In this document: in pieces, positions 1 through 53,555 of the stretch
Layout: every line of letters begins with the position of its first letter
Numbering within the stretch: position 1 is the first letter of the stretch
Sequence record: CP132320.1
Direction: 5' to 3' (one strand)
DNA from: a plasmid
DNA length: 53,555 bases
Notes under the pieces: generated by a model
What the model was told of the DNA's origin: nothing
Seen by the model: the letters and a program-made list of their open reading frames with translations, nothing else
Databases searched by the model: none
Made by a program: the position numbers and the translations under genes

Positions 1-286
1 CTTGAGGCTGGGCGCTTCGTCGTATGCGTCATCCTCTTCGTCATAGGCAGCGTCCGGGTCAACGGGATCGAGGCGATGCTTGATCGCCAAGGCGTATATG
101 GTGTCGAGGATATTTCTATCCGTAATATCGTCATCGGTCAGCGCGAGCAGAGCGGACCTTACCAATTTCTTGCTCGTGACCTTCGGGCAACGTTCCCTGA
201 TGTAAGAGAACAACTGATCCCCGGACAACCCCTCGGTCGCCCCATCGACCATAGCTTCGTAAACACGCTTTCGCTTCTCGCCCACT
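1..286 (-). CDS. hypothetical protein, partial; the C-terminus lies beyond the window start
   Basis: Uninterrupted minus-strand reading frame from about 286 (GTG) or 252 (ATG) to position 1, translating VGEKRKRVYEAMVDGATEGLSGDQLFSYIRERCPKVTSKKLVRSALLALTDDDITDRNILDTIYALAIKHRLDPVDPDAAYDEEDDAYDEAPSLK. It is not in the supplied ORF track because it runs off the window. No recognisable domain. Confidence 0.3.
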
Positions 287-376
287 CTATAAAACTCCCT
301 GTTGACGCAGCAGGAATGCCATCAAAACATTCAGTGTCAACAAGTTAACGTGAGCCTTGATTGCTTTCAACAATTG

Positions 377-1195
377 CTAAGCAATGAGAGTGACGCGCTG
401 GCGTGTCTCTGTGCTGAAATCTCCGCTCGTGGGCAGACGGAAAGTTTTGACCAAGCCATTCAACCGGGCCGCCTGTTCCTCCAGCCTTTCGGCTTCCGCT
501 TTGTTGCTATCGACGAGTGCAGCGTTCTGCTGGGTTACCTGGTCCAGGCCTGCGACCGCTGCGTTGACCTCTGCGATCGTTTCGCGTTGTTCGTCGGCAG
601 CAATCGCTAGCATGTCCATATGGGCTGCAATGATCTGCACCTGGTGTCCGATGTCAGTCAGGGCGGCGCCAGTGTCACGAACGAAGCGGGCGCCATCCGC
701 GACCTCCTGTCCAGAGGTGTCAATCAACCGTTTGATGTCGTTCGCCGCAGATGCAGAGCGTTGCGCCAGTTCTCGGACCTCGTGAGCAACGACTGCAAAG
801 CCTCTTCCAGCCTCGCCTGCTCGCGCGGCTTCGACCCCAGCGTTCAGGGCCAATAGATTGGTCTGGAACGCTATGTCATCGATGACGCCAATGATGCTGG
901 ATATGCTGAGGGAAGAGTTTTCGATCCTTGCCATGGCAGTGACGGCGCTCTCCACGAGCGCCTCCGTATGACCCATGCTATCCGTCACCTTCATGACAGC
1001 GGCACGAGCGCAAAAACTCAGATAGTAGACATTCACATCGCTCCGGCCTGCAACCACGGCGGCGAGTGCCGCAAGTGCAGCGCGACCGCCACCGTTGCAG
1101 TGGCTGACGATCGGCAGATCACCGCTCAGGCCGGCCGCATCCAGCATGTTTTTAATCTCGCGAGCGTCGCGCAGACCTTGCCCATCCAATAGCAT
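377..1195 (-). CDS. methyl-accepting chemotaxis protein signalling-domain protein with an N-terminal rhodanese-like fragment; probably a gene remnant
   Basis: The C-terminal ~200 aa carry the conserved MCP signalling motif [40 protein letters not shown]. The N-terminus carries the rhodanese active-site loop CNGGGRAA. The same frame continues upstream as [13 protein letters not shown] and hits a stop at ~1286, so the rhodanese domain is N-terminally truncated. No TM or HAMP region is present. Confidence 0.5.
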
Positions 1196-1363
1196 GTCAT
1201 GCGAAAGATTGATAGCACCCGGCAGATGTCCACCGCGTGAGTTTCCCTTCAGATCCTCGCCGCGATACTCTGCACCCGTGCACTTCTATGGCGAGGACAT
1301 GTTTCCACGATACCGCTCAACTGAGGCATAGCGGTTGAGGCTGCAACCAAGCTTCGCCTCAGC

Positions 1364-1861
1364 TCAGCGTCGCCCCAGGCGACGTGCGCTAACCGTCAGA
1401 TACGCCTGCCGAGCTTGAACGCGATCCTCCTCGCTAACCGGTTGCACGGCTTCGCCATTGATCTCATGGCGCATGGAGCCATCCTGAGACAAGGCTTGCA
1501 GGTACTGAGCACTGTAGGCGTAGCGCCGGAGCGCCTTGCGCAGGTCTTTCAGCTCGATCTCCGGCCGAAGAAGCATTCTGATGTCCTCGCCTATGCCTAC
1601 GCGGAACGGACGGATGATGTCACCCTCCTTCTGTGGAAGAACGGCGATCGGCCCCGTCAACAACGCGTTGATCGCTCTGGCGGCCGTGAGTGAATAGCGA
1701 TCGACCGTGATCGGCCCACCCGTGTAATCCGGGCCATCGCCAGCGGGATCGGCCCCGGCTGGTTTGACTGAAGTTAGTTCGTTCACTGCTGTGTCTCCGG
1801 CGCTGGCACCGTGACGGTGCATTTCTGGTCCTTGCCCGTCGCTCCTGCTTTTTCCAAGCAT
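1364..1861 (-). CDS. ProQ/FinO-family RNA-binding protein; start uncertain (ORF extends to 1906)
   Basis: The central segment DRYSLTAARAINALLTGPIAVLPQKEGDIIRPFRVGIGEDIRMLLRPEIELKDLRKALRRYAYSAQYLQAL resembles the ProQ/FinO fold (compare ProQ LRSALRLYTSSWRYLYGV). It lies immediately downstream of traA and a coupled ORF, which is typical plasmid context. Confidence 0.45.
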   Translation of the reverse strand: MLGKSRSDGQGPEMHRHGASAGDTAVNELTSVKPAGADPAGDGPDYTGGPITVDRYSLTAARAINALLTGPIAVLPQKEGDIIRPFRVGIGEDIRMLLRPEIELKDLRKALRRYAYSAQYLQALSQDGSMRHEINGEAVQPVSEEDRVQARQAYLTVSARRLGRR

Positions 1862-2592
1862 TTGGCGAACTCCTCCCCGCTGGCATCGTAGAACCGGGCC
1901 CCCCATGACATCTTCTGGAAGGTAAAGGGATCAACTGACGAGATTATGTCACTACCAGCCTCTATGCGATTACTCCCCATAACGAGGGCTGCAACGTGAG
2001 CATCGGCGGAGAAGGGCAGAAAACGCGGCAAGGTGACGAGCAGGAACGCCCCGACGATGACGCCGGTGACGGCTGCGATCCACATCCTAAAATCCTGATC
2101 CTTGCGACGGAAAGCCTGGGCGTTACGGGAGGCAAGCACCGTGCTGATGCGCTCGAGGTCTGACGCCTGACGCTCAAGCGCTTGTACTGCATCGCGAACC
2201 AGCCCCTCGCCAGTGCGCTCGAGAATACGGGCCTGGTGCTCAACACTTTGCCGCAGGAGGGGCAATTGTTCGAGAGCGTGAAGGCGCTCGGCCATGAGCG
2301 CGAGCCCTTGTGTCAGGTGACCAAGATCGGCGCTGTAGTCAATCGGCGCCCCCTGGCGTTCAAACTGATCGAGTGCCGTCTCCACACCCCTGCGGATGGT
2401 GGTCATCTCCCGGCTGAGGTCAGCGGCGAGACCTTCGACGGTTTCGCGCAGGACCTCGAACGCCACGGCCGGATCGCCAGCATCATCCGGGCCGGAAATG
2501 TCAGGCTCAATGCTTGTCTGATGCTCAATGGATTCGACTTTACTGCGCCCATCGCTGTGGTGATCGAACGGCTCGTCTTCTGTAGGCCTCAT
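1783..2592 (-). CDS. hypothetical coiled-coil protein with one TM helix, translationally coupled to traA
   Basis: 269-aa ORF starting 12 nt after the traA stop, with the SD-like AGGAGAGGG immediately upstream of its ATG. One predicted TM segment (WIAAVTGVIVGAFLLVTLPRFL). The central region is helical and heptad-like. Confidence 0.5.
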   Translation of the reverse strand: MRPTEDEPFDHHSDGRSKVESIEHQTSIEPDISGPDDAGDPAVAFEVLRETVEGLAADLSREMTTIRRGVETALDQFERQGAPIDYSADLGHLTQGLALMAERLHALEQLPLLRQSVEHQARILERTGEGLVRDAVQALERQASDLERISTVLASRNAQAFRRKDQDFRMWIAAVTGVIVGAFLLVTLPRFLPFSADAHVAALVMGSNRIEAGSDIISSVDPFTFQKMSWGARFYDASGEEFAKCLEKAGATGKDQKCTVTVPAPETQQ

Positions 2593-2603
2593 GCCCTCTC
2601 CTT

Positions 2604-5600
2604 CTATCGCTCCAAGCCTTGTGACTGGCTACGGCTCTGCGTGAGCTGCCGCTCCATCTCCTGGGCAAGGTTCTGCTCTCGGCCGAGATGGCTGACCCCA
2701 AGCTCCTGAGCCCGACTGCGAAGGGTGGATTGAAGTTCCGGATCGCGGCTCAGGCTCTGGCTCATGCCGCGCATCTCGCCTTCCACCTTCCCACGCGCCT
2801 GATCATGCTGAGATCCACGCAGCTCCTGGCGTTCGGCCCTCAGCTCGCTCCAGCGCGCGGTGAAGCGTTCAGCACGCACATTCGGATCCGCCTGTAGGGC
2901 CCGTTCTCGGTCCATGCCGGCAATCAGCTGGCTGACACGCTCGCGACCGGAATGCTCCGTCATCGCCTCCGAGGTCTTTGGATCATATTGCATGGCCGAC
3001 CGGATCAGCGCATGCGATCCCGGCCGCGCCTGATCGAGCTCGCGAGCGGCGAGCCGATAGGCCTGCATCTGCCCCTCGAGGATCGGCAGCTTTTCTTGCA
3101 GCTGCCTATCCATTCTGCTGTAGGCCTGAGCATAACGATCAACGGCTTGCTCAAACGCGGACATCGCTCGCACGCGCTCCGACAGACGATCGCTGGATGT
3201 TCGCTCGGCTGCCTGCCGCTCGCCTTCTCTTGACGGGCGTTCTGCTACACCACTGCGGCCGGCATTCAGCTTCAGCCCGTCGAACATGCTGCGACGAGGC
3301 CTATGCGCTTGAGAGGCAACGGCTTCCGCCTCGGCCCTGGCAACCGGCGCACTGAGCTCACGACCCGCACTCTTGATGTCCGGCTGGTGATCAGGAGCGG
3401 CTATTTGATGAACGCGCTCTTCATCAACGCGGTGCTCACCGACAAGCCGCTCCTGATCTTCCCTTGGGAGGCGAGGCAGATCTTGGCTGAAGTTCTGGGC
3501 ACGACTAAGGTCTATTTCGCTGCGAAGACCAATCGCCTCTGCAATTCCGCGCCGTTCGGCAAACTGCCGCTCGGCTGAGCCTTCCGAAAAATCGAGCGTC
3601 GTCTCCTTGACCCCGGATCGCGACAGACGCTCTGCAAGCTGGCCATAGGCAAGCTCACCGGCATTCTGGACCCGCCAGGCATTCCGGTGTGTTTCCGTGC
3701 CATCAGGGAGCGTGACCGAGACAGACCCTTCGTGTCTGATCCCAATGGTGGCACCAATCTCAGCCTTCGCTTGCTGGATCGCCGCCTGCAGCCCCACACC
3801 CCATGTCGTCTGCCGCTCACCCCGCGCCGTTTCAAGCGTCACAAAATAGCTGTCACGATTACCCGCCTTGTGCTCGAACGGTGCCACCCCATGCTCCACC
3901 AGCTTACCGATCATCAGGTTTTGACCGGACTTCCGACCGGCAAACTCCTCCTGGTTCGCATAGAGTTTGACGCCATCGCGATGCCGCGTCATGGCAACGT
4001 AGGTGAGATGCCGATCCATCGTGCCGGATGCCATAACAAAGGCACGATCGACCGTCGCCCCCTGGTTCTTATGGATGGTCGTCGCATAGCCATGATCGAA
4101 TGCGCGGTAGCTGTCGGTCGGAATGCTGACACTGTCGCCACCGCGCCCGTCAAGCTTGGCGATGATCCTGTTATCCGCGACATGCTCGACAGTGCCGAGC
4201 ATGCCGTTTTTGACGCCGAGCTCGCGATCATTTTCCAGGAAGACAATCCGGTCCCCCAAGGCAAAGTCGCGTTTGCCATCATTGGTCTGATAGGTGAAGG
4301 CTGGGCGCTGATCCCGTTCATCGCGCTCATCATGAAGACCGAGATCTTCTGCCTTACCTCGTGCCCCCCCTCCCCCGATTTCATCGGCCGGCATGACCTT
4401 CGCGAGTTCACCCCGCGCCTGAAACTCAGCACGGATTCCTTCATTGATCGCCCGAACATCGACACGACGATGCGCCATCGCAACCCGCGTGCCACCAGGG
4501 CAATCATCACGATCGGCAAGGTAATCCCGCACGATCTCGGACAGCACCTCCTCGCGTGTTGCGGCAAACCTGACATACCCACGATCGCGATAGGCAGCCA
4601 ATCCCTCGGCCGTCTTATGCGTGGCAAAAGACACCGATGCCTCTCGTTGCCAGTCCTCGCGCTGACGTCGGATATCGGAAAGCTCGGCATAACCGATCTG
4701 TTCAGCAATCGCCCTGAACGGTGCACCCGCTCCGATCGCCTGAAGCTGCTCATGGTCGCCAACAAGGACGAGCTTTGCGCCACTCTGCTCAACCTCATTG
4801 ACGAAGCGCGCGAGCTGACGGCTGCCCACCATGCCCGCCTCGTCGATGACGAAGACATCACCGCGGCCAATCTGGTTTCTGTCGCGCTCCCAGCCGTGAG
4901 CCCAAGACGCCAGGGTCCGGCTCTCAATACCGGAGCTTTCCTCCAAACCTTCCGCCGCCTTACCCGACAAGGCTGCACCATGAACCCGGTAGCCTTGCGC
5001 CTCCCAGGTCTCGCGCGCTGCCGCAAGCATGGTGGATTTTCCAGCGCCCGCAAAGCCAACGACAGCGGCAATTCGCTCTGGCCCTGTAATATGCGCAATT
5101 GCTTGTCGCTGCTCGCCTGAAAGCCGTGCCGAATAATCGCCCGACGCTTTAGCAATCGCCACATCCTGCCGCATCATCGCAGCCGCCGCATGTAGCCGAT
5201 CAACACCGTAGCTATGGTCGACCGTCATACGCTCAGCTGAGCGCGCCATCTCCCACTCCAGATTGACCATCTCACGCGTCGAATATTTAGCGAGCTCAAC
5301 CTGGCCCGTCTGCTCATCAACACGCTCGACCTGTAGTTCCTTCAGCGCCGGCGACGCCATCACCGCCGCAAAGGCGTTCTGGAAGGCCTGCGCATCGTCA
5401 TTGATGTAGCGATGCAAGGTGCGCGCTATGTCATGCCGATCAAAGACGCTCTTTTCCGCTGTGATCAGCGTCAAAACCTGTTCAGGCTTTTTCCGGATCA
5501 GATCAGCATTTTTCGACGCCGCTTCCGCATCCAGCCGCGCCCGATCAACACCTGCGCCTCGCCGATCTATCTGCGTGGCATGAACACCCATATGTTCAGT

Positions 5601-6248
5601 CGGCGAAACCTCAAGTCCACGCTCCTCATGCGATCGATGATCAATCCTGACATCGAGACCCTCGCGGGCAAGCGCATGGTTGGCAATGCCCTCCCACGCC
5701 TGTCGGATGTCGCGAAGCTGCATGTCGGTGGTTGCCATACCATTCGCCAAAAGCCGCGCGTTCTTGTGCTCAAGATAGGTCTTGTCCCCAAGCCCCTCCT
5801 GACCCACCTGCCGCGTCGTCATCATCACATGCGCATGCCAATTGCGGATGTCGCCGTCCCGGTGCGGTGCATGGACTGCAAAATCCACCGCCGCGCCATA
5901 GCGATTAGCAAGCTCCTGGGCAAACTCCCGCACGACGCCAATGCGTCCATCCATCGAAAGCTCATGCGGAAGCGCCACCTCAAACTCTCGCGCGACCCGG
6001 GCATCCTTGCGCTTCTCGGCAAACTCAGCCGCATTCCACAAGGATGAGCGATCAAGCGCCCAATCGGCATCAATCCCCTCCGGAAGCACAATCTCGGTAT
6101 GCTCCACTCCCTGCTTTCGGGTGAAGTCATGCACCAGCCCATCGCGCTCGTTTATCAGCCGCTGAGCACAACGATATGCCGCAGATGCAACGGCGCTGCG
6201 GCCAGAGCCCCGCGAGATTGGCTTTGCGCTTAAGTGATAGATGGCCAA
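2604..6248 (-). CDS. traA: conjugal transfer relaxase/helicase TraA (MobA/MobL relaxase N-domain plus RecD-like helicase)
   Basis: 1214 aa. N-terminus MAIYHLSAKPISRGSGRSAVASAAYRCAQRL matches the RSF1010 MobA / Ti TraA relaxase motif I. It carries the HxH-type motif (NWHAHVMM) and a central Walker A (GFAGAGKST) helicase domain. It is divergent from traC/traD/traG with an oriT in between. Confidence 0.93.
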   Translation of the reverse strand: MAIYHLSAKPISRGSGRSAVASAAYRCAQRLINERDGLVHDFTRKQGVEHTEIVLPEGIDADWALDRSSLWNAAEFAEKRKDARVAREFEVALPHELSMDGRIGVVREFAQELANRYGAAVDFAVHAPHRDGDIRNWHAHVMMTTRQVGQEGLGDKTYLEHKNARLLANGMATTDMQLRDIRQAWEGIANHALAREGLDVRIDHRSHEERGLEVSPTEHMGVHATQIDRRGAGVDRARLDAEAASKNADLIRKKPEQVLTLITAEKSVFDRHDIARTLHRYINDDAQAFQNAFAAVMASPALKELQVERVDEQTGQVELAKYSTREMVNLEWEMARSAERMTVDHSYGVDRLHAAAAMMRQDVAIAKASGDYSARLSGEQRQAIAHITGPERIAAVVGFAGAGKSTMLAAARETWEAQGYRVHGAALSGKAAEGLEESSGIESRTLASWAHGWERDRNQIGRGDVFVIDEAGMVGSRQLARFVNEVEQSGAKLVLVGDHEQLQAIGAGAPFRAIAEQIGYAELSDIRRQREDWQREASVSFATHKTAEGLAAYRDRGYVRFAATREEVLSEIVRDYLADRDDCPGGTRVAMAHRRVDVRAINEGIRAEFQARGELAKVMPADEIGGGGARGKAEDLGLHDERDERDQRPAFTYQTNDGKRDFALGDRIVFLENDRELGVKNGMLGTVEHVADNRIIAKLDGRGGDSVSIPTDSYRAFDHGYATTIHKNQGATVDRAFVMASGTMDRHLTYVAMTRHRDGVKLYANQEEFAGRKSGQNLMIGKLVEHGVAPFEHKAGNRDSYFVTLETARGERQTTWGVGLQAAIQQAKAEIGATIGIRHEGSVSVTLPDGTETHRNAWRVQNAGELAYGQLAERLSRSGVKETTLDFSEGSAERQFAERRGIAEAIGLRSEIDLSRAQNFSQDLPRLPREDQERLVGEHRVDEERVHQIAAPDHQPDIKSAGRELSAPVARAEAEAVASQAHRPRRSMFDGLKLNAGRSGVAERPSREGERQAAERTSSDRLSERVRAMSAFEQAVDRYAQAYSRMDRQLQEKLPILEGQMQAYRLAARELDQARPGSHALIRSAMQYDPKTSEAMTEHSGRERVSQLIAGMDRERALQADPNVRAERFTARWSELRAERQELRGSQHDQARGKVEGEMRGMSQSLSRDPELQSTLRSRAQELGVSHLGREQNLAQEMERQLTQSRSQSQGLER

Positions 6249-6316
6249 ACGATATCCTCGAAATCACAACGAGGATATCGAGCACTGACTTGCACCGCAA
6301 GTCGTAAGTGCGCCAT
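6246..6316. other. oriT: inverted repeats plus an RSF1010/Ti-type nick-region core TAAGTGCGCC
   Basis: One inverted repeat has 11-bp arms, CGATATCCTCG (6250-6260) and CGAGGATATCG (6270-6280), and overlaps the traA start. A second has 7-bp arms, GACTTGC/GCAAGTC (6287-6303), and is followed directly by GTAAGTGCGCC (6304-6314). That core is identical to the conserved RSF1010 / Ti-plasmid oriT nic core. It sits in the traA-traC intergenic region. Confidence 0.6.
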
Positions 6317-6473
6317 TGGGAACAAATCCGCTTTGCTACTTTGTTCACATGTGTCCGCCGAATCGCCGTCCTATCTCCAAGCCTTCAATCGCAAAAAGTG
6401 CCGATCATAGGTTGCGCTGAGCTCGTAAATAGGTAGGCTTAACACGTATGCAGGTTGCATCGGAGCAGAACCT

Positions 6474-6887
6474 ATGACGACGAAATCAAACCAGCCAGCG
6501 ACACGGACTGCCACCAAACGATTGCGCGAGCAGGCTCAAGCTCGACGGCCGTGGCAGATCCTCATCGTCGGCATGGGCGCGAATAACACGGCAGTCGTTT
6601 CTGCTGAGACAACTGATGCCCTGACACGGCTATTTGAATATCTGCCGGGATTGTCCGGAGTGACGCTGAAGACTGCAAATGGCGATCTTCAGGTCAGCCG
6701 CGATTTTCCATCAGGTGAGATGCAGATCATCGACTGCCTGATTGCGTCCGTCTTCGAGAACGATCCCCACATCACCGGCGTTGCGTTCCCCTCAAGAGAT
6801 GGCCAAGTCGCGCATATTGCGACACCTGAAAACCCGAGCTTCTTGGCCAGGAATGACGAACAGCCTGCTTTGTTGCGCGATGCATAA
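6474..6887 (+). CDS. hypothetical protein
   Basis: 137-aa ORF between oriT and traC. No recognisable motif. Coding-like codon usage. Confidence 0.4.
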   Translation: MTTKSNQPATRTATKRLREQAQARRPWQILIVGMGANNTAVVSAETTDALTRLFEYLPGLSGVTLKTANGDLQVSRDFPSGEMQIIDCLIASVFENDPHITGVAFPSRDGQVAHIATPENPSFLARNDEQPALLRDA

Positions 6888-6910
6888 GCAGGTCACGTTG
6901 CCTTCGCTCA

Positions 6911-7102
6911 GTGCCAATGCGGGAGACGCCAATGTCCGACGAACACGATGAGCTCAAGCGCCAAGCCGCAGCACTTCGAGAGATCATGAATAAGCCCTTC
7001 GAGCCGAGCGGCTACAATCGCAAGCCGAAGGGGAACAGCGCAGCACGGAAGACGAAAGACGTGCCTGCAGCCGCGCCGACCATGAAGCCGGAAGGAGAAT
7101 GA
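6911..7102 (+). CDS. small relaxosome accessory protein, TraC-like (assigned by position)
   Basis: 63-aa ORF immediately upstream of the traD homologue, ending 1 nt before it. Position and size match Ti-type traC, but the sequence itself is not diagnostic. Confidence 0.4.
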   Translation: MPMRETPMSDEHDELKRQAAALREIMNKPFEPSGYNRKPKGNSAARKTKDVPAAAPTMKPEGE

Positions 7103-7103
7103 C

Positions 7104-7409
7104 ATGCCGCGCAAATCGATCGAACAACGCCTCGCAGAGCTCGAGGCTCAACGCACCGCACTGAAAGCGCGGCTCGGCAAGCAGGAGCGCGCCAATGATA
7201 CCAGGCGCAAGGTTCTGCTCGGCGCACTCGTTCTCCACCGCCTCGAGACCGGGCACGACGCCTTCTCCAGAAACCTTGCAGACTGGCTGCGTCGCGAACT
7301 GCCAGGCTTTCTGACCCGCGACAATGACAAGGCTCTCTTCAACGATCTGCTTAAAGCCAAGACCGTTGCTGCGACCGAGAATAGCGACAGCTCAGAGGCC
7401 AGTTCATGA
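7104..7409 (+). CDS. traD: conjugal transfer protein TraD / MobC-like relaxosome accessory protein
   Basis: RLAELEAQRTALKARLGKQERANDTRRKVLLGALVL closely parallels RSF1010 MobC (KLEEQRARINAEIQRVRAREQQQERKNETRRKVLVGAMIL) and Ti TraD (TRRKILIGG). It overlaps the traG start in ATGA fashion. Confidence 0.65.
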   Translation: MPRKSIEQRLAELEAQRTALKARLGKQERANDTRRKVLLGALVLHRLETGHDAFSRNLADWLRRELPGFLTRDNDKALFNDLLKAKTVAATENSDSSEASS

Positions 7410-9067
7410 GCCAGGCATCACGTGCATGGGCAGCGGCGAAGAACATGGCTCGGCGCGCTGCCCGAGATCCAATCTGGGCCCTCGTTGCCTTGATCATGGC
7501 ACCCTTCCGGGGCTTCAAGACCGTTCTTGGGAGCATTGTACTTCTGGGCATCACTGGCGTGGTCATTGCCATCATCGGCGATCTGCTGCTGGCACCACTG
7601 GAACTTCCAAAAGAGGTCGTCAGGGCGATTATCACCGTCGTTCTGATCGCCATCCTCATCCCGCTTGCATTCCGGCTGATGACCAACCCGCTGATCATGC
7701 ATTTCGGGGATATGGCCGATGGTACCCATGGTTCGGCGCGTTTTGCCACCGATCAGGAGGTCGCGCCACTATCAGCCGCGCCTTCTGGCTTGCTGATCGG
7801 CCGCAAAACCAAGTCAGGCGAGCTCCTTCGATACCAAGGTTCGTCCCATCTTCTGACCATGGCACCGACTCGCACCGGTAAGGGTGTCGGCACCATCATT
7901 CCCAATTTGCTTACCGCTGATCGCTCGGTCATCTGCATCGATCCCAAAGGCGAGAATGCTCGGATCACCAGTCGCGCCCGACAGAAGTTCGGCCCGGTTC
8001 ACGTTCTAGACCCCTTCGGTATCACAGGCCTCCCCTCCTCCGCATACAATCCTCTCACCTCCCTCGATCCCACTGGGCTCGATGTTGCAGAAGATGCAAG
8101 CACACTCGCTGACGCGCTTGTCTTCGACGAGCCAGGCATGGCAGGTGAAGCCCATTGGAATGAAGAGGCAAAAGCCCTGATTTCGGGGCTGCTCCTGGAG
8201 ATCGTCGCGCACGAGACCATCAGCCGGCGCAATCTCGCCACCCTGCGCGAGTATCTCACGCTGGCACCGGAGAATTTTGCGGCGCTGCTGAAGCGCATGC
8301 AGGAAACCGATGAGGCGGGCGGTCTGATCGCACGTGCCGCCAATCGCCATCTCGGCAAATCCGATCGGGAGGCCGCAGGCGTTCTGTCCGCCGCACAGCG
8401 CCACACCCATTTTCTCGACAGTCCGCGCATGACCACTGTCCTGTCACGATCAGACTTCCGCTTTGCCGATCTCAAGCGCCGCAATGTCTCAGTCTTTCTG
8501 GTTTTGCCCCCAGACCGCCTGTCGACCTATTCCCGCTGGTTGCGCCTGATTGTCAGCCAAAGTCTCACCGACATGGCACGGGATCCCGCGAAGCCTGCAA
8601 GCCCTGTGCTCTATCTCCTGGATGAGTTTGCAGCGCTTGGTCACCTCGCCCCGGTGGAGCGCGCCATGGGCCTCATGGCAGGCTACGGCGTTCAGCTCTG
8701 GCCAATCCTCCAGGACGTGCACCAGCTGCGCGCGACCTACGGCAAACGCGCCGGCACCTTCCTCTCAAATGCCGGAGTCCTCCAGGTCTTCGGCGTCAAC
8801 GATCATGACAGCGCCCGTCTCGTCTCCGATCTCCTCGGACAGGAAACTGTCGTCTTCCAGACCATGGCCCGCGCCATCGATGCCGAACAGTCAGGTATCA
8901 CATACAACCAGCACCACACCGCCCGGGCGCTTCTGACCCCAGACGAGGTGCGCAACATGTCAACTCGCCTGCAACTGCTGTTCATCGCAGGGCAAAGGCC
9001 AATCGTCGCCGGAAAGCTCGCCTATTACGCTGATCCCGAGTTTAAGGGAGCGTTCGATCCAGCATGA
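7406..9067 (+). CDS. traG: type IV coupling protein TraG (VirD4/TraG family)
   Basis: 553 aa with N-terminal TM helices, Walker A (APTRTGKGVG) and a Walker B-like LLDEFAALG. This is the typical TraG/VirD4 architecture, in the Dtr operon after traD. Confidence 0.9.
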   Translation: MSQASRAWAAAKNMARRAARDPIWALVALIMAPFRGFKTVLGSIVLLGITGVVIAIIGDLLLAPLELPKEVVRAIITVVLIAILIPLAFRLMTNPLIMHFGDMADGTHGSARFATDQEVAPLSAAPSGLLIGRKTKSGELLRYQGSSHLLTMAPTRTGKGVGTIIPNLLTADRSVICIDPKGENARITSRARQKFGPVHVLDPFGITGLPSSAYNPLTSLDPTGLDVAEDASTLADALVFDEPGMAGEAHWNEEAKALISGLLLEIVAHETISRRNLATLREYLTLAPENFAALLKRMQETDEAGGLIARAANRHLGKSDREAAGVLSAAQRHTHFLDSPRMTTVLSRSDFRFADLKRRNVSVFLVLPPDRLSTYSRWLRLIVSQSLTDMARDPAKPASPVLYLLDEFAALGHLAPVERAMGLMAGYGVQLWPILQDVHQLRATYGKRAGTFLSNAGVLQVFGVNDHDSARLVSDLLGQETVVFQTMARAIDAEQSGITYNQHHTARALLTPDEVRNMSTRLQLLFIAGQRPIVAGKLAYYADPEFKGAFDPA

Positions 9068-9438
9068 ATGAAGAAGAACTTGGAGAAGAAGCGGTTCAAG
9101 AAGCCAGAGCCATGTTCAAAACGCTGGAATGGACATTGGGCATGATCGAGCAAAGTGACCCGGACCGGCTTCAGCATATTGCCAATGCCTACAACGAAGC
9201 ACAGGACTTGATCGCCACCATTCCCAAAGACAACGGCAATCCACGCCCCTGTATCACCGCGTGCTTCGCTCGCTCTGATGCCTATCGAGCAGAAGGTGAT
9301 AGTGCATGTGTCGGCTGGGTGCTGTCTGCCCTTCAGGAAAGGATGAATGAGCGGAATTTTCCGGATTGGCGAAAGTTTCGGAAAGTCGTGAAAATGGCGG
9401 TTAAAATGCTCTCTGCGTCAAAGCCGACAGTAAATTGA
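9064..9438 (+). CDS. hypothetical protein, translationally coupled to traG
   Basis: ATGA overlap with the traG stop. 124 aa, no recognisable domain. Confidence 0.45.
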   Translation: MNEEELGEEAVQEARAMFKTLEWTLGMIEQSDPDRLQHIANAYNEAQDLIATIPKDNGNPRPCITACFARSDAYRAEGDSACVGWVLSALQERMNERNFPDWRKFRKVVKMAVKMLSASKPTVN

Positions 9439-9562
9439 GCACCAAGAATACTGTCCCGGCGTCTACGCGCCGGGGCATTGTCATGAAAAGCCCTCCGGCT
9501 CTCTACAGCACACTTTGGATAGAGCGTTCACCTCCGGGCTTGGTGCGGCTACCGCCGCACAA

Positions 9563-9880
9563 TCAGGCAATAGCATGTAATCCCTTGTTCCGGACAACCG
9601 TCAACAAGCGGAGCGCTGGGCCGCTCGGCCTCTTAACACCACGTTCCCAATCCGAAACCAGTCCCTTGCTGACGTTAAGATAGCGGGCAAACACCGGCTG
9701 CGAGATGCTTTCGCGCTCACGGATAGTGCGAATTTCTTCCGGAGTAAGCGGCTCCACGGTTGTCAGGCAGCCTTCATCAAAGTCGCGCATCGTCTTTTTG
9801 TCGATCGCTCCTGACTCGTAGAAACCTTCCATCATCTCGTGGACGGCTGCCAACGCCTCACTCTTGTAGGTCTTACTCAT
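9563..9880 (-). CDS. higA: HigA-like XRE-family HTH antitoxin
   Basis: ISQPVFARYLNVSKGLVSDWERGVKRPSGPALRLLTVV matches the HigA2-type antitoxin pattern (S-Q-FA--LGVS--TLQ-WEQGRR-P-GPA--LL). It overlaps the upstream toxin gene by 8 nt. Confidence 0.75.
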   Translation of the reverse strand: MSKTYKSEALAAVHEMMEGFYESGAIDKKTMRDFDEGCLTTVEPLTPEEIRTIRERESISQPVFARYLNVSKGLVSDWERGVKRPSGPALRLLTVVRNKGLHAIA

Positions 9881-10247
9881 CGCATTTCACCTCTAACATA
9901 CGCCCCGCAGCGATTTCCGCGTCCATCTGCTCATCTGTGAATCCTAGAACCAGCTTCGCGGCCTTTTTCAGATAAGCCTCATCGGCATCGTCAAGATTGG
10001 CTACATCGCTCTTGGCAAAGCCAAATGCAAAAACAGCCCTTTGCTGCGTTCGGAAGAATACCAACGTCCGGAATCCACCGGACTTTCCCGCACCAGGCCT
10101 GGCAAGCCTCTGCTTAATGAGACCAGACCCCAGATCGGCATCGATCTGACCGCGTTCGGCACGTGCAACAGCCTCGCAAAGCATGGCGTCGGAGATTTTC
10201 TCCTTTCGAGCAAATTTCTGAAACCAGCCGTTTTTGAAAACTCTCAC
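9873..10247 (-). CDS. higB: RelE/ParE-superfamily HigB-like toxin
   Basis: 124 aa. GSGLIKQRLARPGAGKSGGFRTLVFF resembles the HigB2 motif GTGGLRKIRVASKGKGKRGGSRIIYY. The toxin-then-antitoxin gene order is typical of higBA. A palindrome AACGCTGAGCGTT (10262-10274) lies just upstream of the GTG start. Confidence 0.7.
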   Translation of the reverse strand: MRVFKNGWFQKFARKEKISDAMLCEAVARAERGQIDADLGSGLIKQRLARPGAGKSGGFRTLVFFRTQQRAVFAFGFAKSDVANLDDADEAYLKKAAKLVLGFTDEQMDAEIAAGRMLEVKCDE

Positions 10248-10261
10248 GTCGGTTCACTACC

Positions 10262-10274
10262 TAAAGATATATAA
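10262..10274. promoter_or_regulatory. palindromic putative HigA operator in the higBA promoter region
   Basis: AACGCT-G-AGCGTT is a near-perfect 13-bp palindrome 15-27 nt upstream of the higB start codon, next to a TATATA element. Confidence 0.4.
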
Positions 10275-10299
10275 CGCTGAGCGTTACCCTTCAAGAGGT

Positions 10300-10626
10300 T
10301 CATTCTGCCCCTCTCTTGAGCGCTTCAACTGCTCGCTCAATGGTTTCTGCCAGCGTGATCTCGTGCCTATCCGCATAGTTGTAAATCGCTTCGATAGTCT
10401 CTGCGCGAAGGCGCGTCGCGAATTGTTCTGTACGTCCCGTTTTCCGACGCGTTCTGCGCATGCCCCGAATGGAGGGAGCAGCTTCGGAACCGGCAGCCTT
10501 GGGTGTTTCTCTAAACCCCGCAGCTCTGGTCGCGGCCTTAACGGCATTGTTATCGACTGGCGGCGCTGGCGTGTTGTCCAAATCCCCGAAATCGAGGGTC
10601 GCGCGCTTCTTATCGTCAGTGCTCAT
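10300..10626 (-). CDS. ribbon-helix-helix (ParG/CopG-like) partition/centromere-binding protein
   Basis: 108 aa, ATGA-coupled downstream of parA. The C-terminal TEQFATRLRAETIEAIYNYADRHEITLAETIERAVEAL is a classic ribbon-helix-helix fold, as in ParG of type Ib partition systems. Confidence 0.55.
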   Translation of the reverse strand: MSTDDKKRATLDFGDLDNTPAPPVDNNAVKAATRAAGFRETPKAAGSEAAPSIRGMRRTRRKTGRTEQFATRLRAETIEAIYNYADRHEITLAETIERAVEALKRGAE

Positions 10627-11294
10627 GGCCCCTCTCCTCTCAAAGCGTTGATAACAGCCTGGGCAAAATCGCGGCTATTTTCCGTGGCGCTCTGCAATCC
10701 CGACACGTCGGACGCATCCAGATCGCGAAGTATTCCACCAAGAGAAAACAGTGCACGGTAAGCGGCGCGGTCGACCAGAGTTGCAGGTAGGACCGGTATT
10801 GCCGCGTCAGAAAACTGTCGATCGATGTCGCGGGCTGTCCGCTCGCGAATAGCTGGTGGGACGCGTGTAAAGAACACCCTGTAAGGAATATCCCGGTTGG
10901 CGACCTTCCGCATCTGGTGAACCAGCTTTACGGATTTAGCGGCCTCCGATGCATCGAGCACAGAGCTTTGAAGCGGGATTAAAACGAGATCCGAACGGGC
11001 AATCGCAAAGCCGATTCGGTCGGTCGCCGTGCCTTCCAGGTCGACGATGACAAAATCAGCATCTGCCCGGGCCTCCTCAATCGTGTCGATGATGGTCTCA
11101 GCCGAATCATCAATCATAAGTCGCACGGTGTCCGGCGTGCCCTTCAGGCGGGCCCATGCTTCAAGCGGGCGGTTGGGGTCGGCGTCGATCAAGACCACTT
11201 TACGGCCGGCCGCCGCAAACTCGCCGGCAAGCACAACAGCAGATGTCGTTTTGCCGACTCCGCCTTTGCTCGACACGAATGAAATGACTGGCAT
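10623..11294 (-). CDS. parA: ParA-family partition ATPase (small, type Ib)
   Basis: 223 aa with the deviant Walker A SSKGGVGKTT at the N-terminus and no N-terminal HTH extension. Confidence 0.9.
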   Translation of the reverse strand: MPVISFVSSKGGVGKTTSAVVLAGEFAAAGRKVVLIDADPNRPLEAWARLKGTPDTVRLMIDDSAETIIDTIEEARADADFVIVDLEGTATDRIGFAIARSDLVLIPLQSSVLDASEAAKSVKLVHQMRKVANRDIPYRVFFTRVPPAIRERTARDIDRQFSDAAIPVLPATLVDRAAYRALFSLGGILRDLDASDVSGLQSATENSRDFAQAVINALRGEGP

Positions 11295-11309
11295 GACACA
11301 TCTCCGAAT

Positions 11310-11410
11310 CTGCTAATTAGCAGAAAGCTAGCAGATTTGTATTTATAAACAATTTACATACAGATTTCTAGCAGCCAATAAAAAGCTAGAGGCTTGCAAG
11401 CTGCTAGATA
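11310..11410. repeat. centromere/operator-like TAGCAG repeat cluster upstream of parA
   Basis: A perfect 14-bp palindrome CTGCTAATTAGCAG (11310-11323) is followed by further (C)TAGCAG half-sites at 11328-11334 and 11368-11374. An inverted copy CTGCTAG lies at 11401-11407. The region is AT-rich. Confidence 0.5.
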
Positions 11411-11581
11411 CTTCACTGACCGCCGTCTTTCTCTTTCTCCTTCCCTTTTCAAAAGCCATCTCACATTGGCCGCAGGTGTAAACCTCTGTAGCCTAGTGCA
11501 ATTGCTGCCTAGCCGGCCCGCAACAAGCGCGGGCCGGAACCGTCGCAGGACCTCGTTAGAGGTCCGAACGGCGACGTCAGC

Positions 11582-12292
11582 TTATTCTTTTCTATTATTT
11601 ATAAAACTAGGAAGGGATTCAGTCTGTCTGGCGGACTCACGTAAATTGATTGCTTTCCCAAGACGGGCAAGGGCTTGCCCTAAGCGATTGTCACCAACAT
11701 CGAACAGGGTTCGGGCTTCAATATCTAGCGATGTCCTATGTGCATTGATATCCGCAGCGCGTTCTGCCTCCGCCTGGACGCGATCGTCCGGAACAGGAGG
11801 GGCCATGCCCCAACGACCAAGGAGCTCCCGCGCCCGACTGGGCAGGGACATGCGGTAGGCGTTGCTGGCCTGTTTCACCTGGGGACCGCGCCCCTGGTTA
11901 CCTGTCGGCTCGTAGCGCCGCAGCCAGTCGAGGAAGCCATGGGCGCGCAGGTTCTTCAACGCCCGCACGATCGCATCACGCGAGCGTCTGAGCTTCAGCA
12001 TCAGGGTGTCAATCGACGGCTCCAGCCGACCGGTGCGGAAATCAACGAGATTGGCGAACAGCTCCAGCAGCTCGATCGCCACGCCCCCCAAGGGTCCATT
12101 GCGAGTACCAGGTTGGCGGCCTGCCAGTTCATAGCGTCGTGCCGCCAACACGATCGCACGCACATCCTGTCGGCTCGTCCGCCGCCAGAATACCCCCTCG
12201 CATCGTCCACGCGCACGGCTCTGCCGCCGAACGGGCGCACGTTCCCGCTCGACTGGTGCTCGTTCGAGCACCGCCCCAATCTGTTCAAACAT
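11582..12292 (-). CDS. putative plasmid replication initiator (winged-helix Rep-like); start at 12292 preferred over the ORF start at 12343
   Basis: A strong SD, AAGGAGG, lies 11 nt upstream of the ATG at 12292. The HTH/winged-helix-like segment AIVRALKNLRAHGFLDWLRR is present. The gene sits between a ribbon-helix-helix regulator gene and the parA locus. GC-rich hairpins plus AT-rich stretches (11512-11610) lie downstream. Confidence 0.4.
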   Translation of the reverse strand: MFEQIGAVLERAPVERERAPVRRQSRARGRCEGVFWRRTSRQDVRAIVLAARRYELAGRQPGTRNGPLGGVAIELLELFANLVDFRTGRLEPSIDTLMLKLRRSRDAIVRALKNLRAHGFLDWLRRYEPTGNQGRGPQVKQASNAYRMSLPSRARELLGRWGMAPPVPDDRVQAEAERAADINAHRTSLDIEARTLFDVGDNRLGQALARLGKAINLRESARQTESLPSFINNRKE

Positions 12293-12445
12293 TGTACTTT
12301 CCGCCTCCTTTTTCAGGCGGGCACGACTGTGGACAGCGGACAAAGATTCATCGTTCCGACAAGAGATGCCTCTTGCAGGTTCTTGAACACTCGACTATCT
12401 TGAGACCTAGATTGTGTGGCCTCAAAAGCCGATGTCGTAACTGAC

Positions 12446-12484
12446 CGAAAACCCCTAGTCGTTACCAGCGGCGAGGGGTTTTTT
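12446..12484. terminator. bidirectional rho-independent terminator
   Basis: AAAA-CCCCT...AGGGG-TTTTTT hairpin, with an A-run on one side and a T-run on the other. It lies directly downstream of the minus-strand small ribbon-helix-helix gene. Confidence 0.5.
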
Positions 12485-12486
12485 CG

Positions 12487-12693
12487 TTATGCCCTCATTT
12501 CATTTTCAATAAACGCCTTCAAAGCCAATTCAAACACCTGAGCCCGCGATGCCAGCCCGCGTTCCGTCTTGATTTTATCAAGACAGTCCACCAGGTCTGC
12601 AGGCAGGTCCGTGTTGACATAGATACGCCCTGCCTCACGCAAGCGCTGGCGATGGGCTGCCACTTTTTCTCTGACTGGTTTCGCTGTGCTCAT
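12487..12693 (-). CDS. ribbon-helix-helix (CopG/ParD-like) transcriptional regulator; internal start used
   Basis: RIYVNTDLPADLVDCLDKIKTERGLASRAQVFELALKAFIENE fits a ribbon-helix-helix strand-helix-helix arrangement. The ORF tool extends it to 12927, but that extension runs across a terminator hairpin. Confidence 0.45.
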   Translation of the reverse strand: MSTAKPVREKVAAHRQRLREAGRIYVNTDLPADLVDCLDKIKTERGLASRAQVFELALKAFIENEMRA

Positions 12694-12914
12694 CGTTACA
12701 AGAAACTGTGATTCGTACCGATTCTGCAAGACGCAAATTTGCGGCTGCGGTTTCTTACGCATTTCACGTCTAAAGCGAAGGGTGGGGGGAGAGTAAGAGA
12801 GGCGGGGCGTGGGCGCCTCTCGTCTGGTCTTGGGCGGGTCGATCCCGATCAAGATCAGCCTACCACCAAAACTTTCGAAACAAACAGATTGTAAGCTGCT
12901 ATCTTTTAATAAGC

Positions 12915-12941
12915 AAAAACCCAGCACATTGCGGTGCTGGG
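12915..12941 (-). terminator. rho-independent terminator of the ParB-like operon
   Basis: CCCAGCAC-ATTGCG-GTGCTGGG hairpin (12920-12941). It is preceded on the plus strand by AAAAA, which gives a T-run on the minus strand. It sits 40 nt downstream of the ParB-like stop. Confidence 0.55.
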
Positions 12942-12982
12942 TTAGGCCTGAAAGACATTGCGTTTAAATCAGCGTGACAACC

Positions 12983-15019
12983 TTACGCCTTTATGTCGTC
13001 GATGGGGAACCGAAGAGGGTTTGGGAGCCACGCTTTTCCGGCAAGGGCTTTTTCCGCCAGCGCCACGACCTCGGCCTTCGGGGCCTTGCCTACCGCCTTG
13101 ATGGCGCTTTGCGCGCAACCGGCATCCTCCATCACCTCGGCAATCTGCACTTTGGACAGCCGGGACAGGAACGGAGTCTGCGCTTCCCAATGGCTGTTCA
13201 TGTCAAGTTTGAGCGCAGCGGCTAGCTGATCGGCGTGGGCGAGGCGGTCGCGGTCGTGATCGTACTTGGCCTCGACGGCGTTGATGTTAGCGGCAGTAAC
13301 GACGGCGAGGAGTTCGAGAAGCTCTTCCTGCGACTGCTCAAGCAGCCATTCCCAAAGGTCGCCTGGACCACCGGGGAGCTTGTGTCCCCAAGTTTCATGA
13401 ATGCGGTTCCATTCGTTCAGTGCATGGCAGACCTCTGGCTCCTTGATCGACGGGGCCAGGTCTTTCACCTGCCCGCTGATCTCGATGGCCGAGCCCACTC
13501 GCCAATAGCCGTTTCCAGTTAGGAAGGTTTTCAGGACCAGAGGATAGAGCATGACGGCAAGGGCGAGGTTCGGGCGCGTCACCAGCTCGTTGCGCATGGC
13601 GGCGGTGCGGATCGCTGTCAACTCCTCGATGAGCGCCGCCGAATAGGTCACTGCCTGCTCTGCCTCGCCATCGTCATCACCATGACCAGCGGTAAGGCCA
13701 TGGACGTTCCCGGCGCTGGCGGCTTCGCCGCTCTCTGTACCCTTGCCGGCCTGCTCTGCGGAGTGCGGATTACGTAAGAGACGCAGTGCCGCCAGATCGT
13801 CAGGCCGGACAAGCCCCTGCTCGATCTGCAGGGTCCCACCATTGCTAATGGTCACAATGCATCCGGCCAGCGCCTTTTCCTCACTATCGTAGACCTTGGC
13901 AGCACTGCGGATTTCCTCCATGCGGCTTTCGATGCCGGTAAGCTCGGCCTCATCGGCCTCAATGGCCGGATCGCCCTCGGCATACTCCTCAATGCGGCCC
14001 GCAATCTCATCGAAGCGCTCGGCCAAGGTCGAAAGCTCGGACTGTTCGAGGGCGGTCGGAACGTTGGTCTTCGGGAAGATACGGGCAAAGCCGCCATTGT
14101 GGATGGCCGAGACCTCGAGTCCGGCGTCCACCCATTTCCACCCCCTGATTTTGAGGGTCTCGGCCTCCTGTTCAAGTTGTCTGGTCGCAAGCGTCACCAG
14201 AAGAGCCCGATCCGTCAGGAACGTGGTGTCGGCCTCTGCAAACAGATCGCGCATGGTTGCCCCCCCTGCGGCCTCGTAAACCTCGATCCCGACGAAAAGA
14301 GCGAGCTTGTCGGTGCTGCGGACATGATCGCGGGTCAGCATGGCGCGAAGAGAGTAGGGGTCACGGTTCCATGATTGTGTTTCAAACCATACCCGATCCT
14401 GTGCGGCGTGATCGTCGCTGATCGCCAGCGCTTTGGCCTGATCGATACGGATTTTGTCCTCGCGCAATTCTCCTAGAATTTTAGGGGAGAGATTGGCGAG
14501 CTTAAGCCGCTGGCGCACGGTGGCGACGGACTGGCCGAAACGGGCAGCGATGTTCTCCGGAGTCATGCCGTCCTCGACAAGCTGGCGATAGGCCAGAATC
14601 TCATCCACGATGTGCATGGCCTCGCGCTGCGTGTTCTCGGCGAGGGAAATCTCGGTGTCGCTGTCGTCACCGGAACGAATGTTGCAGGGAATGAGTGTGC
14701 TCTTGTCCAGTCGGCCTTGCGTGACCAGAAGGGTGAGCGCGGCAAGGCGGCGGGAACCGGCGACAACCTCATATTTGTTTCCGCGCTTCGCCTTCCGGAC
14801 GGTGAGGTTCTGGATCAGGCCATGCGCCTCGACGCTGTCGGCCAGTTCCCCGACATTGACGGCGGCATTGAAGCGCCGAACGTTGGCGGGGCTTGGAACA
14901 AGGCGGGAAAGCGGAATTTCCTTGGTGTCCGATGACAGATAGGTGATGCCGGGGGCGTTGTCCTCGATCTCGGCGGCGACAGCTTCAACGGCGGTTTCGG
15001 ATACAGTGATAGCGTTCAT
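12983..15019 (-). CDS. large ParB/Spo0J/KorB-like protein (ParB N-terminal domain plus HTH plus ~400-aa C-terminal extension)
   Basis: ParB box KYEVVAGSRRLAALTLL and the HTH IAARFGQSVATVRQRLKLANL are both present. The preferred start is the ATG at 15019 (MNAITV), preceded by GAGGA with 8-nt spacing. The ORF tool extends it to 15217. Confidence 0.75.
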   Translation of the reverse strand: MNAITVSETAVEAVAAEIEDNAPGITYLSSDTKEIPLSRLVPSPANVRRFNAAVNVGELADSVEAHGLIQNLTVRKAKRGNKYEVVAGSRRLAALTLLVTQGRLDKSTLIPCNIRSGDDSDTEISLAENTQREAMHIVDEILAYRQLVEDGMTPENIAARFGQSVATVRQRLKLANLSPKILGELREDKIRIDQAKALAISDDHAAQDRVWFETQSWNRDPYSLRAMLTRDHVRSTDKLALFVGIEVYEAAGGATMRDLFAEADTTFLTDRALLVTLATRQLEQEAETLKIRGWKWVDAGLEVSAIHNGGFARIFPKTNVPTALEQSELSTLAERFDEIAGRIEEYAEGDPAIEADEAELTGIESRMEEIRSAAKVYDSEEKALAGCIVTISNGGTLQIEQGLVRPDDLAALRLLRNPHSAEQAGKGTESGEAASAGNVHGLTAGHGDDDGEAEQAVTYSAALIEELTAIRTAAMRNELVTRPNLALAVMLYPLVLKTFLTGNGYWRVGSAIEISGQVKDLAPSIKEPEVCHALNEWNRIHETWGHKLPGGPGDLWEWLLEQSQEELLELLAVVTAANINAVEAKYDHDRDRLAHADQLAAALKLDMNSHWEAQTPFLSRLSKVQIAEVMEDAGCAQSAIKAVGKAPKAEVVALAEKALAGKAWLPNPLRFPIDDIKA

Positions 15020-15077
15020 GGGAATGGTCCTCATGTTGGTGTGATCGGAAAATGTCAGTGGGGGAGGGGAGCGGCCG

Positions 15078-15656
15078 TCAGGCGTAGCCAGTCCAGTTGA
15101 TGGGGCGGCCGTCCCAGACGAAGGCGGTTCGCACATTGTCGATGCGCACGGATTTGGAGCGTCCATTGACGCGGCGGCGCATGGGCTTGCCGGTGAAGGC
15201 ATCGAGGTGAGGAACAACCTTGCCGGTCATCCACGGCTCATCGCCCTTGTCGGCGGAAATCTGGCTGACGGCGCAAACCTCGACCATGTGAGCGCCGATA
15301 ATCTTCGTCACCTGATAGAAATCGATATTGGTTTGCTCATAGCCCCATGAGGCATAGAGGACATGGCCGACTTCGAAACCGTGGGGTTTCTTGCGCTCGT
15401 CGCGGCGTTCCTGCTTCAATTCGGCCCAGCGCCGCCGCCCTTCGAAATGCTCCCGGATTTTGCGTTCGCGGGCGGCATCGTCGGGAAAGCTGTGGTGCCA
15501 GTCGGGTTTTACCGCCTTGCCGTGGAAGGCGATGGCGGCGGGCCGGTCCTTGGCGCTGCGGAAGATGTAGACAATGCCGTCACTGGCCTTGTCGGCGATC
15601 TTGATAGCGCCTTTCGGGATATAGAAATCGCGGGTGAAGGGAGCAAAGCGCATCAT
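15078..15656 (-). CDS. hypothetical protein (192 aa) in the ParB-like operon
   Basis: Intact ORF, overlapping the upstream small ORF by ATGA. No recognisable motif. Confidence 0.5.
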   Translation of the reverse strand: MMRFAPFTRDFYIPKGAIKIADKASDGIVYIFRSAKDRPAAIAFHGKAVKPDWHHSFPDDAARERKIREHFEGRRRWAELKQERRDERKKPHGFEVGHVLYASWGYEQTNIDFYQVTKIIGAHMVEVCAVSQISADKGDEPWMTGKVVPHLDAFTGKPMRRRVNGRSKSVRIDNVRTAFVWDGRPINWTGYA

Positions 15657-15850
15657 GCGAATTCCTCCAGTTCGTATTCCTCAACGCTGACGCTGACGGA
15701 CAGGCGGGCGCAGGTGCCGCCGCAAATGCCGTCCTCGAACGCCGGAAAGTAGCAATCATAGGCATGGTCGAAATCGACCGTCATGCCAGTCAGCCGCTCT
15801 CGCTCGGCTGCAAAGCTCAAAAACCATTCCTCGAAAGTCGGTTCACACAT
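15653..15850 (-). CDS. small Cys-containing hypothetical protein (~65 aa); first gene of the ParB-like operon
   Basis: The ATG at 15850 is preceded by GGAAGGA with 7-nt spacing. Cysteines are present in CEPTF...DCYF...ICGGTC. The ORF tool extends the frame to 16054. Confidence 0.4.
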   Translation of the reverse strand: MCEPTFEEWFLSFAAERERLTGMTVDFDHAYDCYFPAFEDGICGGTCARLSVSVSVEEYELEEFA

Positions 15851-16474
15851 TCCCTTGTCCTTCCTTTTCCTTGGACTGCGAAGCAGGACCTCGTCCTGCT
15901 TCCCGGGGCCGCGCGAGCGGTGGGATGGAGGGGGAAAATAGCCTTTGCGGGGAACCGGCTGCACGGAACGCAGCGCAAGCGCAGTGGAGGAAGCTGGGCG
16001 GAAGGCTATTTTGGGGGCGAGAAGGGCAAGGCCCTCGGTTCCCCCATTAGACAAACGAACTCGCGCAATCGCGCGTCATGTTCCGGCGAGATCGCCGGCA
16101 GCACGAAGGATCGTCACCGGGACGGCGGAAACCCGGAACGGGGTTCCGTGGAGCTGCAGCACAGCTGCAGCGGAATAGAGCCTGGCCCTCGGGCGTGCCT
16201 GTGGAGATAGCAGCCTCTTGAAGAAAAACAAATGAAGAACATCCAAGACCATGTTATGCCAGTTCTCCAATCGTTTGGTGCTGGAGAGGTGCAGGATGCA
16301 GGAAGCTTACCATCGTCGATACCCGAAGATCAGTTGCGACCGGGGATGCCGGTGGAAACATTCATCAGCACAGGCGACCGGACTTTCCTGGACTATTTAG
16401 TAAAACCACTTGTCGACTCTGCGCGACATGCGTTCATTGAAGAGTGACTGGGCGGCGCAAGAGGATGCAAGACC

Positions 16475-17230
16475 TTGAAAATTAAGCACACGGCACTCAT
16501 TCGGCTGGCTTTCGTCGTGTTTGTCGCGGCGGTTGCCTTTTCTTCGGTACACCTATTCCGCGGTCCGTCGCAAGACCACAGCCGTACAGCATTGGAAGGA
16601 GCTTCAAAGTACGTAGCTGAACTGCCCGTTACAACGACTGTCTTAATGTACAACAATAATCAACCGACCACCGCTTTCATAGGCAACTCTCAAGTCGCAG
16701 AGGCCGCGAAGCAGTATATCAAAGAGAAGCGCCCAGGAAGATACCGGCGAGCTTGGGGCCAGGCGGAGATCGAAGTTATCGTTCTGTCAGGGATCACGAG
16801 TTTGTCAGATGACGCGAGAGCAAAAGAGATCTCTGCGCTAGGCCTACGGGACGGTGTATCTGCTGAAGTACAACAAGCCTCAGCCACGAATCAGTTCTGC
16901 TTAGCCCGACGCCAAAGTGTGCATGGGTGGTCGGCTGGTGGTTTCGTTCTCGTTAATACGGGAAATGCGAGTGAGGCAGAGATCAATCAGTGCATACTAA
17001 AAGGTTTCGACTATTTAGATGGCTTGCCGACTGCTCGCAATGAATTTGATCCCGCTGCGCTCCCCGCAGATGAAGTCCGCCATGCTGTCGTGGATTACGT
17101 AAGGTCGTGTGCGTTTGAAAGCCGGGCCGATCCCGAAAAACAACAGAGATCCAATTATGGGATTTTTTCGCAACCCGACATGACTTGTGTTCGTGATAAG
17201 CTTCAACAGGCCATGGCAAAGGCCGGCTAG
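16475..17230 (+). CDS. hypothetical exported or membrane-anchored protein (251 aa), in a lower-GC islet
   Basis: N-terminal hydrophobic signal/anchor (LIRLAFVVFVAAVAFSSVHL). Local GC is visibly lower than in neighbouring sequence. No recognisable domain. Confidence 0.5.
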   Translation: MKIKHTALIRLAFVVFVAAVAFSSVHLFRGPSQDHSRTALEGASKYVAELPVTTTVLMYNNNQPTTAFIGNSQVAEAAKQYIKEKRPGRYRRAWGQAEIEVIVLSGITSLSDDARAKEISALGLRDGVSAEVQQASATNQFCLARRQSVHGWSAGGFVLVNTGNASEAEINQCILKGFDYLDGLPTARNEFDPAALPADEVRHAVVDYVRSCAFESRADPEKQQRSNYGIFSQPDMTCVRDKLQQAMAKAG

Positions 17231-17366
17231 GAACATTGATTGTCGCGACAGGGTGCGTATCAAATTGGTATACCTCCTGAGACAATCTGCGTGAGACACA
17301 TAACAGTGTATCATTTGGGTTGAATTTGAAGTTATGAGACGCTACCCATTGAAGGTCTAGAACCTA

Positions 17367-17933
17367 TTGAGACGTTTCATGGCAATTTACGGGTATGCGC
17401 GCGTCAGCACCATCGATCAGGATCTGGCGATTCAAGAGGCGGCTCTGAAGGCGGCCGGTTGCACGGTCATCCGGGCGGAAAAGAAATCCGGATCGACCAA
17501 GCAGGATCGGAGGGAGCTAAACACGCTTCTAGAATTCATGCGCGACGGCGACAGCCTGGTTGTAACGCGGGTCGATCGTCTGGCGCGGTCAGTTGGGGAT
17601 CTGCAAGACATCGTACGGCTGCTCAAGCAAAAAGGGGTGACGCTGAAGGCGACGGAACAGCCGATCGACACGAGTTCGGCGGCCGGCAAAGCATTCCTCG
17701 ATATGCTCGGCGTATTCGCTGAGTTCGAGACGAACCTTCGTAGAGAAAGACAGATGGAAGGCATCGCCGCTGCAAAAAGCAGAGGGGTCTACAAAGGCAG
17801 GAAGCCTCATGTTGATGTTGCCGAGATCTGCCGACTAAAATCTGATGGGATGGGACCAACGGAAATTGCCAAGACGCTGAACATAGGTCGGGCAAGCGTG
17901 TATCGCGCCCTTAGAGAAGCCGCATCATCGTAG
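17367..17933 (+). CDS. serine recombinase (resolvase/invertase family)
   Basis: YGYARVSTIDQD catalytic-serine motif. C-terminal HTH (PTEIAKTLNIGRASVYRAL). The probable start is at MAIYGY (17379). Confidence 0.85.
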   Translation: MRRFMAIYGYARVSTIDQDLAIQEAALKAAGCTVIRAEKKSGSTKQDRRELNTLLEFMRDGDSLVVTRVDRLARSVGDLQDIVRLLKQKGVTLKATEQPIDTSSAAGKAFLDMLGVFAEFETNLRRERQMEGIAAAKSRGVYKGRKPHVDVAEICRLKSDGMGPTEIAKTLNIGRASVYRALREAASS

Positions 17934-18032
17934 GGCAAGAAGGCGGTTTCGCGCCATAAGCGGACCTCGCTGCGCGGCGTCGGGAAGACTGAGAGGTTCG
18001 TGCACGACCTCAACCTGATCGAACCTTGATCT

Positions 18033-18488
18033 TCAGCCCCGATGATCATCCTTGGAAGTTTCCATAACGATATAGGAAGTGATGGCGTTCACGTGGGTTT
18101 GCGTCCCCAGCACTTCCGTATGGAAGCGCTTGTAGTCCGCAAGATCAGCGCTCTCGACCCTTAGCAGGTACTCAAACGCTCCAGCGATGTTGTGGCATTC
18201 CACCACTTCGGGTGCGATTGCCATCGCTCTCTCGAATTTCTCCTGGGCGGTCTTTGTGTGGGAAGAGAGGCCCACCATCACATAGGCTGCAAAGCCGCGC
18301 CCAGTCCGATGGCGGTCGATGACGACACGATAGCCGCGAATAATGCCGGTCCGCTCTAGTTCCTGGACCCGGCGCAAACACGCCGATGGTGATAGACCAA
18401 CCCGCTCGGCAAGAGCGACATTGCTGATCCTTGCGTCGCGACTTAGCTCGCGCAATATTTTCACGTCTGTTGGGGCTAAAGCAGACAT
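18033..18488 (-). CDS. Lrp/AsnC-family transcriptional regulator
   Basis: N-terminal HTH (DVKILRELSRDARISNVALAERVGLSPSACLRRVQELERTGII) plus a C-terminal RAM/AsnC_trans domain. 151 aa. Confidence 0.9.
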   Translation of the reverse strand: MSALAPTDVKILRELSRDARISNVALAERVGLSPSACLRRVQELERTGIIRGYRVVIDRHRTGRGFAAYVMVGLSSHTKTAQEKFERAMAIAPEVVECHNIAGAFEYLLRVESADLADYKRFHTEVLGTQTHVNAITSYIVMETSKDDHRG

Positions 18489-18625
18489 TTATTGTTAGGA
18501 CCATCTGATAATCGGTCAAATAGCACGTTCATTGTGCCGGCGTTGGCTTAGTATTGCACTAGGGTCAGGACCCATTGATTTGAATTGACGGCTATGATTC
18601 AGACGGGCGGATAGGAGCCCGACTG

Positions 18626-18976
18626 ATGAGTAATTTGTTCTGGCTGACGGAGGAGCAAATGGCCCGTCTTCAGCCCTATTTCGCCAAGAGCCATGGCCGC
18701 CAGCGTGTCGATGATCGGCGTGTCCTGAGCGGCATCATTTTCGTCAATCGCAACGGCCTCCGGTGGTGTGATGCGCCGAGGGAATATGGTCCGGCGAAGA
18801 CCTTGTATAACCGCTGGAAACGCTGGAGCGACAAGGGCATCTTTATCCAGATGATGGCGGGCCTGACTGTGCCTGAAGCTGCAGAGCACAAGACCATCAT
18901 GATCGATGCGACCTATCTCAAGGCCCACCGCACAGCTTCCAGCCTGCGGGTAAAAAAGGGGGTGCGGGCAGCCTGA
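18626..18976 (+). CDS. IS5/IS427-group transposase OrfA
   Basis: MSNLFWLTEEQMARLQPYF...RWCDAP is the typical N-terminal part of IS427-group transposases. Confidence 0.8.
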   Translation: MSNLFWLTEEQMARLQPYFAKSHGRQRVDDRRVLSGIIFVNRNGLRWCDAPREYGPAKTLYNRWKRWSDKGIFIQMMAGLTVPEAAEHKTIMIDATYLKAHRTASSLRVKKGVRAA

Positions 18977-18996
18977 TTGGACGCACGAAAGGCGGC

Positions 18997-19386
18997 ATGA
19001 ACACCAAGCTTCATGCCGTCACGGATGCGAATGGTCGCCCGGTCAGCTTCTTCATTACGGCCGGTCAGATCAGCGATTACACCGGTGCTGCCGCCTTGCT
19101 TGATGAACTTCCCAAGGCCAAATGGCTACTGGCCGACCGTGGCTATGATGCCGACTGGTATCGTGACGCTTTACAGGCGAAGGGGATCACCCCCTGCATT
19201 CCGGGGCGGAAGTCCCGCAACAAAACCATCAAATACGACAAACGCCGCTACAAACGGCGCAACCGGATCGAGATCATGTTCGGGCGTCTCAAAGACTGGC
19301 GGCGTGTCGCTACGCGCTACGACAGATGCCCAATGGTCTTCCTCTCCGCCATCGCTCTCGCTGCAACCGTTATCTTCTGGCTCTGA
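18997..19386 (+). CDS. IS5/IS427-group transposase OrfB (DDE domain)
   Basis: LADRGYDADWYRDAL...NRIEIMFGRLKDWRRVATRYDR carries the DDE_Tnp_1 signature. It lies in a different frame from OrfA, which suggests a programmed -1 frameshift. Confidence 0.8.
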   Translation: MNTKLHAVTDANGRPVSFFITAGQISDYTGAAALLDELPKAKWLLADRGYDADWYRDALQAKGITPCIPGRKSRNKTIKYDKRRYKRRNRIEIMFGRLKDWRRVATRYDRCPMVFLSAIALAATVIFWL

Positions 19387-19706
19387 TCAATGAGTCCTGA
19401 CCCTAGGCTGCCTGTTGAATGAGCACATGCTTGCTCGCTGGTCAATTTGCCAGGTAGCCACGAAATATCCGCCCGACCGAAGTTGTCTTGATGTCACCAT
19501 GTCATTTGACTGCGTTGCTGGGCACTGCTTAAATTCATGCAGAGGGTTTCGGATCCGTCGGTTTCAATGATCGAGAAAGGCGGCGCTCAACCACGTTGCC
19601 TTGCTTCCGCCGCTGAAAGGCCTTGAACCCAAGGAAATCGTGGTACGAAGTCGATAGGATCCGGGCGCTATTTTCCGTCGGGACCATAACAGTATATGGC
19701 TGAGAA

Positions 19707-20270
19707 ATGATGGCAGACCGAAGGCAAGTGAGGGTAGAATACAGTGGAGGGAGTCAGTTCATCCTCACATCTGATCCAGCTCCAGGGAACGTTAGGTTGG
19801 TCGTCGGACTTTTCTCTTTGCCATTGTTTGCAGTCGGACTGGTCAGTCTTTGGAATGCGGCAGTGTCGGTGTTGTCGGGTGCACTGGTTGAAAAATCTGC
19901 TAGTAATCTGGTCGTCGGCGGCGTCGTCACGCTGTGCTTCATTCTCGTGCCGCTTGCTCTCCTCAGCTTTGCTCTATTCACCTCGGGTCAGAATCTTTCC
20001 ATTGACCTAGTGGCCGGCACCGCGACTCATAAAAGGCGATCCCTGTTTGGCACGCGAGAAAAGGTTTTCCCGATCAGAACCGTAAAGCCCGAACTCATCT
20101 TCTATTCTGAAGATGGTGACAGTTTCGCCAGATACGCAATCTCTGTACGGATGCCGGACGGTTCCTCTATCGAGTACTGCCCCGTTATGCTACCACTCAA
20201 TGAACAAAGGGATCTTTGTAGCCGCCAAGTAGCCTCAATAAAGGTGGCACAATCGGGCTCCCGCGGTTGA
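19707..20270 (+). CDS. hypothetical membrane protein (two TM helices)
   Basis: 187-aa ORF with two clear hydrophobic helices (LVVGLFSLPLFAVGLVSLW; VVGGVVTLCFILVPLALLSFALF). Lower GC. Flanked by IS elements. Confidence 0.45.
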   Translation: MMADRRQVRVEYSGGSQFILTSDPAPGNVRLVVGLFSLPLFAVGLVSLWNAAVSVLSGALVEKSASNLVVGGVVTLCFILVPLALLSFALFTSGQNLSIDLVAGTATHKRRSLFGTREKVFPIRTVKPELIFYSEDGDSFARYAISVRMPDGSSIEYCPVMLPLNEQRDLCSRQVASIKVAQSGSRG

Positions 20271-20479
20271 GTCTGAAGAAAAGCGCAGAAGCCTGCCAGG
20301 GTTTCCGCATCTTCGACTGTTTGGTTTGGAGGCAGGAAGCAGCCCAGCCTCACGTCGCAGACAGGTTCTTGCCACTATCCAGTTTTGGTCAGGGTCGGTC
20401 GCTCTGCCGAAGTTGGGCTTTGTGCCGCCAGTAAAATCATGAAGCGATGCACAGTTTGGGTGGCCCGCGCCTGGCGTAA

Positions 20480-21505
20480 TACGGCTCCTCACTGACTAGA
20501 ACCCATTTGCCCATTCTCTGCGCCCTATGGACATGATGCGCCAAGGCTGGCTTTCGAGCTTTCGCCAGGCATCGCAGCAGTGGGCGACGATATCGTCATA
20601 GGATTTGAAGACGCGGTTGGAGAGCCAGTTTTCGCGCATGAAGAGCCAGAGGTTCTCAACCGGATTGAGCTCGGGCGACTTGGGCGGCAGTGGCAAGATC
20701 GAGATGTTGGCAGGCACGACAAGGTTGTTCGACATGTGCCACCCCGCCTAGTCCATGATGAGGATGGCATGCGCATCATCGGCCACGTGTCGGGAGATTT
20801 CAGCCAGGTGCTGGGTCATGGCGTGGGTATCACACCAGGGCATGACCAACGCAGCCGCCTTTCCGAGCTTGGGGCAGATGGCACCGAAGATATAGGCCGA
20901 GCGGGTTCGCTGGTCATGCGGGGCGGATGGCCTTGAACCACGCTTTGCCCAGCGACGGGTGATCTTGTTCTTCTGACCGATCCGGGCTTCATCTTGATAC
21001 AAATCTCTATGCGTTTTTCTTGAGCGGGCCCGCCTGCAATTTCTGCCACTGCGGCGGGAAAGTTTTTTTAAATTCCTCAACGGCTTGAGGGTCCTGCGCA
21101 TGATGCTTCGGGCGGGCAGCGAGCTTGCGGTAACCCATGGCGCGCACCTCCCGGCTGAGCGTCTGTTCGCTCACCGAGACACGAAACTCCTCCCACAGCC
21201 ATTGGGCCAGATCGCACAGACGCCAGCGCACGACACCGTCGAGATAGGGTGTCGGCCCCCGTTCGATGGCCTTTGCCAGGGCCGCCCGCTGAACATCGTT
21301 CAGCAGTGACTTGGGGCCAGGAGCCTTGCCGTCGATCAGCCCATCAGGCCCATTCGTATTGAACCGCATGACCCAGTCCCGCACGATCTGACGAGTGACA
21401 TTGCCCAGCCGTGCAGCATCAAGGCGCGAGCCTCCGTCATATATGAGGGCAAGCGCCAGCAACCGACGCGCCTGAGCTGCATGCTTGCTCTGGCGAGCCA
21501 GACGT
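20480..21505 (-). mobile_element. degenerate IS630-family element; transposase split over three frames
   Basis: Three consecutive minus-strand ORF pieces carry the IS630 transposase N-terminal HTH, middle and C-terminal parts (IFGAICP...; LPPKSPELNPVENLW). Two frameshifts separate them. Boundaries are approximate. Confidence 0.6.
20496..21500 (-). pseudogene. IS630-family transposase, frameshifted
   Basis: Pieces are ORFs 21007..21687 (from about residue 60), 20748..21101 and 20496..20735. Similarity to IS630 transposases is contiguous but the reading frame changes twice. Confidence 0.6.
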
Positions 21506-21687
21506 CGAAGACCTTCGGCAAGGCAAGCCTTCAGCCCCGGCCGATCGTCGCGCGCGCCCGAAGCGCGATCCTGATGCAGGTGACGCTGATCGACCCCGGC
21601 CGCGAGCAGGGCGTCGCGCTGCAAGGCAACCGACTGCCGCTCATCACCGCTCGATACCCGCATGTAACCGATCAACATGCACGACAA
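21501..21687 (-). pseudogene. serine recombinase N-terminal fragment, fused in-frame to the IS630 transposase reading frame
   Basis: MLIGYMRVSSGDERQSVALQRDALLAAGV...DRPGLKACLAE is a resolvase catalytic N-terminus of ~60 aa. The reading then continues directly into the IS630 HTH region. No remaining resolvase sequence is seen downstream. Confidence 0.5.
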
Positions 21688-21826
21688 ACCTCAAATTCCG
21701 TGTTGCCGCACAGTCTCACATTCCGACAGGGTTTGTCGCGCAAATAATTGCCCAGTCACCCCGTCGATTTCGACCCGCCGAACCGCTACGCGGAAATCAT
21801 CTGTTTTCCGTCACGCCAAAAATCTC

Positions 21827-23326
21827 TTAGCGGGTAATATTGCAGAGATTCCCACGGAGCCCCTCCTTCTGCCGCACGGCCCAATCGACGAAATCTATCT
21901 CGCATAGGAGATGATGGAGCACGAAAAAGGTCATGCTGGAATCTGTCTTGATGGGCACTCTCTTCCAGTGGTCATTGATTTTCATGATGCCGGAGCTTTG
22001 AGCCACCCACACATGTGGAAACTTCTCGCGAAAGTCATTGCCGGTTAGGTGGACCAGCAAACCGAGGCGTCGACCGGTTAAATGCCCGAGCAATGGCAGC
22101 ATGGCATAATGCATCACGCCACTCTCGACGCCGATCTGGAAGATCGCGCTGATGCGCTTGGCGCTGAGCGGTTCGGCCGAAACGGGCGATGCGGCGGTCG
22201 CAGGATAGCGGATCGCCACACCCCCGAAGGGATCCTGGTAATCATAATCGGTAAGCCTGGCTCGGCTGGCCGATTTGACCACCGAAACATAACCTTCCTT
22301 CAGCGTCTTCAATGCTAGTGGTCGCAAATGAAGATCGCAGTTGTTTTCGATGACGCTCAGGGGAGAAGCTGTAGGGTCACGCTCTTTGCTGTCGCCGGGC
22401 CAATACTGCATCAGCTCGACGAAAGCCTGGAGGTCGGTTCCATTATAGGTATCGACAGGGTGATCACCAATCAGCTTGATGAACAGGTCCAGCCGCGCCC
22501 GCGCGATCTTGACGTCTTTGTCACCTTTCCCACGGGCCGTTTCCCGCAGCGCCAGGTAATCTGCGGCAATGACGCTGAACAAAGGTTTGCTTGACGCCTT
22601 CCGCTGGGCCTTGCGCCTGTCCAGCCGGAATGCGGGAACTGACCGCCTTGCCTCCTCCAGCGCCGCCTTCTGGTGATTGACCGAACTCTTTAACGGCGCC
22701 GATTGCCGAGACGCGACCGAGACAGGCACTGGCGAGGCCGGACCTGCAACCACAGGCGTTTCTGTCTCCAGCGCTGTGCCCCGGTCCGTGTCGGCACTTT
22801 CGCGGCTTCGTTTCTCGAATGCCTCGCCTACGGCCCACTTGGCGAGCTCCCGATGAAGGCTCACAAGATCCCAGAGGCCTTCATCCTTGCCAGCTTCTTT
22901 ATGCAACGAAGCTGATTGTGGCGGGTTGATTAGCCGCAGGTATGATTTCAGGCTGCTGCGAATCTCGTCGATAAGTTTTCGTCGGCTTGCGCCTGAGATG
23001 AACAAGTCGTCATTGGAGCCCTCTCCTCTTTGCGCGGCTTCTCTTGTCCGCTTTCGTTTTGCTTCATCGAACAGAAGTCGGGCCTTTGCGGCTAACATGT
23101 CAGCCAATGTGCGAGCTTGCTTATGCGGCATAGCTCCCAGCCCGATCCGGATGACTTGCGGTCGGTCGTGAACCTCCTTTGGGATTCTGATTTGAAAGAC
23201 GTAGTTGAATCCTGACCGGGTAAGGTACAAGCCCGGTGCTGCTTTGGGTCGAGGTTTTCTGCTACGGCCATCCAAAGGCGTATGCTGAGGCGATGTTTCA
23301 GGAGCCATCGGAGAAGTGTCATACAT
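21827..23326 (-). CDS. phage-integrase-family tyrosine recombinase-like protein, atypical or degenerate
   Basis: The N-terminal arm-type domain pattern GLYLTRSGFNYVFQIRIPK...IGLGAMPHKQARTLA is present. A box-I-like HLTGRRLGLLVHLTGNDF lies near the C-terminus. The canonical box II / catalytic Tyr region is not recognisable. The central region is low-complexity. Confidence 0.45.
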   Translation of the reverse strand: MYDTSPMAPETSPQHTPLDGRSRKPRPKAAPGLYLTRSGFNYVFQIRIPKEVHDRPQVIRIGLGAMPHKQARTLADMLAAKARLLFDEAKRKRTREAAQRGEGSNDDLFISGASRRKLIDEIRSSLKSYLRLINPPQSASLHKEAGKDEGLWDLVSLHRELAKWAVGEAFEKRSRESADTDRGTALETETPVVAGPASPVPVSVASRQSAPLKSSVNHQKAALEEARRSVPAFRLDRRKAQRKASSKPLFSVIAADYLALRETARGKGDKDVKIARARLDLFIKLIGDHPVDTYNGTDLQAFVELMQYWPGDSKERDPTASPLSVIENNCDLHLRPLALKTLKEGYVSVVKSASRARLTDYDYQDPFGGVAIRYPATAASPVSAEPLSAKRISAIFQIGVESGVMHYAMLPLLGHLTGRRLGLLVHLTGNDFREKFPHVWVAQSSGIMKINDHWKRVPIKTDSSMTFFVLHHLLCEIDFVDWAVRQKEGLRGNLCNITR

Positions 23327-23674
23327 TGTTTAGCGTTTGAATAGGCCGCTGGTGCGGCAATCGTGCGGTCTAGCAAAATAACGGCGGAAGCAACCAACCG
23401 GGTAGCTACGGCGAAGAGGCTGTTTCACCCCGAAGAGGACGCGGTTGTGGGTATATTTTCGCACACGCCATTGAGAGGCAGTTCTCCTTTCCCCACGGCT
23501 CTATTGGTTCCCTACACTTCATTTGCCAATGATCATGGACCGGCGGTTTGCACGTCGGTGCCACGGCGGCGGCAACGGCTAGGCGGAGACCGGTGGCTCC
23601 TGTAGTATCGGCATGAACACCGGGGAAATCTAGCATCTCAACTTGCGTCGGTATACGCGATACCCCGGTTTACT

Positions 23675-24331
23675 ATGCTGACAGGGGCTCCACTGTTCGA
23701 TACTAGAATGCGCATTCGGGTCATCGTAGAGGCTCGTTCAGCTGACTCATTGAGACACGGAAGTTCAAGATTGAAGCGCATATTCGACCTTGCTGTTGCA
23801 GCCTTGGCGCTGGTTGTCTTTGCTCTTCCCATGCTTGCGATTGGAGCAATGGTCCGATCCACCTCCCCGGGACCCGTGCTCTATTGGTCACAACGGGTTG
23901 GTCGCGACAACCAGCTGTTCTGGATGCCGAAGTTCCGGACCATGAGAGTCGACGCGCCTGTCGTGGCAACACACCTGCTCACCAATCCGGCACAGCACCT
24001 TAGCCCTGTTGGGCGCTTCCTGCGAAAAACCAGCCTTGATGAGTTGCCGCAATTGTGGTCCATCCTTAAAGGTGACATGAGCCTGGTTGGGCCGCGCCCT
24101 GCCCTGTTCAACCAGGACGATCTGATCCTAGCGCGCACCGAGGAAAACGTGCATAGGCTACTTCCAGGCCTGACGGGCTGGGCCCAGGTCAATGGCAGAG
24201 ACGAGCTTGCCATACCTGAAAAGGTCAAGCTGGATGCGGAATATCTGCGAAGGCGGAGCTTCTGTTTTGACCTTCGCATCCTTGGCATCACCGCCTTGAA
24301 GGTCGTGGGAGCCGCAGGCGTGAAACACTAG
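23675..24331 (+). CDS. small monotopic phosphoglycosyl transferase (bacterial sugar transferase, PglC/WreU-like) initiating enzyme
   Basis: KRIFDLAVAALALVVFALPMLAIGAMV re-entrant helix. Conserved motifs DELPQLWSILKGDMSLVGPRP and GLTGWAQVNGR. Confidence 0.8.
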   Translation: MLTGAPLFDTRMRIRVIVEARSADSLRHGSSRLKRIFDLAVAALALVVFALPMLAIGAMVRSTSPGPVLYWSQRVGRDNQLFWMPKFRTMRVDAPVVATHLLTNPAQHLSPVGRFLRKTSLDELPQLWSILKGDMSLVGPRPALFNQDDLILARTEENVHRLLPGLTGWAQVNGRDELAIPEKVKLDAEYLRRRSFCFDLRILGITALKVVGAAGVKH

Positions 24332-24396
24332 TGGTGCTCCGTGACGGTGATCGAGAGAGCGAAGGTAATCAGAGGCTGGTGTAAACGGAGTCATCG

Positions 24397-26340
24397 ATGA
24401 CTGCTAAGTCAAACGACAGCCGTGTCGTACAGCTGCTCAGAGATTGGATCATCAACACCCCGCGCGTCTGGAAGCGGGTGACGATGGTTGTTCTTGACGT
24501 CGTGACGCTGATGTTTGCGCTCTGGGCAAGCTATGCGATCCGCTATGCAGACTGGACGCCTGTCATCACGATGGAGCGTGTCACCCTTGCCGCACTCGCT
24601 CCTGTGATCGCCATCCCGGTCTTCATCCGCCTCGGCCTTTATCGCTCGGTCATTCGCTATCTCCCGGAAGCCGCGATCTGGACGATACTCAGAGCAATGA
24701 TGATCTCGACCGCTGGCTGGGTGATCCTGATCTTTCTCATGGAGATGGCTGGCCAAGGGATCGTCCCCCGCTCGGTTCCCTTCCTGTACTTTATCCTCGG
24801 CACGCTGTTGATATGCGCCATTCGCTTCGGGCTGAAATGGATCGTCACGACCGGAACCGGTCTGCGCCGTGACGAGGAGCCGATCCTGATCTATGGCGCG
24901 GGTCCGAGTGCCGCCCAACTCGCTCGCGCCCTGAAAGGGCACGGCAACCGCTACGTGATGGGTCTGGTCGATGATGACCCGCGCAACCACGGCACCGAGA
25001 TCGCGGGATACAGGGTCTTTCCGTCCAACGAACTGCCGACCTTGATCGACCGCTACGGCATCAAAGAGATCGTGCTCAGCATGTCGGCTATCCCAGCCGA
25101 TAACCGACAGAAGGTGATCGCGCAGGTCACGGGGCTGAATGTGCGGGTGCGTACACTGCCCGACATCTCCGACATTGTGGACGGGCGCTATATCGTCAAT
25201 CAGATCCGTGAAATCGAACTGGATGAGCTGCTTGGACGCTCTTTCGTGCCTGCGGATAAGGAGCTTCTCGGGCAAGCGATCACCGGCAAGGTCATCATGG
25301 TGACTGGTGCCGGTGGTTCCATCGGCTCCGAACTGTGCAGGCTGATTGCCCCTTGGAAACCTGCCAAGCTCGTTCTGCTGGAAGCCAGCGAATACGCGCT
25401 CTATCAGATTGAGCAGGAACTGTTGAGCAAGAGCGGTGTCGAGATCGTCCCGCTTCTCGGCTCCGTCACCGACGAGAAGACGGTAAGACGTGCGCTCCGG
25501 GTCCATGCGCCACACGTTCTTTACCATGCCGCAGCCCACAAACATGTCCCCCTTGTGGAGGCGAACGTCCTAGAAGGCATTCGCAACAACGTCTTCGGAA
25601 CGCTTACCGTTGCGACAGCTGCGGTGGAAGAAGGAGTTGAGAGCTTCGTCCTGATCTCTTCCGATAAGGCCGTCCGACCCAGCAATGTCATGGGCGCCAC
25701 AAAACGTTGGGCTGAACTCATTGTTCGCCTGAAGGCCAAGGAGGTAGAAGCCAGAAGCAACCGTCAGCGTTTCTGTGCCGTTCGCTTCGGCAACGTCATT
25801 GGCTCGAACGGCTCGGTCGTTCCTCGCTTCAAGCAACAGATTGCAAATGGTGGTCCCGTCACGGTCACCGATCCGGACATGACGCGGTACTTCATGTCTA
25901 TCCCGGAAGCAGCCGAGCTTATCGTCCAGGCGGGCAGTCTCTCCGCCGGAGGTGATGTCTTCCTCCTCGACATGGGTGAGCCTGTCCGTATCGGCGATCT
26001 CGCCGAAAACATGATCCGCCTCGCGGGCTTCCAGGTCCGCGATCCAGAAAACGACGTCGACAATGGTATTGCCATTGAAGTGATTGGGCGACGTTCGGGA
26101 GAGAAGCTCTTCGAGGAACTCTTCTATGACCGAAACAACGCCGAGCCCACCCGTCATCCCAAGATTTTGAGAGCGGATTCCGCTGCAATCCTACGCTACG
26201 ACCTGGTGGGCGCCCTTCAGGACCTGGGGCAGGCCTTGGATGGCGAAGACGAAGCCAGGGCTCGAAAGGTCCTGTTCGGACTTATCGCGACGGAAGATGA
26301 AACGCCCGTTGAGCGGGTTTCGGCCACCGCCGCAACCTGA
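24397..26340 (+). CDS. membrane-anchored UDP-GlcNAc 4,6-dehydratase (WbpM/PglF/CapD/WreV-like)
   Basis: 647 aa. Four N-terminal TM helices, then two Rossmann regions (GAGPSAAQLARAL and VTGAGGSIGSELC) and the CapD/polysacc_synt_2 domain. Confidence 0.85.
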   Translation: MTAKSNDSRVVQLLRDWIINTPRVWKRVTMVVLDVVTLMFALWASYAIRYADWTPVITMERVTLAALAPVIAIPVFIRLGLYRSVIRYLPEAAIWTILRAMMISTAGWVILIFLMEMAGQGIVPRSVPFLYFILGTLLICAIRFGLKWIVTTGTGLRRDEEPILIYGAGPSAAQLARALKGHGNRYVMGLVDDDPRNHGTEIAGYRVFPSNELPTLIDRYGIKEIVLSMSAIPADNRQKVIAQVTGLNVRVRTLPDISDIVDGRYIVNQIREIELDELLGRSFVPADKELLGQAITGKVIMVTGAGGSIGSELCRLIAPWKPAKLVLLEASEYALYQIEQELLSKSGVEIVPLLGSVTDEKTVRRALRVHAPHVLYHAAAHKHVPLVEANVLEGIRNNVFGTLTVATAAVEEGVESFVLISSDKAVRPSNVMGATKRWAELIVRLKAKEVEARSNRQRFCAVRFGNVIGSNGSVVPRFKQQIANGGPVTVTDPDMTRYFMSIPEAAELIVQAGSLSAGGDVFLLDMGEPVRIGDLAENMIRLAGFQVRDPENDVDNGIAIEVIGRRSGEKLFEELFYDRNNAEPTRHPKILRADSAAILRYDLVGALQDLGQALDGEDEARARKVLFGLIATEDETPVERVSATAAT

Positions 26341-26351
26341 AGGGATCAAAG

Positions 26352-27281
26352 ATGGGATTGACGGCCGTGACAGGAGCATCGGGTTTCGTGGGCACCCACC
26401 TCATCGAGGAGATGAGGCAACGCGGGCTTCCTGTACGCGGCGTCAGTCGGCAGAAGAAGCCCGAACTTGTGACGATTCCATCTTATGACCCCGAGGTAGA
26501 TTGGACTGCGTACCTTGCAGATGTTGATGTCGTTGTTCACCTGGCAGCCCGGGTTCATGTAATGCGTGAAACCTCCAAGGATCCGCTGGCCCAGTTCCAG
26601 GCGGCAAACGTCGACGCCACACTCAATCTTGCCCAGCAGGCGGCTCACGCAGGGGTGAAGCGCTTTGTCTTCGTCAGCACCATCAAGGTGAACGGGGAGA
26701 CGACAGCGCCCGGCAAGCCCTTCACTGCAGATGACCCACCCGACCCGCAGGACCCCTATGCCATATCCAAGGCGGAAGCCGAGGCTGCGTTGAGGGCTTT
26801 GGGTGACGAGAGCGGTATGGAGGTGGTGATCATCCGCCCTCCCCTCGTCTATGGTCCAGGGGTTGGAGGAAACTTCAGGAGCCTTATCAAGTGGGCACAA
26901 TCCGGACTTCCGGATCCCTTTGGCAAGATCAACAACAAGCGGTCACTCGTCTACGTCGGAAACTTGTGCGACCTGCTGATCGAGGTTGTGGCTCATCCTT
27001 CGTCCGCCAATCGGACCTTTCTTGTGGCCGATGCTGAGACGCTCTCGACGAATGAATTGATGGCGAAGCTAATAGCCGCCTCCGGAAAAACCCGTCGAAG
27101 CTTTCGCTGTAGCCAAAAAGTTCTGATGGGCTTGGCTGCACTTGCGGGACAGAAACAGGCAGCAGACCGTTTGCTGTCAAGTTTGCAGGTCGACTGCCGC
27201 TCAACCTGTGATGCCCTAGACTGGACTCCGCCGTTCACTAGTGATGAAGGATTGCGGAGAACTGTAACCACCGCTATGTAG
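26352..27281 (+). CDS. NAD-dependent sugar epimerase/dehydratase-family protein (likely 4-reductase or epimerase of the UDP-4-keto-6-deoxy sugar; WbpV/WreQ-like)
   Basis: N-terminal GxxGxxG (VTGASGFVGTHL) and catalytic YxxxK (PYAISKAEAE). 309 aa. Directly downstream of the dehydratase. Confidence 0.75.
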   Translation: MGLTAVTGASGFVGTHLIEEMRQRGLPVRGVSRQKKPELVTIPSYDPEVDWTAYLADVDVVVHLAARVHVMRETSKDPLAQFQAANVDATLNLAQQAAHAGVKRFVFVSTIKVNGETTAPGKPFTADDPPDPQDPYAISKAEAEAALRALGDESGMEVVIIRPPLVYGPGVGGNFRSLIKWAQSGLPDPFGKINNKRSLVYVGNLCDLLIEVVAHPSSANRTFLVADAETLSTNELMAKLIAASGKTRRSFRCSQKVLMGLAALAGQKQAADRLLSSLQVDCRSTCDALDWTPPFTSDEGLRRTVTTAM

Positions 27282-27344
27282 CCTATCGCCCCATAGCCGG
27301 CGCCGCCTGCATCCGGGGCCACACTATTGAATAGCAGGTTTGCG

Positions 27345-27902
27345 ATGAAGTTTGAACATCTACCTCTGCCAGGCTTGGTGAAGATCGTTCCCACCAGATT
27401 GGGAGACCATCGTGGCCACTTCTCCGAAGTATTTAAGCTCGAAGACTTTCGGAGAAATGTTGCCGATGTTGCTTTCATACAGGAAAATGAGTCGCTTTCG
27501 GCCACCGTCGGCACGGTGCGCGGCCTGCATTTCCAGCTTGAACCATTCGCCCAAGGCAAGTTGGTGCGTTGTCTTGCTGGCAGCATTTTCGATGTCGCTG
27601 TCGATATCCGCGTCGGCTCGCCCACCTATGGTCAGTGGTACGGCACCGAGCTTTCGAAGGAGAATGGAGAACAGTTGTGGGTGCCAGCTGGCTTTGCGCA
27701 TGGATTTGCAACCCTTCAGCCCGACAGCGTGATCTTTTACAAGGTGACGGCACCCTATAGCGCGGAGAATGATCGCGGGTTGCTATGGAACGATCCGGAA
27801 ATCGGCATCAAGTGGCCGCTGTCGCTTGACAACGCGGTACTATCCGACAAGGACAGGAAGCAGCCGGCACTGGCGGATCTTCCGCCATCCTTCACATACT
27901 GA
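27345..27902 (+). CDS. rmlC: dTDP-4-dehydrorhamnose 3,5-epimerase
   Basis: MKFEHLPLPGLVKIVPTRLGDHRGHFSEVFK...GLHFQ...QLWVPAGFAHGF carries the RmlC cupin motifs. The start was chosen at the internal ATG. Confidence 0.9.
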   Translation: MKFEHLPLPGLVKIVPTRLGDHRGHFSEVFKLEDFRRNVADVAFIQENESLSATVGTVRGLHFQLEPFAQGKLVRCLAGSIFDVAVDIRVGSPTYGQWYGTELSKENGEQLWVPAGFAHGFATLQPDSVIFYKVTAPYSAENDRGLLWNDPEIGIKWPLSLDNAVLSDKDRKQPALADLPPSFTY

Positions 27903-27951
27903 TCGTGGCCCCAGGGCTCATCACCAGCACTGACCCAAAGCGGAGTGAAAT

Positions 27952-29007
27952 ATGCGTATTCTCGTGACCGGCGGAGCAGGGTTTATTGGTTCGGCCCTTG
28001 TGCGTCATCTCGTCAAGAACGTCGGCGCCGAGGTACTGAACGTTGATAAGCTGACCTATGCCGGCAACCTCGCCTCGTTGAAGGAAATCGAGGGCGCTTC
28101 GAACTACCAGTTCCTGCGGGCGGATATCTGCGATCTGCAGAAAATGTCTGAGGCCATGACCTCGTTCCGGCCGGACCGGATCATGCATCTGGCCGCTGAA
28201 AGTCATGTCGACCGCTCGATCAGCGGTGCCGCCGATTTCGTGCAGACGAATGTGATGGGCACGTTCTCGCTGTTAGAGTCTGCCCGTCACTACTGGAACG
28301 ATCTTTCTGCGGCACGTAAGGAGGTCTTCCGTTTCCTGCATGTCTCGACCGACGAAGTCTACGGGTCGCTTGGCGATGAAGGATTATTCGAGGAAGTCAC
28401 GCCTTACGATCCGTCTTCGCCGTACTCGGCTTCGAAAGCGGCGAGCGACCACCTGGCGATTGCCTGGCACCGCACCTACGGTCTCCCAGTCGTGGTTTCC
28501 AACTGCTCGAACAATTACGGGCCCTATCATTTTCCGGAGAAGCTGATCCCGCTGATCATCCTCAATGCGATGGATGGAAAGCCGCTTCCGGTCTACGGCC
28601 AGGGTGTGAACGTCCGAGACTGGCTCTATGTGGAGGATCACGCACGCGCGCTTGATCTGATAGCCTCACAGGGACGACCAGGCGAAAAATACAACGTCGG
28701 TGGCCGCAACGAGCGCCGCAACATCGATGTGGTCAGGCGCATCTGCTCCTTGATGGATGAGCTGCGCCCGAAGGCGACACCGCATGCGGACCTCATCACC
28801 TATGTCACCGACCGGCCTGGCCATGATGCTCGGTACGCCATCGACGCCACCAAGCTAGAGACGGAACTGGGTTGGAAGGCTGCGGAGAATTTCGACAGTG
28901 GCATCGAGCGCACCGTGCGCTGGTATCTGGACAACGCCTGGTGGTGGCGGCCGCTGCGCGATGGCGTCTACTCGGGCGAACGCCTTGGCGTGCTGAGGAA
29001 GGGCTGA
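27952..29007 (+). CDS. rmlB: dTDP-glucose 4,6-dehydratase
   Basis: [20 protein letters not shown]...[11 protein letters not shown]. 351 aa, typical RmlB length and motifs. Confidence 0.92.
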
Positions 29008-29012
29008 TATCG

Positions 29013-29888
29013 ATGCGACTTGCCGTTACGGGCAAACAGGGACAGGTAGTGACCGCGCTTCGTGAGCGCGGGCCTCAGGTGGGTGTTGAGATCATTGCCG
29101 TCGGCCGACCTGAGATGGATCTGACCGATCCCGCCTCCATTCGCCGTATCCTGTCGGAAGTGAAGCCGGATGCGATCGTATCCGCCGCCGCCTACACGGC
29201 GGTTGACAAGGCAGAAAGCGAACCTGAATTGGCATTCACGGTCAATGCCAGGGGACCTGCAGCGCTTGCGGAAATTGCTGCCAAGATTGACGTGCCGGTC
29301 GTTCATCTTTCGACGGACTATGTCTTTCCCGGAGACAAGGACGGCATCTATCTCGAAACAGATGCCACCGGCCCGGTCTCCGTTTACGGTACGAGCAAAC
29401 TTGCTGGCGAAGAGGCGATTGCGGCTGCAACTCACAACCATGTCATCCTGCGCACCGCCTGGGTCTATTCGCCTTTCGGCGCCAACTTCGTTAAGACGAT
29501 GTTGCGGCTGGCGGAAACCCGCAATGCATTGAATGTCGTCGCCGACCAGCACGGCACGCCGACCAGCGCGCTTGACATTGCCGATGCGGTCATCACTATC
29601 GCCAAACGACTGGTTTCCGATCCCGATCCTGAGCTGCGCGGCGTCTTCCACCTCACCGCACAGGGTGAAGCCACGTGGGCGGATTTCGCCGAAGCGATCT
29701 TCGGCGTACTGCGCGAAAGGAAGGGCAAAGCTGTCACCGTCGGCCGTATCACTACCGACCAATATCCGACACCGGCCAGACGACCTGCCAATTCGCGGCT
29801 TTCGACGGAAAAGCTCGCGAAAACCTATGGCATCGTCCTGCCCGATTGGGAACAGTCGACGCGAGTCGTGCTCGACCATCTTCTGTAA
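29013..29888 (+). CDS. rmlD: dTDP-4-dehydrorhamnose reductase
   Basis: MRLAVTGKQGQVVTAL...YGTSKLAGEEAI. The internal ATG at 29013 is used, 6 nt after the rmlB stop. The ORF tool extends it upstream. Confidence 0.88.
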   Translation: MRLAVTGKQGQVVTALRERGPQVGVEIIAVGRPEMDLTDPASIRRILSEVKPDAIVSAAAYTAVDKAESEPELAFTVNARGPAALAEIAAKIDVPVVHLSTDYVFPGDKDGIYLETDATGPVSVYGTSKLAGEEAIAAATHNHVILRTAWVYSPFGANFVKTMLRLAETRNALNVVADQHGTPTSALDIADAVITIAKRLVSDPDPELRGVFHLTAQGEATWADFAEAIFGVLRERKGKAVTVGRITTDQYPTPARRPANSRLSTEKLAKTYGIVLPDWEQSTRVVLDHLL

Positions 29889-29961
29889 CGGCGGACCGGT
29901 GCCCTGCACAAGTTTAATGCTACTGTGCCCGTGCTGTGCGGGCTGACACAAAGGGAACAGC

Positions 29962-30852
29962 ATGAAAGGGATTATTCTCGCCGGCGGCTCCGGTACCAGG
30001 CTTTATCCAATCACCATGGCCGTCTCCAAGCAGCTGATGCCGGTCTATGACAAACCGATGATATATTATCCGCTGACCACGCTGATGCTGGCAGGAATCA
30101 AGGAAATTCTAATTATCACAACCCCTCACGACAACGAGGCTTTCAAGCGTCTCCTGGGTGATGGTTCCCAATGGGGAATCACGATCAGCTATGCGATGCA
30201 ACCACACCCAGATGGGCTCGCTCAAGCCTTCGTGATAGGCGCGGACTTTGTCGGCTCAAGCCCCTCAGCACTTATTCTAGGCGACAACATTTTCCACGGT
30301 CATGGACTGCCGCAACTCTTGCAAACTGGGTCCGCTATTGAAAGCGGAGCAAGGGTCTTCGCTTATCACGTCACCGATCCAGAACGTTATGGTGTCGTGG
30401 AGTTCGACCAGTCCATGAAAGCACTGTCAATCGAAGAGAAGCCAGCTATGCCTAAGAGCAGCTGGGCAGTAACGGGGCTCTACTTCTACGATCACCAGGT
30501 TGTCGATATCGCTGCGAACTTGACGCCCTCTTCCCGCGGCGAACTAGAGATTACTGACGTCAACAAGATATATCTCGAACGCGGACAGCTCTCTGTCGAG
30601 CTAATTGGCCGAGGTTATGCTTGGCTGGACACCGGAACCCCGGACAGCCTGCTCGAAGCTGCCGAGTTCGTTGCGTTGCTCGAGAAGCGCCAAGGATTTA
30701 AGATCGCTTGCCCAGAGGAGATCGCGTACCGGATGGGGTACATCGATGATAACCAGCTTCAGAAGGTAGCCTCCAATCTTGGAAAGGGCGCATACGCGCA
30801 TTATGTTAGAGAGCTCTTATCCATGGGGAACGTTTCTCACTCTTCAATCTAG
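29962..30852 (+). CDS. rmlA: glucose-1-phosphate thymidylyltransferase
   Basis: [38 protein letters not shown] is the canonical RmlA N-terminus. 296 aa. Confidence 0.93.
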
Positions 30853-31002
30853 ATGACTGGCTATCATTACAAGTCGTAAGGCCTGGCAGCGGAAGGAGCT
30901 TGGTGAAAGACATCTTGTGCTTCTAAGATGACCCCTTTTGTCGCTTAAGTCAGGTCGACAGCCTTACCTGGCCAAAGAAGCACTAGCTGAAAGGGTGATC
31001 AA

Positions 31003-31923
31003 GTGACTGCCGCTGTCTCGATCTTGCTTGCAACATATCAGGGAGAACGGTTTCTTCCGGAGCAACTGAGCACCATAGAAGAGCAGAGCCACTCTGCGTG
31101 GTCTTTGCATGCATCGGATGATGGCTCGACAGATCGAACCCGAACCATCCTAGCAGAATTCGCTCAAAAATCAAAGCGCGAGGTGAACCTCGTCGAAGGC
31201 CCCAGAAAAGGGTTCGTCAGAAACTTTATGCATTTGGTGGCTACCGTTCCTACCGACGCTCCGTACTTCGCCTTTTGCGACCAAGATGACAAGTGGTTGC
31301 CAGAGAAGCTTAAACGGGCTGTAAGGTGGCTAGGCTCTCAGCCCGCTGAGTTACCGTTACTGTTCTGCTCCCGCACACGGAACATCGACCTAGTGGGCCG
31401 CCCAATTGGCTTCTCCCCGTTGTTCCAACGAGGCCCCTCCTTTGGCAATGCTTTAGTCCAAAGCATCGCGGGGGGTAACACGATGGTGATAAATCGCCGT
31501 ATGCTCAACCTCATCAAAGAATTTGGAACGCATCATGAGCTTCCCAGTCACGACTGGTGGTTTTACATTATTGCAACGGGGGTAGGAGGCATTGTTAATT
31601 ACGATCCTTCTCCCACGGTCGATTACCGGCAACACGAACAAAATCAAGTTGGGGCTAATTCCTCGCTCAACGCAAGATTGAGGCGGTTTACCATGCTGAA
31701 GGGTGGCAGGTTTAAGCGCTGGACGGATTTGAACACACTCGCGCTAGAGGAAAACCGGCACCTACTGCTTCCGCAGAACAACGAGATCTTGACACATTTT
31801 CAAAAGATGCGGACAAGCTCTTTCCCTAGCAACCTTAGAGTTCTCCTGAATGGCCCCTTTCGGCGTCAGACTTTTTTAGGGTCCATCGGCCTGTCAGCGG
31901 CCGTGGTGTGGAATAAGATCTAA
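31003..31923 (+). CDS. family-2 glycosyltransferase (likely rhamnosyltransferase)
   Basis: ILLATYQGERFLPEQLSTIEEQSH...HASDDGSTD...FCDQDD are GT2 (GT-A fold) motifs with a DxD. 306 aa. Immediately after rmlA. Confidence 0.8.
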   Translation: MTAAVSILLATYQGERFLPEQLSTIEEQSHSAWSLHASDDGSTDRTRTILAEFAQKSKREVNLVEGPRKGFVRNFMHLVATVPTDAPYFAFCDQDDKWLPEKLKRAVRWLGSQPAELPLLFCSRTRNIDLVGRPIGFSPLFQRGPSFGNALVQSIAGGNTMVINRRMLNLIKEFGTHHELPSHDWWFYIIATGVGGIVNYDPSPTVDYRQHEQNQVGANSSLNARLRRFTMLKGGRFKRWTDLNTLALEENRHLLLPQNNEILTHFQKMRTSSFPSNLRVLLNGPFRRQTFLGSIGLSAAVVWNKI

Positions 31924-31979
31924 AGCGCAAGTTTCGTCCTCATTTAGGTGGCGCGTAAGCATCCGGCGAAGGCCGCAGG

Positions 31980-33635
31980 TCAGGCCGCCTGAGCACTCAG
32001 CGTCTTGGGTGTCCAGTTCCACGGCAGCAATTGCTGCAGCCTGCTGATCGGCGTGTCGGCAATGTTGGCGAGGACATCCGCCAGCCAGGCTTGTGGGTCG
32101 ATGTCATTGAGCTTGGCCGTCATGATCAGCGTCGCCATGAAGGCGGCACGATCAGCACCACGATCCGATCCGGCGAAGAGCCATGACTTCCTGCCGAGAG
32201 CAAAGCCTCTGAGCGCGCGTTCGGCGGCGTTGTTCGTGAGACAAATTCGGCCATCGTCGAGGAATGACGTAAATCCATCCCAGCGCTTCAGCATGTAGTC
32301 GATCGGCTCAGAGACAGGAGAGCTGCGCGACAGTTTTAGCCGCTCGGTTTGGAGCCAGTGATGCAGTTCTTCGATGAGTGGCTGGCTGTCTTGGCGGCGG
32401 CGCTCCAAGCGCTGCTCGGAGCTAAGGCCGTTGATCTCCCGTTCGATATCGAACAGGGCATCGATCCGTTTGACAGCCTCCAGCGCCATCGGCGAGATCG
32501 ATGCGGCTTTGCTGCCACGTTTGGCGTTCGCGGCGATGTCGGCCAGCACGAAGAACTTGCGGCGTGAATGTGCCCAGCAGAGTGCTTGGCGCAGAGGCGC
32601 GGGATCGCGATCTGCCTTGAACAGCGGATTGTAGCCGCCATAGGCATCCGCCTGCAGAATGCCGGAGAAAGTCTTCAGGTGGCGTTCGGGATGCTCCTGT
32701 CGTCGGTCTCGCGTTGCGTAGAACAAAGCTGCAGGCGGTGACAGCCCACCAAACGGCCGGTCATCCCTGACATAGGTCCAGATGCGGCCTGTATCGGTCT
32801 TTCCCTTTGCCAGGATCGGCACGGTCGTGTCGTCGCCATGCAGTCGCTCGGCGGCCAGGACATAGGCTTCGATCAACGAATGGATTGGCTTCAGGGCCGC
32901 GGCACACGCACCGACCTGATCGGCAAGCGTCGACAGGCTGAGGTCGATCCCCTCTCGGGCATAGCGCTCGCTCTGGCGATTGAGCGGCTGATGCTGGGCG
33001 AACTTCTCGAACAGGATCATCGCCAGAAGGTTGGGGCCGGTAAAGCCGCGAGGTGTCACATGGAAGGGCGCTGGCGGCTGAGTGATCTTCTCGCATTCGC
33101 GGCAGGAGAACTTCTCCCGCACGGTCTGAATGACTTTCCACTGACGCGGGATGACCTCCAGGGTCTCGGTGATATCCTCGCCGAGCTTCGACAGCTTTGC
33201 CGAGCCGCAGCAGGGGCAACTGGCTGGGGCGGCGATAACGACACGTTCACGCGGCAGATGTTCAGGAAAGGGCTTGCGTGACGGACGCTTGCGCTCGAAG
33301 GCCCTGACCGTCGAGGCACTGGCTGCGATCTCTGCATCCAGTTCATCTTCGCCGGCATCAGCCTCCAGCTCCTCAAGCTGCAGTTCCATCTGCTCGAGAA
33401 GCCGCGCCTTGCGTTCAGAGCGACTGCCGTAGAGGTCGCGCCGGACCTTCTCGATCTCTAGCTTCAGCCGTGCGATTAGCGCCTCGGAATGCGATACTAG
33501 CGCCCTCGCGCTGGCAGCTTCCGCCTTGGCGGTCGCCGCCTCTGCCTCGGCAGCAACACGCCGCGCGCGCTCTTCGGCAAGCAGTGCGAGTGCACTGGCA
33601 AGGTCGTCCGGAAGCTGTTCGACGCGGGTGTTCAT
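31980..33635 (-). CDS. tnpC: IS66-family transposase TnpC (zinc finger plus DDE), copy A
   Basis: 551 aa. Contains CPCCGS...CRECEKI zinc-finger motifs and the IS66 DDE core. The translation is identical to copies B and C. Confidence 0.9.
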   Translation of the reverse strand: MNTRVEQLPDDLASALALLAEERARRVAAEAEAATAKAEAASARALVSHSEALIARLKLEIEKVRRDLYGSRSERKARLLEQMELQLEELEADAGEDELDAEIAASASTVRAFERKRPSRKPFPEHLPRERVVIAAPASCPCCGSAKLSKLGEDITETLEVIPRQWKVIQTVREKFSCRECEKITQPPAPFHVTPRGFTGPNLLAMILFEKFAQHQPLNRQSERYAREGIDLSLSTLADQVGACAAALKPIHSLIEAYVLAAERLHGDDTTVPILAKGKTDTGRIWTYVRDDRPFGGLSPPAALFYATRDRRQEHPERHLKTFSGILQADAYGGYNPLFKADRDPAPLRQALCWAHSRRKFFVLADIAANAKRGSKAASISPMALEAVKRIDALFDIEREINGLSSEQRLERRRQDSQPLIEELHHWLQTERLKLSRSSPVSEPIDYMLKRWDGFTSFLDDGRICLTNNAAERALRGFALGRKSWLFAGSDRGADRAAFMATLIMTAKLNDIDPQAWLADVLANIADTPISRLQQLLPWNWTPKTLSAQAA

Positions 33636-33680
33636 GGCGAGATGGAATCATATTCGCTCCCGCCATTCCAGCATTTTTGC

Positions 33681-34028
33681 TTATCCGGCCGAGGTCGGTC
33701 GCCAGGTTTTTTGCGGCATCCGCCAGTCTATACCTTCCAGCAAATAACTGAGCTGCGCCGGCGTAATCACGACCGTCCCATCGGCCGCCGACGGCCATAT
33801 GAAGCGTCCCCGTTCCAGCTTCTTCGTGAACAGGCATGCTCCCTGGCCATCATGCCAGATGACCTTGATCAGGCCACCGCCACGACCGCGGAACACGAAC
33901 AGATGCCCGCACATCGGATCGCGCTTCAGCGTCTCCTGCACCATCAGCGACAGACCGGGAAAGCCTTTGCGCATGTCTGTATGGCCCGTTGCCAGCCAGA
34001 CCTTCACACCAGCAGGGACCGGGATCAT
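33681..34028 (-). CDS. tnpB: IS66 Orf2/TnpB, copy A
   Basis: MIPVPAGVKVWLATGHTDMRKGF is the IS66 orf2 family signature. It overlaps the tnpA stop in ATGA fashion. Confidence 0.85.
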   Translation of the reverse strand: MIPVPAGVKVWLATGHTDMRKGFPGLSLMVQETLKRDPMCGHLFVFRGRGGGLIKVIWHDGQGACLFTKKLERGRFIWPSAADGTVVITPAQLSYLLEGIDWRMPQKTWRPTSAG

Positions 34029-34435
34029 CGCCGACCCAGTACACAATCGAGAATGCGGCCAAGCGCCTCCGTGTCGATGTCGCTATCCACGCGGACGCGC
34101 CGACCGCGGCCCAGCTCAATCATCACATCGCTACGCTTGCGGCGGGGCTGCGATGAGGCCGGCGCTTCCGAGGCAACGGGTTGGACTGCCGGCGCGGCCT
34201 CCGATACGACCACGGGCACCAAGGTGTTCGCCGTCTCGGTTCTCGGTTCCTCGATTTGGCAAAGCTCCTTGCGCCACCGAAAGAGCTGGCTGACGTGGAT
34301 GCCGGCCGATCGCGCAATCTCGGAAAGCACCGCCCCAGGCTCAAGGCAGGCTGCAACGAGCCGCTCCTTATCTTCGCGCGACCAGCGCCGACGGCGCTCG
34401 ACAGACGTGATCACTTCAATCGGATGCTTCGTCAT
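34025..34435 (-). CDS. tnpA: IS66 TnpA (small HTH protein), copy A
   Basis: MTKHPIEVITSVERRRRWSREDKERLV is the IS66 orf1 family signature. AGGAG lies 7 nt upstream of the ATG. Confidence 0.85.
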   Translation of the reverse strand: MTKHPIEVITSVERRRRWSREDKERLVAACLEPGAVLSEIARSAGIHVSQLFRWRKELCQIEEPRTETANTLVPVVVSEAAPAVQPVASEAPASSQPRRKRSDVMIELGRGRRVRVDSDIDTEALGRILDCVLGRR

Positions 34436-34521
34436 AGGACTACTCCTAGTGTTTGCACTAGGACTTCCGATGTTCACATCAACCTCGCAAGACGGCCTTC
34501 ACCGGGGGCTTACGGTGGCGC

Positions 34522-34573
34522 ATGTCGCCTGGGCGATACTGCCCATATGATCGGAGCTTGTCGGTGATGATCC
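34522..34573 (-). pseudogene. 52-bp internal piece of an IS6-family transposase remnant, isolated between IS66 copies A and C
   Basis: The minus-strand translation ...PKRIITDKLRSYG matches the IS26-type transposase segment PRFINTDKAPAYG. It continues, in sequence terms, from the remnant at 39716-39985. Confidence 0.4.
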
Positions 34574-34581
34574 GCTTTGGC

Positions 34582-34810
34582 GTAAGCATCCGGCGAAGGC
34601 CGCAGGTCAGGCCGCCTGAGCACTCAGCGTCTTGGGTGTCCAGTTCCACGGCAGCAATTGCTGCAGCCTGCTGATCGGCGTGTCGGCAATGTTGGCGAGG
34701 ACATCCGCCAGCCAGGCTTGTGGGTCGATGTCATTGAGCTTGGCCGTCATGATCAGCGTCGCCATGAAGGCGGCACGATCAGCACCACGATCCGATCCGG
34801 CGAAGAGCCA
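34582..34810 (-). mobile_element. IS66-family copy C, part 1 (tnpC 3' end with terminal repeat); separated from part 2 by the insertion of copy B
   Basis: It begins with the same terminal repeat GTAAGCATCCGGCGAAGG and is identical to copy A 31955-32183. It ends at ...CGAAGAGCCA, where copy B starts. Confidence 0.85.
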
Positions 34811-37369
34811 GTAAGCCCCCGGTGAAGGCCGTCTTGCGAGGTTGATGTGAACATCGGAAGTCCTAGTGCAAACACTAGGAGTAGTCCTATGACGAAGCAT
34901 CCGATTGAAGTGATCACGTCTGTCGAGCGCCGTCGGCGCTGGTCGCGCGAAGATAAGGAGCGGCTCGTTGCAGCCTGCCTTGAGCCTGGGGCGGTGCTTT
35001 CCGAGATTGCGCGATCGGCCGGCATCCACGTCAGCCAGCTCTTTCGGTGGCGCAAGGAGCTTTGCCAAATCGAGGAACCGAGAACCGAGACGGCGAACAC
35101 CTTGGTGCCCGTGGTCGTATCGGAGGCCGCGCCGGCAGTCCAACCCGTTGCCTCGGAAGCGCCGGCCTCATCGCAGCCCCGCCGCAAGCGTAGCGATGTG
35201 ATGATTGAGCTGGGCCGCGGTCGGCGCGTCCGCGTGGATAGCGACATCGACACGGAGGCGCTTGGCCGCATTCTCGATTGTGTACTGGGTCGGCGATGAT
35301 CCCGGTCCCTGCTGGTGTGAAGGTCTGGCTGGCAACGGGCCATACAGACATGCGCAAAGGCTTTCCCGGTCTGTCGCTGATGGTGCAGGAGACGCTGAAG
35401 CGCGATCCGATGTGCGGGCATCTGTTCGTGTTCCGCGGTCGTGGCGGTGGCCTGATCAAGGTCATCTGGCATGATGGCCAGGGAGCATGCCTGTTCACGA
35501 AGAAGCTGGAACGGGGACGCTTCATATGGCCGTCGGCGGCCGATGGGACGGTCGTGATTACGCCGGCGCAGCTCAGTTATTTGCTGGAAGGTATAGACTG
35601 GCGGATGCCGCAAAAAACCTGGCGACCGACCTCGGCCGGATAAGCAAAAATGCTGGAATGGCGGGAGCGAATATGATTCCATCTCGCCATGAACACCCGC
35701 GTCGAACAGCTTCCGGACGACCTTGCCAGTGCACTCGCACTGCTTGCCGAAGAGCGCGCGCGGCGTGTTGCTGCCGAGGCAGAGGCGGCGACCGCCAAGG
35801 CGGAAGCTGCCAGCGCGAGGGCGCTAGTATCGCATTCCGAGGCGCTAATCGCACGGCTGAAGCTAGAGATCGAGAAGGTCCGGCGCGACCTCTACGGCAG
35901 TCGCTCTGAACGCAAGGCGCGGCTTCTCGAGCAGATGGAACTGCAGCTTGAGGAGCTGGAGGCTGATGCCGGCGAAGATGAACTGGATGCAGAGATCGCA
36001 GCCAGTGCCTCGACGGTCAGGGCCTTCGAGCGCAAGCGTCCGTCACGCAAGCCCTTTCCTGAACATCTGCCGCGTGAACGTGTCGTTATCGCCGCCCCAG
36101 CCAGTTGCCCCTGCTGCGGCTCGGCAAAGCTGTCGAAGCTCGGCGAGGATATCACCGAGACCCTGGAGGTCATCCCGCGTCAGTGGAAAGTCATTCAGAC
36201 CGTGCGGGAGAAGTTCTCCTGCCGCGAATGCGAGAAGATCACTCAGCCGCCAGCGCCCTTCCATGTGACACCTCGCGGCTTTACCGGCCCCAACCTTCTG
36301 GCGATGATCCTGTTCGAGAAGTTCGCCCAGCATCAGCCGCTCAATCGCCAGAGCGAGCGCTATGCCCGAGAGGGGATCGACCTCAGCCTGTCGACGCTTG
36401 CCGATCAGGTCGGTGCGTGTGCCGCGGCCCTGAAGCCAATCCATTCGTTGATCGAAGCCTATGTCCTGGCCGCCGAGCGACTGCATGGCGACGACACGAC
36501 CGTGCCGATCCTGGCAAAGGGAAAGACCGATACAGGCCGCATCTGGACCTATGTCAGGGATGACCGGCCGTTTGGTGGGCTGTCACCGCCTGCAGCTTTG
36601 TTCTACGCAACGCGAGACCGACGACAGGAGCATCCCGAACGCCACCTGAAGACTTTCTCCGGCATTCTGCAGGCGGATGCCTATGGCGGCTACAATCCGC
36701 TGTTCAAGGCAGATCGCGATCCCGCGCCTCTGCGCCAAGCACTCTGCTGGGCACATTCACGCCGCAAGTTCTTCGTGCTGGCCGACATCGCCGCGAACGC
36801 CAAACGTGGCAGCAAAGCCGCATCGATCTCGCCGATGGCGCTGGAGGCTGTCAAACGGATCGATGCCCTGTTCGATATCGAACGGGAGATCAACGGCCTT
36901 AGCTCCGAGCAGCGCTTGGAGCGCCGCCGCCAAGACAGCCAGCCACTCATCGAAGAACTGCATCACTGGCTCCAAACCGAGCGGCTAAAACTGTCGCGCA
37001 GCTCTCCTGTCTCTGAGCCGATCGACTACATGCTGAAGCGCTGGGATGGATTTACGTCATTCCTCGACGATGGCCGAATTTGTCTCACGAACAACGCCGC
37101 CGAACGCGCGCTCAGAGGCTTTGCTCTCGGCAGGAAGTCATGGCTCTTCGCCGGATCGGATCGTGGTGCTGATCGTGCCGCCTTCATGGCGACGCTGATC
37201 ATGACGGCCAAGCTCAATGACATCGACCCACAAGCCTGGCTGGCGGATGTCCTCGCCAACATTGCCGACACGCCGATCAGCAGGCTGCAGCAATTGCTGC
37301 CGTGGAACTGGACACCCAAGACGCTGAGTGCTCAGGCGGCCTGACCTGCGGCCTTCGCCGGATGCTTAC
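34811..37369 (+). mobile_element. IS66-family copy B (2559 bp), inserted inside copy C with an 8-bp target duplication AAGAGCCA
   Basis: Complete tnpA (34889..35299), tnpB (35296..35643) and tnpC (35689..37344) on the plus strand. AAGAGCCA is present at 34803-34810 and 37370-37377, while the uninterrupted copy A carries a single AAGAGCCA. Confidence 0.9.
35689..37344 (+). CDS. tnpC: IS66-family transposase TnpC, copy B
   Basis: The 551-aa translation is identical to copy A. Confidence 0.9.
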   Translation: MNTRVEQLPDDLASALALLAEERARRVAAEAEAATAKAEAASARALVSHSEALIARLKLEIEKVRRDLYGSRSERKARLLEQMELQLEELEADAGEDELDAEIAASASTVRAFERKRPSRKPFPEHLPRERVVIAAPASCPCCGSAKLSKLGEDITETLEVIPRQWKVIQTVREKFSCRECEKITQPPAPFHVTPRGFTGPNLLAMILFEKFAQHQPLNRQSERYAREGIDLSLSTLADQVGACAAALKPIHSLIEAYVLAAERLHGDDTTVPILAKGKTDTGRIWTYVRDDRPFGGLSPPAALFYATRDRRQEHPERHLKTFSGILQADAYGGYNPLFKADRDPAPLRQALCWAHSRRKFFVLADIAANAKRGSKAASISPMALEAVKRIDALFDIEREINGLSSEQRLERRRQDSQPLIEELHHWLQTERLKLSRSSPVSEPIDYMLKRWDGFTSFLDDGRICLTNNAAERALRGFALGRKSWLFAGSDRGADRAAFMATLIMTAKLNDIDPQAWLADVLANIADTPISRLQQLLPWNWTPKTLSAQAA

Positions 37370-39707
37370 AAGAGCCATGACTTCCTGCCGAGAGCAAAGC
37401 CTCTGAGCGCGCGTTCGGCGGCGTTGTTCGTGAGACAAATTCGGCCATCGTCGAGGAATGACGTAAATCCATCCCAGCGCTTCAGCATGTAGTCGATCGG
37501 CTCAGAGACAGGAGAGCTGCGCGACAGTTTTAGCCGCTCGGTTTGGAGCCAGTGATGCAGTTCTTCGATGAGTGGCTGGCTGTCTTGGCGGCGGCGCTCC
37601 AAGCGCTGCTCGGAGCTAAGGCCGTTGATCTCCCGTTCGATATCGAACAGGGCATCGATCCGTTTGACAGCCTCCAGCGCCATCGGCGAGATCGATGCGG
37701 CTTTGCTGCCACGTTTGGCGTTCGCGGCGATGTCGGCCAGCACGAAGAACTTGCGGCGTGAATGTGCCCAGCAGAGTGCTTGGCGCAGAGGCGCGGGATC
37801 GCGATCTGCCTTGAACAGCGGATTGTAGCCGCCATAGGCATCCGCCTGCAGAATGCCGGAGAAAGTCTTCAGGTGGCGTTCGGGATGCTCCTGTCGTCGG
37901 TCTCGCGTTGCGTAGAACAAAGCTGCAGGCGGTGACAGCCCACCAAACGGCCGGTCATCCCTGACATAGGTCCAGATGCGGCCTGTATCGGTCTTTCCCT
38001 TTGCCAGGATCGGCACGGTCGTGTCGTCGCCATGCAGTCGCTCGGCGGCCAGGACATAGGCTTCGATCAACGAATGGATTGGCTTCAGGGCCGCGGCACA
38101 CGCACCGACCTGATCGGCAAGCGTCGACAGGCTGAGGTCGATCCCCTCTCGGGCATAGCGCTCGCTCTGGCGATTGAGCGGCTGATGCTGGGCGAACTTC
38201 TCGAACAGGATCATCGCCAGAAGGTTGGGGCCGGTAAAGCCGCGAGGTGTCACATGGAAGGGCGCTGGCGGCTGAGTGATCTTCTCGCATTCGCGGCAGG
38301 AGAACTTCTCCCGCACGGTCTGAATGACTTTCCACTGACGCGGGATGACCTCCAGGGTCTCGGTGATATCCTCGCCGAGCTTCGACAGCTTTGCCGAGCC
38401 GCAGCAGGGGCAACTGGCTGGGGCGGCGATAACGACACGTTCACGCGGCAGATGTTCAGGAAAGGGCTTGCGTGACGGACGCTTGCGCTCGAAGGCCCTG
38501 ACCGTCGAGGCACTGGCTGCGATCTCTGCATCCAGTTCATCTTCGCCGGCATCAGCCTCCAGCTCCTCAAGCTGCAGTTCCATCTGCTCGAGAAGCCGCG
38601 CCTTGCGTTCAGAGCGACTGCCGTAGAGGTCGCGCCGGACCTTCTCGATCTCTAGCTTCAGCCGTGCGATTAGCGCCTCGGAATGCGATACTAGCGCCCT
38701 CGCGCTGGCAGCTTCCGCCTTGGCGGTCGCCGCCTCTGCCTCGGCAGCAACACGCCGCGCGCGCTCTTCGGCAAGCAGTGCGAGTGCACTGGCAAGGTCG
38801 TCCGGAAGCTGTTCGACGCGGGTGTTCATGGCGAGATGGAATCATATTCGCTCCCGCCATTCCAGCATTTTTGCTTATCCGGCCGAGGTCGGTCGCCAGG
38901 TTTTTTGCGGCATCCGCCAGTCTATACCTTCCAGCAAATAACTGAGCTGCGCCGGCGTAATCACGACCGTCCCATCGGCCGCCGACGGCCATATGAAGCG
39001 TCCCCGTTCCAGCTTCTTCGTGAACAGGCATGCTCCCTGGCCATCATGCCAGATGACCTTGATCAGGCCACCGCCACGACCGCGGAACACGAACAGATGC
39101 CCGCACATCGGATCGCGCTTCAGCGTCTCCTGCACCATCAGCGACAGACCGGGAAAGCCTTTGCGCATGTCTGTATGGCCCGTTGCCAGCCAGACCTTCA
39201 CACCAGCAGGGACCGGGATCATCGCCGACCCAGTACACAATCGAGAATGCGGCCAAGCGCCTCCGTGTCGATGTCGCTATCCACGCGGACGCGCCGACCG
39301 CGGCCCAGCTCAATCATCACATCGCTACGCTTGCGGCGGGGCTGCGATGAGGCCGGCGCTTCCGAGGCAACGGGTTGGACTGCCGGCGCGGCCTCCGATA
39401 CGACCACGGGCACCAAGGTGTTCGCCGTCTCGGTTCTCGGTTCCTCGATTTGGCAAAGCTCCTTGCGCCACCGAAAGAGCTGGCTGACGTGGATGCCGGC
39501 CGATCGCGCAATCTCGGAAAGCACCGCCCCAGGCTCAAGGCAGGCTGCAACGAGCCGCTCCTTATCTTCGCGCGACCAGCGCCGACGGCGCTCGACAGAC
39601 GTGATCACTTCAATCGGATGCTTCGTCATAGGACTACTCCTAGTGTTTGCACTAGGACTTCCGATGTTCACATCAACCTCGCAAGACGGCCTTCACCGGG
39701 GGCTTAC
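37370..39707 (-). mobile_element. IS66-family copy C, part 2 (remainder of tnpC, plus tnpB and tnpA)
   Basis: Minus-strand tnpC is truncated at the copy-B insertion (ORF 37366..38829, 487 aa). tnpB is at 38875..39222 and tnpA at 39219..39629. The 8-bp target duplication GCTTTGGC is at 34574-34581 and 39708-39715. Confidence 0.85.
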
Positions 39708-39715
39708 GCTTTGGC

Positions 39716-39985
39716 AGGCACCCTTGGTTCTTCATCAGCCTGCTCAACAGGCGCTTGGCCGCTTTGGTTTTGCGGCGCGTCTGGACGATCTCGTCGAGAA
39801 CGTAGCCGTCTTGATCAACGTCACGCCAGAGCCAGTGCTTCCGCCCACCGATCGTCACAACCACCTCGTCGAGATGCCACACCGGAAGTAGAGCAAGCCA
39901 GCATGGGCGATCACAGATGGCGGGAAGCGATGGCGTTCGTAGCTCACAGGGTTCAGTTTTATCACCCCAACATAGCCGCAGAACC
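39716..39985 (-). pseudogene. IS6-family (IS26-like) transposase remnant with its terminal inverted repeat
   Basis: Minus-strand WHLDEVVVTIGGRKHWLWRDVDQDGYVLDEIVQTRRKTKAAKRLL parallels IS26 WHMDETYVKVNGRWAYLYRAVDSRGRTVDFYLSSRRNSKAAYRFL. An IS6-type terminal repeat GGTTCTGCGGCTATGTTGGGGTGATAAAAC lies at 39985-39956 (reverse-complement). It is internally deleted. Confidence 0.55.
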
Positions 39986-40010
39986 TAACCTGGTTTAACC
40001 TGACATCACC
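39961..40010. repeat. inverted-repeat partner 1 (IS6-type terminal repeat plus 19-bp flank); mate of 48510-48561
   Basis: The reverse-complement reads GGTGATGTCAGGTTAAACCAGGTTAGGTTCTGCGGCTATGTTGGGGTGAT. Confidence 0.7.
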
Positions 40011-40095
40011 CTAAGACGCTGCAGCTTGAACTAGATACTTGACTTGAACATCCTGCATTGCAATGGGTTTACTGTTGCTTCACCTAGGATACCAC

Positions 40096-42840
40096 ATGCT
40101 CAACGATACCGCCATCATCCACCACCTGGACATCCCTCTTCCATACGAGCTGCACGTTGGTCGCGGTCAGTTCTTGCACCTGCGTGGATGGGCGTTTTCT
40201 CCTGCCTTTGCGACACAGTGGGCGCACCTAGATGTGGGCGGGGAGCCCGTGCTTCTGGGAATGCACTCTATGCCACGGCGCGATGTTATCAGACAGATGT
40301 ATCCTGACCACGATAAGAATGGTTATTCCCTAAATTCCGGCTTCTGGTGCACTACGCCTGTCGCCGAGCATTGGATAGGCCAAAGCCTGCCCGTCTCTCT
40401 TGTTTTAGGTGGCGGGGGCAAAGTCGCGAAGGTAGAGCTAGGGACGGTAGAATTTAACAAGAACTTCAAAGATGTCCCCCTTCCCTATAAGTGGCTTGGC
40501 AACGGCCCAAAAGTTGCAATCTGTATGGCGGCGTACAGACCAAATTCAAGAATGTTTCGCCGGCAGCTCGATAGCATTAGGGGGCAAAGCTTCACGAACT
40601 GGATGTGTGTCATCACTGATGATAGTGCTTCAGCGCAGCATTCTGAAGAAATAGAGCGAATAGTTGGAGACGATACGAGGTTCATTGTCATAAAGAACGA
40701 GGCCAATCTAGGCTTCTATCATAACTTTGAAAAAGCTATTGGGTTAGCTCCGCCTGATGCTGATTTTATTGCATTGAGCGACCAGGATGATCGTTGGGAC
40801 ATGGACAAACTTGAGGCGTTAGTCAGTGCATTTAAACATGAGACTAGTTTAGTTTATTCCGACTGCCGCTTAACCGACGAAGCTGGAAACATTCTCTCAC
40901 CAACCTATTGGTCAACGCGGCGAAACAACTATGATAACCTTTCCACCTTAGCAATTGCTAACACGGTGACTGGCGCCGCAAGCATGTTCAGAGCGGCGAT
41001 TCGGCCCAAAATCCTTCCTTTTCCTCAGCGCGAGGGCGACGCTTATCACGATCACTGGATTGCCTTAGTCGCAAGAGCTAATGGGCCTATTAGGTATATC
41101 GAGCGCCCCCTGTATGACTACGTCCAGCACGAGAACAACGTGATTGGCCATAGTGGAAATCAGCGCTATCCGGGGATAACTAGCTTCGCCCGGCAAGTTG
41201 CTCGACATGCTAATCAGCCCACGAGAATGCTTTCCACCGCGAGCGAGGTACTTAGCGTCGCAATTACTCAATACCAGTTTCTGTTGAGGGTGTCGCTGAT
41301 GGCGCGCACCATACTTTATCGACAAGATCGGTTCTACTTGAAGCAAGACCGACGGACGTTTGTCAAGCTCGCCAGATACTCTGATAGCAAATGGGTTCCT
41401 CTGGCCGAGAAGACTTTGTCTATGATTCAGCGCCGCCCGTCTCTCAACCTCGAAGGTCACTTTCTTTATTCTGCTTGGGGAGCGCGTGCGGCGAGACTTT
41501 ACTATCGCTTGCGCGGTGTGAAACGCTATAGAACGGCACTCGATCATCCCGCCTCCGCCCTGCCACCAACACCCCTGGAATCATCTTCCGCTACATCCCA
41601 ATCTCATCCTGCCGTCGATGGGATTTTGCATGCAATCGCTCCTCTTACTCCAGATCTTGATACAACCGAGCCACAGCGGTTGAACCTTCTGATGGCCCGG
41701 ATTGACTTCAGATATGTCTACGGCGGCTACATAGGCATGTTCAACCTTGCAGCCCGTCTCGCGAAGGCAGGGAGGAGGGTGCGGATTGTTCTGCTTGAGG
41801 AGGGGGATTATGACCTCGCGCAGTGGCGGACGCAAATCGCCAAGTATCCCGGGCTGGAAGACCTGTTTGACCGGGTCGAGGTCGTTTATCGCTTCCACCG
41901 AGACAAACCGCTTCCAATGAACCCGCAAGATGGTTTTATCGCCACCAATGGTTGGAGCGCGCACGTAGCCCATTCAACTCTCAAGCGCCTGAACCGCGAA
42001 GGCTTCGTCTTTATGGCGCAGGAGTTCGAACCATTATTCTTGCCCTCAGGTACGATCCACGCGCTATTTCTCCAGAGTTACGACCTGCCTCAATTCACCT
42101 ATTTTTCCACGCCTCTCCTTCGCGATTATTTCCGTTCGAAGAGGCTTGGTATCTATCGAAATGGCGATACTCGCGCCGCGCAGGAGAACTGCGCCGTCTT
42201 CAAGAACGCAATCCTCCCATTCGATATGGATCTACAAAAAATCCGGGAGGCAGAAAAACGCATCGTGTTTTATGCTAGACCTGAGCAGCATGCGGCTCGG
42301 AACCTCTTTGAGTTGGGCTACATGGCGTTGCAGGCGCTTGTTGCCGCCTCCGATCTCAGAGGATGGTCGTTCCACGGCATTGGGCATCTCGGGGGGCAAA
42401 GTTCTTTGCCGCTTGGTGCTGGCGCGGAACTGAAAATGCTCCCGAAGACCGGCTTAGGCGAATACAAAGACATGCTAGTCAAGCACTCGGTTGGAATGTC
42501 GCTGATGCATTCTCCTCACCCAAGCCTCGTACCTCTGGAAATGGCGGCAGCCGGTCTGAGCACCGTCACAACAACCTACGAAAACAAAACAGAGGATGCG
42601 ATGCGGATGATCTCGTCAAATCTGATAGCTGTGCCGCCCACCGTGGACGGTCTTGTTTCCGGCCTCAAAGAGGCAATTGGCCGTATCGAACAACACGAAA
42701 GGCGGCTCGCGGGCACTCATGTTGATTGGCCTACCGATTGGCAACAAGCATTCAAAGAGAGCGATATCGCCATGTTACTTAGGTACCTGGATGAACGCGC
42801 TAAACCGTTCGCGCCTCATGGAGTTGTGGGAGCTGCATGA
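40096..42840 (+). CDS. large multi-domain glycosyltransferase (central GT2 domain plus additional N- and C-terminal domains)
   Basis: The ATG at 40096 is preceded by AGGA with 7-nt spacing. GT2 motifs include VAICMAAYRP...VITDDSASA...ALSDQDDRWD with a DxD. A ~400-aa C-terminal region resembles a second transferase-like domain. Visibly lower GC. Confidence 0.7.
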   Translation: MLNDTAIIHHLDIPLPYELHVGRGQFLHLRGWAFSPAFATQWAHLDVGGEPVLLGMHSMPRRDVIRQMYPDHDKNGYSLNSGFWCTTPVAEHWIGQSLPVSLVLGGGGKVAKVELGTVEFNKNFKDVPLPYKWLGNGPKVAICMAAYRPNSRMFRRQLDSIRGQSFTNWMCVITDDSASAQHSEEIERIVGDDTRFIVIKNEANLGFYHNFEKAIGLAPPDADFIALSDQDDRWDMDKLEALVSAFKHETSLVYSDCRLTDEAGNILSPTYWSTRRNNYDNLSTLAIANTVTGAASMFRAAIRPKILPFPQREGDAYHDHWIALVARANGPIRYIERPLYDYVQHENNVIGHSGNQRYPGITSFARQVARHANQPTRMLSTASEVLSVAITQYQFLLRVSLMARTILYRQDRFYLKQDRRTFVKLARYSDSKWVPLAEKTLSMIQRRPSLNLEGHFLYSAWGARAARLYYRLRGVKRYRTALDHPASALPPTPLESSSATSQSHPAVDGILHAIAPLTPDLDTTEPQRLNLLMARIDFRYVYGGYIGMFNLAARLAKAGRRVRIVLLEEGDYDLAQWRTQIAKYPGLEDLFDRVEVVYRFHRDKPLPMNPQDGFIATNGWSAHVAHSTLKRLNREGFVFMAQEFEPLFLPSGTIHALFLQSYDLPQFTYFSTPLLRDYFRSKRLGIYRNGDTRAAQENCAVFKNAILPFDMDLQKIREAEKRIVFYARPEQHAARNLFELGYMALQALVAASDLRGWSFHGIGHLGGQSSLPLGAGAELKMLPKTGLGEYKDMLVKHSVGMSLMHSPHPSLVPLEMAAAGLSTVTTTYENKTEDAMRMISSNLIAVPPTVDGLVSGLKEAIGRIEQHERRLAGTHVDWPTDWQQAFKESDIAMLLRYLDERAKPFAPHGVVGAA

Positions 42841-43272
42841 ACCCAAAATAAATTCTTGTAGCGAGAGGACTGAAGCGGATCATCAATAGCTACTTACCTC
42901 CTGATCCTTGAGAAGAGGACCGGACAGAGAAGTAGTGGGTGTGGCCGAAAGCCTCAAACTTGCTAAACAAGTGCCTAGACTCCTTCAGGCATATCATTAT
43001 TAAAATCTGCGCTTCATCCTAGTGGGGATGGGCATGATAATGCTGAACCGCGCCCTCTGTTCACGTTTCACTAGGTGACTAGCGACGTGAGCGTCCTTTA
43101 GATGTCGCAGGTTGCGCCGCTTGAGCTTCGACGAATCGGACCCGATACCATGGAAGTAGTTAATCCAGCCTGATCGTGGGCCTGGCGGCGCTTCGGGCAA
43201 AGACGTCGGCAAAGTAGGCCTGCCGATTGAAGTCTACGCTCGGCCCTCGGAGCATAACAAACTGGACCAAAG

Positions 43273-44214
43273 ATGATTTGCGATAAAGGCCTCACGAATT
43301 CTCCAGTGTCGGTTTTCGTACACGTTTATTATTTGGACATTTGGCGTGAAATATCGATGCAGATCGAGGCGCGTCTTGATGTTCCATTTCGTCTGATCAT
43401 AACCACACACCATGATGCCTCCTTGATTGATTTCCCAAGATCGCCTTATTTGACAGGGTGGGTGATCTACCCCGTCGGCAACAGGGGCCGCGACATTCTT
43501 CCATTTCTTAAGGCGCTTCATGACGAATACGGCACATTCGAAGTTGGGCTAAAGCTTCACACCAAGCGTTCCCCTCATCGTAGCGATGGCGACGTGTGGC
43601 GCCGCGCCATGATCGACTCTTTGGTACCTCAGGCCGGAGTAAGCTCGCTTGTAAGGTTGCTTTACGATCGACCAGAAGTGGGTCTCGTCGCACCCGAAGG
43701 ATTTTACGTGCCTATCCGTCAATGGATTGCAGGAAACAAGAAGGTAATAGCCACTGTCGCTAAAGCTACTGACCTAAGCGTTACGAAGGAAGAACTTCGC
43801 CAACGGTACTTCTCTGCTGGTTCAATGTTTTGGTTCCGATCCGCCGCTCTTAAGCAGGCGCTGCTGCCCTCACTTTTCTCAATGTTCGAGGATGAAGAGA
43901 GCCAACTTGATGCGACGGTCGCACATGCGCTGGAACGATTGTTCGCGTTGATAGTAGAGAAATCCGGATATGTGGCGGTGACTGCAGATCTTCTGTCAGT
44001 AGACCAAAAAGCCTCGCCGGATGCGACCTTGGCAGCAAGTGGGCGGTCTGGGGCCTGTCATCCTGTCCTTATGCAGCCTGACTACTTTTGGCTAAAGGCC
44101 AGTGGACTTCTGTTTATAGCCAAGCCAATCTTCCATTCACTCCCTCCGGTTTGGAGGGCCCGCCTTCGGTATTATTTTTCGCCGAAGCAAAGGCCCGGGA
44201 AACAGTCGAGGTAG
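43273..44214 (+). CDS. rhamnan-synthesis protein F (RgpF)-like glycosyltransferase
   Basis: The N-terminal VFVHVYYLDIW...RLIITTHHD pattern is characteristic of the RgpF family (H.YY.D...). 313 aa. Confidence 0.55.
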   Translation: MICDKGLTNSPVSVFVHVYYLDIWREISMQIEARLDVPFRLIITTHHDASLIDFPRSPYLTGWVIYPVGNRGRDILPFLKALHDEYGTFEVGLKLHTKRSPHRSDGDVWRRAMIDSLVPQAGVSSLVRLLYDRPEVGLVAPEGFYVPIRQWIAGNKKVIATVAKATDLSVTKEELRQRYFSAGSMFWFRSAALKQALLPSLFSMFEDEESQLDATVAHALERLFALIVEKSGYVAVTADLLSVDQKASPDATLAASGRSGACHPVLMQPDYFWLKASGLLFIAKPIFHSLPPVWRARLRYYFSPKQRPGKQSR

Positions 44215-44376
44215 TAGAAACCTCAGTTTGCTCTAAAGAAAAGTCTTGCGGCACTGCCTTGACCGGCTAACACCTAAATCAATTTTAGGAGCAGCTGAAA
44301 CAGGGGCACTTTTTATCTTCATGTCGCACGTGAAGAGATCTAAGAACAGCGGCTGAAACAGAAAATGGATTAACCT

Positions 44377-45186
44377 ATGTTGGAATATCTGCGAAGCTCA
44401 TGGGATCAGCGGGCACTCGTTTGGCGGCTTGCTCGACGTGAAATCGATTCTCGGTTTCGGGGGTCACTTCTTGGAGTTCTCTGGGCAGTCATCGTGCCGC
44501 TGGTCATGCTCTCTGTCTATTCCTTGGTGTTTGGGACTGTATTTCAGTCTCGCTGGCCCCGCCCCGACGACGCCACAATGCTCCATCAAGTTGACTTCCC
44601 GATGATTCTCTTCACGGGCCTCATTGTATTCGGTATTTTTTCTGACCCGATAAACCGCGCGCCGACGCTGATCCTAGAGAACGTTTCCTATGTCAAGAAA
44701 GTGGTGTTTTCGCTAGAGATCCTACCCGTGGTTGCGCTAATCAATGCGCTCTTCACGGCCTTGATATCATCGGGTGTCCTCTTGACAGTTTACCTAATTC
44801 TCTACGGCATACCGCCGATGACGGCTCTGTTGCTGCCCCTGGCTGTCGCGCCGTTGATCTTAATAACCTTGGGAATCTCGTACGTTCTCGCCTCCTTGTC
44901 AGTCTTCCTGCGTGACCTGAGGCACCTCACCGCTCCTTTGACGACAGCCGTGCTGTTTCTCTCGCCGGTATTTTATTCAATCAACGTCCTTCCGGAAGCG
45001 TGGCGTTGGACGCTGTATCTCAACCCTATAACACTCGCGGTCATTTACACCCGGGACTTACTGTTCTGGGGAAAGCTGCCCAGCCCAATGCAATGGGCGA
45101 CATATCTACTCGCTGCACTTGCTGTAGCTAGCGTTGGCTCATGGTGGTTCTCTCGCACGAAAAAGGCTTTTGCTGATGTCCTCTAA
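44377..45186 (+). CDS. wzm: ABC-2 type polysaccharide (O-antigen) export permease
   Basis: 269 aa with six predicted TM helices and an ABC-2 permease profile. It overlaps the start of the ATPase gene. Confidence 0.88.
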   Translation: MLEYLRSSWDQRALVWRLARREIDSRFRGSLLGVLWAVIVPLVMLSVYSLVFGTVFQSRWPRPDDATMLHQVDFPMILFTGLIVFGIFSDPINRAPTLILENVSYVKKVVFSLEILPVVALINALFTALISSGVLLTVYLILYGIPPMTALLLPLAVAPLILITLGISYVLASLSVFLRDLRHLTAPLTTAVLFLSPVFYSINVLPEAWRWTLYLNPITLAVIYTRDLLFWGKLPSPMQWATYLLAALAVASVGSWWFSRTKKAFADVL

Positions 45187-46513
45187 TATTGCACTGAAGG
45201 CCGCTGGCTTAGGCAAGGCTTTTCAGATTTACAGAAAGCCACAGGATCGACTTAAGCAGATGGTTTTCCGTTGGAATCGGTATTACGAGGAGTACTGGGC
45301 CGTACAGAATGTAGATCTTACCGTTCATCGGGGAGAGACCGTGGGTATTGTCGGCCGCAACGGCTCGGGGAAGTCCACACTTCTCCAGTTAATAGCGGGG
45401 ACTTTACAACCGAGCGTGGGGACACTCTCGGTGTATGGCCGAGTCGCCCCCCTTCTGGAACTCGGCGCAGGATTCAACCCCGAGTTCACCGGCCGTGAGA
45501 ACGTCAAGCTAGCCGGAACTATCATGGGCGTTGCTCCGGATTATATCAATAAACGCTTTGACGAAATTCTTGATTTTGCAGGCATAGGTGAATTTATTGA
45601 GCAGCCTGTTAAGACTTACTCTTCCGGGATGTACGCCCGCCTTGCCTTTGCGGTTGCGGCCCATGTTGAGCCAGATATTCTCATCGTCGACGAAACCCTT
45701 TCTGTGGGCGACGCCGCTTTCGGCCAGAAATGCATGCGGTACATCAGGCAATTTAAGAAAGATGGGACGTTGCTGTTTGTCTCTCATGACACCGCGGCGG
45801 TGACGGCATTATGCGATCGGGTGCTATGGCTGGACAATGGTATGATACGCGCCGAGGGTGCAACCAAGGACGTAACGTTCGCCTACCACGCTGCCTTACG
45901 CGAAGAGATCGATGGTGGGGGCTTTTCAGTCGCGGGACGGAGACGACATCATCCCGTCCAACCAAGCCGCGACCTCAGGCACGAAAAGATCCGGAAGTCG
46001 GATAAACGCAACGTAATTGAGGTATTCGAGTTTGACCCTGACGCACCATCATTTGGCAAGAAGGGGGGGACCATCGACTATGTCAGAATTAAAACCGCCG
46101 GCGGTGGTCATCTCGCGGAACCAGAGGGCGGTGAGAGCGTAACGGTAGAAATAGTCTGCACGGCACAGGCGGAGCTAACTAACCCCATCATTGGTTTCTT
46201 ATTAAGAGACAAGCTCGCCCAAAACATCTTCGGAGATAATACCTACTTGAGCTATGCCGAGGATCATGTCTCTGTTGCCGCAGGTCAACAGTTCAAAGCC
46301 TCATTTACTTTTCAGATGCCGTATCTTCCACCGGGCGACTACAGCATCGCCGCTGCACTTGCAGAGGGCAGTCAGACGGACCACGTGCAACATCATTGGA
46401 TTGATGAGGCGTTGATTTTTCGGATAGCTGCAGGCCACGTCACCCATGGCGTGTTGGGTATACCAATGAACGAAATAACGCTTGAAGTACTTACGAAGGA
46501 GGACATGGAATGA
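45176..46513 (+). CDS. wzt: polysaccharide export ABC ATP-binding protein with a C-terminal carbohydrate-binding extension
   Basis: Walker A GRNGSGKST, signature YSSGMYARLAF and Walker B ILIVDE. A ~200-aa C-terminal extension beyond the ATP-binding domain is as seen in Wzt proteins that recognise a modified O-polysaccharide terminus. Confidence 0.88.
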   Translation: MSSNIALKAAGLGKAFQIYRKPQDRLKQMVFRWNRYYEEYWAVQNVDLTVHRGETVGIVGRNGSGKSTLLQLIAGTLQPSVGTLSVYGRVAPLLELGAGFNPEFTGRENVKLAGTIMGVAPDYINKRFDEILDFAGIGEFIEQPVKTYSSGMYARLAFAVAAHVEPDILIVDETLSVGDAAFGQKCMRYIRQFKKDGTLLFVSHDTAAVTALCDRVLWLDNGMIRAEGATKDVTFAYHAALREEIDGGGFSVAGRRRHHPVQPSRDLRHEKIRKSDKRNVIEVFEFDPDAPSFGKKGGTIDYVRIKTAGGGHLAEPEGGESVTVEIVCTAQAELTNPIIGFLLRDKLAQNIFGDNTYLSYAEDHVSVAAGQQFKASFTFQMPYLPPGDYSIAAALAEGSQTDHVQHHWIDEALIFRIAAGHVTHGVLGIPMNEITLEVLTKEDME

Positions 46514-47196
46514 GCATTCGCTGTTCAGTGTGCGGCGGTGAAGAGTTCGGCGTAACGCCGGTCCTTTGGCCTAAGCTTATCGGCGAGTGGCAACTTTCTC
46601 CGTCTGAAGCCGACTACATCGATCGCCAACAAGGCGAATGCTGCACGAACTGTGGCGCAAATTTGCGATCGATAGCACTTTCTGACGCTCTCCTTTCCTG
46701 TTACCAAGAGCACGGCACGTTGATCCAAGCAGTGCAATCCGGTTCGCTAGCATCGAAAAAGGTTCTTGAGATCAACGAGGCAGGTACCCTTCACAAGGTA
46801 CTCGAGGACCTACCTAATTTGACATTTGGACAGTATCCTGATGTCGATATGCACGCTTTACCGTATCCAGATGAGAGTTTCGATCTGGTGATGCACTCGG
46901 ATACCCTTGAGCATGTTGAAAACCCGATCCACGCATTGCGCGAATGTGCGCGGGTGCTTAAGGAGGACGGCTTCTTATGCTTTACGGTGCCAATCATCGT
47001 GGAACGCTTATCCCGGAGTCGGGCTGGTCTCCCGAAGAGCTACCATGGAAACCCAGCGCAATCTGGCGATGACTATTTGGTGCATACCGAATTTGGGGCT
47101 GACGCATGGGTTCTTCCATTGCGCGCGGGCTTTCGGAAGGTTGCGCTCAATGCGATCGACTTCCCTGCCGCTCTAGCGTTGGTCGCAGCGAAGTGA
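46510..47196 (+). CDS. class I SAM-dependent methyltransferase with an N-terminal CxxC...CxxC zinc-ribbon
   Basis: CSVCGG...CTNCGAN zinc ribbon. Methyltransf_11-like core (VLEINEAG...FDLVMHSDTLEHVENP). ATGA-coupled to wzt. Confidence 0.75.
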   Translation: MSIRCSVCGGEEFGVTPVLWPKLIGEWQLSPSEADYIDRQQGECCTNCGANLRSIALSDALLSCYQEHGTLIQAVQSGSLASKKVLEINEAGTLHKVLEDLPNLTFGQYPDVDMHALPYPDESFDLVMHSDTLEHVENPIHALRECARVLKEDGFLCFTVPIIVERLSRSRAGLPKSYHGNPAQSGDDYLVHTEFGADAWVLPLRAGFRKVALNAIDFPAALALVAAK

Positions 47197-47216
47197 ATAA
47201 TCTTAAGGACAATGAG

Positions 47217-48380
47217 ATGCCCAAATTAGCCACAGACGGTTCAACCCCGAGTGGAACGCCAGAGCTGCTGTATACGGGAGAGCGTTTTCACCCCGACAAA
47301 CTTGGGGAGATCCGACAAGAGCATATGCACCGATACGCATGGATTTCGCATCTTGTGCGAGATAAAGACGTGTTAGATGCTGCCTCCGGAGAGGGTTTCG
47401 GTTCCAATATCCTCGCTGCGACTGCGAGATCTGTCATCGGAGTCGATCTAGCTCTCCAAGCAGTTGATCATGCGCAGAAGCAGTATGCGCTTACAAAAAA
47501 CCTGGAGTTCAAGTGCGGCGACACACGTTGCCTTCCTTTGCCGGATAATTGTGTCGATGTTGTAGTCTCCTTCGAGACCGTTGAGCATGTCGATGAGCAG
47601 AACCGAATGATTTCTGAATTCCGTCGAGTACTGCGTCCGGATGGTGTTTTGGTGATTTCCTCACCCAATCGGGAGGTTTACTCTGACAAGCAGGAGCATC
47701 ACAACGAGTTTCACGTGAGGGAACTCGATCGTTCTCAGTTCTCAGACCTGCTGAGCACACAGTTCGGCGCTGTGGAGATGTTCGCCCAGCGCCTTTGCGT
47801 ATCATCGAGCATTTTGCCAGAGCGGTCTGTCCCTTTTGCCAAAGCGGACGTATTTCTCGACGATGGCGAACTAAAGGAAGTCGCGACGGCTTTGCCTTCC
47901 ACGATGTATTATATCGCCCTAGCCGCAGCTTCAGAGGATCTGCTACCGACGGCAAATAGCTCGTTTATGGTAAGTTCCCACTATGACGTCTACTGGAACA
48001 TGAGAGAGGAGCTGGCTGACCAAAAAAGATCCTTGGGAAGAATGAAAGCTCAACAAACTCATCTTGGTAACCTTTTCCAGAAATTATCGCAGCAAGCAGG
48101 CGATGTCGCTACATTGTTATCTAGTGAGGTTTTCGATCCTCCAGGATATGCGAAGCGAGCTAATCTTTCTGACCATGACCCTGAGATGAGTGCCCGACAT
48201 TACCTGAGTACAGGTGAGCGGGATGGGATCCCACCAAGTGACCGTTTTGATCCCGTTTTCTATCGTTCAAGGTATAGTGATCTTGCTGATCTTCCAACCA
48301 GTCTACTGGTCCATTACCTCCGCGCAGGCCAATTTGAGGGGAGGCTGCCAGTCGCCCCAGGCGAGAAAGGAGACGATTAA
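47217..48380 (+). CDS. class I SAM-dependent methyltransferase with a C-terminal coiled-coil extension
   Basis: The ATG at 47217 is preceded by AAGGA. The methyltransferase core is VLDAASGEGFGSNIL...VDVVVSFETVEHVDEQ. A C-terminal ~150 aa region contains a predicted coiled-coil (NMREELADQKRSLGRMKAQQTHLGNLFQKLSQQAGDVATLL). Confidence 0.7.
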   Translation: MPKLATDGSTPSGTPELLYTGERFHPDKLGEIRQEHMHRYAWISHLVRDKDVLDAASGEGFGSNILAATARSVIGVDLALQAVDHAQKQYALTKNLEFKCGDTRCLPLPDNCVDVVVSFETVEHVDEQNRMISEFRRVLRPDGVLVISSPNREVYSDKQEHHNEFHVRELDRSQFSDLLSTQFGAVEMFAQRLCVSSSILPERSVPFAKADVFLDDGELKEVATALPSTMYYIALAAASEDLLPTANSSFMVSSHYDVYWNMREELADQKRSLGRMKAQQTHLGNLFQKLSQQAGDVATLLSSEVFDPPGYAKRANLSDHDPEMSARHYLSTGERDGIPPSDRFDPVFYRSRYSDLADLPTSLLVHYLRAGQFEGRLPVAPGEKGDD

Positions 48381-48509
48381 ACATACCCTTCACCTTCGCA
48401 GTTCTTCGTACCCACCTCGAATCGTGGTTCAAGATGCTTCCTTGATCAACTGCTTCCAGTGGTCAGCGTGAAGCTTATCTTAGAGCAACTGCCCAAGAGC
48501 AGTTCCTTT

Positions 48510-48561
48510 GGTGATGCCAGGTTAAACCAGGGGTAAGTTCTGCGGCTATGTTGGGGTGATG
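48510..48561. repeat. inverted-repeat partner 2 (IS6-type terminal repeat plus 19-bp flank); mate of 39961-40010
   Basis: GGTGATGCCAGGTTAAACCAGGGGTAAGTTCTGCGGCTATGTTGGGGTGAT matches about 45 of 50 positions of the mate. It is cut at 48566/48567 by an IS66-family end. Confidence 0.7.
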
Positions 48562-48566
48562 AGCCG

Positions 48567-48897
48567 TAAGCGGCAAGCGGCAAGCTGACACCGTTCAGTG
48601 CGCGTGATTCCATGGCATGAGTGCCTCAAGATCGCTGCGCGGCCAGCCGTTGGCGATGCGGTCGAGGGTCTGGGTAAGCCAGGCCCGCGGATCGACGTTG
48701 TTCATCTTCGCTGCCTGAAGGAGCGTTGCGATCGTCGCCCAAGCCCTTCCACCTCGGTCGCTGCCGGCGAAGAGACTGTTCTTTCTCGTGATCGTCTGGG
48801 GCGTGATTGCACGCTCAACGATGTCGCTGTCGAGCTCAATGCGGCCGTCGGTGAGGAAACGCTCGAAGATGGCGCGACGCGAGGTGGCATAGCGGAT
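48567..48897 (-). mobile_element. fragment of a second, distinct IS66-family element (terminal repeat plus 3' ~100 codons of tnpC)
   Basis: It starts GTAAGCGGCAAGCGG, an IS66-type terminal repeat. The minus-strand translation ...RIELDSDIVERAIRPQTITRKNSLFAGSDRGGRAWATIATLLQAAKMNNVDPRAWLTQTLDRIANGWPRSDLEALMPWNHAH is an IS66 TnpC C-terminus differing from copies A to C. It is truncated at 48897/48898 by an IS3-family end. Confidence 0.6.
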
Positions 48898-49731
48898 TGA
48901 CCTTGCCCCCGAGTTTTATCCAGTTTTGAGTTCGCTCCGGCGGTTTTTTGAGGTGCCCCCCGTTTTTGGGTCAGCAAGAGCTGGAATTTTCCGGGGTTAA
49001 GGCTCACGTCGGCGGGGGTGCCGATGAGCCGTTCATGAGCGAAATCGGCACCTTGTTGCCGATCGCGCTATGTGGCCGGAACTCGCTATATTCTCTACGC
49101 CAATCCTCCATTTTTACCCGCGCGTCGTCAAGGCTCATGAACCAGTGGGCATTCAGACATTCGGTCCGGAATTTCCCATTGAGACTCTCGATGTAGCTGT
49201 TGTCCGTCGGCTTGCCAGGCCGGGAGAAGTCGAGCACGACGCCCTTGTGACAGGCCCACAGGTCGAGATTACGAGAGATAACTCGCTGCCATTATCCACC
49301 CGATTAGTGGCCGGGTTACCGACTTGGCGACACACCCGCTCAAGCGTCTGGACCACATCCTCGCCCTTGTAACTGAAGCGCGCATCCACCGTCGGCGAGA
49401 AGCGGGAAAAGGTATCGACGACCGTCAGGACCCTGATCTTGCGGCCCGTAGCTAGTTGGTCATGAACAAAGTCCATCGCCCAGACGTGGTTGGAATGCGT
49501 TGGCTCCGTTCGGTCAGCACGCAGCTTTGCCTTGACCCGGCGCTTGGGAACCTTGTTGCGGAGCTGAAGGCCCATCTCCTTGTGAAGGCGATAGATTCGC
49601 TTCGGATTAACGGCCCAGCCGTCACGCTTGAGCAGAACATGGACACGACGGTATCCATAGCGCACACGTGTCTGGCAGATGTCCTTGATCTTCAGCTTAA
49701 GTTCGGCCTGCTCGCCACGCCGGGACTTGTA
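48898..49731 (-). mobile_element. IS3-family (IS407-group) remnant: terminal repeat plus frameshifted orfB, truncated by a Tn3-family insertion
   Basis: The terminal repeat TGACCTTGCCCCCGAGTTTTATCC at 48898 matches IS407-group ends (TGACCTGCCCCC). OrfB DDE region HSNHVWAMDFVHDQLATGRKIRVLTVVDTFSRFSP is in ORF 49153..49791. The C-terminal piece LDFSRPGKPTDNSYIESLNGKFRTECLN is in ORF 49004..49237, so there is a frameshift. orfA is absent. Confidence 0.65.
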
Positions 49732-49787
49732 GGCGTCACGACACGGAAGTGGTGAATCTGTCCGACTTTTGAGAACGTATCCAGAAC

Positions 49788-50408
49788 TCAAGTTGGTTTA
49801 ACCGCAGATGTCGTTGCTTTTTCAGCCCTGAGAGCTTCGTAAAGGGCGGTTTTGCCTATTTTGACGCGGGCCGCGGCCTCCCGGACGTTCAAACCGGCCG
49901 CCAGATGCTGGCGGGCTTTGGCTAGTTTCTCCGGGGTTACGACGACTTGTCGGCCACCGCGTCGGCCGCGTTCTTCTGCGGCTTGTAGACCGGCACGTGT
50001 TCGTTCCCTGATCAGATCGCGCTCGAACTGTGCCAGCGCGCCGAACAGGTGGAATACCAGTCGACCGCCCGATGTCGTCGTGTCGATGTTTTCGGTGATG
50101 GATCGGAAGCCGACGCCTTTGGCCTCCAGTTCGGTGATGATCTCAATGAGGTGCTTCATCGACCTACCGAGGCGGTCGAGCTTCCAGACTGTGAGCGTGT
50201 CGCCGTCGCGAACGTAGCGGATCGCCTCCGCCAGTCCGGGCCGGTCAGTCTTCACGCCGGATGCCTTATCCTCGAACAGTCTTTCACAGCCCGCGTTGCG
50301 CAAAGCGTCGAGTTGCAGGGCGGTGTCCTGGTCGCCGGTGGAGACCCTTGCATAGCCGATAGAGGTCATGAGACGTGGTTTGTCCGTTTTCTCGTTGAAC
50401 TCGGACAA
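49788..50408 (-). CDS. tnpR: Tn3-family resolvase TnpR
   Basis: SIGYARVSTGDQD catalytic-serine motif. C-terminal HTH (NVREAARVKIGKTALYEAL). 206 aa, with a possible start at M14 (50369). Confidence 0.88.
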   Translation of the reverse strand: MSEFNEKTDKPRLMTSIGYARVSTGDQDTALQLDALRNAGCERLFEDKASGVKTDRPGLAEAIRYVRDGDTLTVWKLDRLGRSMKHLIEIITELEAKGVGFRSITENIDTTTSGGRLVFHLFGALAQFERDLIRERTRAGLQAAEERGRRGGRQVVVTPEKLAKARQHLAAGLNVREAAARVKIGKTALYEALRAEKATTSAVKPT

Positions 50409-50534
50409 TGTCCGATTTGCCGTTCAAGCACAAGGTTTGCGGACAAAAACTGTGGATGCCGCGAAACGGTCGTTTGTCGGACATGTGTTTTCCAGTTCGC
50501 TGCGGTTTCCGCAACGAAACTGGAAGCCGAGACA

Positions 50535-53501
50535 ATGGCCAGAAGAGCATTGCTGAGCGAGATATGGTGGCAACAGGCGACAACCATCCCGCAGGACGAA
50601 AGAGAGATCGCCAAACATTACACGCTGGACCGGCCGGATCTCGACCTGATCATGCGGCAGAACAAGGCCTCGAACAGGTTGGGCCTTGCCTGTGTCATAG
50701 CCTTGCTGCGATATCCCGGCCGGCCGCTTGCGGATGGCGAGGTCTTGCCGTTTGGCGTTTTGCGGTTTCTGGCAGGGCAGATTGGCGTCGATCACCGCGA
50801 GATCGATCCTTATTTCGAGCGCCCGCAGACCCGGCGTGAGCATCTCGCCCTGCTTTTCGACAGGATGAAGATGCGTCCTTTTGTGCCCGCGGACGTGAAA
50901 GCGCTTACCGGCTGGCTGACGCCTGCCGCGCAAACGCTGCGCCAGGCCGATGCTCTAGCGGATATGGTGGTGGAGGAATTGCGGCGCCGGCGAATTCTTC
51001 TTCCGGCGCGCGCGGCGCTCGAAGCCATCCTTCATTTGGCAATCCGGCGCGGGATTCGCATAGCCCATCGGGCGCTGGCGAGCGGCTTGTCGGAGGCTCA
51101 CAAGCTCGATTTGGACAAACTTCTCGACGCGCGTGACGGGACAAGCGTCACCGTCCTCGCTTGGGCCAGGACACCGGCATTGTCGCCAGCCGCCGTCAAC
51201 CTCGACAGGATAGCCGAGCGCATTCGCTTTCTTCGGTCCCTGAACCTACCGGCGACGTTGATGGAGCGCATTCCGGCCAAGGTCTTTGATGAATTGGCCG
51301 CAGAGGGGATGCGAATGAGCGCGCAGCATCTACGCGATCTCAACCCCGAACGCCGGCATGCCGTGTTGGCCGCGACGGTACTGCACCTTTCCCGCCATCT
51401 GACCGACGGCGCCATCGACATGTTTAAGAAACTCATGGGCGTCCTGACGCGACGGGCCGACAATCAGGCAACCGCCCGCATCACTCGTTCCGTGCGGGAG
51501 GTTCAGAAACAGCTGAGGGACGTTTCGAGAGTTTGCCACGCGATCATTGACGCCAAGGAGAAAGGCCAGGATGTTGCCAAGGCGCTCGAACAGGCCGTTC
51601 AATGGCCGGTCTTCGCGACCAGTGTCCAGGCGGTCGATACGCTGATCGAGCCGGATGTCATCGACGGTAAAATCGAAATGCTCCAGCGCTATCCGACGAT
51701 CCGGAAACTGGCGCCGCAATTCCTGTCGACCCTCGTGTTCCGCGGTCACGCCGTGGCGGCGAATCTCTTGCGCGCGCTCTCCGTGATTGCCGATCTCTAC
51801 CGCACAGGGAAACGGGCAATACCGGACAACGCTCCCACATCCTTCGCACCGAAAGGCTGGATGCCGCTCCTCCTTCAGGATGGCAAGATTGATCGCCGGG
51901 CTTACGAACTCTGCCTGTTTAGCGAGTTGAAGCGCCGGCTTGATGCGGGCGATGTCTGGGTGGAGGGGGCGAAGCGCTTCCAGTCATTCGAAAGCTTTCT
52001 CATTCCCACGCCGACATTTGAGCTGATGCGCGAGGAAGGTCCACTTCCGGTCGCCGTCGATACCGACGTGGAAACCTATCTCAGCCAGCAGCGCAAGATT
52101 CTGAATGAGGGATTGGCTGACCTCTCCCGTCTTGCAGCCGTCGGCGAACTCGATGATGTCGAACTGACCGAGGCTGGATTCAGCGTCACGCCGCACAAGG
52201 CGATGTTTCCAGACATCGCCAAGTCGCTGAAGCGACAAGTGGAAAGCCGTTTGCCCGCAATCCGCATCACCGATCTTTTGCTCGAGGTGGATGCTCGCAC
52301 GGGATTTTCCAACGCTTTCACACATCTACGCACCGGTCGGTGGGCCGACGACAAGCTCGCTTTGCTCACCGCAATCCTGGCGGACGGTATCAATCTTGGC
52401 CTGACGAGAATGGCCGATGTTTCACCCGGGTTGACGATGCGTCAGCTCGCCTGGGCGCATGACTGGCACATTCGCGAGGAAGGCTACAACGCCGCTCACG
52501 CCATCCTCGTCAACGCCCAGAAGCAATTGCCTCTCACGAAGCTGTGGGGCGATGGAACAACATCATCCTCAGACGGACAATATTTTCCGGCGGGAGGCCA
52601 TGCCGAGGCGATTGGCGATCTCAACGCGCGGTACGGCCCCAACCCCGGCGCCAAATTTTACCGCTTTACGTCTGACCAGTACGGCGCTTTCCACATCATC
52701 GCCATGAACGCCAATGCGAGCGAGGCCATCTATGTTCTCGACGGACTGCTCTATCACGGCAGCGATCTCGCCATCGAAACGCACTATGTCGATACCGGCG
52801 GGGTCAGCGACATAAGTTTTGCGCTTTGCCACCTTGTTGGTTTCCAGCTTGTACCTCGGCTGCGCGGCCTCAAGGATCGCAAGCTTTATCTCTTCCCGGG
52901 CGATACGCCGCCCGAAAATCTTGCATCGCTCGTTGGCGAGCCCATCAACATCGAGCGGATCAAGGCAAATTGGAACGATATCCTCCGCCTCGTCACGACG
53001 ATCCGTTCCGGCCAGGTCCGGCCTTCGACCTTGCTGGCGAAGCTGTCCGCCTTTCCGCGTCAAAACGGACTGGCGCTCGCACTTCGCGATATCGGACGCA
53101 TCAACAGATCCATCTTCCTGCCGCAATGGTGGCAGAACCCAGAAATGCGCCGGAACGCTACCGCCGGCCTCAACAAGAGCGAAGCGCAGAACACCCTGGC
53201 CCGCGCGCTGTTCTTCAATCGCCTGGGAGAACTGCGGGACAGGACCTTCGAGAGCCAGTTCTACCGGGCGTCCGGACTGAACCTACTCATCAATGCCATC
53301 GTCTACTGGAATACGCTCTATCTCGAACCGACTTTCGCCCAGCTCAATCGTGAAGGCATCGCCACGCCTCCTGATGTGATCAAACATATCACCCCGCTCG
53401 GTTGGCAGCATATCAGTCTGACCGGAGATTACATCTGGACCCCGACGGACAGCCCCGATCTCAGGCCGCTGCGGCGGGAAACCTCCTTCCTCGCTGCGTG
53501 A
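50535..53501 (+). CDS. tnpA: Tn3-family transposase TnpA
   Basis: 988 aa from the ATG at 50535 (MARRALLSEIWWQQ...). DDE_Tnp_Tn3 C-terminal domain. The ORF tool's upstream extension to 50049 is antisense to tnpR and was rejected. Confidence 0.9.
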   Translation: MARRALLSEIWWQQATTIPQDEREIAKHYTLDRPDLDLIMRQNKASNRLGLACVIALLRYPGRPLADGEVLPFGVLRFLAGQIGVDHREIDPYFERPQTRREHLALLFDRMKMRPFVPADVKALTGWLTPAAQTLRQADALADMVVEELRRRRILLPARAALEAILHLAIRRGIRIAHRALASGLSEAHKLDLDKLLDARDGTSVTVLAWARTPALSPAAVNLDRIAERIRFLRSLNLPATLMERIPAKVFDELAAEGMRMSAQHLRDLNPERRHAVLAATVLHLSRHLTDGAIDMFKKLMGVLTRRADNQATARITRSVREVQKQLRDVSRVCHAIIDAKEKGQDVAKALEQAVQWPVFATSVQAVDTLIEPDVIDGKIEMLQRYPTIRKLAPQFLSTLVFRGHAVAANLLRALSVIADLYRTGKRAIPDNAPTSFAPKGWMPLLLQDGKIDRRAYELCLFSELKRRLDAGDVWVEGAKRFQSFESFLIPTPTFELMREEGPLPVAVDTDVETYLSQQRKILNEGLADLSRLAAVGELDDVELTEAGFSVTPHKAMFPDIAKSLKRQVESRLPAIRITDLLLEVDARTGFSNAFTHLRTGRWADDKLALLTAILADGINLGLTRMADVSPGLTMRQLAWAHDWHIREEGYNAAHAILVNAQKQLPLTKLWGDGTTSSSDGQYFPAGGHAEAIGDLNARYGPNPGAKFYRFTSDQYGAFHIIAMNANASEAIYVLDGLLYHGSDLAIETHYVDTGGVSDISFALCHLVGFQLVPRLRGLKDRKLYLFPGDTPPENLASLVGEPINIERIKANWNDILRLVTTIRSGQVRPSTLLAKLSAFPRQNGLALALRDIGRINRSIFLPQWWQNPEMRRNATAGLNKSEAQNTLARALFFNRLGELRDRTFESQFYRASGLNLLINAIVYWNTLYLEPTFAQLNREGIATPPDVIKHITPLGWQHISLTGDYIWTPTDSPDLRPLRRETSFLAA

Positions 53502-53555
53502 TCACCATATGTTCTCAAATGTCGGACAGATTCACCACTTTCGTGTCGTGACGCC

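Follow-up and report, generated by a model that had tools for sequence, protein, structure and literature searches.

How did three copies of one insertion sequence come to lie one inside another on a single plasmid? The window analysed here, a 53,555-nucleotide stretch of plasmid CP132320.1, contains three IS66-family copies, designated A, B and C, which a sequence-only reading had interpreted as a nest with a separate 8-bp target duplication for each copy, formed by very recent, repeated local transposition, including self-targeting, inside a polysaccharide gene cluster.

Anatomy of the nest

As summarized in Table 1, the nest is composed of the intact copies A and B and of copy C, which is split by the inverted copy B. 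Nucleotide comparison revealed that all three are copies of one element, 100% identical in DNA, as the sequence-only reading had expected: copies A and B are exact reverse complements of each other over 2559 bp each, and removal from copy C of B together with exactly 8 bp, i.e. one AAGAGCCA, left 2559 bp identical to A, while none of the other trims of copy C that were tried restored a sequence identical to A. The proposed octamer pairs were all located at the IS termini, so that each copy has its own 8-bp duplication, and AAGAGCCA, which had been claimed to occur once in the intact copy A, was found there at position 32176 only and, reverse-complemented, once in copy B (37141). The geometry was also in good agreement with the proposal, A and C being direct repeats spaced by 68 bp (34514-34581; 8 + 52 + 8 bp) and B being inverted, with the inverted arms of the identical 2.6-kb repeats 297 and 221 bp apart. 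Within the window, six IS ends were detected, none of them solo, with 0.07 expected by chance. The claim that TnpA, TnpB and TnpC are identical in all three copies held at the DNA level, but the TnpC product of copy C differs from those of A and B, because B splits tnpC at codons 485-487 and the ORF left encodes 487 aa instead of the intact 551 aa.

Table 1. Coordinates of the nest, its target duplications and the neighbouring genes in the window.
Feature	Position	Strand	Basis or remark
Glycosyltransferase family 2 gene, intact	31003-31923	plus	3' end 24 bp upstream of the left GGTGGCGC
Target duplication of copy A, GGTGGCGC	left 31947-31954; right 34514-34521		
IS66-family copy A, intact, 2559 bp	31955-34513	minus	Sequence identity, ORFs, Pfam
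Copy A genes	tnpC 31980-33635; tnpB 33681-34028; tnpA 34025-34435	minus	ORFs, Pfam
52-bp stretch of original target between sites A and C	34522-34573		IS6 remnant from 34539 on
Target duplication of copy C, GCTTTGGC	left 34574-34581; right 39708-39715		
Copy C, tnpC-end fragment, 229 bp	34582-34810	minus	IS positions 2331-2559, with IRR
Target duplication of copy B, AAGAGCCA	left 34803-34810; right 37370-37377		Left: IS positions 2331-2338 of copy C
IS66-family copy B, intact, 2559 bp	34811-37369	plus	Inverted within tnpC of copy C
Copy B genes	tnpA 34889-35299; tnpB 35296-35643; tnpC 35689-37344	plus	
Copy C, tnpA-end fragment	37370-39707 (37378-39707 without the second AAGAGCCA)	minus	IS positions 1-2338, with IRL
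Copy C genes	tnpA 39219-39629; tnpB 38875-39222; truncated tnpC ORF 37366-38829	minus	
Decayed IS6-family transposase remnant, main part	39716-39962	minus	Restored ORF, IS6 matches; other part 34539-34581
GT2 and WsaF-type glycosyltransferase gene, 925 aa, intact	40063-42840	plus	First gene downstream of the nest

Family and distribution of the element

The element is a standard IS66-family IS, having tnpA, tnpB and tnpC, GTAAGC termini and 8-bp duplications. TnpC matched DDE_Tnp_IS66 (PF03050) with an E value of 9.6e-89 over profile positions 2-283 of 284 and further carries the zf-IS66, LZ_Tnp_IS66 and DDE_Tnp_IS66_C domains (PF13005, PF13007, PF13817), while TnpB matched TnpB_IS66 (PF05717; E 1.2e-37) and TnpA matched HTH_Tnp_1 (PF01527). 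The tnpA and tnpB genes overlap by ATGA at IS positions 486-489, and tnpC starts 45 bp past tnpB. The terminal inverted repeats of the IS66 family are imperfect, approximately 20-30 bp long, and start with GTAAGC; those of the present element, GTAAGCCCCCGGTGAAGGCCG and GTAAGCATCCGGCGAAGGCCG, are likewise imperfect, begin with GTAAGC and match at 18 of 21 positions. An 8-bp direct duplication accompanied the three events in the window as well as the composite structure on CP132318.1 described below, and was also found in contig L011 (GAAATACT); duplications of this length have been reported for IS66 (PMC6778807) and for IS66-family elements (PMC3281130). The tnpA-tnpB-tnpC layout and the Pfam domains are shared with IS66 of the Agrobacterium tumefaciens Ti/At plasmids, IS679, ISPpa5 and ISPpa7, which further resemble the element in their length (~2.5-2.8 kb), imperfect terminal inverted repeats, 8-bp duplications and occurrence on Rhizobiaceae plasmids.

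Since the best PLSDB plasmid matches outside Shinella showed 90.7% nucleotide identity, and the draft-genome copies of Rhizobium sp. TH135 and the Rhizobiales isolate AFS098815 showed 99.4% and 98.1%, respectively, the element appears to be a distinct isoform or species of IS. A scan of the GTDB representative genomes with the 31-nt IRL identified eight loci, distributed over Rhizobium, Rhizobiales and Novosphingobium, with no match in Shinella.

Target site and surrounding genes

The nest occupies a stretch of old, decayed transposon sequence on a Shinella-type plasmid. It is flanked by two glycosyltransferase genes, both belonging to a plasmid-borne polysaccharide cluster of the rhamnose type. 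Copy C sits in a decayed IS6-family transposase remnant, which spans aa 1-33 and 76-147 of a 235-aa transposase, and copy A sits in the 48 bp between the glycosyltransferase stop codon and this remnant. Computed removal of A and C restored the ORF of the IS6 remnant, and an intact Rhizobium IS6 element aligned unbroken across the C site (211 bp, 85.8%). The reconstructed empty site and this alignment thus identified the targets as the remnant and intergenic DNA, and disruption of a polysaccharide gene by the insertions was rejected; the proposed location inside a polysaccharide cluster was correct, with no polysaccharide gene among the targets. In another haplotype, the intergenic pad is occupied by an unrelated IS3-family element. 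A PLSDB search with both flanks returned no empty site, its matches being only distant rfb genes and IS6.

Junctions and empty sites in independent samples

Comparison with related samples, which the sequence-only reading had recommended in search of an empty site, revealed that site A is empty in two of them: contigs L003 (ERR14864704) and L004 (ERR14864699) carry a single GGTGGCGC followed by the end of copy C, with flanks 100% identical to those of the window. Both contigs also contain the C-left junction with its flank. The A-left junction was found in Logan contig L002 (SRR25482851), and the C-right junction in L005 (SRR25480257) and L025 (SRR25482851), so that these two of the proposed octamer junctions are also present in independent short-read contigs. 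The nest-internal junctions, namely A-right/spacer/C-left of this strain and both B junctions, are based on the assembly, and are supported by the duplication logic and by the end point of L003, whose last base is the one directly preceding B. Overall, copy C was common to at least four samples. Copy A is polymorphic; the haplotypes that differ in it show 100% flank identity over some 2 kb and 9.6 kb.

A putative composite unit on another plasmid

Two more 100% identical copies were found on the Shinella sumterensis plasmid CP132318.1, where they bracket 11.65 kb of signalling genes in direct orientation. Their outer flanks share one 8-bp duplication, GCGATGGA, and the uninterrupted site is present, 100% identical, on the sister-strain plasmid NZ_CP132306.1; the structure thus has the two bracketing ISs, the single outer duplication and the empty site elsewhere that characterize a composite transposon. 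Close by is a different IS66-family remnant in the same orientation, with the composite located 232 bp beyond its IRR. These features suggest that the same IS mobilized the 11.65 kb of signalling genes as one composite unit, although an unresolved cointegrate or an inserted circular unit would account for the structure equally well. Taken as A + spacer + C(B), the nest shares the outer-end geometry of IS-bounded composite transposons, but differs in that its cargo would consist only of 52 bp and copy B. The matching plasmid records give Homo sapiens as their source.

Insertion history

In two samples, copy C is in place while site A is empty; C thus preceded A, which is a later insertion and polymorphic. 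The nest was very probably built by three separate simple insertions of one active IS66-family element into a small patch of non-essential DNA. Copy C would have entered the old IS6-family transposase remnant; thereafter, and in either order, copy B would have inserted in inverted orientation within tnpC of C, thereby inactivating C's own transposase, and copy A would have landed 52 bp outside the tnpC end of C in the same orientation as C. Each insertion presumably proceeded through an 8-bp staggered cut of the target, as is usual in this family, followed by gap repair that would leave one direct 8-bp duplication per copy, with strand transfer by the DDE transposase TnpC and retention of the donor copies. 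Given that each copy has its own duplication, that the copies are identical and that site A is empty elsewhere, the nest is best explained by a single active IS66-family element that transposed repeatedly and recently, once into its own copy, in line with the original proposal. Compared across samples, the empty sites for A (L003 and L004) and for the composite unit (NZ_CP132306.1) further indicate that the element is mobile. As to the claim that transposition was local, hopping from a nearby donor is plausible from the clustering, but identical copies are present on another plasmid too; the clustering might arise from short-range reinsertion or from the tolerance of insertions in dead DNA.

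We consider it unlikely that the clustering has a mechanistic cause, with IS66-family transposition complexes being attracted by IS DNA or by resident ends of their family, as opposed to unspecific local hopping or the survival of neutral insertions. All four events in this lineage did occur in or near IS DNA, C in the IS6 remnant and B in C, with A 52 bp outside the IRR of C and the CP132318.1 composite likewise outside an IS66-family IRR, both in the same orientation as their neighbour. These are four events only, however, and the relatives (87-99% identity) in five other genomes adjoin or interrupt ordinary genes, with no nearby transposase in the ORFs scanned; IS-associated insertions thus amount to 4/4 in this lineage against 0/5 for the related copies in other genomes, a very small sample, and general IS-proximal targeting was not supported by these relatives. 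Moreover, neither a consensus among the seven target octamers nor IR-like decoy sequences near the targets were found, and the occupation of the same pad by the unrelated IS3-family element fits a tolerated landing pad. An end preference of the IS30, IS21 or IS911-like kind would be recognized by a statistical enrichment of insertions at or in the element's own ends over many independent events, for which the present sample is far too small. A narrower reading, in which IS66-family complexes capture target DNA near a resident IS66-family end, is suggested by the two outside insertions, which lie 52 bp and 232 bp past the IRR of a resident element and share its orientation, and by a third insertion within the element; although we regard it as improbable, it would, if true, provide a first mechanistic clue to IS66-family target choice. 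The literature searched contained nothing specific on the mechanism or chemistry of IS66-family transposition or on self-insertion.

It is likewise unlikely that the insertions are older, their identity being maintained by gene conversion among adjacent homologous copies. The copies do lie within 8 kb of each other, a favourable distance, and the presence of C in several samples implies that this copy is not brand new. However, 100% identity also extends to the two copies on the other replicon and to those in unrelated Logan assemblies, A is polymorphic among haplotypes with identical flanks, and the composite is absent from the sister strain at a 100% identical empty site. The lack of any difference among the copies could nevertheless stem in part from gene conversion between neighbouring copies.

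An assembly artefact, in which repeat-resolution errors or chimeric foldback reads turned one or two real copies into a triple nest, seems very unlikely. Three identical 2.6-kb repeats with inverted arms in such proximity are hard for short reads, and the B-in-C junction was not recovered elsewhere: the 487-aa truncated TnpC of copy C was absent from the gene index, and a scan of JGI metagenomes gave no match to the exact B-left junction. The same scan gave no match to the C-empty site. An artefact, however, would not be expected to place three different, exact 8-bp direct duplications precisely at the IS termini, nor to yield a perfect copy upon removal of B and 8 bp. In addition, the outer junctions recur in independent short-read assemblies, the haplotype with A empty and C filled marks separate events, and the end of L003 coincides with the B junction, which is what a real branch point in an assembly graph would produce. 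Intramolecular replicative transposition generates inversions or deletions and an IS copy without its own flanking direct duplication. An origin of A by unequal crossing-over or tandem duplication of C, or of the copies by such intramolecular (Shapiro-type) events, can practically be dismissed despite A and C being direct repeats just 68 bp apart, as it is contradicted by the duplication pattern: the duplication of A differs from that of C, the A octamer is single-copy in the empty haplotype, and all three copies are flanked by their own direct duplication.

Relation to known arrangements

Nested IS clusters are common in rhizobial plasmids. The present nest appears to mark an IS66-family element that is currently mobile in a Shinella sumterensis-like lineage. 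Both the family of this active IS and the type of arrangement are known, and the nest represents ordinary mobile-element behaviour, which is useful for annotation and strain typing and involves no new biological principle. A total of 7.7 kb of IS DNA interrupts the polysaccharide cluster, and the large direct and inverted repeats can delete or invert the region; their proposed role as substrates for homologous deletion or inversion follows from the repeat geometry. Copies of IS66 likewise serve as homologous-deletion substrates, and IS66-mediated deletions have been documented in Agrobacterium (PMC6778807). Like the nested clusters of rhizobial and agrobacterial plasmids, the nest consists of ISs in ISs or their remnants within accessory DNA, but it differs from them in having three identical copies of one element, one of them inserted in its own copy, and in having all duplications intact, so that the order of events can be read. 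One such nested example is an A. tumefaciens relative of the element, which is interrupted by an IS3-family element.

Anatomy of the nest

A repeat search covering 30-42 kb of the window recovered A and B as an inverted pair of 2559 nt with 100% complementarity, together with inverted pairs of 2338 nt (34811-37148 versus 37370-39707) and 229 nt (34582-34810 versus 37141-37369) and the direct repeats corresponding to all of these. In a script check, A proved to be the exact reverse complement of B, and C became identical to A upon removal of B and exactly 8 bp (34582-34810 joined to 37378-39707), with no other trim tried restoring this identity. The sequence-only reading of three identical copies, C being split by B, was thus borne out at 100% nucleotide identity, as were its flanking octamers, of which AAGAGCCA occurs once in the intact copy A (at 32176), and the 68-bp spacing between A and C, composed of 8 + 52 + 8 bp. 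A terminal-repeat search allowing at most three mismatches found exactly six IS ends in the window, where chance would give 0.07, and none of them stood alone; no additional copies or fragments of the IS were found elsewhere in the window.

On every defining feature that can be read from sequence, including the 8-bp duplications, the element is a member of the IS66 family. TnpC matched the full DDE_Tnp_IS66 profile (E 9.6e-89), and the termini GTAAGCCCCCGGTGAAGGCCG / GTAAGCATCCGGCGAAGGCCG matched at 18/21 positions. Duplications of the same size as those in the window have been published for IS66 (PMC6778807) and for Paracoccus IS66-family members (PMC3281130). The insertion of B at IS positions 2331-2338 of C, corresponding to TnpC codons 485-487, cut the transposase ORF of C to 487 aa (37366-38829) with loss of the C-terminal element. 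The reported identity of TnpC in all three copies is thus true of the DNA, but the protein product of C differs.

Features of the nest, the element, the backbone and the mobile-element genes in the window
Feature	Position	Strand	Remarks
Copy A	31955-34513	minus	duplication GGTGGCGC at 31947 and 34514
Copy B	34811-37369	plus	inside C; duplication AAGAGCCA at 34803 and 37370
Copy C	34582-34810, 37378-39707	minus	duplication GCTTTGGC at 34574 and 39708
IS6-family remnant	34539-34581, 39716-39962	minus	C inside
TnpA	IS 79-489		136 aa; HTH_Tnp_1
TnpB	IS 486-833		115 aa; TnpB_IS66; ATGA overlap with tnpA
TnpC	IS 879-2534		551 aa; LZ_Tnp_IS66, zf-IS66, DDE_Tnp_IS66, DDE_Tnp_IS66_C
MCP fragment	377-1195
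MobA/MobL-helicase relaxase	2604-6248	minus
Type IV coupling protein	7406-9067
VirC1/ParA-like ATPase	10623-11294
ParB-domain protein	12983-15217		744 aa
Resolvase-type genes (two)	17367-17933, 21007-21687
IS5-type DDE fragment	18997-19386
DUF6118	within 1-23326
AsnC regulator	within 1-23326
IS3-family integrase-core fragment	49153-49791	minus	directly downstream of polysaccharide cluster
Tn3-family transposase	50049-53501		full-length, 1150 aa; directly downstream of polysaccharide cluster

Target DNA and surroundings

In silico removal of A, C(B) (copy C carrying B) and one copy per duplication yielded a minus-strand frame with clear similarity to IS6-family transposases. On the right-hand side of C, 175 bp matched, at 85-86%, Rhizobium plasmid genes annotated as IS6-family transposases, and the restored site aligned with the intact element of R. 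leguminosarum pRL3 as one unbroken 211-bp segment (85.8%) spanning the C insertion point, which independently validated the duplication of C. Only aa 1-33 and 76-147 of the 235-aa transposase are left in the remnant, which was thus already dead before the insertion. Copy A occupies a 48-bp interval between the stop codon of a GT2 gene (31003-31923) and the remnant start. As C lies within the remnant and A is intergenic, interruption of a polysaccharide gene by the nest was rejected.

The surroundings were indeed a polysaccharide cluster, with all genes on the plus strand: an initiating sugar transferase, a Polysacc_synt_2 dehydratase, an epimerase, a four-gene set with Pfam domains matching the dTDP-rhamnose (rml) pathway, GT2, the nest, a GT2-WsaF fusion, RgpF, an ABC-2 permease, an ABC ATPase with a Wzt_C domain, and methyltransferases. 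This co-oriented cluster is parted by 7.7 kb of IS DNA into an upstream and a downstream half. The G+C content was 50-54% in the polysaccharide genes around the nest (30000-32000 and 40000-49000), 61.8% in the IS, and 54% to 62% in the remaining intervals of 1-30 kb; the low value of the cluster is the usual signature of horizontally acquired surface-polysaccharide clusters.

With a MobA/MobL relaxase, a coupling protein, ParA-/ParB-like genes, resolvases, IS5 and IS3 fragments and a Tn3-type transposase, the backbone of the cluster looks plasmid- or ICE-like. The upstream part listed in the table spans 1-23326, and the IS3- and Tn3-family genes downstream (49153-53501) thus place mobile-element genes on both sides of the cluster.

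Order of insertion in independent samples

Short-read (Logan) contigs were retrieved through exact-protein look-ups. Two from SRR25482851 (L002 and L025; L-numbers denote retrieved sequences) were 100% identical to the window, their ends lying 27 bp inside A (left junction) and 29 bp inside C (right junction); the latter junction was also present in L005 (SRR25480257). The empty-site comparison proposed earlier succeeded with L003 (ERR14864704) and L004 (ERR14864699), which were 100% identical over 1997 bp to the reconstructed A-empty sequence, carried one GGTGGCGC only, and ran on into the IRR (tnpC-end terminal repeat) of C. Since A is empty but C filled in these contigs, C is the older insertion and a shared one; A is, as judged from these haplotypes, a later one, polymorphic among otherwise identical sequences, and B must be younger than C. 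L003 ended exactly at the last base before B, as would be expected where the assembly graph forks into an interrupted and an intact copy, and this is suggestive of such a fork.

A metagenome haplotype (L024, ERR14864699) was 100% identical to window 40033-49617, carried to the left of 40033 an IS3-family element (HTH_Tnp_1 orfA) in place of the IS6 remnant, and at 49617 was joined directly to sequence seen at window 51838; other mobile elements have thus rearranged the same locus differently. In eight sequencing runs (L019; SRR35124154 and 7 other samples), the IS also formed a contig of its own, exactly 2559 bp long, the pattern expected of a multi-copy repeat with differing flanks, and no circle junction between IRR and IRL (the tnpA-end repeat) was seen in these contigs.

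Copies elsewhere

In PLSDB, a plasmid collection whose records do not include the window's own replicon, two copies on Shinella sumterensis UPHL-collab-3 plasmid unnamed2 (CP132318.1) matched the IS at 100%, and the plasmid matches ranking next reached 90.7% (Agrobacterium). These two copies are in direct orientation without individual duplications, and their outer flanks share GCGATGGA; the 11.65 kb between them encodes CheR, CheB, hybrid kinases and response regulators, with 99.2-99.6% identity to Brucella anthropi and Agrobacterium plasmids. The unit (CP132318.1 21953-38722; L001/L006/L015/L016) is a 16.8-kb insertion resembling a composite transposon, or possibly a cointegrate. Its joined outer flanks matched at 100% over 480 bp an uninterrupted site in sister strain 1760953 plasmid unnamed4 (L022, NZ_CP132306.1 23510-23989), and no IS copy of at least 99% identity was found on that strain's plasmids in PLSDB. 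Recent mobility was thus proven a second time, independently, by the composite and its empty site.

Just upstream of the composite site, and also in the sister strain, lies a remnant of a different IS66-family element (L015 ~2560-2890), comprising a TnpC C-terminus and the terminus GACCGGACGCTTAC, 232 bp from the IRL of plasmid copy 2 and in the same orientation as the composite. A 98.1% relative in Rhizobiales isolate AFS098815 (L011 2110-4668) splits an Eco57I/N6-methylase-type gene with the duplication GAAATACT.

Origin and clustering of the copies

The presence on every copy of a direct duplication of its own indicated simple insertions, and three separate insertions of one IS very probably account for the nest: C first, B into C, and A later than C. 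Intramolecular replicative events would not give each copy its own direct duplication, and both this origin and unequal crossover were ruled out on account of those duplications. As several identical copies persist, the donor was retained or restored, either copy-out/paste-in or cut-and-paste from a replicated sister being a candidate; a literature search for the IS66-family transposition pathway found no description among the papers it covered.

We infer, rather than calculate over full genomes, that the clustering is far beyond uniform random insertion. Short-range reinsertion and tolerance of insertions in dead DNA are candidate causes, as is attraction to IS ends, in that 4/4 events of this lineage lie in or near IS DNA and the two "outside" events fall 52 and 232 bp past an IS66-family IRR, oriented like the resident element. 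However, relatives in five other genomes adjoin or interrupt ordinary genes, the target octamers lack a consensus, and in the other haplotype an unrelated IS3-family element abuts window 40033 in the same intergenic pad.

The observation in the sequence-only reading was correct and its interpretation essentially right: the duplications and empty sites upheld recent, repeated transposition of one active IS66 element, self-insertion included. Three points need correcting: the insertions hit the IS6 remnant and intergenic DNA, copy C encodes a shortened TnpC, and "local" transposition is no more than plausible. Both the element, a textbook member of the IS66 family, and the familiar type of nest it forms offer nothing novel, and the nest is useful for annotation and strain comparison.

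Recombination substrates

The window coordinates agreed with the proposed deletion and inversion substrates (A and C direct, B inverted), and the outcomes were derived from them. Recombination between A and the large part of C (2330-bp direct repeats) would delete 5194 bp and leave one intact IS with mismatched flanks, and that between A and the small part (229-bp direct repeats) would delete 2627 bp. A and B, as 2559-bp inverted repeats 297 bp apart, would invert the spacer, and B and the large part of C form 2338-bp inverted repeats 221 bp apart. In Agrobacterium, deletions between IS66 copies have been documented, known by mismatched flanking octamers (PMC6778807). A 99.4% relative in Rhizobium sp. 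TH135 (L014 3435-5994) has mismatched flanking octamers, ATGCAATC versus GTCTGGAA, as would be expected from recombination between copies.

Follow-up and report, generated by a model that had tools for sequence, protein, structure and literature searches.

Inverted repeat around part of a plasmid-borne rhamnan-type polysaccharide cluster probably derives from two decayed IS6-family insertion sequences

Elements of the IS6/IS26 family begin with GG and have G at position 7 and G at position 10, or A at position 10 in clade III, which includes alphaproteobacterial members such as ISApr5 and ISBj7 (Harmer and Hall 2019, PMC6807381). Intramolecular replicative transposition of IS26 in trans yields an inverted segment between oppositely oriented IS26 copies (He et al. 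2015, PMC4471558). The IS6 pseudo-compound transposons Tn4352, Tn610, and Tn4003 contain complete direct copies and move via cointegrates or translocatable units (Varani et al. 2021, PMC7986276). For O-antigen clusters, a related case is Salmonella enterica group D2, in which an H-repeat (IS) remnant at a cluster junction has been proposed to be the scar of IS-mediated joining (Xiang, Hobbs and Reeves 1994, as reviewed in PMC3715488).

The window (the whole stretch of DNA analyzed, 53,555 nucleotides of plasmid record CP132320.1) carries a polysaccharide cluster, part of which lies between the arms of a ~50-bp inverted repeat. A first-pass annotation had proposed that this 8.5-kb block is a unit moved or inverted by IS6/IS26-type activity. 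In the reading that we prefer (probability roughly 0.72), the two arms are the left ends of a single rhizobial IS6-family IS, present as two decayed copies that inserted separately, and the block never moved alone. The genes concerned are the following (all coordinates are positions in the window).

29962-31923, plus strand: rmlA and a 306-aa GT2 glycosyltransferase gene, outside the bracket, with GC as low as in the block
40011-48509, plus strand: the 8.5-kb block between the tips, with genes predicted to serve elongation, export, and termination in a polysaccharide pathway that depends on an ABC transporter
40063-42840, plus strand: glycosyltransferase with GT2 and WsaF_N/WsaF_C domains, an ORF of 925 aa (914 aa in public gene calls, which begin at 40096)
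43273-44214, plus strand: RgpF-like rhamnan synthesis protein, 313 aa, from its Pfam domains
44377-45186, plus strand: Wzm, ABC-2 membrane component (PF01061)
45134-46513, plus strand: Wzt ATPase with Wzt_C carbohydrate-binding domain (PF00005 and PF14524; public calls give 445 aa from 45176)
46510-47196, plus strand: methyltransferase, 228 aa, from its domains
47106-48380, plus strand: methyltransferase, an ORF of 424 aa (387 aa from 47217 in public gene calls)

A domain search recovered the gene content between the arms as it had first been listed. By domains, the left half of the cluster comprises rmlC, rmlB, rmlD, rmlA, Bac_transf (an initiating phosphoglycosyl transferase), and GT2, and the whole has the components of a rhamnan-type ABC-transporter-dependent O-polysaccharide cluster (Wzm/Wzt with Wzt_C, rmlABCD, and initiating and polymerizing transferases). 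The block resembles the TET operon of the Pseudomonas syringae common polysaccharide antigen locus (PMC7820976) and the wzm-wzt-wbdD-wbdA genes of E. coli O8/O9a in having Wzm, a Wzt with a C-terminal carbohydrate-binding domain, one or more methyltransferases, and one or more large multidomain glycosyltransferases. It also adjoins rhamnose precursor genes, as the TET operon does, an assignment made here from domain content alone. Unlike WbdD, the block's methyltransferases have neither kinase nor coiled-coil parts, as far as Pfam shows.

The cluster would work as one unit, the left half providing initiation and dTDP-rhamnose and the block providing elongation, chain-terminating methylation, and Wzm/Wzt export. 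We regard the halves as one functional cluster because of this Pfam content, because low GC begins at rmlA (see below), and because homologs of both halves are interleaved in a co-directional Consotaella salsifontis locus (L006: wzm, wzt, large glycosyltransferase, rmlC, rmlB, rmlD, rgpF, rmlA). The nearest non-identical homologs of the large glycosyltransferase (P0002, P0004) and of GT2 (P0124, P0130) sit in unrelated arrangements that are uninformative on whether the GT2 and 925-aa glycosyltransferase genes were ancestrally adjacent. Look-ups of the 914-aa glycosyltransferase and RgpF gave no new contexts, and the L032 lineage was thus followed up to its second IS66-type element. An exact-protein look-up of the 424-aa methyltransferase ORF found no record, since the start codon in public gene calls lies further downstream.

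The repeat had been described as bracketing the low-GC half of the cluster, and the GC values do not bear this out. The rmlA gene (29962-30852, 0.529) and the GT2 gene (31003-31923, 0.519), both outside the bracket, are as AT-rich as the block (0.512-0.534), and the compositional step lies near 29.95 kb, at rmlA, ~2 kb left of the IS6 remnant. This displacement bears on the possibility that an IS6-bounded block, or an IS6 cointegrate resolved in the cluster, brought a transport-elongation-termination module from outside to a resident half with the rml and initiation genes. Such a capture strikes us as improbable, given where the step falls. It would fit the position of the IS remnant exactly at the junction of precursor and elongation-export genes, as in Salmonella D2 (PMC3715488), the exchange of transport-elongation-termination operons as modules in P. 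syringae (PMC7820976), and the lack of a close relative elsewhere of the block's large glycosyltransferase (49% identity to the nearest protein outside this plasmid family). The likeness to D2, an IS remnant between two functionally distinct cluster halves, is incomplete: the D2 halves are nearly identical to known parental clusters, which proves recombination, whereas for the present cluster no parents are known and the change in composition falls elsewhere than at the IS remnant.

The inverted repeat itself was confirmed where the first-pass annotation had placed it. A repeat search of the window returned the inverted pair 39961-39990 / 48531-48560, and in a local alignment of the left arm (39961-40010) with the right arm (48510-48560), 47 of 51 positions are identical, with three mismatches and one gap. 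The longest stretch common to both arms without gap or mismatch is 24 bp. The arms and the IS6 remnants to which they belong are as follows.

39961-40010, minus strand: left arm, the transposase-proximal (left) IS6 end, with a 17-bp terminal inverted repeat, its tip at 40010, and a leader to an ATA start codon
39716-40010, minus strand: main piece of the left IS6 remnant, from DNA and protein alignment to IS6-family transposase
34522-34581, minus strand: second piece of the left IS6 remnant, covering transposase residues ~132-150, with IS66 copy 1 on one side and copy 3 on the other
31947-31954, no strand: left IS6 truncation point, 23 bp past the GT2 gene stop codon; also the target of IS66 copy 1 (GGTGGCGC), duplicated at 34514-34521
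48510-48566, plus strand: right arm, 57 bp, left end of the second IS6, with its tip at 48510, the leader, and ATGAGCC; abuts an IS66-family end

Complete relatives of these remnants, from Rhizobium, Neorhizobium, Shinella, and a soil metagenome, all terminate in GGTGATGTCAGGTTAAC. The nearest are ~800 bp long with one DDE transposase of roughly 234 aa: L001 is a complete 806-bp element whose two ends read GGTGATGTCAGGTTAAC and the complement of that sequence (the E-SH---R motif was read in this element), and the metagenome contig L056 carries a complete 800-bp element with the same ends. In an alignment of five left ends from four taxa, the common sequence runs from GGTGATG inward, and the flanks are unrelated. 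This places the true IS terminus at GGTGATGYCAGGTTAA, with the tips at 40010 and 48510. Both arms begin GGTGATGYCA (tip and leader of this isoform: GGTGATGYCAGGTTAAACCAGG...GGGGTGAT), and with GG at positions 1-2, G at 7, and A at 10 they satisfy the IS6/IS26 rule and are of the clade III type. The outer 17 bp of both arms are the same as the terminal repeats found in complete IS6 elements, which upholds their identification as IS6-family ends. Each arm, on this alignment, reads as the terminal inverted repeat GGTGATGYCAGGTTAA followed by the untranslated leader to the transposase start codon.

The terminus had originally been set at GGTTCTG, with an identical 19-bp flank beyond it that independent insertions were not expected to give. 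GGTTCTG instead lies within the leader, 5' of the transposase start codon (the right copy has AGTTCTG at this place), and the ends of complete elements identify the 19 bp as the IS's own terminal inverted repeat. This removes the chief argument for a single event, since the bases said to lie beyond the terminus are the terminal inverted repeat itself. Identity between the arms ends exactly at the tips, beyond which the flanks are unrelated: the inner flanks, CTAAGACG and AAAGGAAC, do not resemble each other (written pairwise, the inner-flank octamers are CTAAGACG/CGTCTTAG and AAAGGAAC/GTTCCTTT).

The 16-nt tip motif (chance expectation in the window, 0.41) and the 24-nt core occur at only two sites in the window, the two arms. 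No near-identical further copy of the repeat was found in 72,556 plasmids, which speaks against a generic repeat, and no exact match to the tip 22-mer was found in the metagenome collection, where an 18-mer tip scan gave eight matches with L056 the sole IS6 element among them. The best plasmid match to the arms is 77%, and L056 is ~80% alike (by eye). Because the arms are closer to one another (92%) than to any other IS6 end found, both belong to the same IS species. That the repeat has no connection with an IS, being a dispersed repeat of a generic kind or a palindrome with a regulatory or structural role in the cluster, has a negligible chance of being right and is refuted by the alignments to complete elements. 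Its sole attraction is the symmetry around an operon-like block; apart from the copy counts and shared outer 17 bp given above, the left arm runs unbroken into the coding region of an IS6 transposase. Scans for consensus promoters and terminators near the two tips returned nothing useful.

The left copy keeps ~363 of roughly 800 bp. Its main piece encodes transposase residues 1-33 (39962-39864) and 76-134 (39882-39706), with an internal deletion of ~145 bp at roughly 39883-39887; the start codon is a degenerate ATA, and there is nothing past ~residue 150 and no right end. The DNA is 83-86% identical to annotated IS6-family transposase genes, and the protein matches an annotated IS6-family transposase at 93% over residues 76-134 and 70% over residues 1-33. 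In five contigs (L032, L036, L037, L038, and L039), the second piece is contiguous with the main piece, whose 87-aa product carries PF13610 (DDE_Tnp_IS240). The right arm is identical in L022. There are no IS6 pieces in the window beyond these two remnants and no intact IS6 transposase; neither copy is a complete IS6 (~800 bp, two terminal repeats, intact transposase), and an intact copy of the exact isoform was not found in any data searched. The locus resembles clade III IS6/IS26 elements in its termini (GG, G7, A10) and in the homology of their leader and transposase N-terminus to the left remnant. It differs from them in consisting of fragments only, 363 bp and 57 bp, that have no intact transposase, right end, or target duplication. 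Both IS6 copies are fossils.

The two copies are in opposite orientation, and their surviving tips, which point at the 8.5-kb segment, delimit the rest of the plasmid and not the block. Because neither copy retains a transposase or an outer end, IS6 chemistry cannot move or invert the block today, and a longest identity of 24 bp would, in our judgment, be a poor substrate for homologous inversion. The arrangement shares with IS6 pseudo-compound transposons a cargo bounded by two IS6-family copies; those transposons have direct IS repeats (PMC7986276), whereas here neither copy is complete or active, the two are inverted, and the cargo is found in one context only. This counts against capture of the block, as does the truncation of the left IS6 on its outer side, which makes the present junction with GT2 a later deletion joint and not an insertion joint.

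Other mobile elements occupy the spacer and the region to the right of the block.

31955-34513, minus strand: IS66-family copy 1, 2559 bp, target duplication GGTGGCGC
34582-39707 (34582-34810 and 37370-39707), minus strand: IS66-family copy 3, target duplication GCTTTGGC
34811-37369, plus strand: IS66-family copy 2, nested inside copy 3, with an 8-bp overlap
48567-48897, minus strand: fragment of a different IS66-family element, with the TnpC C-terminus and the end GTAAGCGGCAAGCGG
48898-49731, minus strand: IS3-family fragment, frameshifted, with HTH_21 and rve domains
49732-53555, plus strand: Tn3-family element with 49-bp inverted repeats and a 1150-aa transposase

Both IS6 bodies had been thought destroyed by IS66 elements, and this is half right. 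The right copy is indeed cut off by the IS66-family end at 48567, and the left copy is interrupted by the nest of IS66 elements but was not destroyed by it. The three IS66 copies are identical, clean insertions, each with its own 8-bp duplication, and their removal in silico leaves an IS6 that is truncated and internally deleted, not intact. Contigs of other samples (the five named above) have an IS66-free remnant with the same truncation and internal deletion, and the empty site for IS66 copy 1 is present in L020 and L021. The IS66 copies are, from these comparisons, secondary to IS6 decay. The spacer of dead IS sequence within the cluster (roughly 415 bp) has taken at least six independent IS insertions, none of which hit an ORF; IS66, IS5-like, and IS3-like insertions later piled into this same non-coding spacer. 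The intergenic sites flanking the block visibly appear to act as insertion sinks. A preference of IS66 for IS6 sequence was considered and set aside in favor of the simpler view that the spacer is probably the only insertion-tolerant place in the cluster.

Related plasmids and contigs offer a direct view of whether the block has moved. The variant search covered contigs from at least 10 samples (including SRR22325147, SRR26502675, SRR26502666, ERR14864699, ERR14864704, and GCA_035092205.1/345.1/525.1/625.1). All variants found have the rml genes, the GT2 gene, the IS6 remnant, the 8.5-kb block, and the IS6 tip in one order and one orientation. L022 and L023 match window positions 40031-48714 at 99.77%, a stretch that runs through the right IS6 tip and 148 bp into the IS66 fragment, and L032 matches 27069-31954 at 99.86%. 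Across plasmid lineages the cluster halves are 99.8%-99.9% identical, compared with 87%-98.5% for the backbones, which are partly inverted. The ORFs of the block are intact in both lineages, with nine non-synonymous and nine synonymous differences. In the contigs searched, the block was never found elsewhere, alone, or inverted, always having the same cluster context, and PLSDB holds no near match to it. The relatives thus give no sign of independent movement, contrary to what had first been supposed, and the single context and matched identity of both halves further weaken the case for capture.

The same comparisons bear on whether the 8.5 kb was inverted in a single event, in which an IS6 beside the cluster transposed replicatively in trans within the same plasmid, duplicating itself in opposite orientation, and then decayed. 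We consider this unlikely, although oppositely oriented copies of one IS around a multigene plasmid segment are the product expected of IS26 intramolecular transposition (PMC4471558) and survive here as remnants. In contrast to the IS26 case, the outer ends with the diagnostic inverted 8-bp flanks are lost, neither an un-inverted state nor a single-IS6 relative occurs among the contigs from at least 10 samples, and the block is co-directional with its partner genes. Inversion would require an ancestor with antiparallel halves, unlike the co-directional Consotaella cluster. The mutual likeness of the arms is what a duplication would leave, but their ~8% difference, set against a neutral divergence of ~0.3%-0.5% between plasmid lineages, would make the event very old. 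In addition, cointegrate or replicative behavior is undemonstrated for clade III elements (PMC6807381).

Separate insertion of two copies remains our preferred account. Most likely the two IS6 copies landed independently in non-coding sequence, one on each side of an operon under selection. The present succession, from the rml genes and GT2 through the IS6 remnant and the block to the IS6 tip and the IS66 fragment, is older than the split of all public variants, and the IS66, IS5-like, and IS3-like insertions into the spacer came later. It should be noted that several observations count against this account: each IS6 copy has lost its outer end together with the 8-bp flank, so that the inner flanks have no partner for comparison of 8-bp duplications; outside this plasmid family the block has no relative above 49% protein identity that might show the state before IS6 arrived; the 92% likeness of the arms also fits one duplicative event followed by long decay; and opposite-orientation IS copies are the geometry of IS26-type intramolecular transposition in trans (PMC4471558). 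More broadly, the IS6 relics could be the scar of an old IS6 event, whether inversion or cointegrate-type capture, by which a resident half for rhamnose and initiation, on a mobilizable Shinella plasmid, acquired a transport-elongation-termination module of foreign origin. This proposal is tentative and on the whole doubtful; if true, the locus would parallel the Salmonella D2 recombination, with IS6 as the driver and a plasmid as the setting.

The outcome is mostly a correction. The inverted repeat is an ordinary mobile-element fossil, and what had suggested a mobile serotype cassette is simply the normal terminus of a decayed IS. The analysis also documents a rhizobial IS6 lineage with ends GGTGATGTCAGGTTAAC, unlike the textbook GGTTCTGTTGCAAA, a difference that could mislead other annotators. 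For the plasmids themselves, the rhamnan-type cluster travels whole between diverged Shinella-type plasmids, and its spacer repeatedly absorbs insertion sequences while its genes stay intact, which implies that the cluster is under selection.

The first-pass annotation had placed an inverted repeat at 39961-40010 and 48510-48561 of the window, and it is there: a repeat search recovers 39961-39990 / 48531-48560 at 93%, and local alignment of the full arms (39961-40010 and 48510-48560) gives 47/51 identical positions, with three mismatches and one gap. The 16-nt outer motif has two sites in the window, in the two arms (0.41 expected by chance), to which the 24-nt inner core is likewise confined within the window. 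Many Rhizobium plasmids carry annotated IS6-family transposase genes that align with window 39707-39882 at 83-86%. A complete relative (L001, CP090108.1) is 806 bp long with ends GGTGATGTCAGGTTAAC and GTTAATCTGACATCACC; a second complete relative, 800 bp long and located on soil metagenome contig L056, shares both ends, and its leader is closer to that of the window. In an alignment of five left ends (the two window arms plus those from Rhizobium leguminosarum, Neorhizobium galegae, and another Shinella sumterensis replicon), GGTGATG is exactly where similarity sets in, and the sequences flanking it are unrelated. The window tip fits the IS6/IS26 terminus rules of PMC6807381, which call for GG at positions 1-2, G at 7, and at position 10 G or, in clade III, A; the clade III motif E-SH---R can be read in the aligned transposase of L001.

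By the complete-element ends and the aligned left ends, what had been described as a 19-bp identical flank beyond the IS6 terminus is in fact the terminal inverted repeat. The GGTTCTG taken for the terminus sits in the variable leader between terminal repeat and start codon, where the right copy reads AGTTCTG. Identity of the two window copies ends at their tips (inner flanks CTAAGACG and AAAGGAAC). Because the shared bases are terminal repeat and identity goes no further, the argument that independent insertions could not produce it fails.

The left IS6 copy is split by three 2559-bp IS66-family elements that are 100% identical, each with its 8-bp duplication intact:

31955-34513, IS66 copy 1, a clean insertion flanked by GGTGGCGC
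34811-37369, IS66 copy 2, a clean insertion within copy 3, with an 8-bp overlap
34582-34810 and 37370-39707, IS66 copy 3, a clean insertion flanked by GCTTTGGC

With these taken out in silico, segments 31947-31954, 34522-34581, and 39716-40010 become contiguous as a single ~363-bp IS6 remnant, which comprises the tip, the leader, ATA in place of ATG, residues 1-33, a ~145-bp deletion, and residues 76 to ~150, and is truncated 23 bp past the stop codon of the GT2 gene. A search of the window for further IS6 pieces beyond the two copies found none. Since the IS66-free reconstruction is a truncated, deleted remnant, the IS6 was dead before IS66 arrived; the nest did not destroy its body, as had been proposed, but inserted cleanly into it. 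The IS66 copies were a very recent burst, and their empty sites survive on comparison contigs: in L020 and L021, window 31954 is joined straight to 34514 with a single GGTGGCGC (the empty site of copy 1), and in L032 and L036-L039, 27069-31954 is followed by 34514-34581 and 39708-40010, with zero IS66 copies and an IS6 remnant truncated and internally deleted as in the window. All 5 substitutions between the lineages' IS6 remnants (window versus L036 and L032) cluster within 22 bp (window 39936-39957), versus 0.15-0.23% difference over the remaining 13.5 kb of the cluster; the pattern resembles a short tract converted from another IS6 copy, or clustered mutation.

The right IS6 copy (57 bp, 48510-48566, ATGAGCC included) is indeed bounded by an IS66-family fragment. 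It directly adjoins the end of a different element of that family (GTAAGCGGCAAGCGG at 48567, TnpC C-terminus on the minus strand), followed by an IS3-family fragment and then a Tn3-family element. The stacked debris at 48567-49731 consists of a 331-bp IS66-family end, cut by the IS3-family fragment (frameshifted HTH_21/rve), itself cut by the Tn3-family repeat; in contig L022 the IS66 fragment is cut instead at 48714, by an IS with a 350-aa rve-domain protein. The Tn3-family element (49732-53555) has 49-bp inverted repeats (94% match), a 1150-aa transposase, and no resolvase inside, and L022 holds an inverted, 87% identical copy. The right repeat of this element runs to the final base of the record, which may therefore be cut at a repeat and not a closed circle.

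Comparison contigs from more than 10 other samples were recovered by exact-protein look-up. L036 follows the window up to CTAG 40031-40034 and then enters an IS5-like element, from the far side of which L022 and L023 continue with window 40031-48714 at 99.77%, a stretch that takes in the right IS6 tip plus 148 bp of IS66 fragment. In L032 and L037-L039 a second IS66-type element, 88% identical to the window's IS66 fragment, begins exactly at the IS6 tip, and L024 has an IS3-like element at ~40033 followed by 40033-49617 at 100%. Order and orientation are unchanged in every variant (rml genes, GT2 gene, IS6 remnant, block, IS6 tip, IS66 fragment), and in none of them was the 8.5-kb block (40011-48509) found alone, elsewhere, or reversed, contrary to its reading as a unit moved or inverted by IS6. 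Across lineages, identity is 99.86% for the left half (27069-31954) and 99.77% for the block (40031-48714), versus 98.5% for the relaxase region (590-4599, inverted), 91% for the ParA region (9563-11476), and 87% for the Tn3-family element (49731-53555, inverted). By these comparisons, what travels together is the entire cluster, dead IS6 included, and it seems to have been passed between, or kept by, plasmids that have diverged and been heavily rearranged. Beyond this plasmid family, 72,556 plasmids gave no near match to the block, and no entry of the protein database is more than 49% identical to its large glycosyltransferase.

Backbone genes include those for a MobA/MobL relaxase, a type IV coupling protein, and a resolvase, along with ParA- and ParB-like genes. 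An IS5-like element at ~18626-19386 (DUF4096 + DDE_Tnp_1, split), different from that of L022/L036, lies between resolvase and cluster, and an IS630-family element (20479-21516) has counterparts at 80-88% identity on many Rhizobiaceae plasmids. The 272-aa ORF at 377-1195 (minus strand), probably a truncated gene, encodes the signalling domain of a methyl-accepting chemotaxis protein and no other part of one; downstream of the relaxase, it adjoins ProQ/FinO-like and DUF6118 genes.

Domain content bears out the genes previously named between the arms (the block) and identifies those of the left half:

Left half: Bac_transf initiating transferase, Polysacc_synt_2 dehydratase, epimerase, rmlC, rmlB, rmlD, rmlA, GT2 enzyme
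Block: 925-aa GT2 + WsaF protein, RgpF-like protein, Wzm, Wzt with Wzt_C, two methyltransferases

By the same domain content, the two halves together are predicted to form a complete ABC-transporter-dependent rhamnan-type pathway. The block matches the transport-elongation-termination operon as named in Pseudomonas syringae (PMC7820976). In Consotaella salsifontis (L006), homologues of both halves (45-68% identity) are interleaved in one co-directional cluster (wzm, wzt, large glycosyltransferase, rmlC, rmlB, rmlD, rgpF, rmlA). The block is low in GC, as had been remarked (0.512-0.534 for its six genes), but the repeat does not bracket the low-GC region: rmlA (0.529) and the GT2 gene (0.519), left of the IS6 remnant, are equally low, and GC drops to this level from 0.54-0.59 near 29.95 kb. 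Comparison of the block across lineages gives 20 differing sites (9 non-synonymous, 9 synonymous, 2 intergenic), with all ORFs intact. Three longest ORFs start too early (40063 versus 40096, 45134 versus 45176, 47106 versus 47217); with the later public calls (914, 445, and 387 aa) an apparent 90-bp methyltransferase gene overlap disappears. In L032 (4731-7012; GCA_035092525.1) an IS21-type element (IstA/IstB) stands in place of window 23675-27068, which holds the initiating transferase, the Polysacc_synt_2 gene, and the greater part of the epimerase; the cluster of this variant starts at window 27069, and it probably cannot initiate synthesis alone.

Across public variants, the spacer that separates the GT2 gene from the large glycosyltransferase (31924-40062; ~415 bp once IS66-free) has gained six or more additional, independent IS insertions, versus none in the cluster ORFs: three copies of one IS66 element, the second IS66-type element at the IS6 tip, the IS5-like element at CTAG 40031-40034, and the IS3-like element at ~40033 (read from window 31924-40062, L022 1-420, L024 1-741, L032 12348-14848, and L036 5781-6441). 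The dead-IS6 spacer looks like a tolerated landing pad. Given this record, we favor separate origins, at a probability of roughly 0.5: the two IS6 copies would have landed independently at non-coding sites that tolerate insertions. IS26 can also transpose intramolecularly in trans, leaving an inverted segment between oppositely oriented copies, marked by inverted 8-bp flanks (PMC4471558); here the outer ends of both copies are deleted, so the flanks that would carry this signature are gone. Such a single-event inversion would suit two arms of the same IS species, more alike than either is to any other end found, but we consider it unlikely, and several points weigh against one recent event: the arms are ~8% apart versus ~0.3-0.5% neutral divergence between plasmid lineages, the block runs in the direction of its partner genes, the compositional step does not coincide with the IS6 remnant, and an un-inverted relative was not found. 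Module capture is less probable still. IS6-family elements move by forming cointegrates, generate 8-bp duplications, and build pseudo-compound transposons in which the copies are direct repeats (PMC7986276); the inverted arrangement here speaks against such a transposon.

Whatever its origin, the structure is inert today, as there is no transposase, the outer ends are gone, and the surviving tips face the block; they thus delimit the rest of the plasmid, not the block. IS remnants at junctions inside O-antigen clusters are long established, for example in Salmonella group D2 (PMC3715488), as is exchange of elongation/export modules, for example in P. syringae (PMC7820976). The evidence that made this feature seem special does not hold, and we regard it as a further instance of an established phenomenon.
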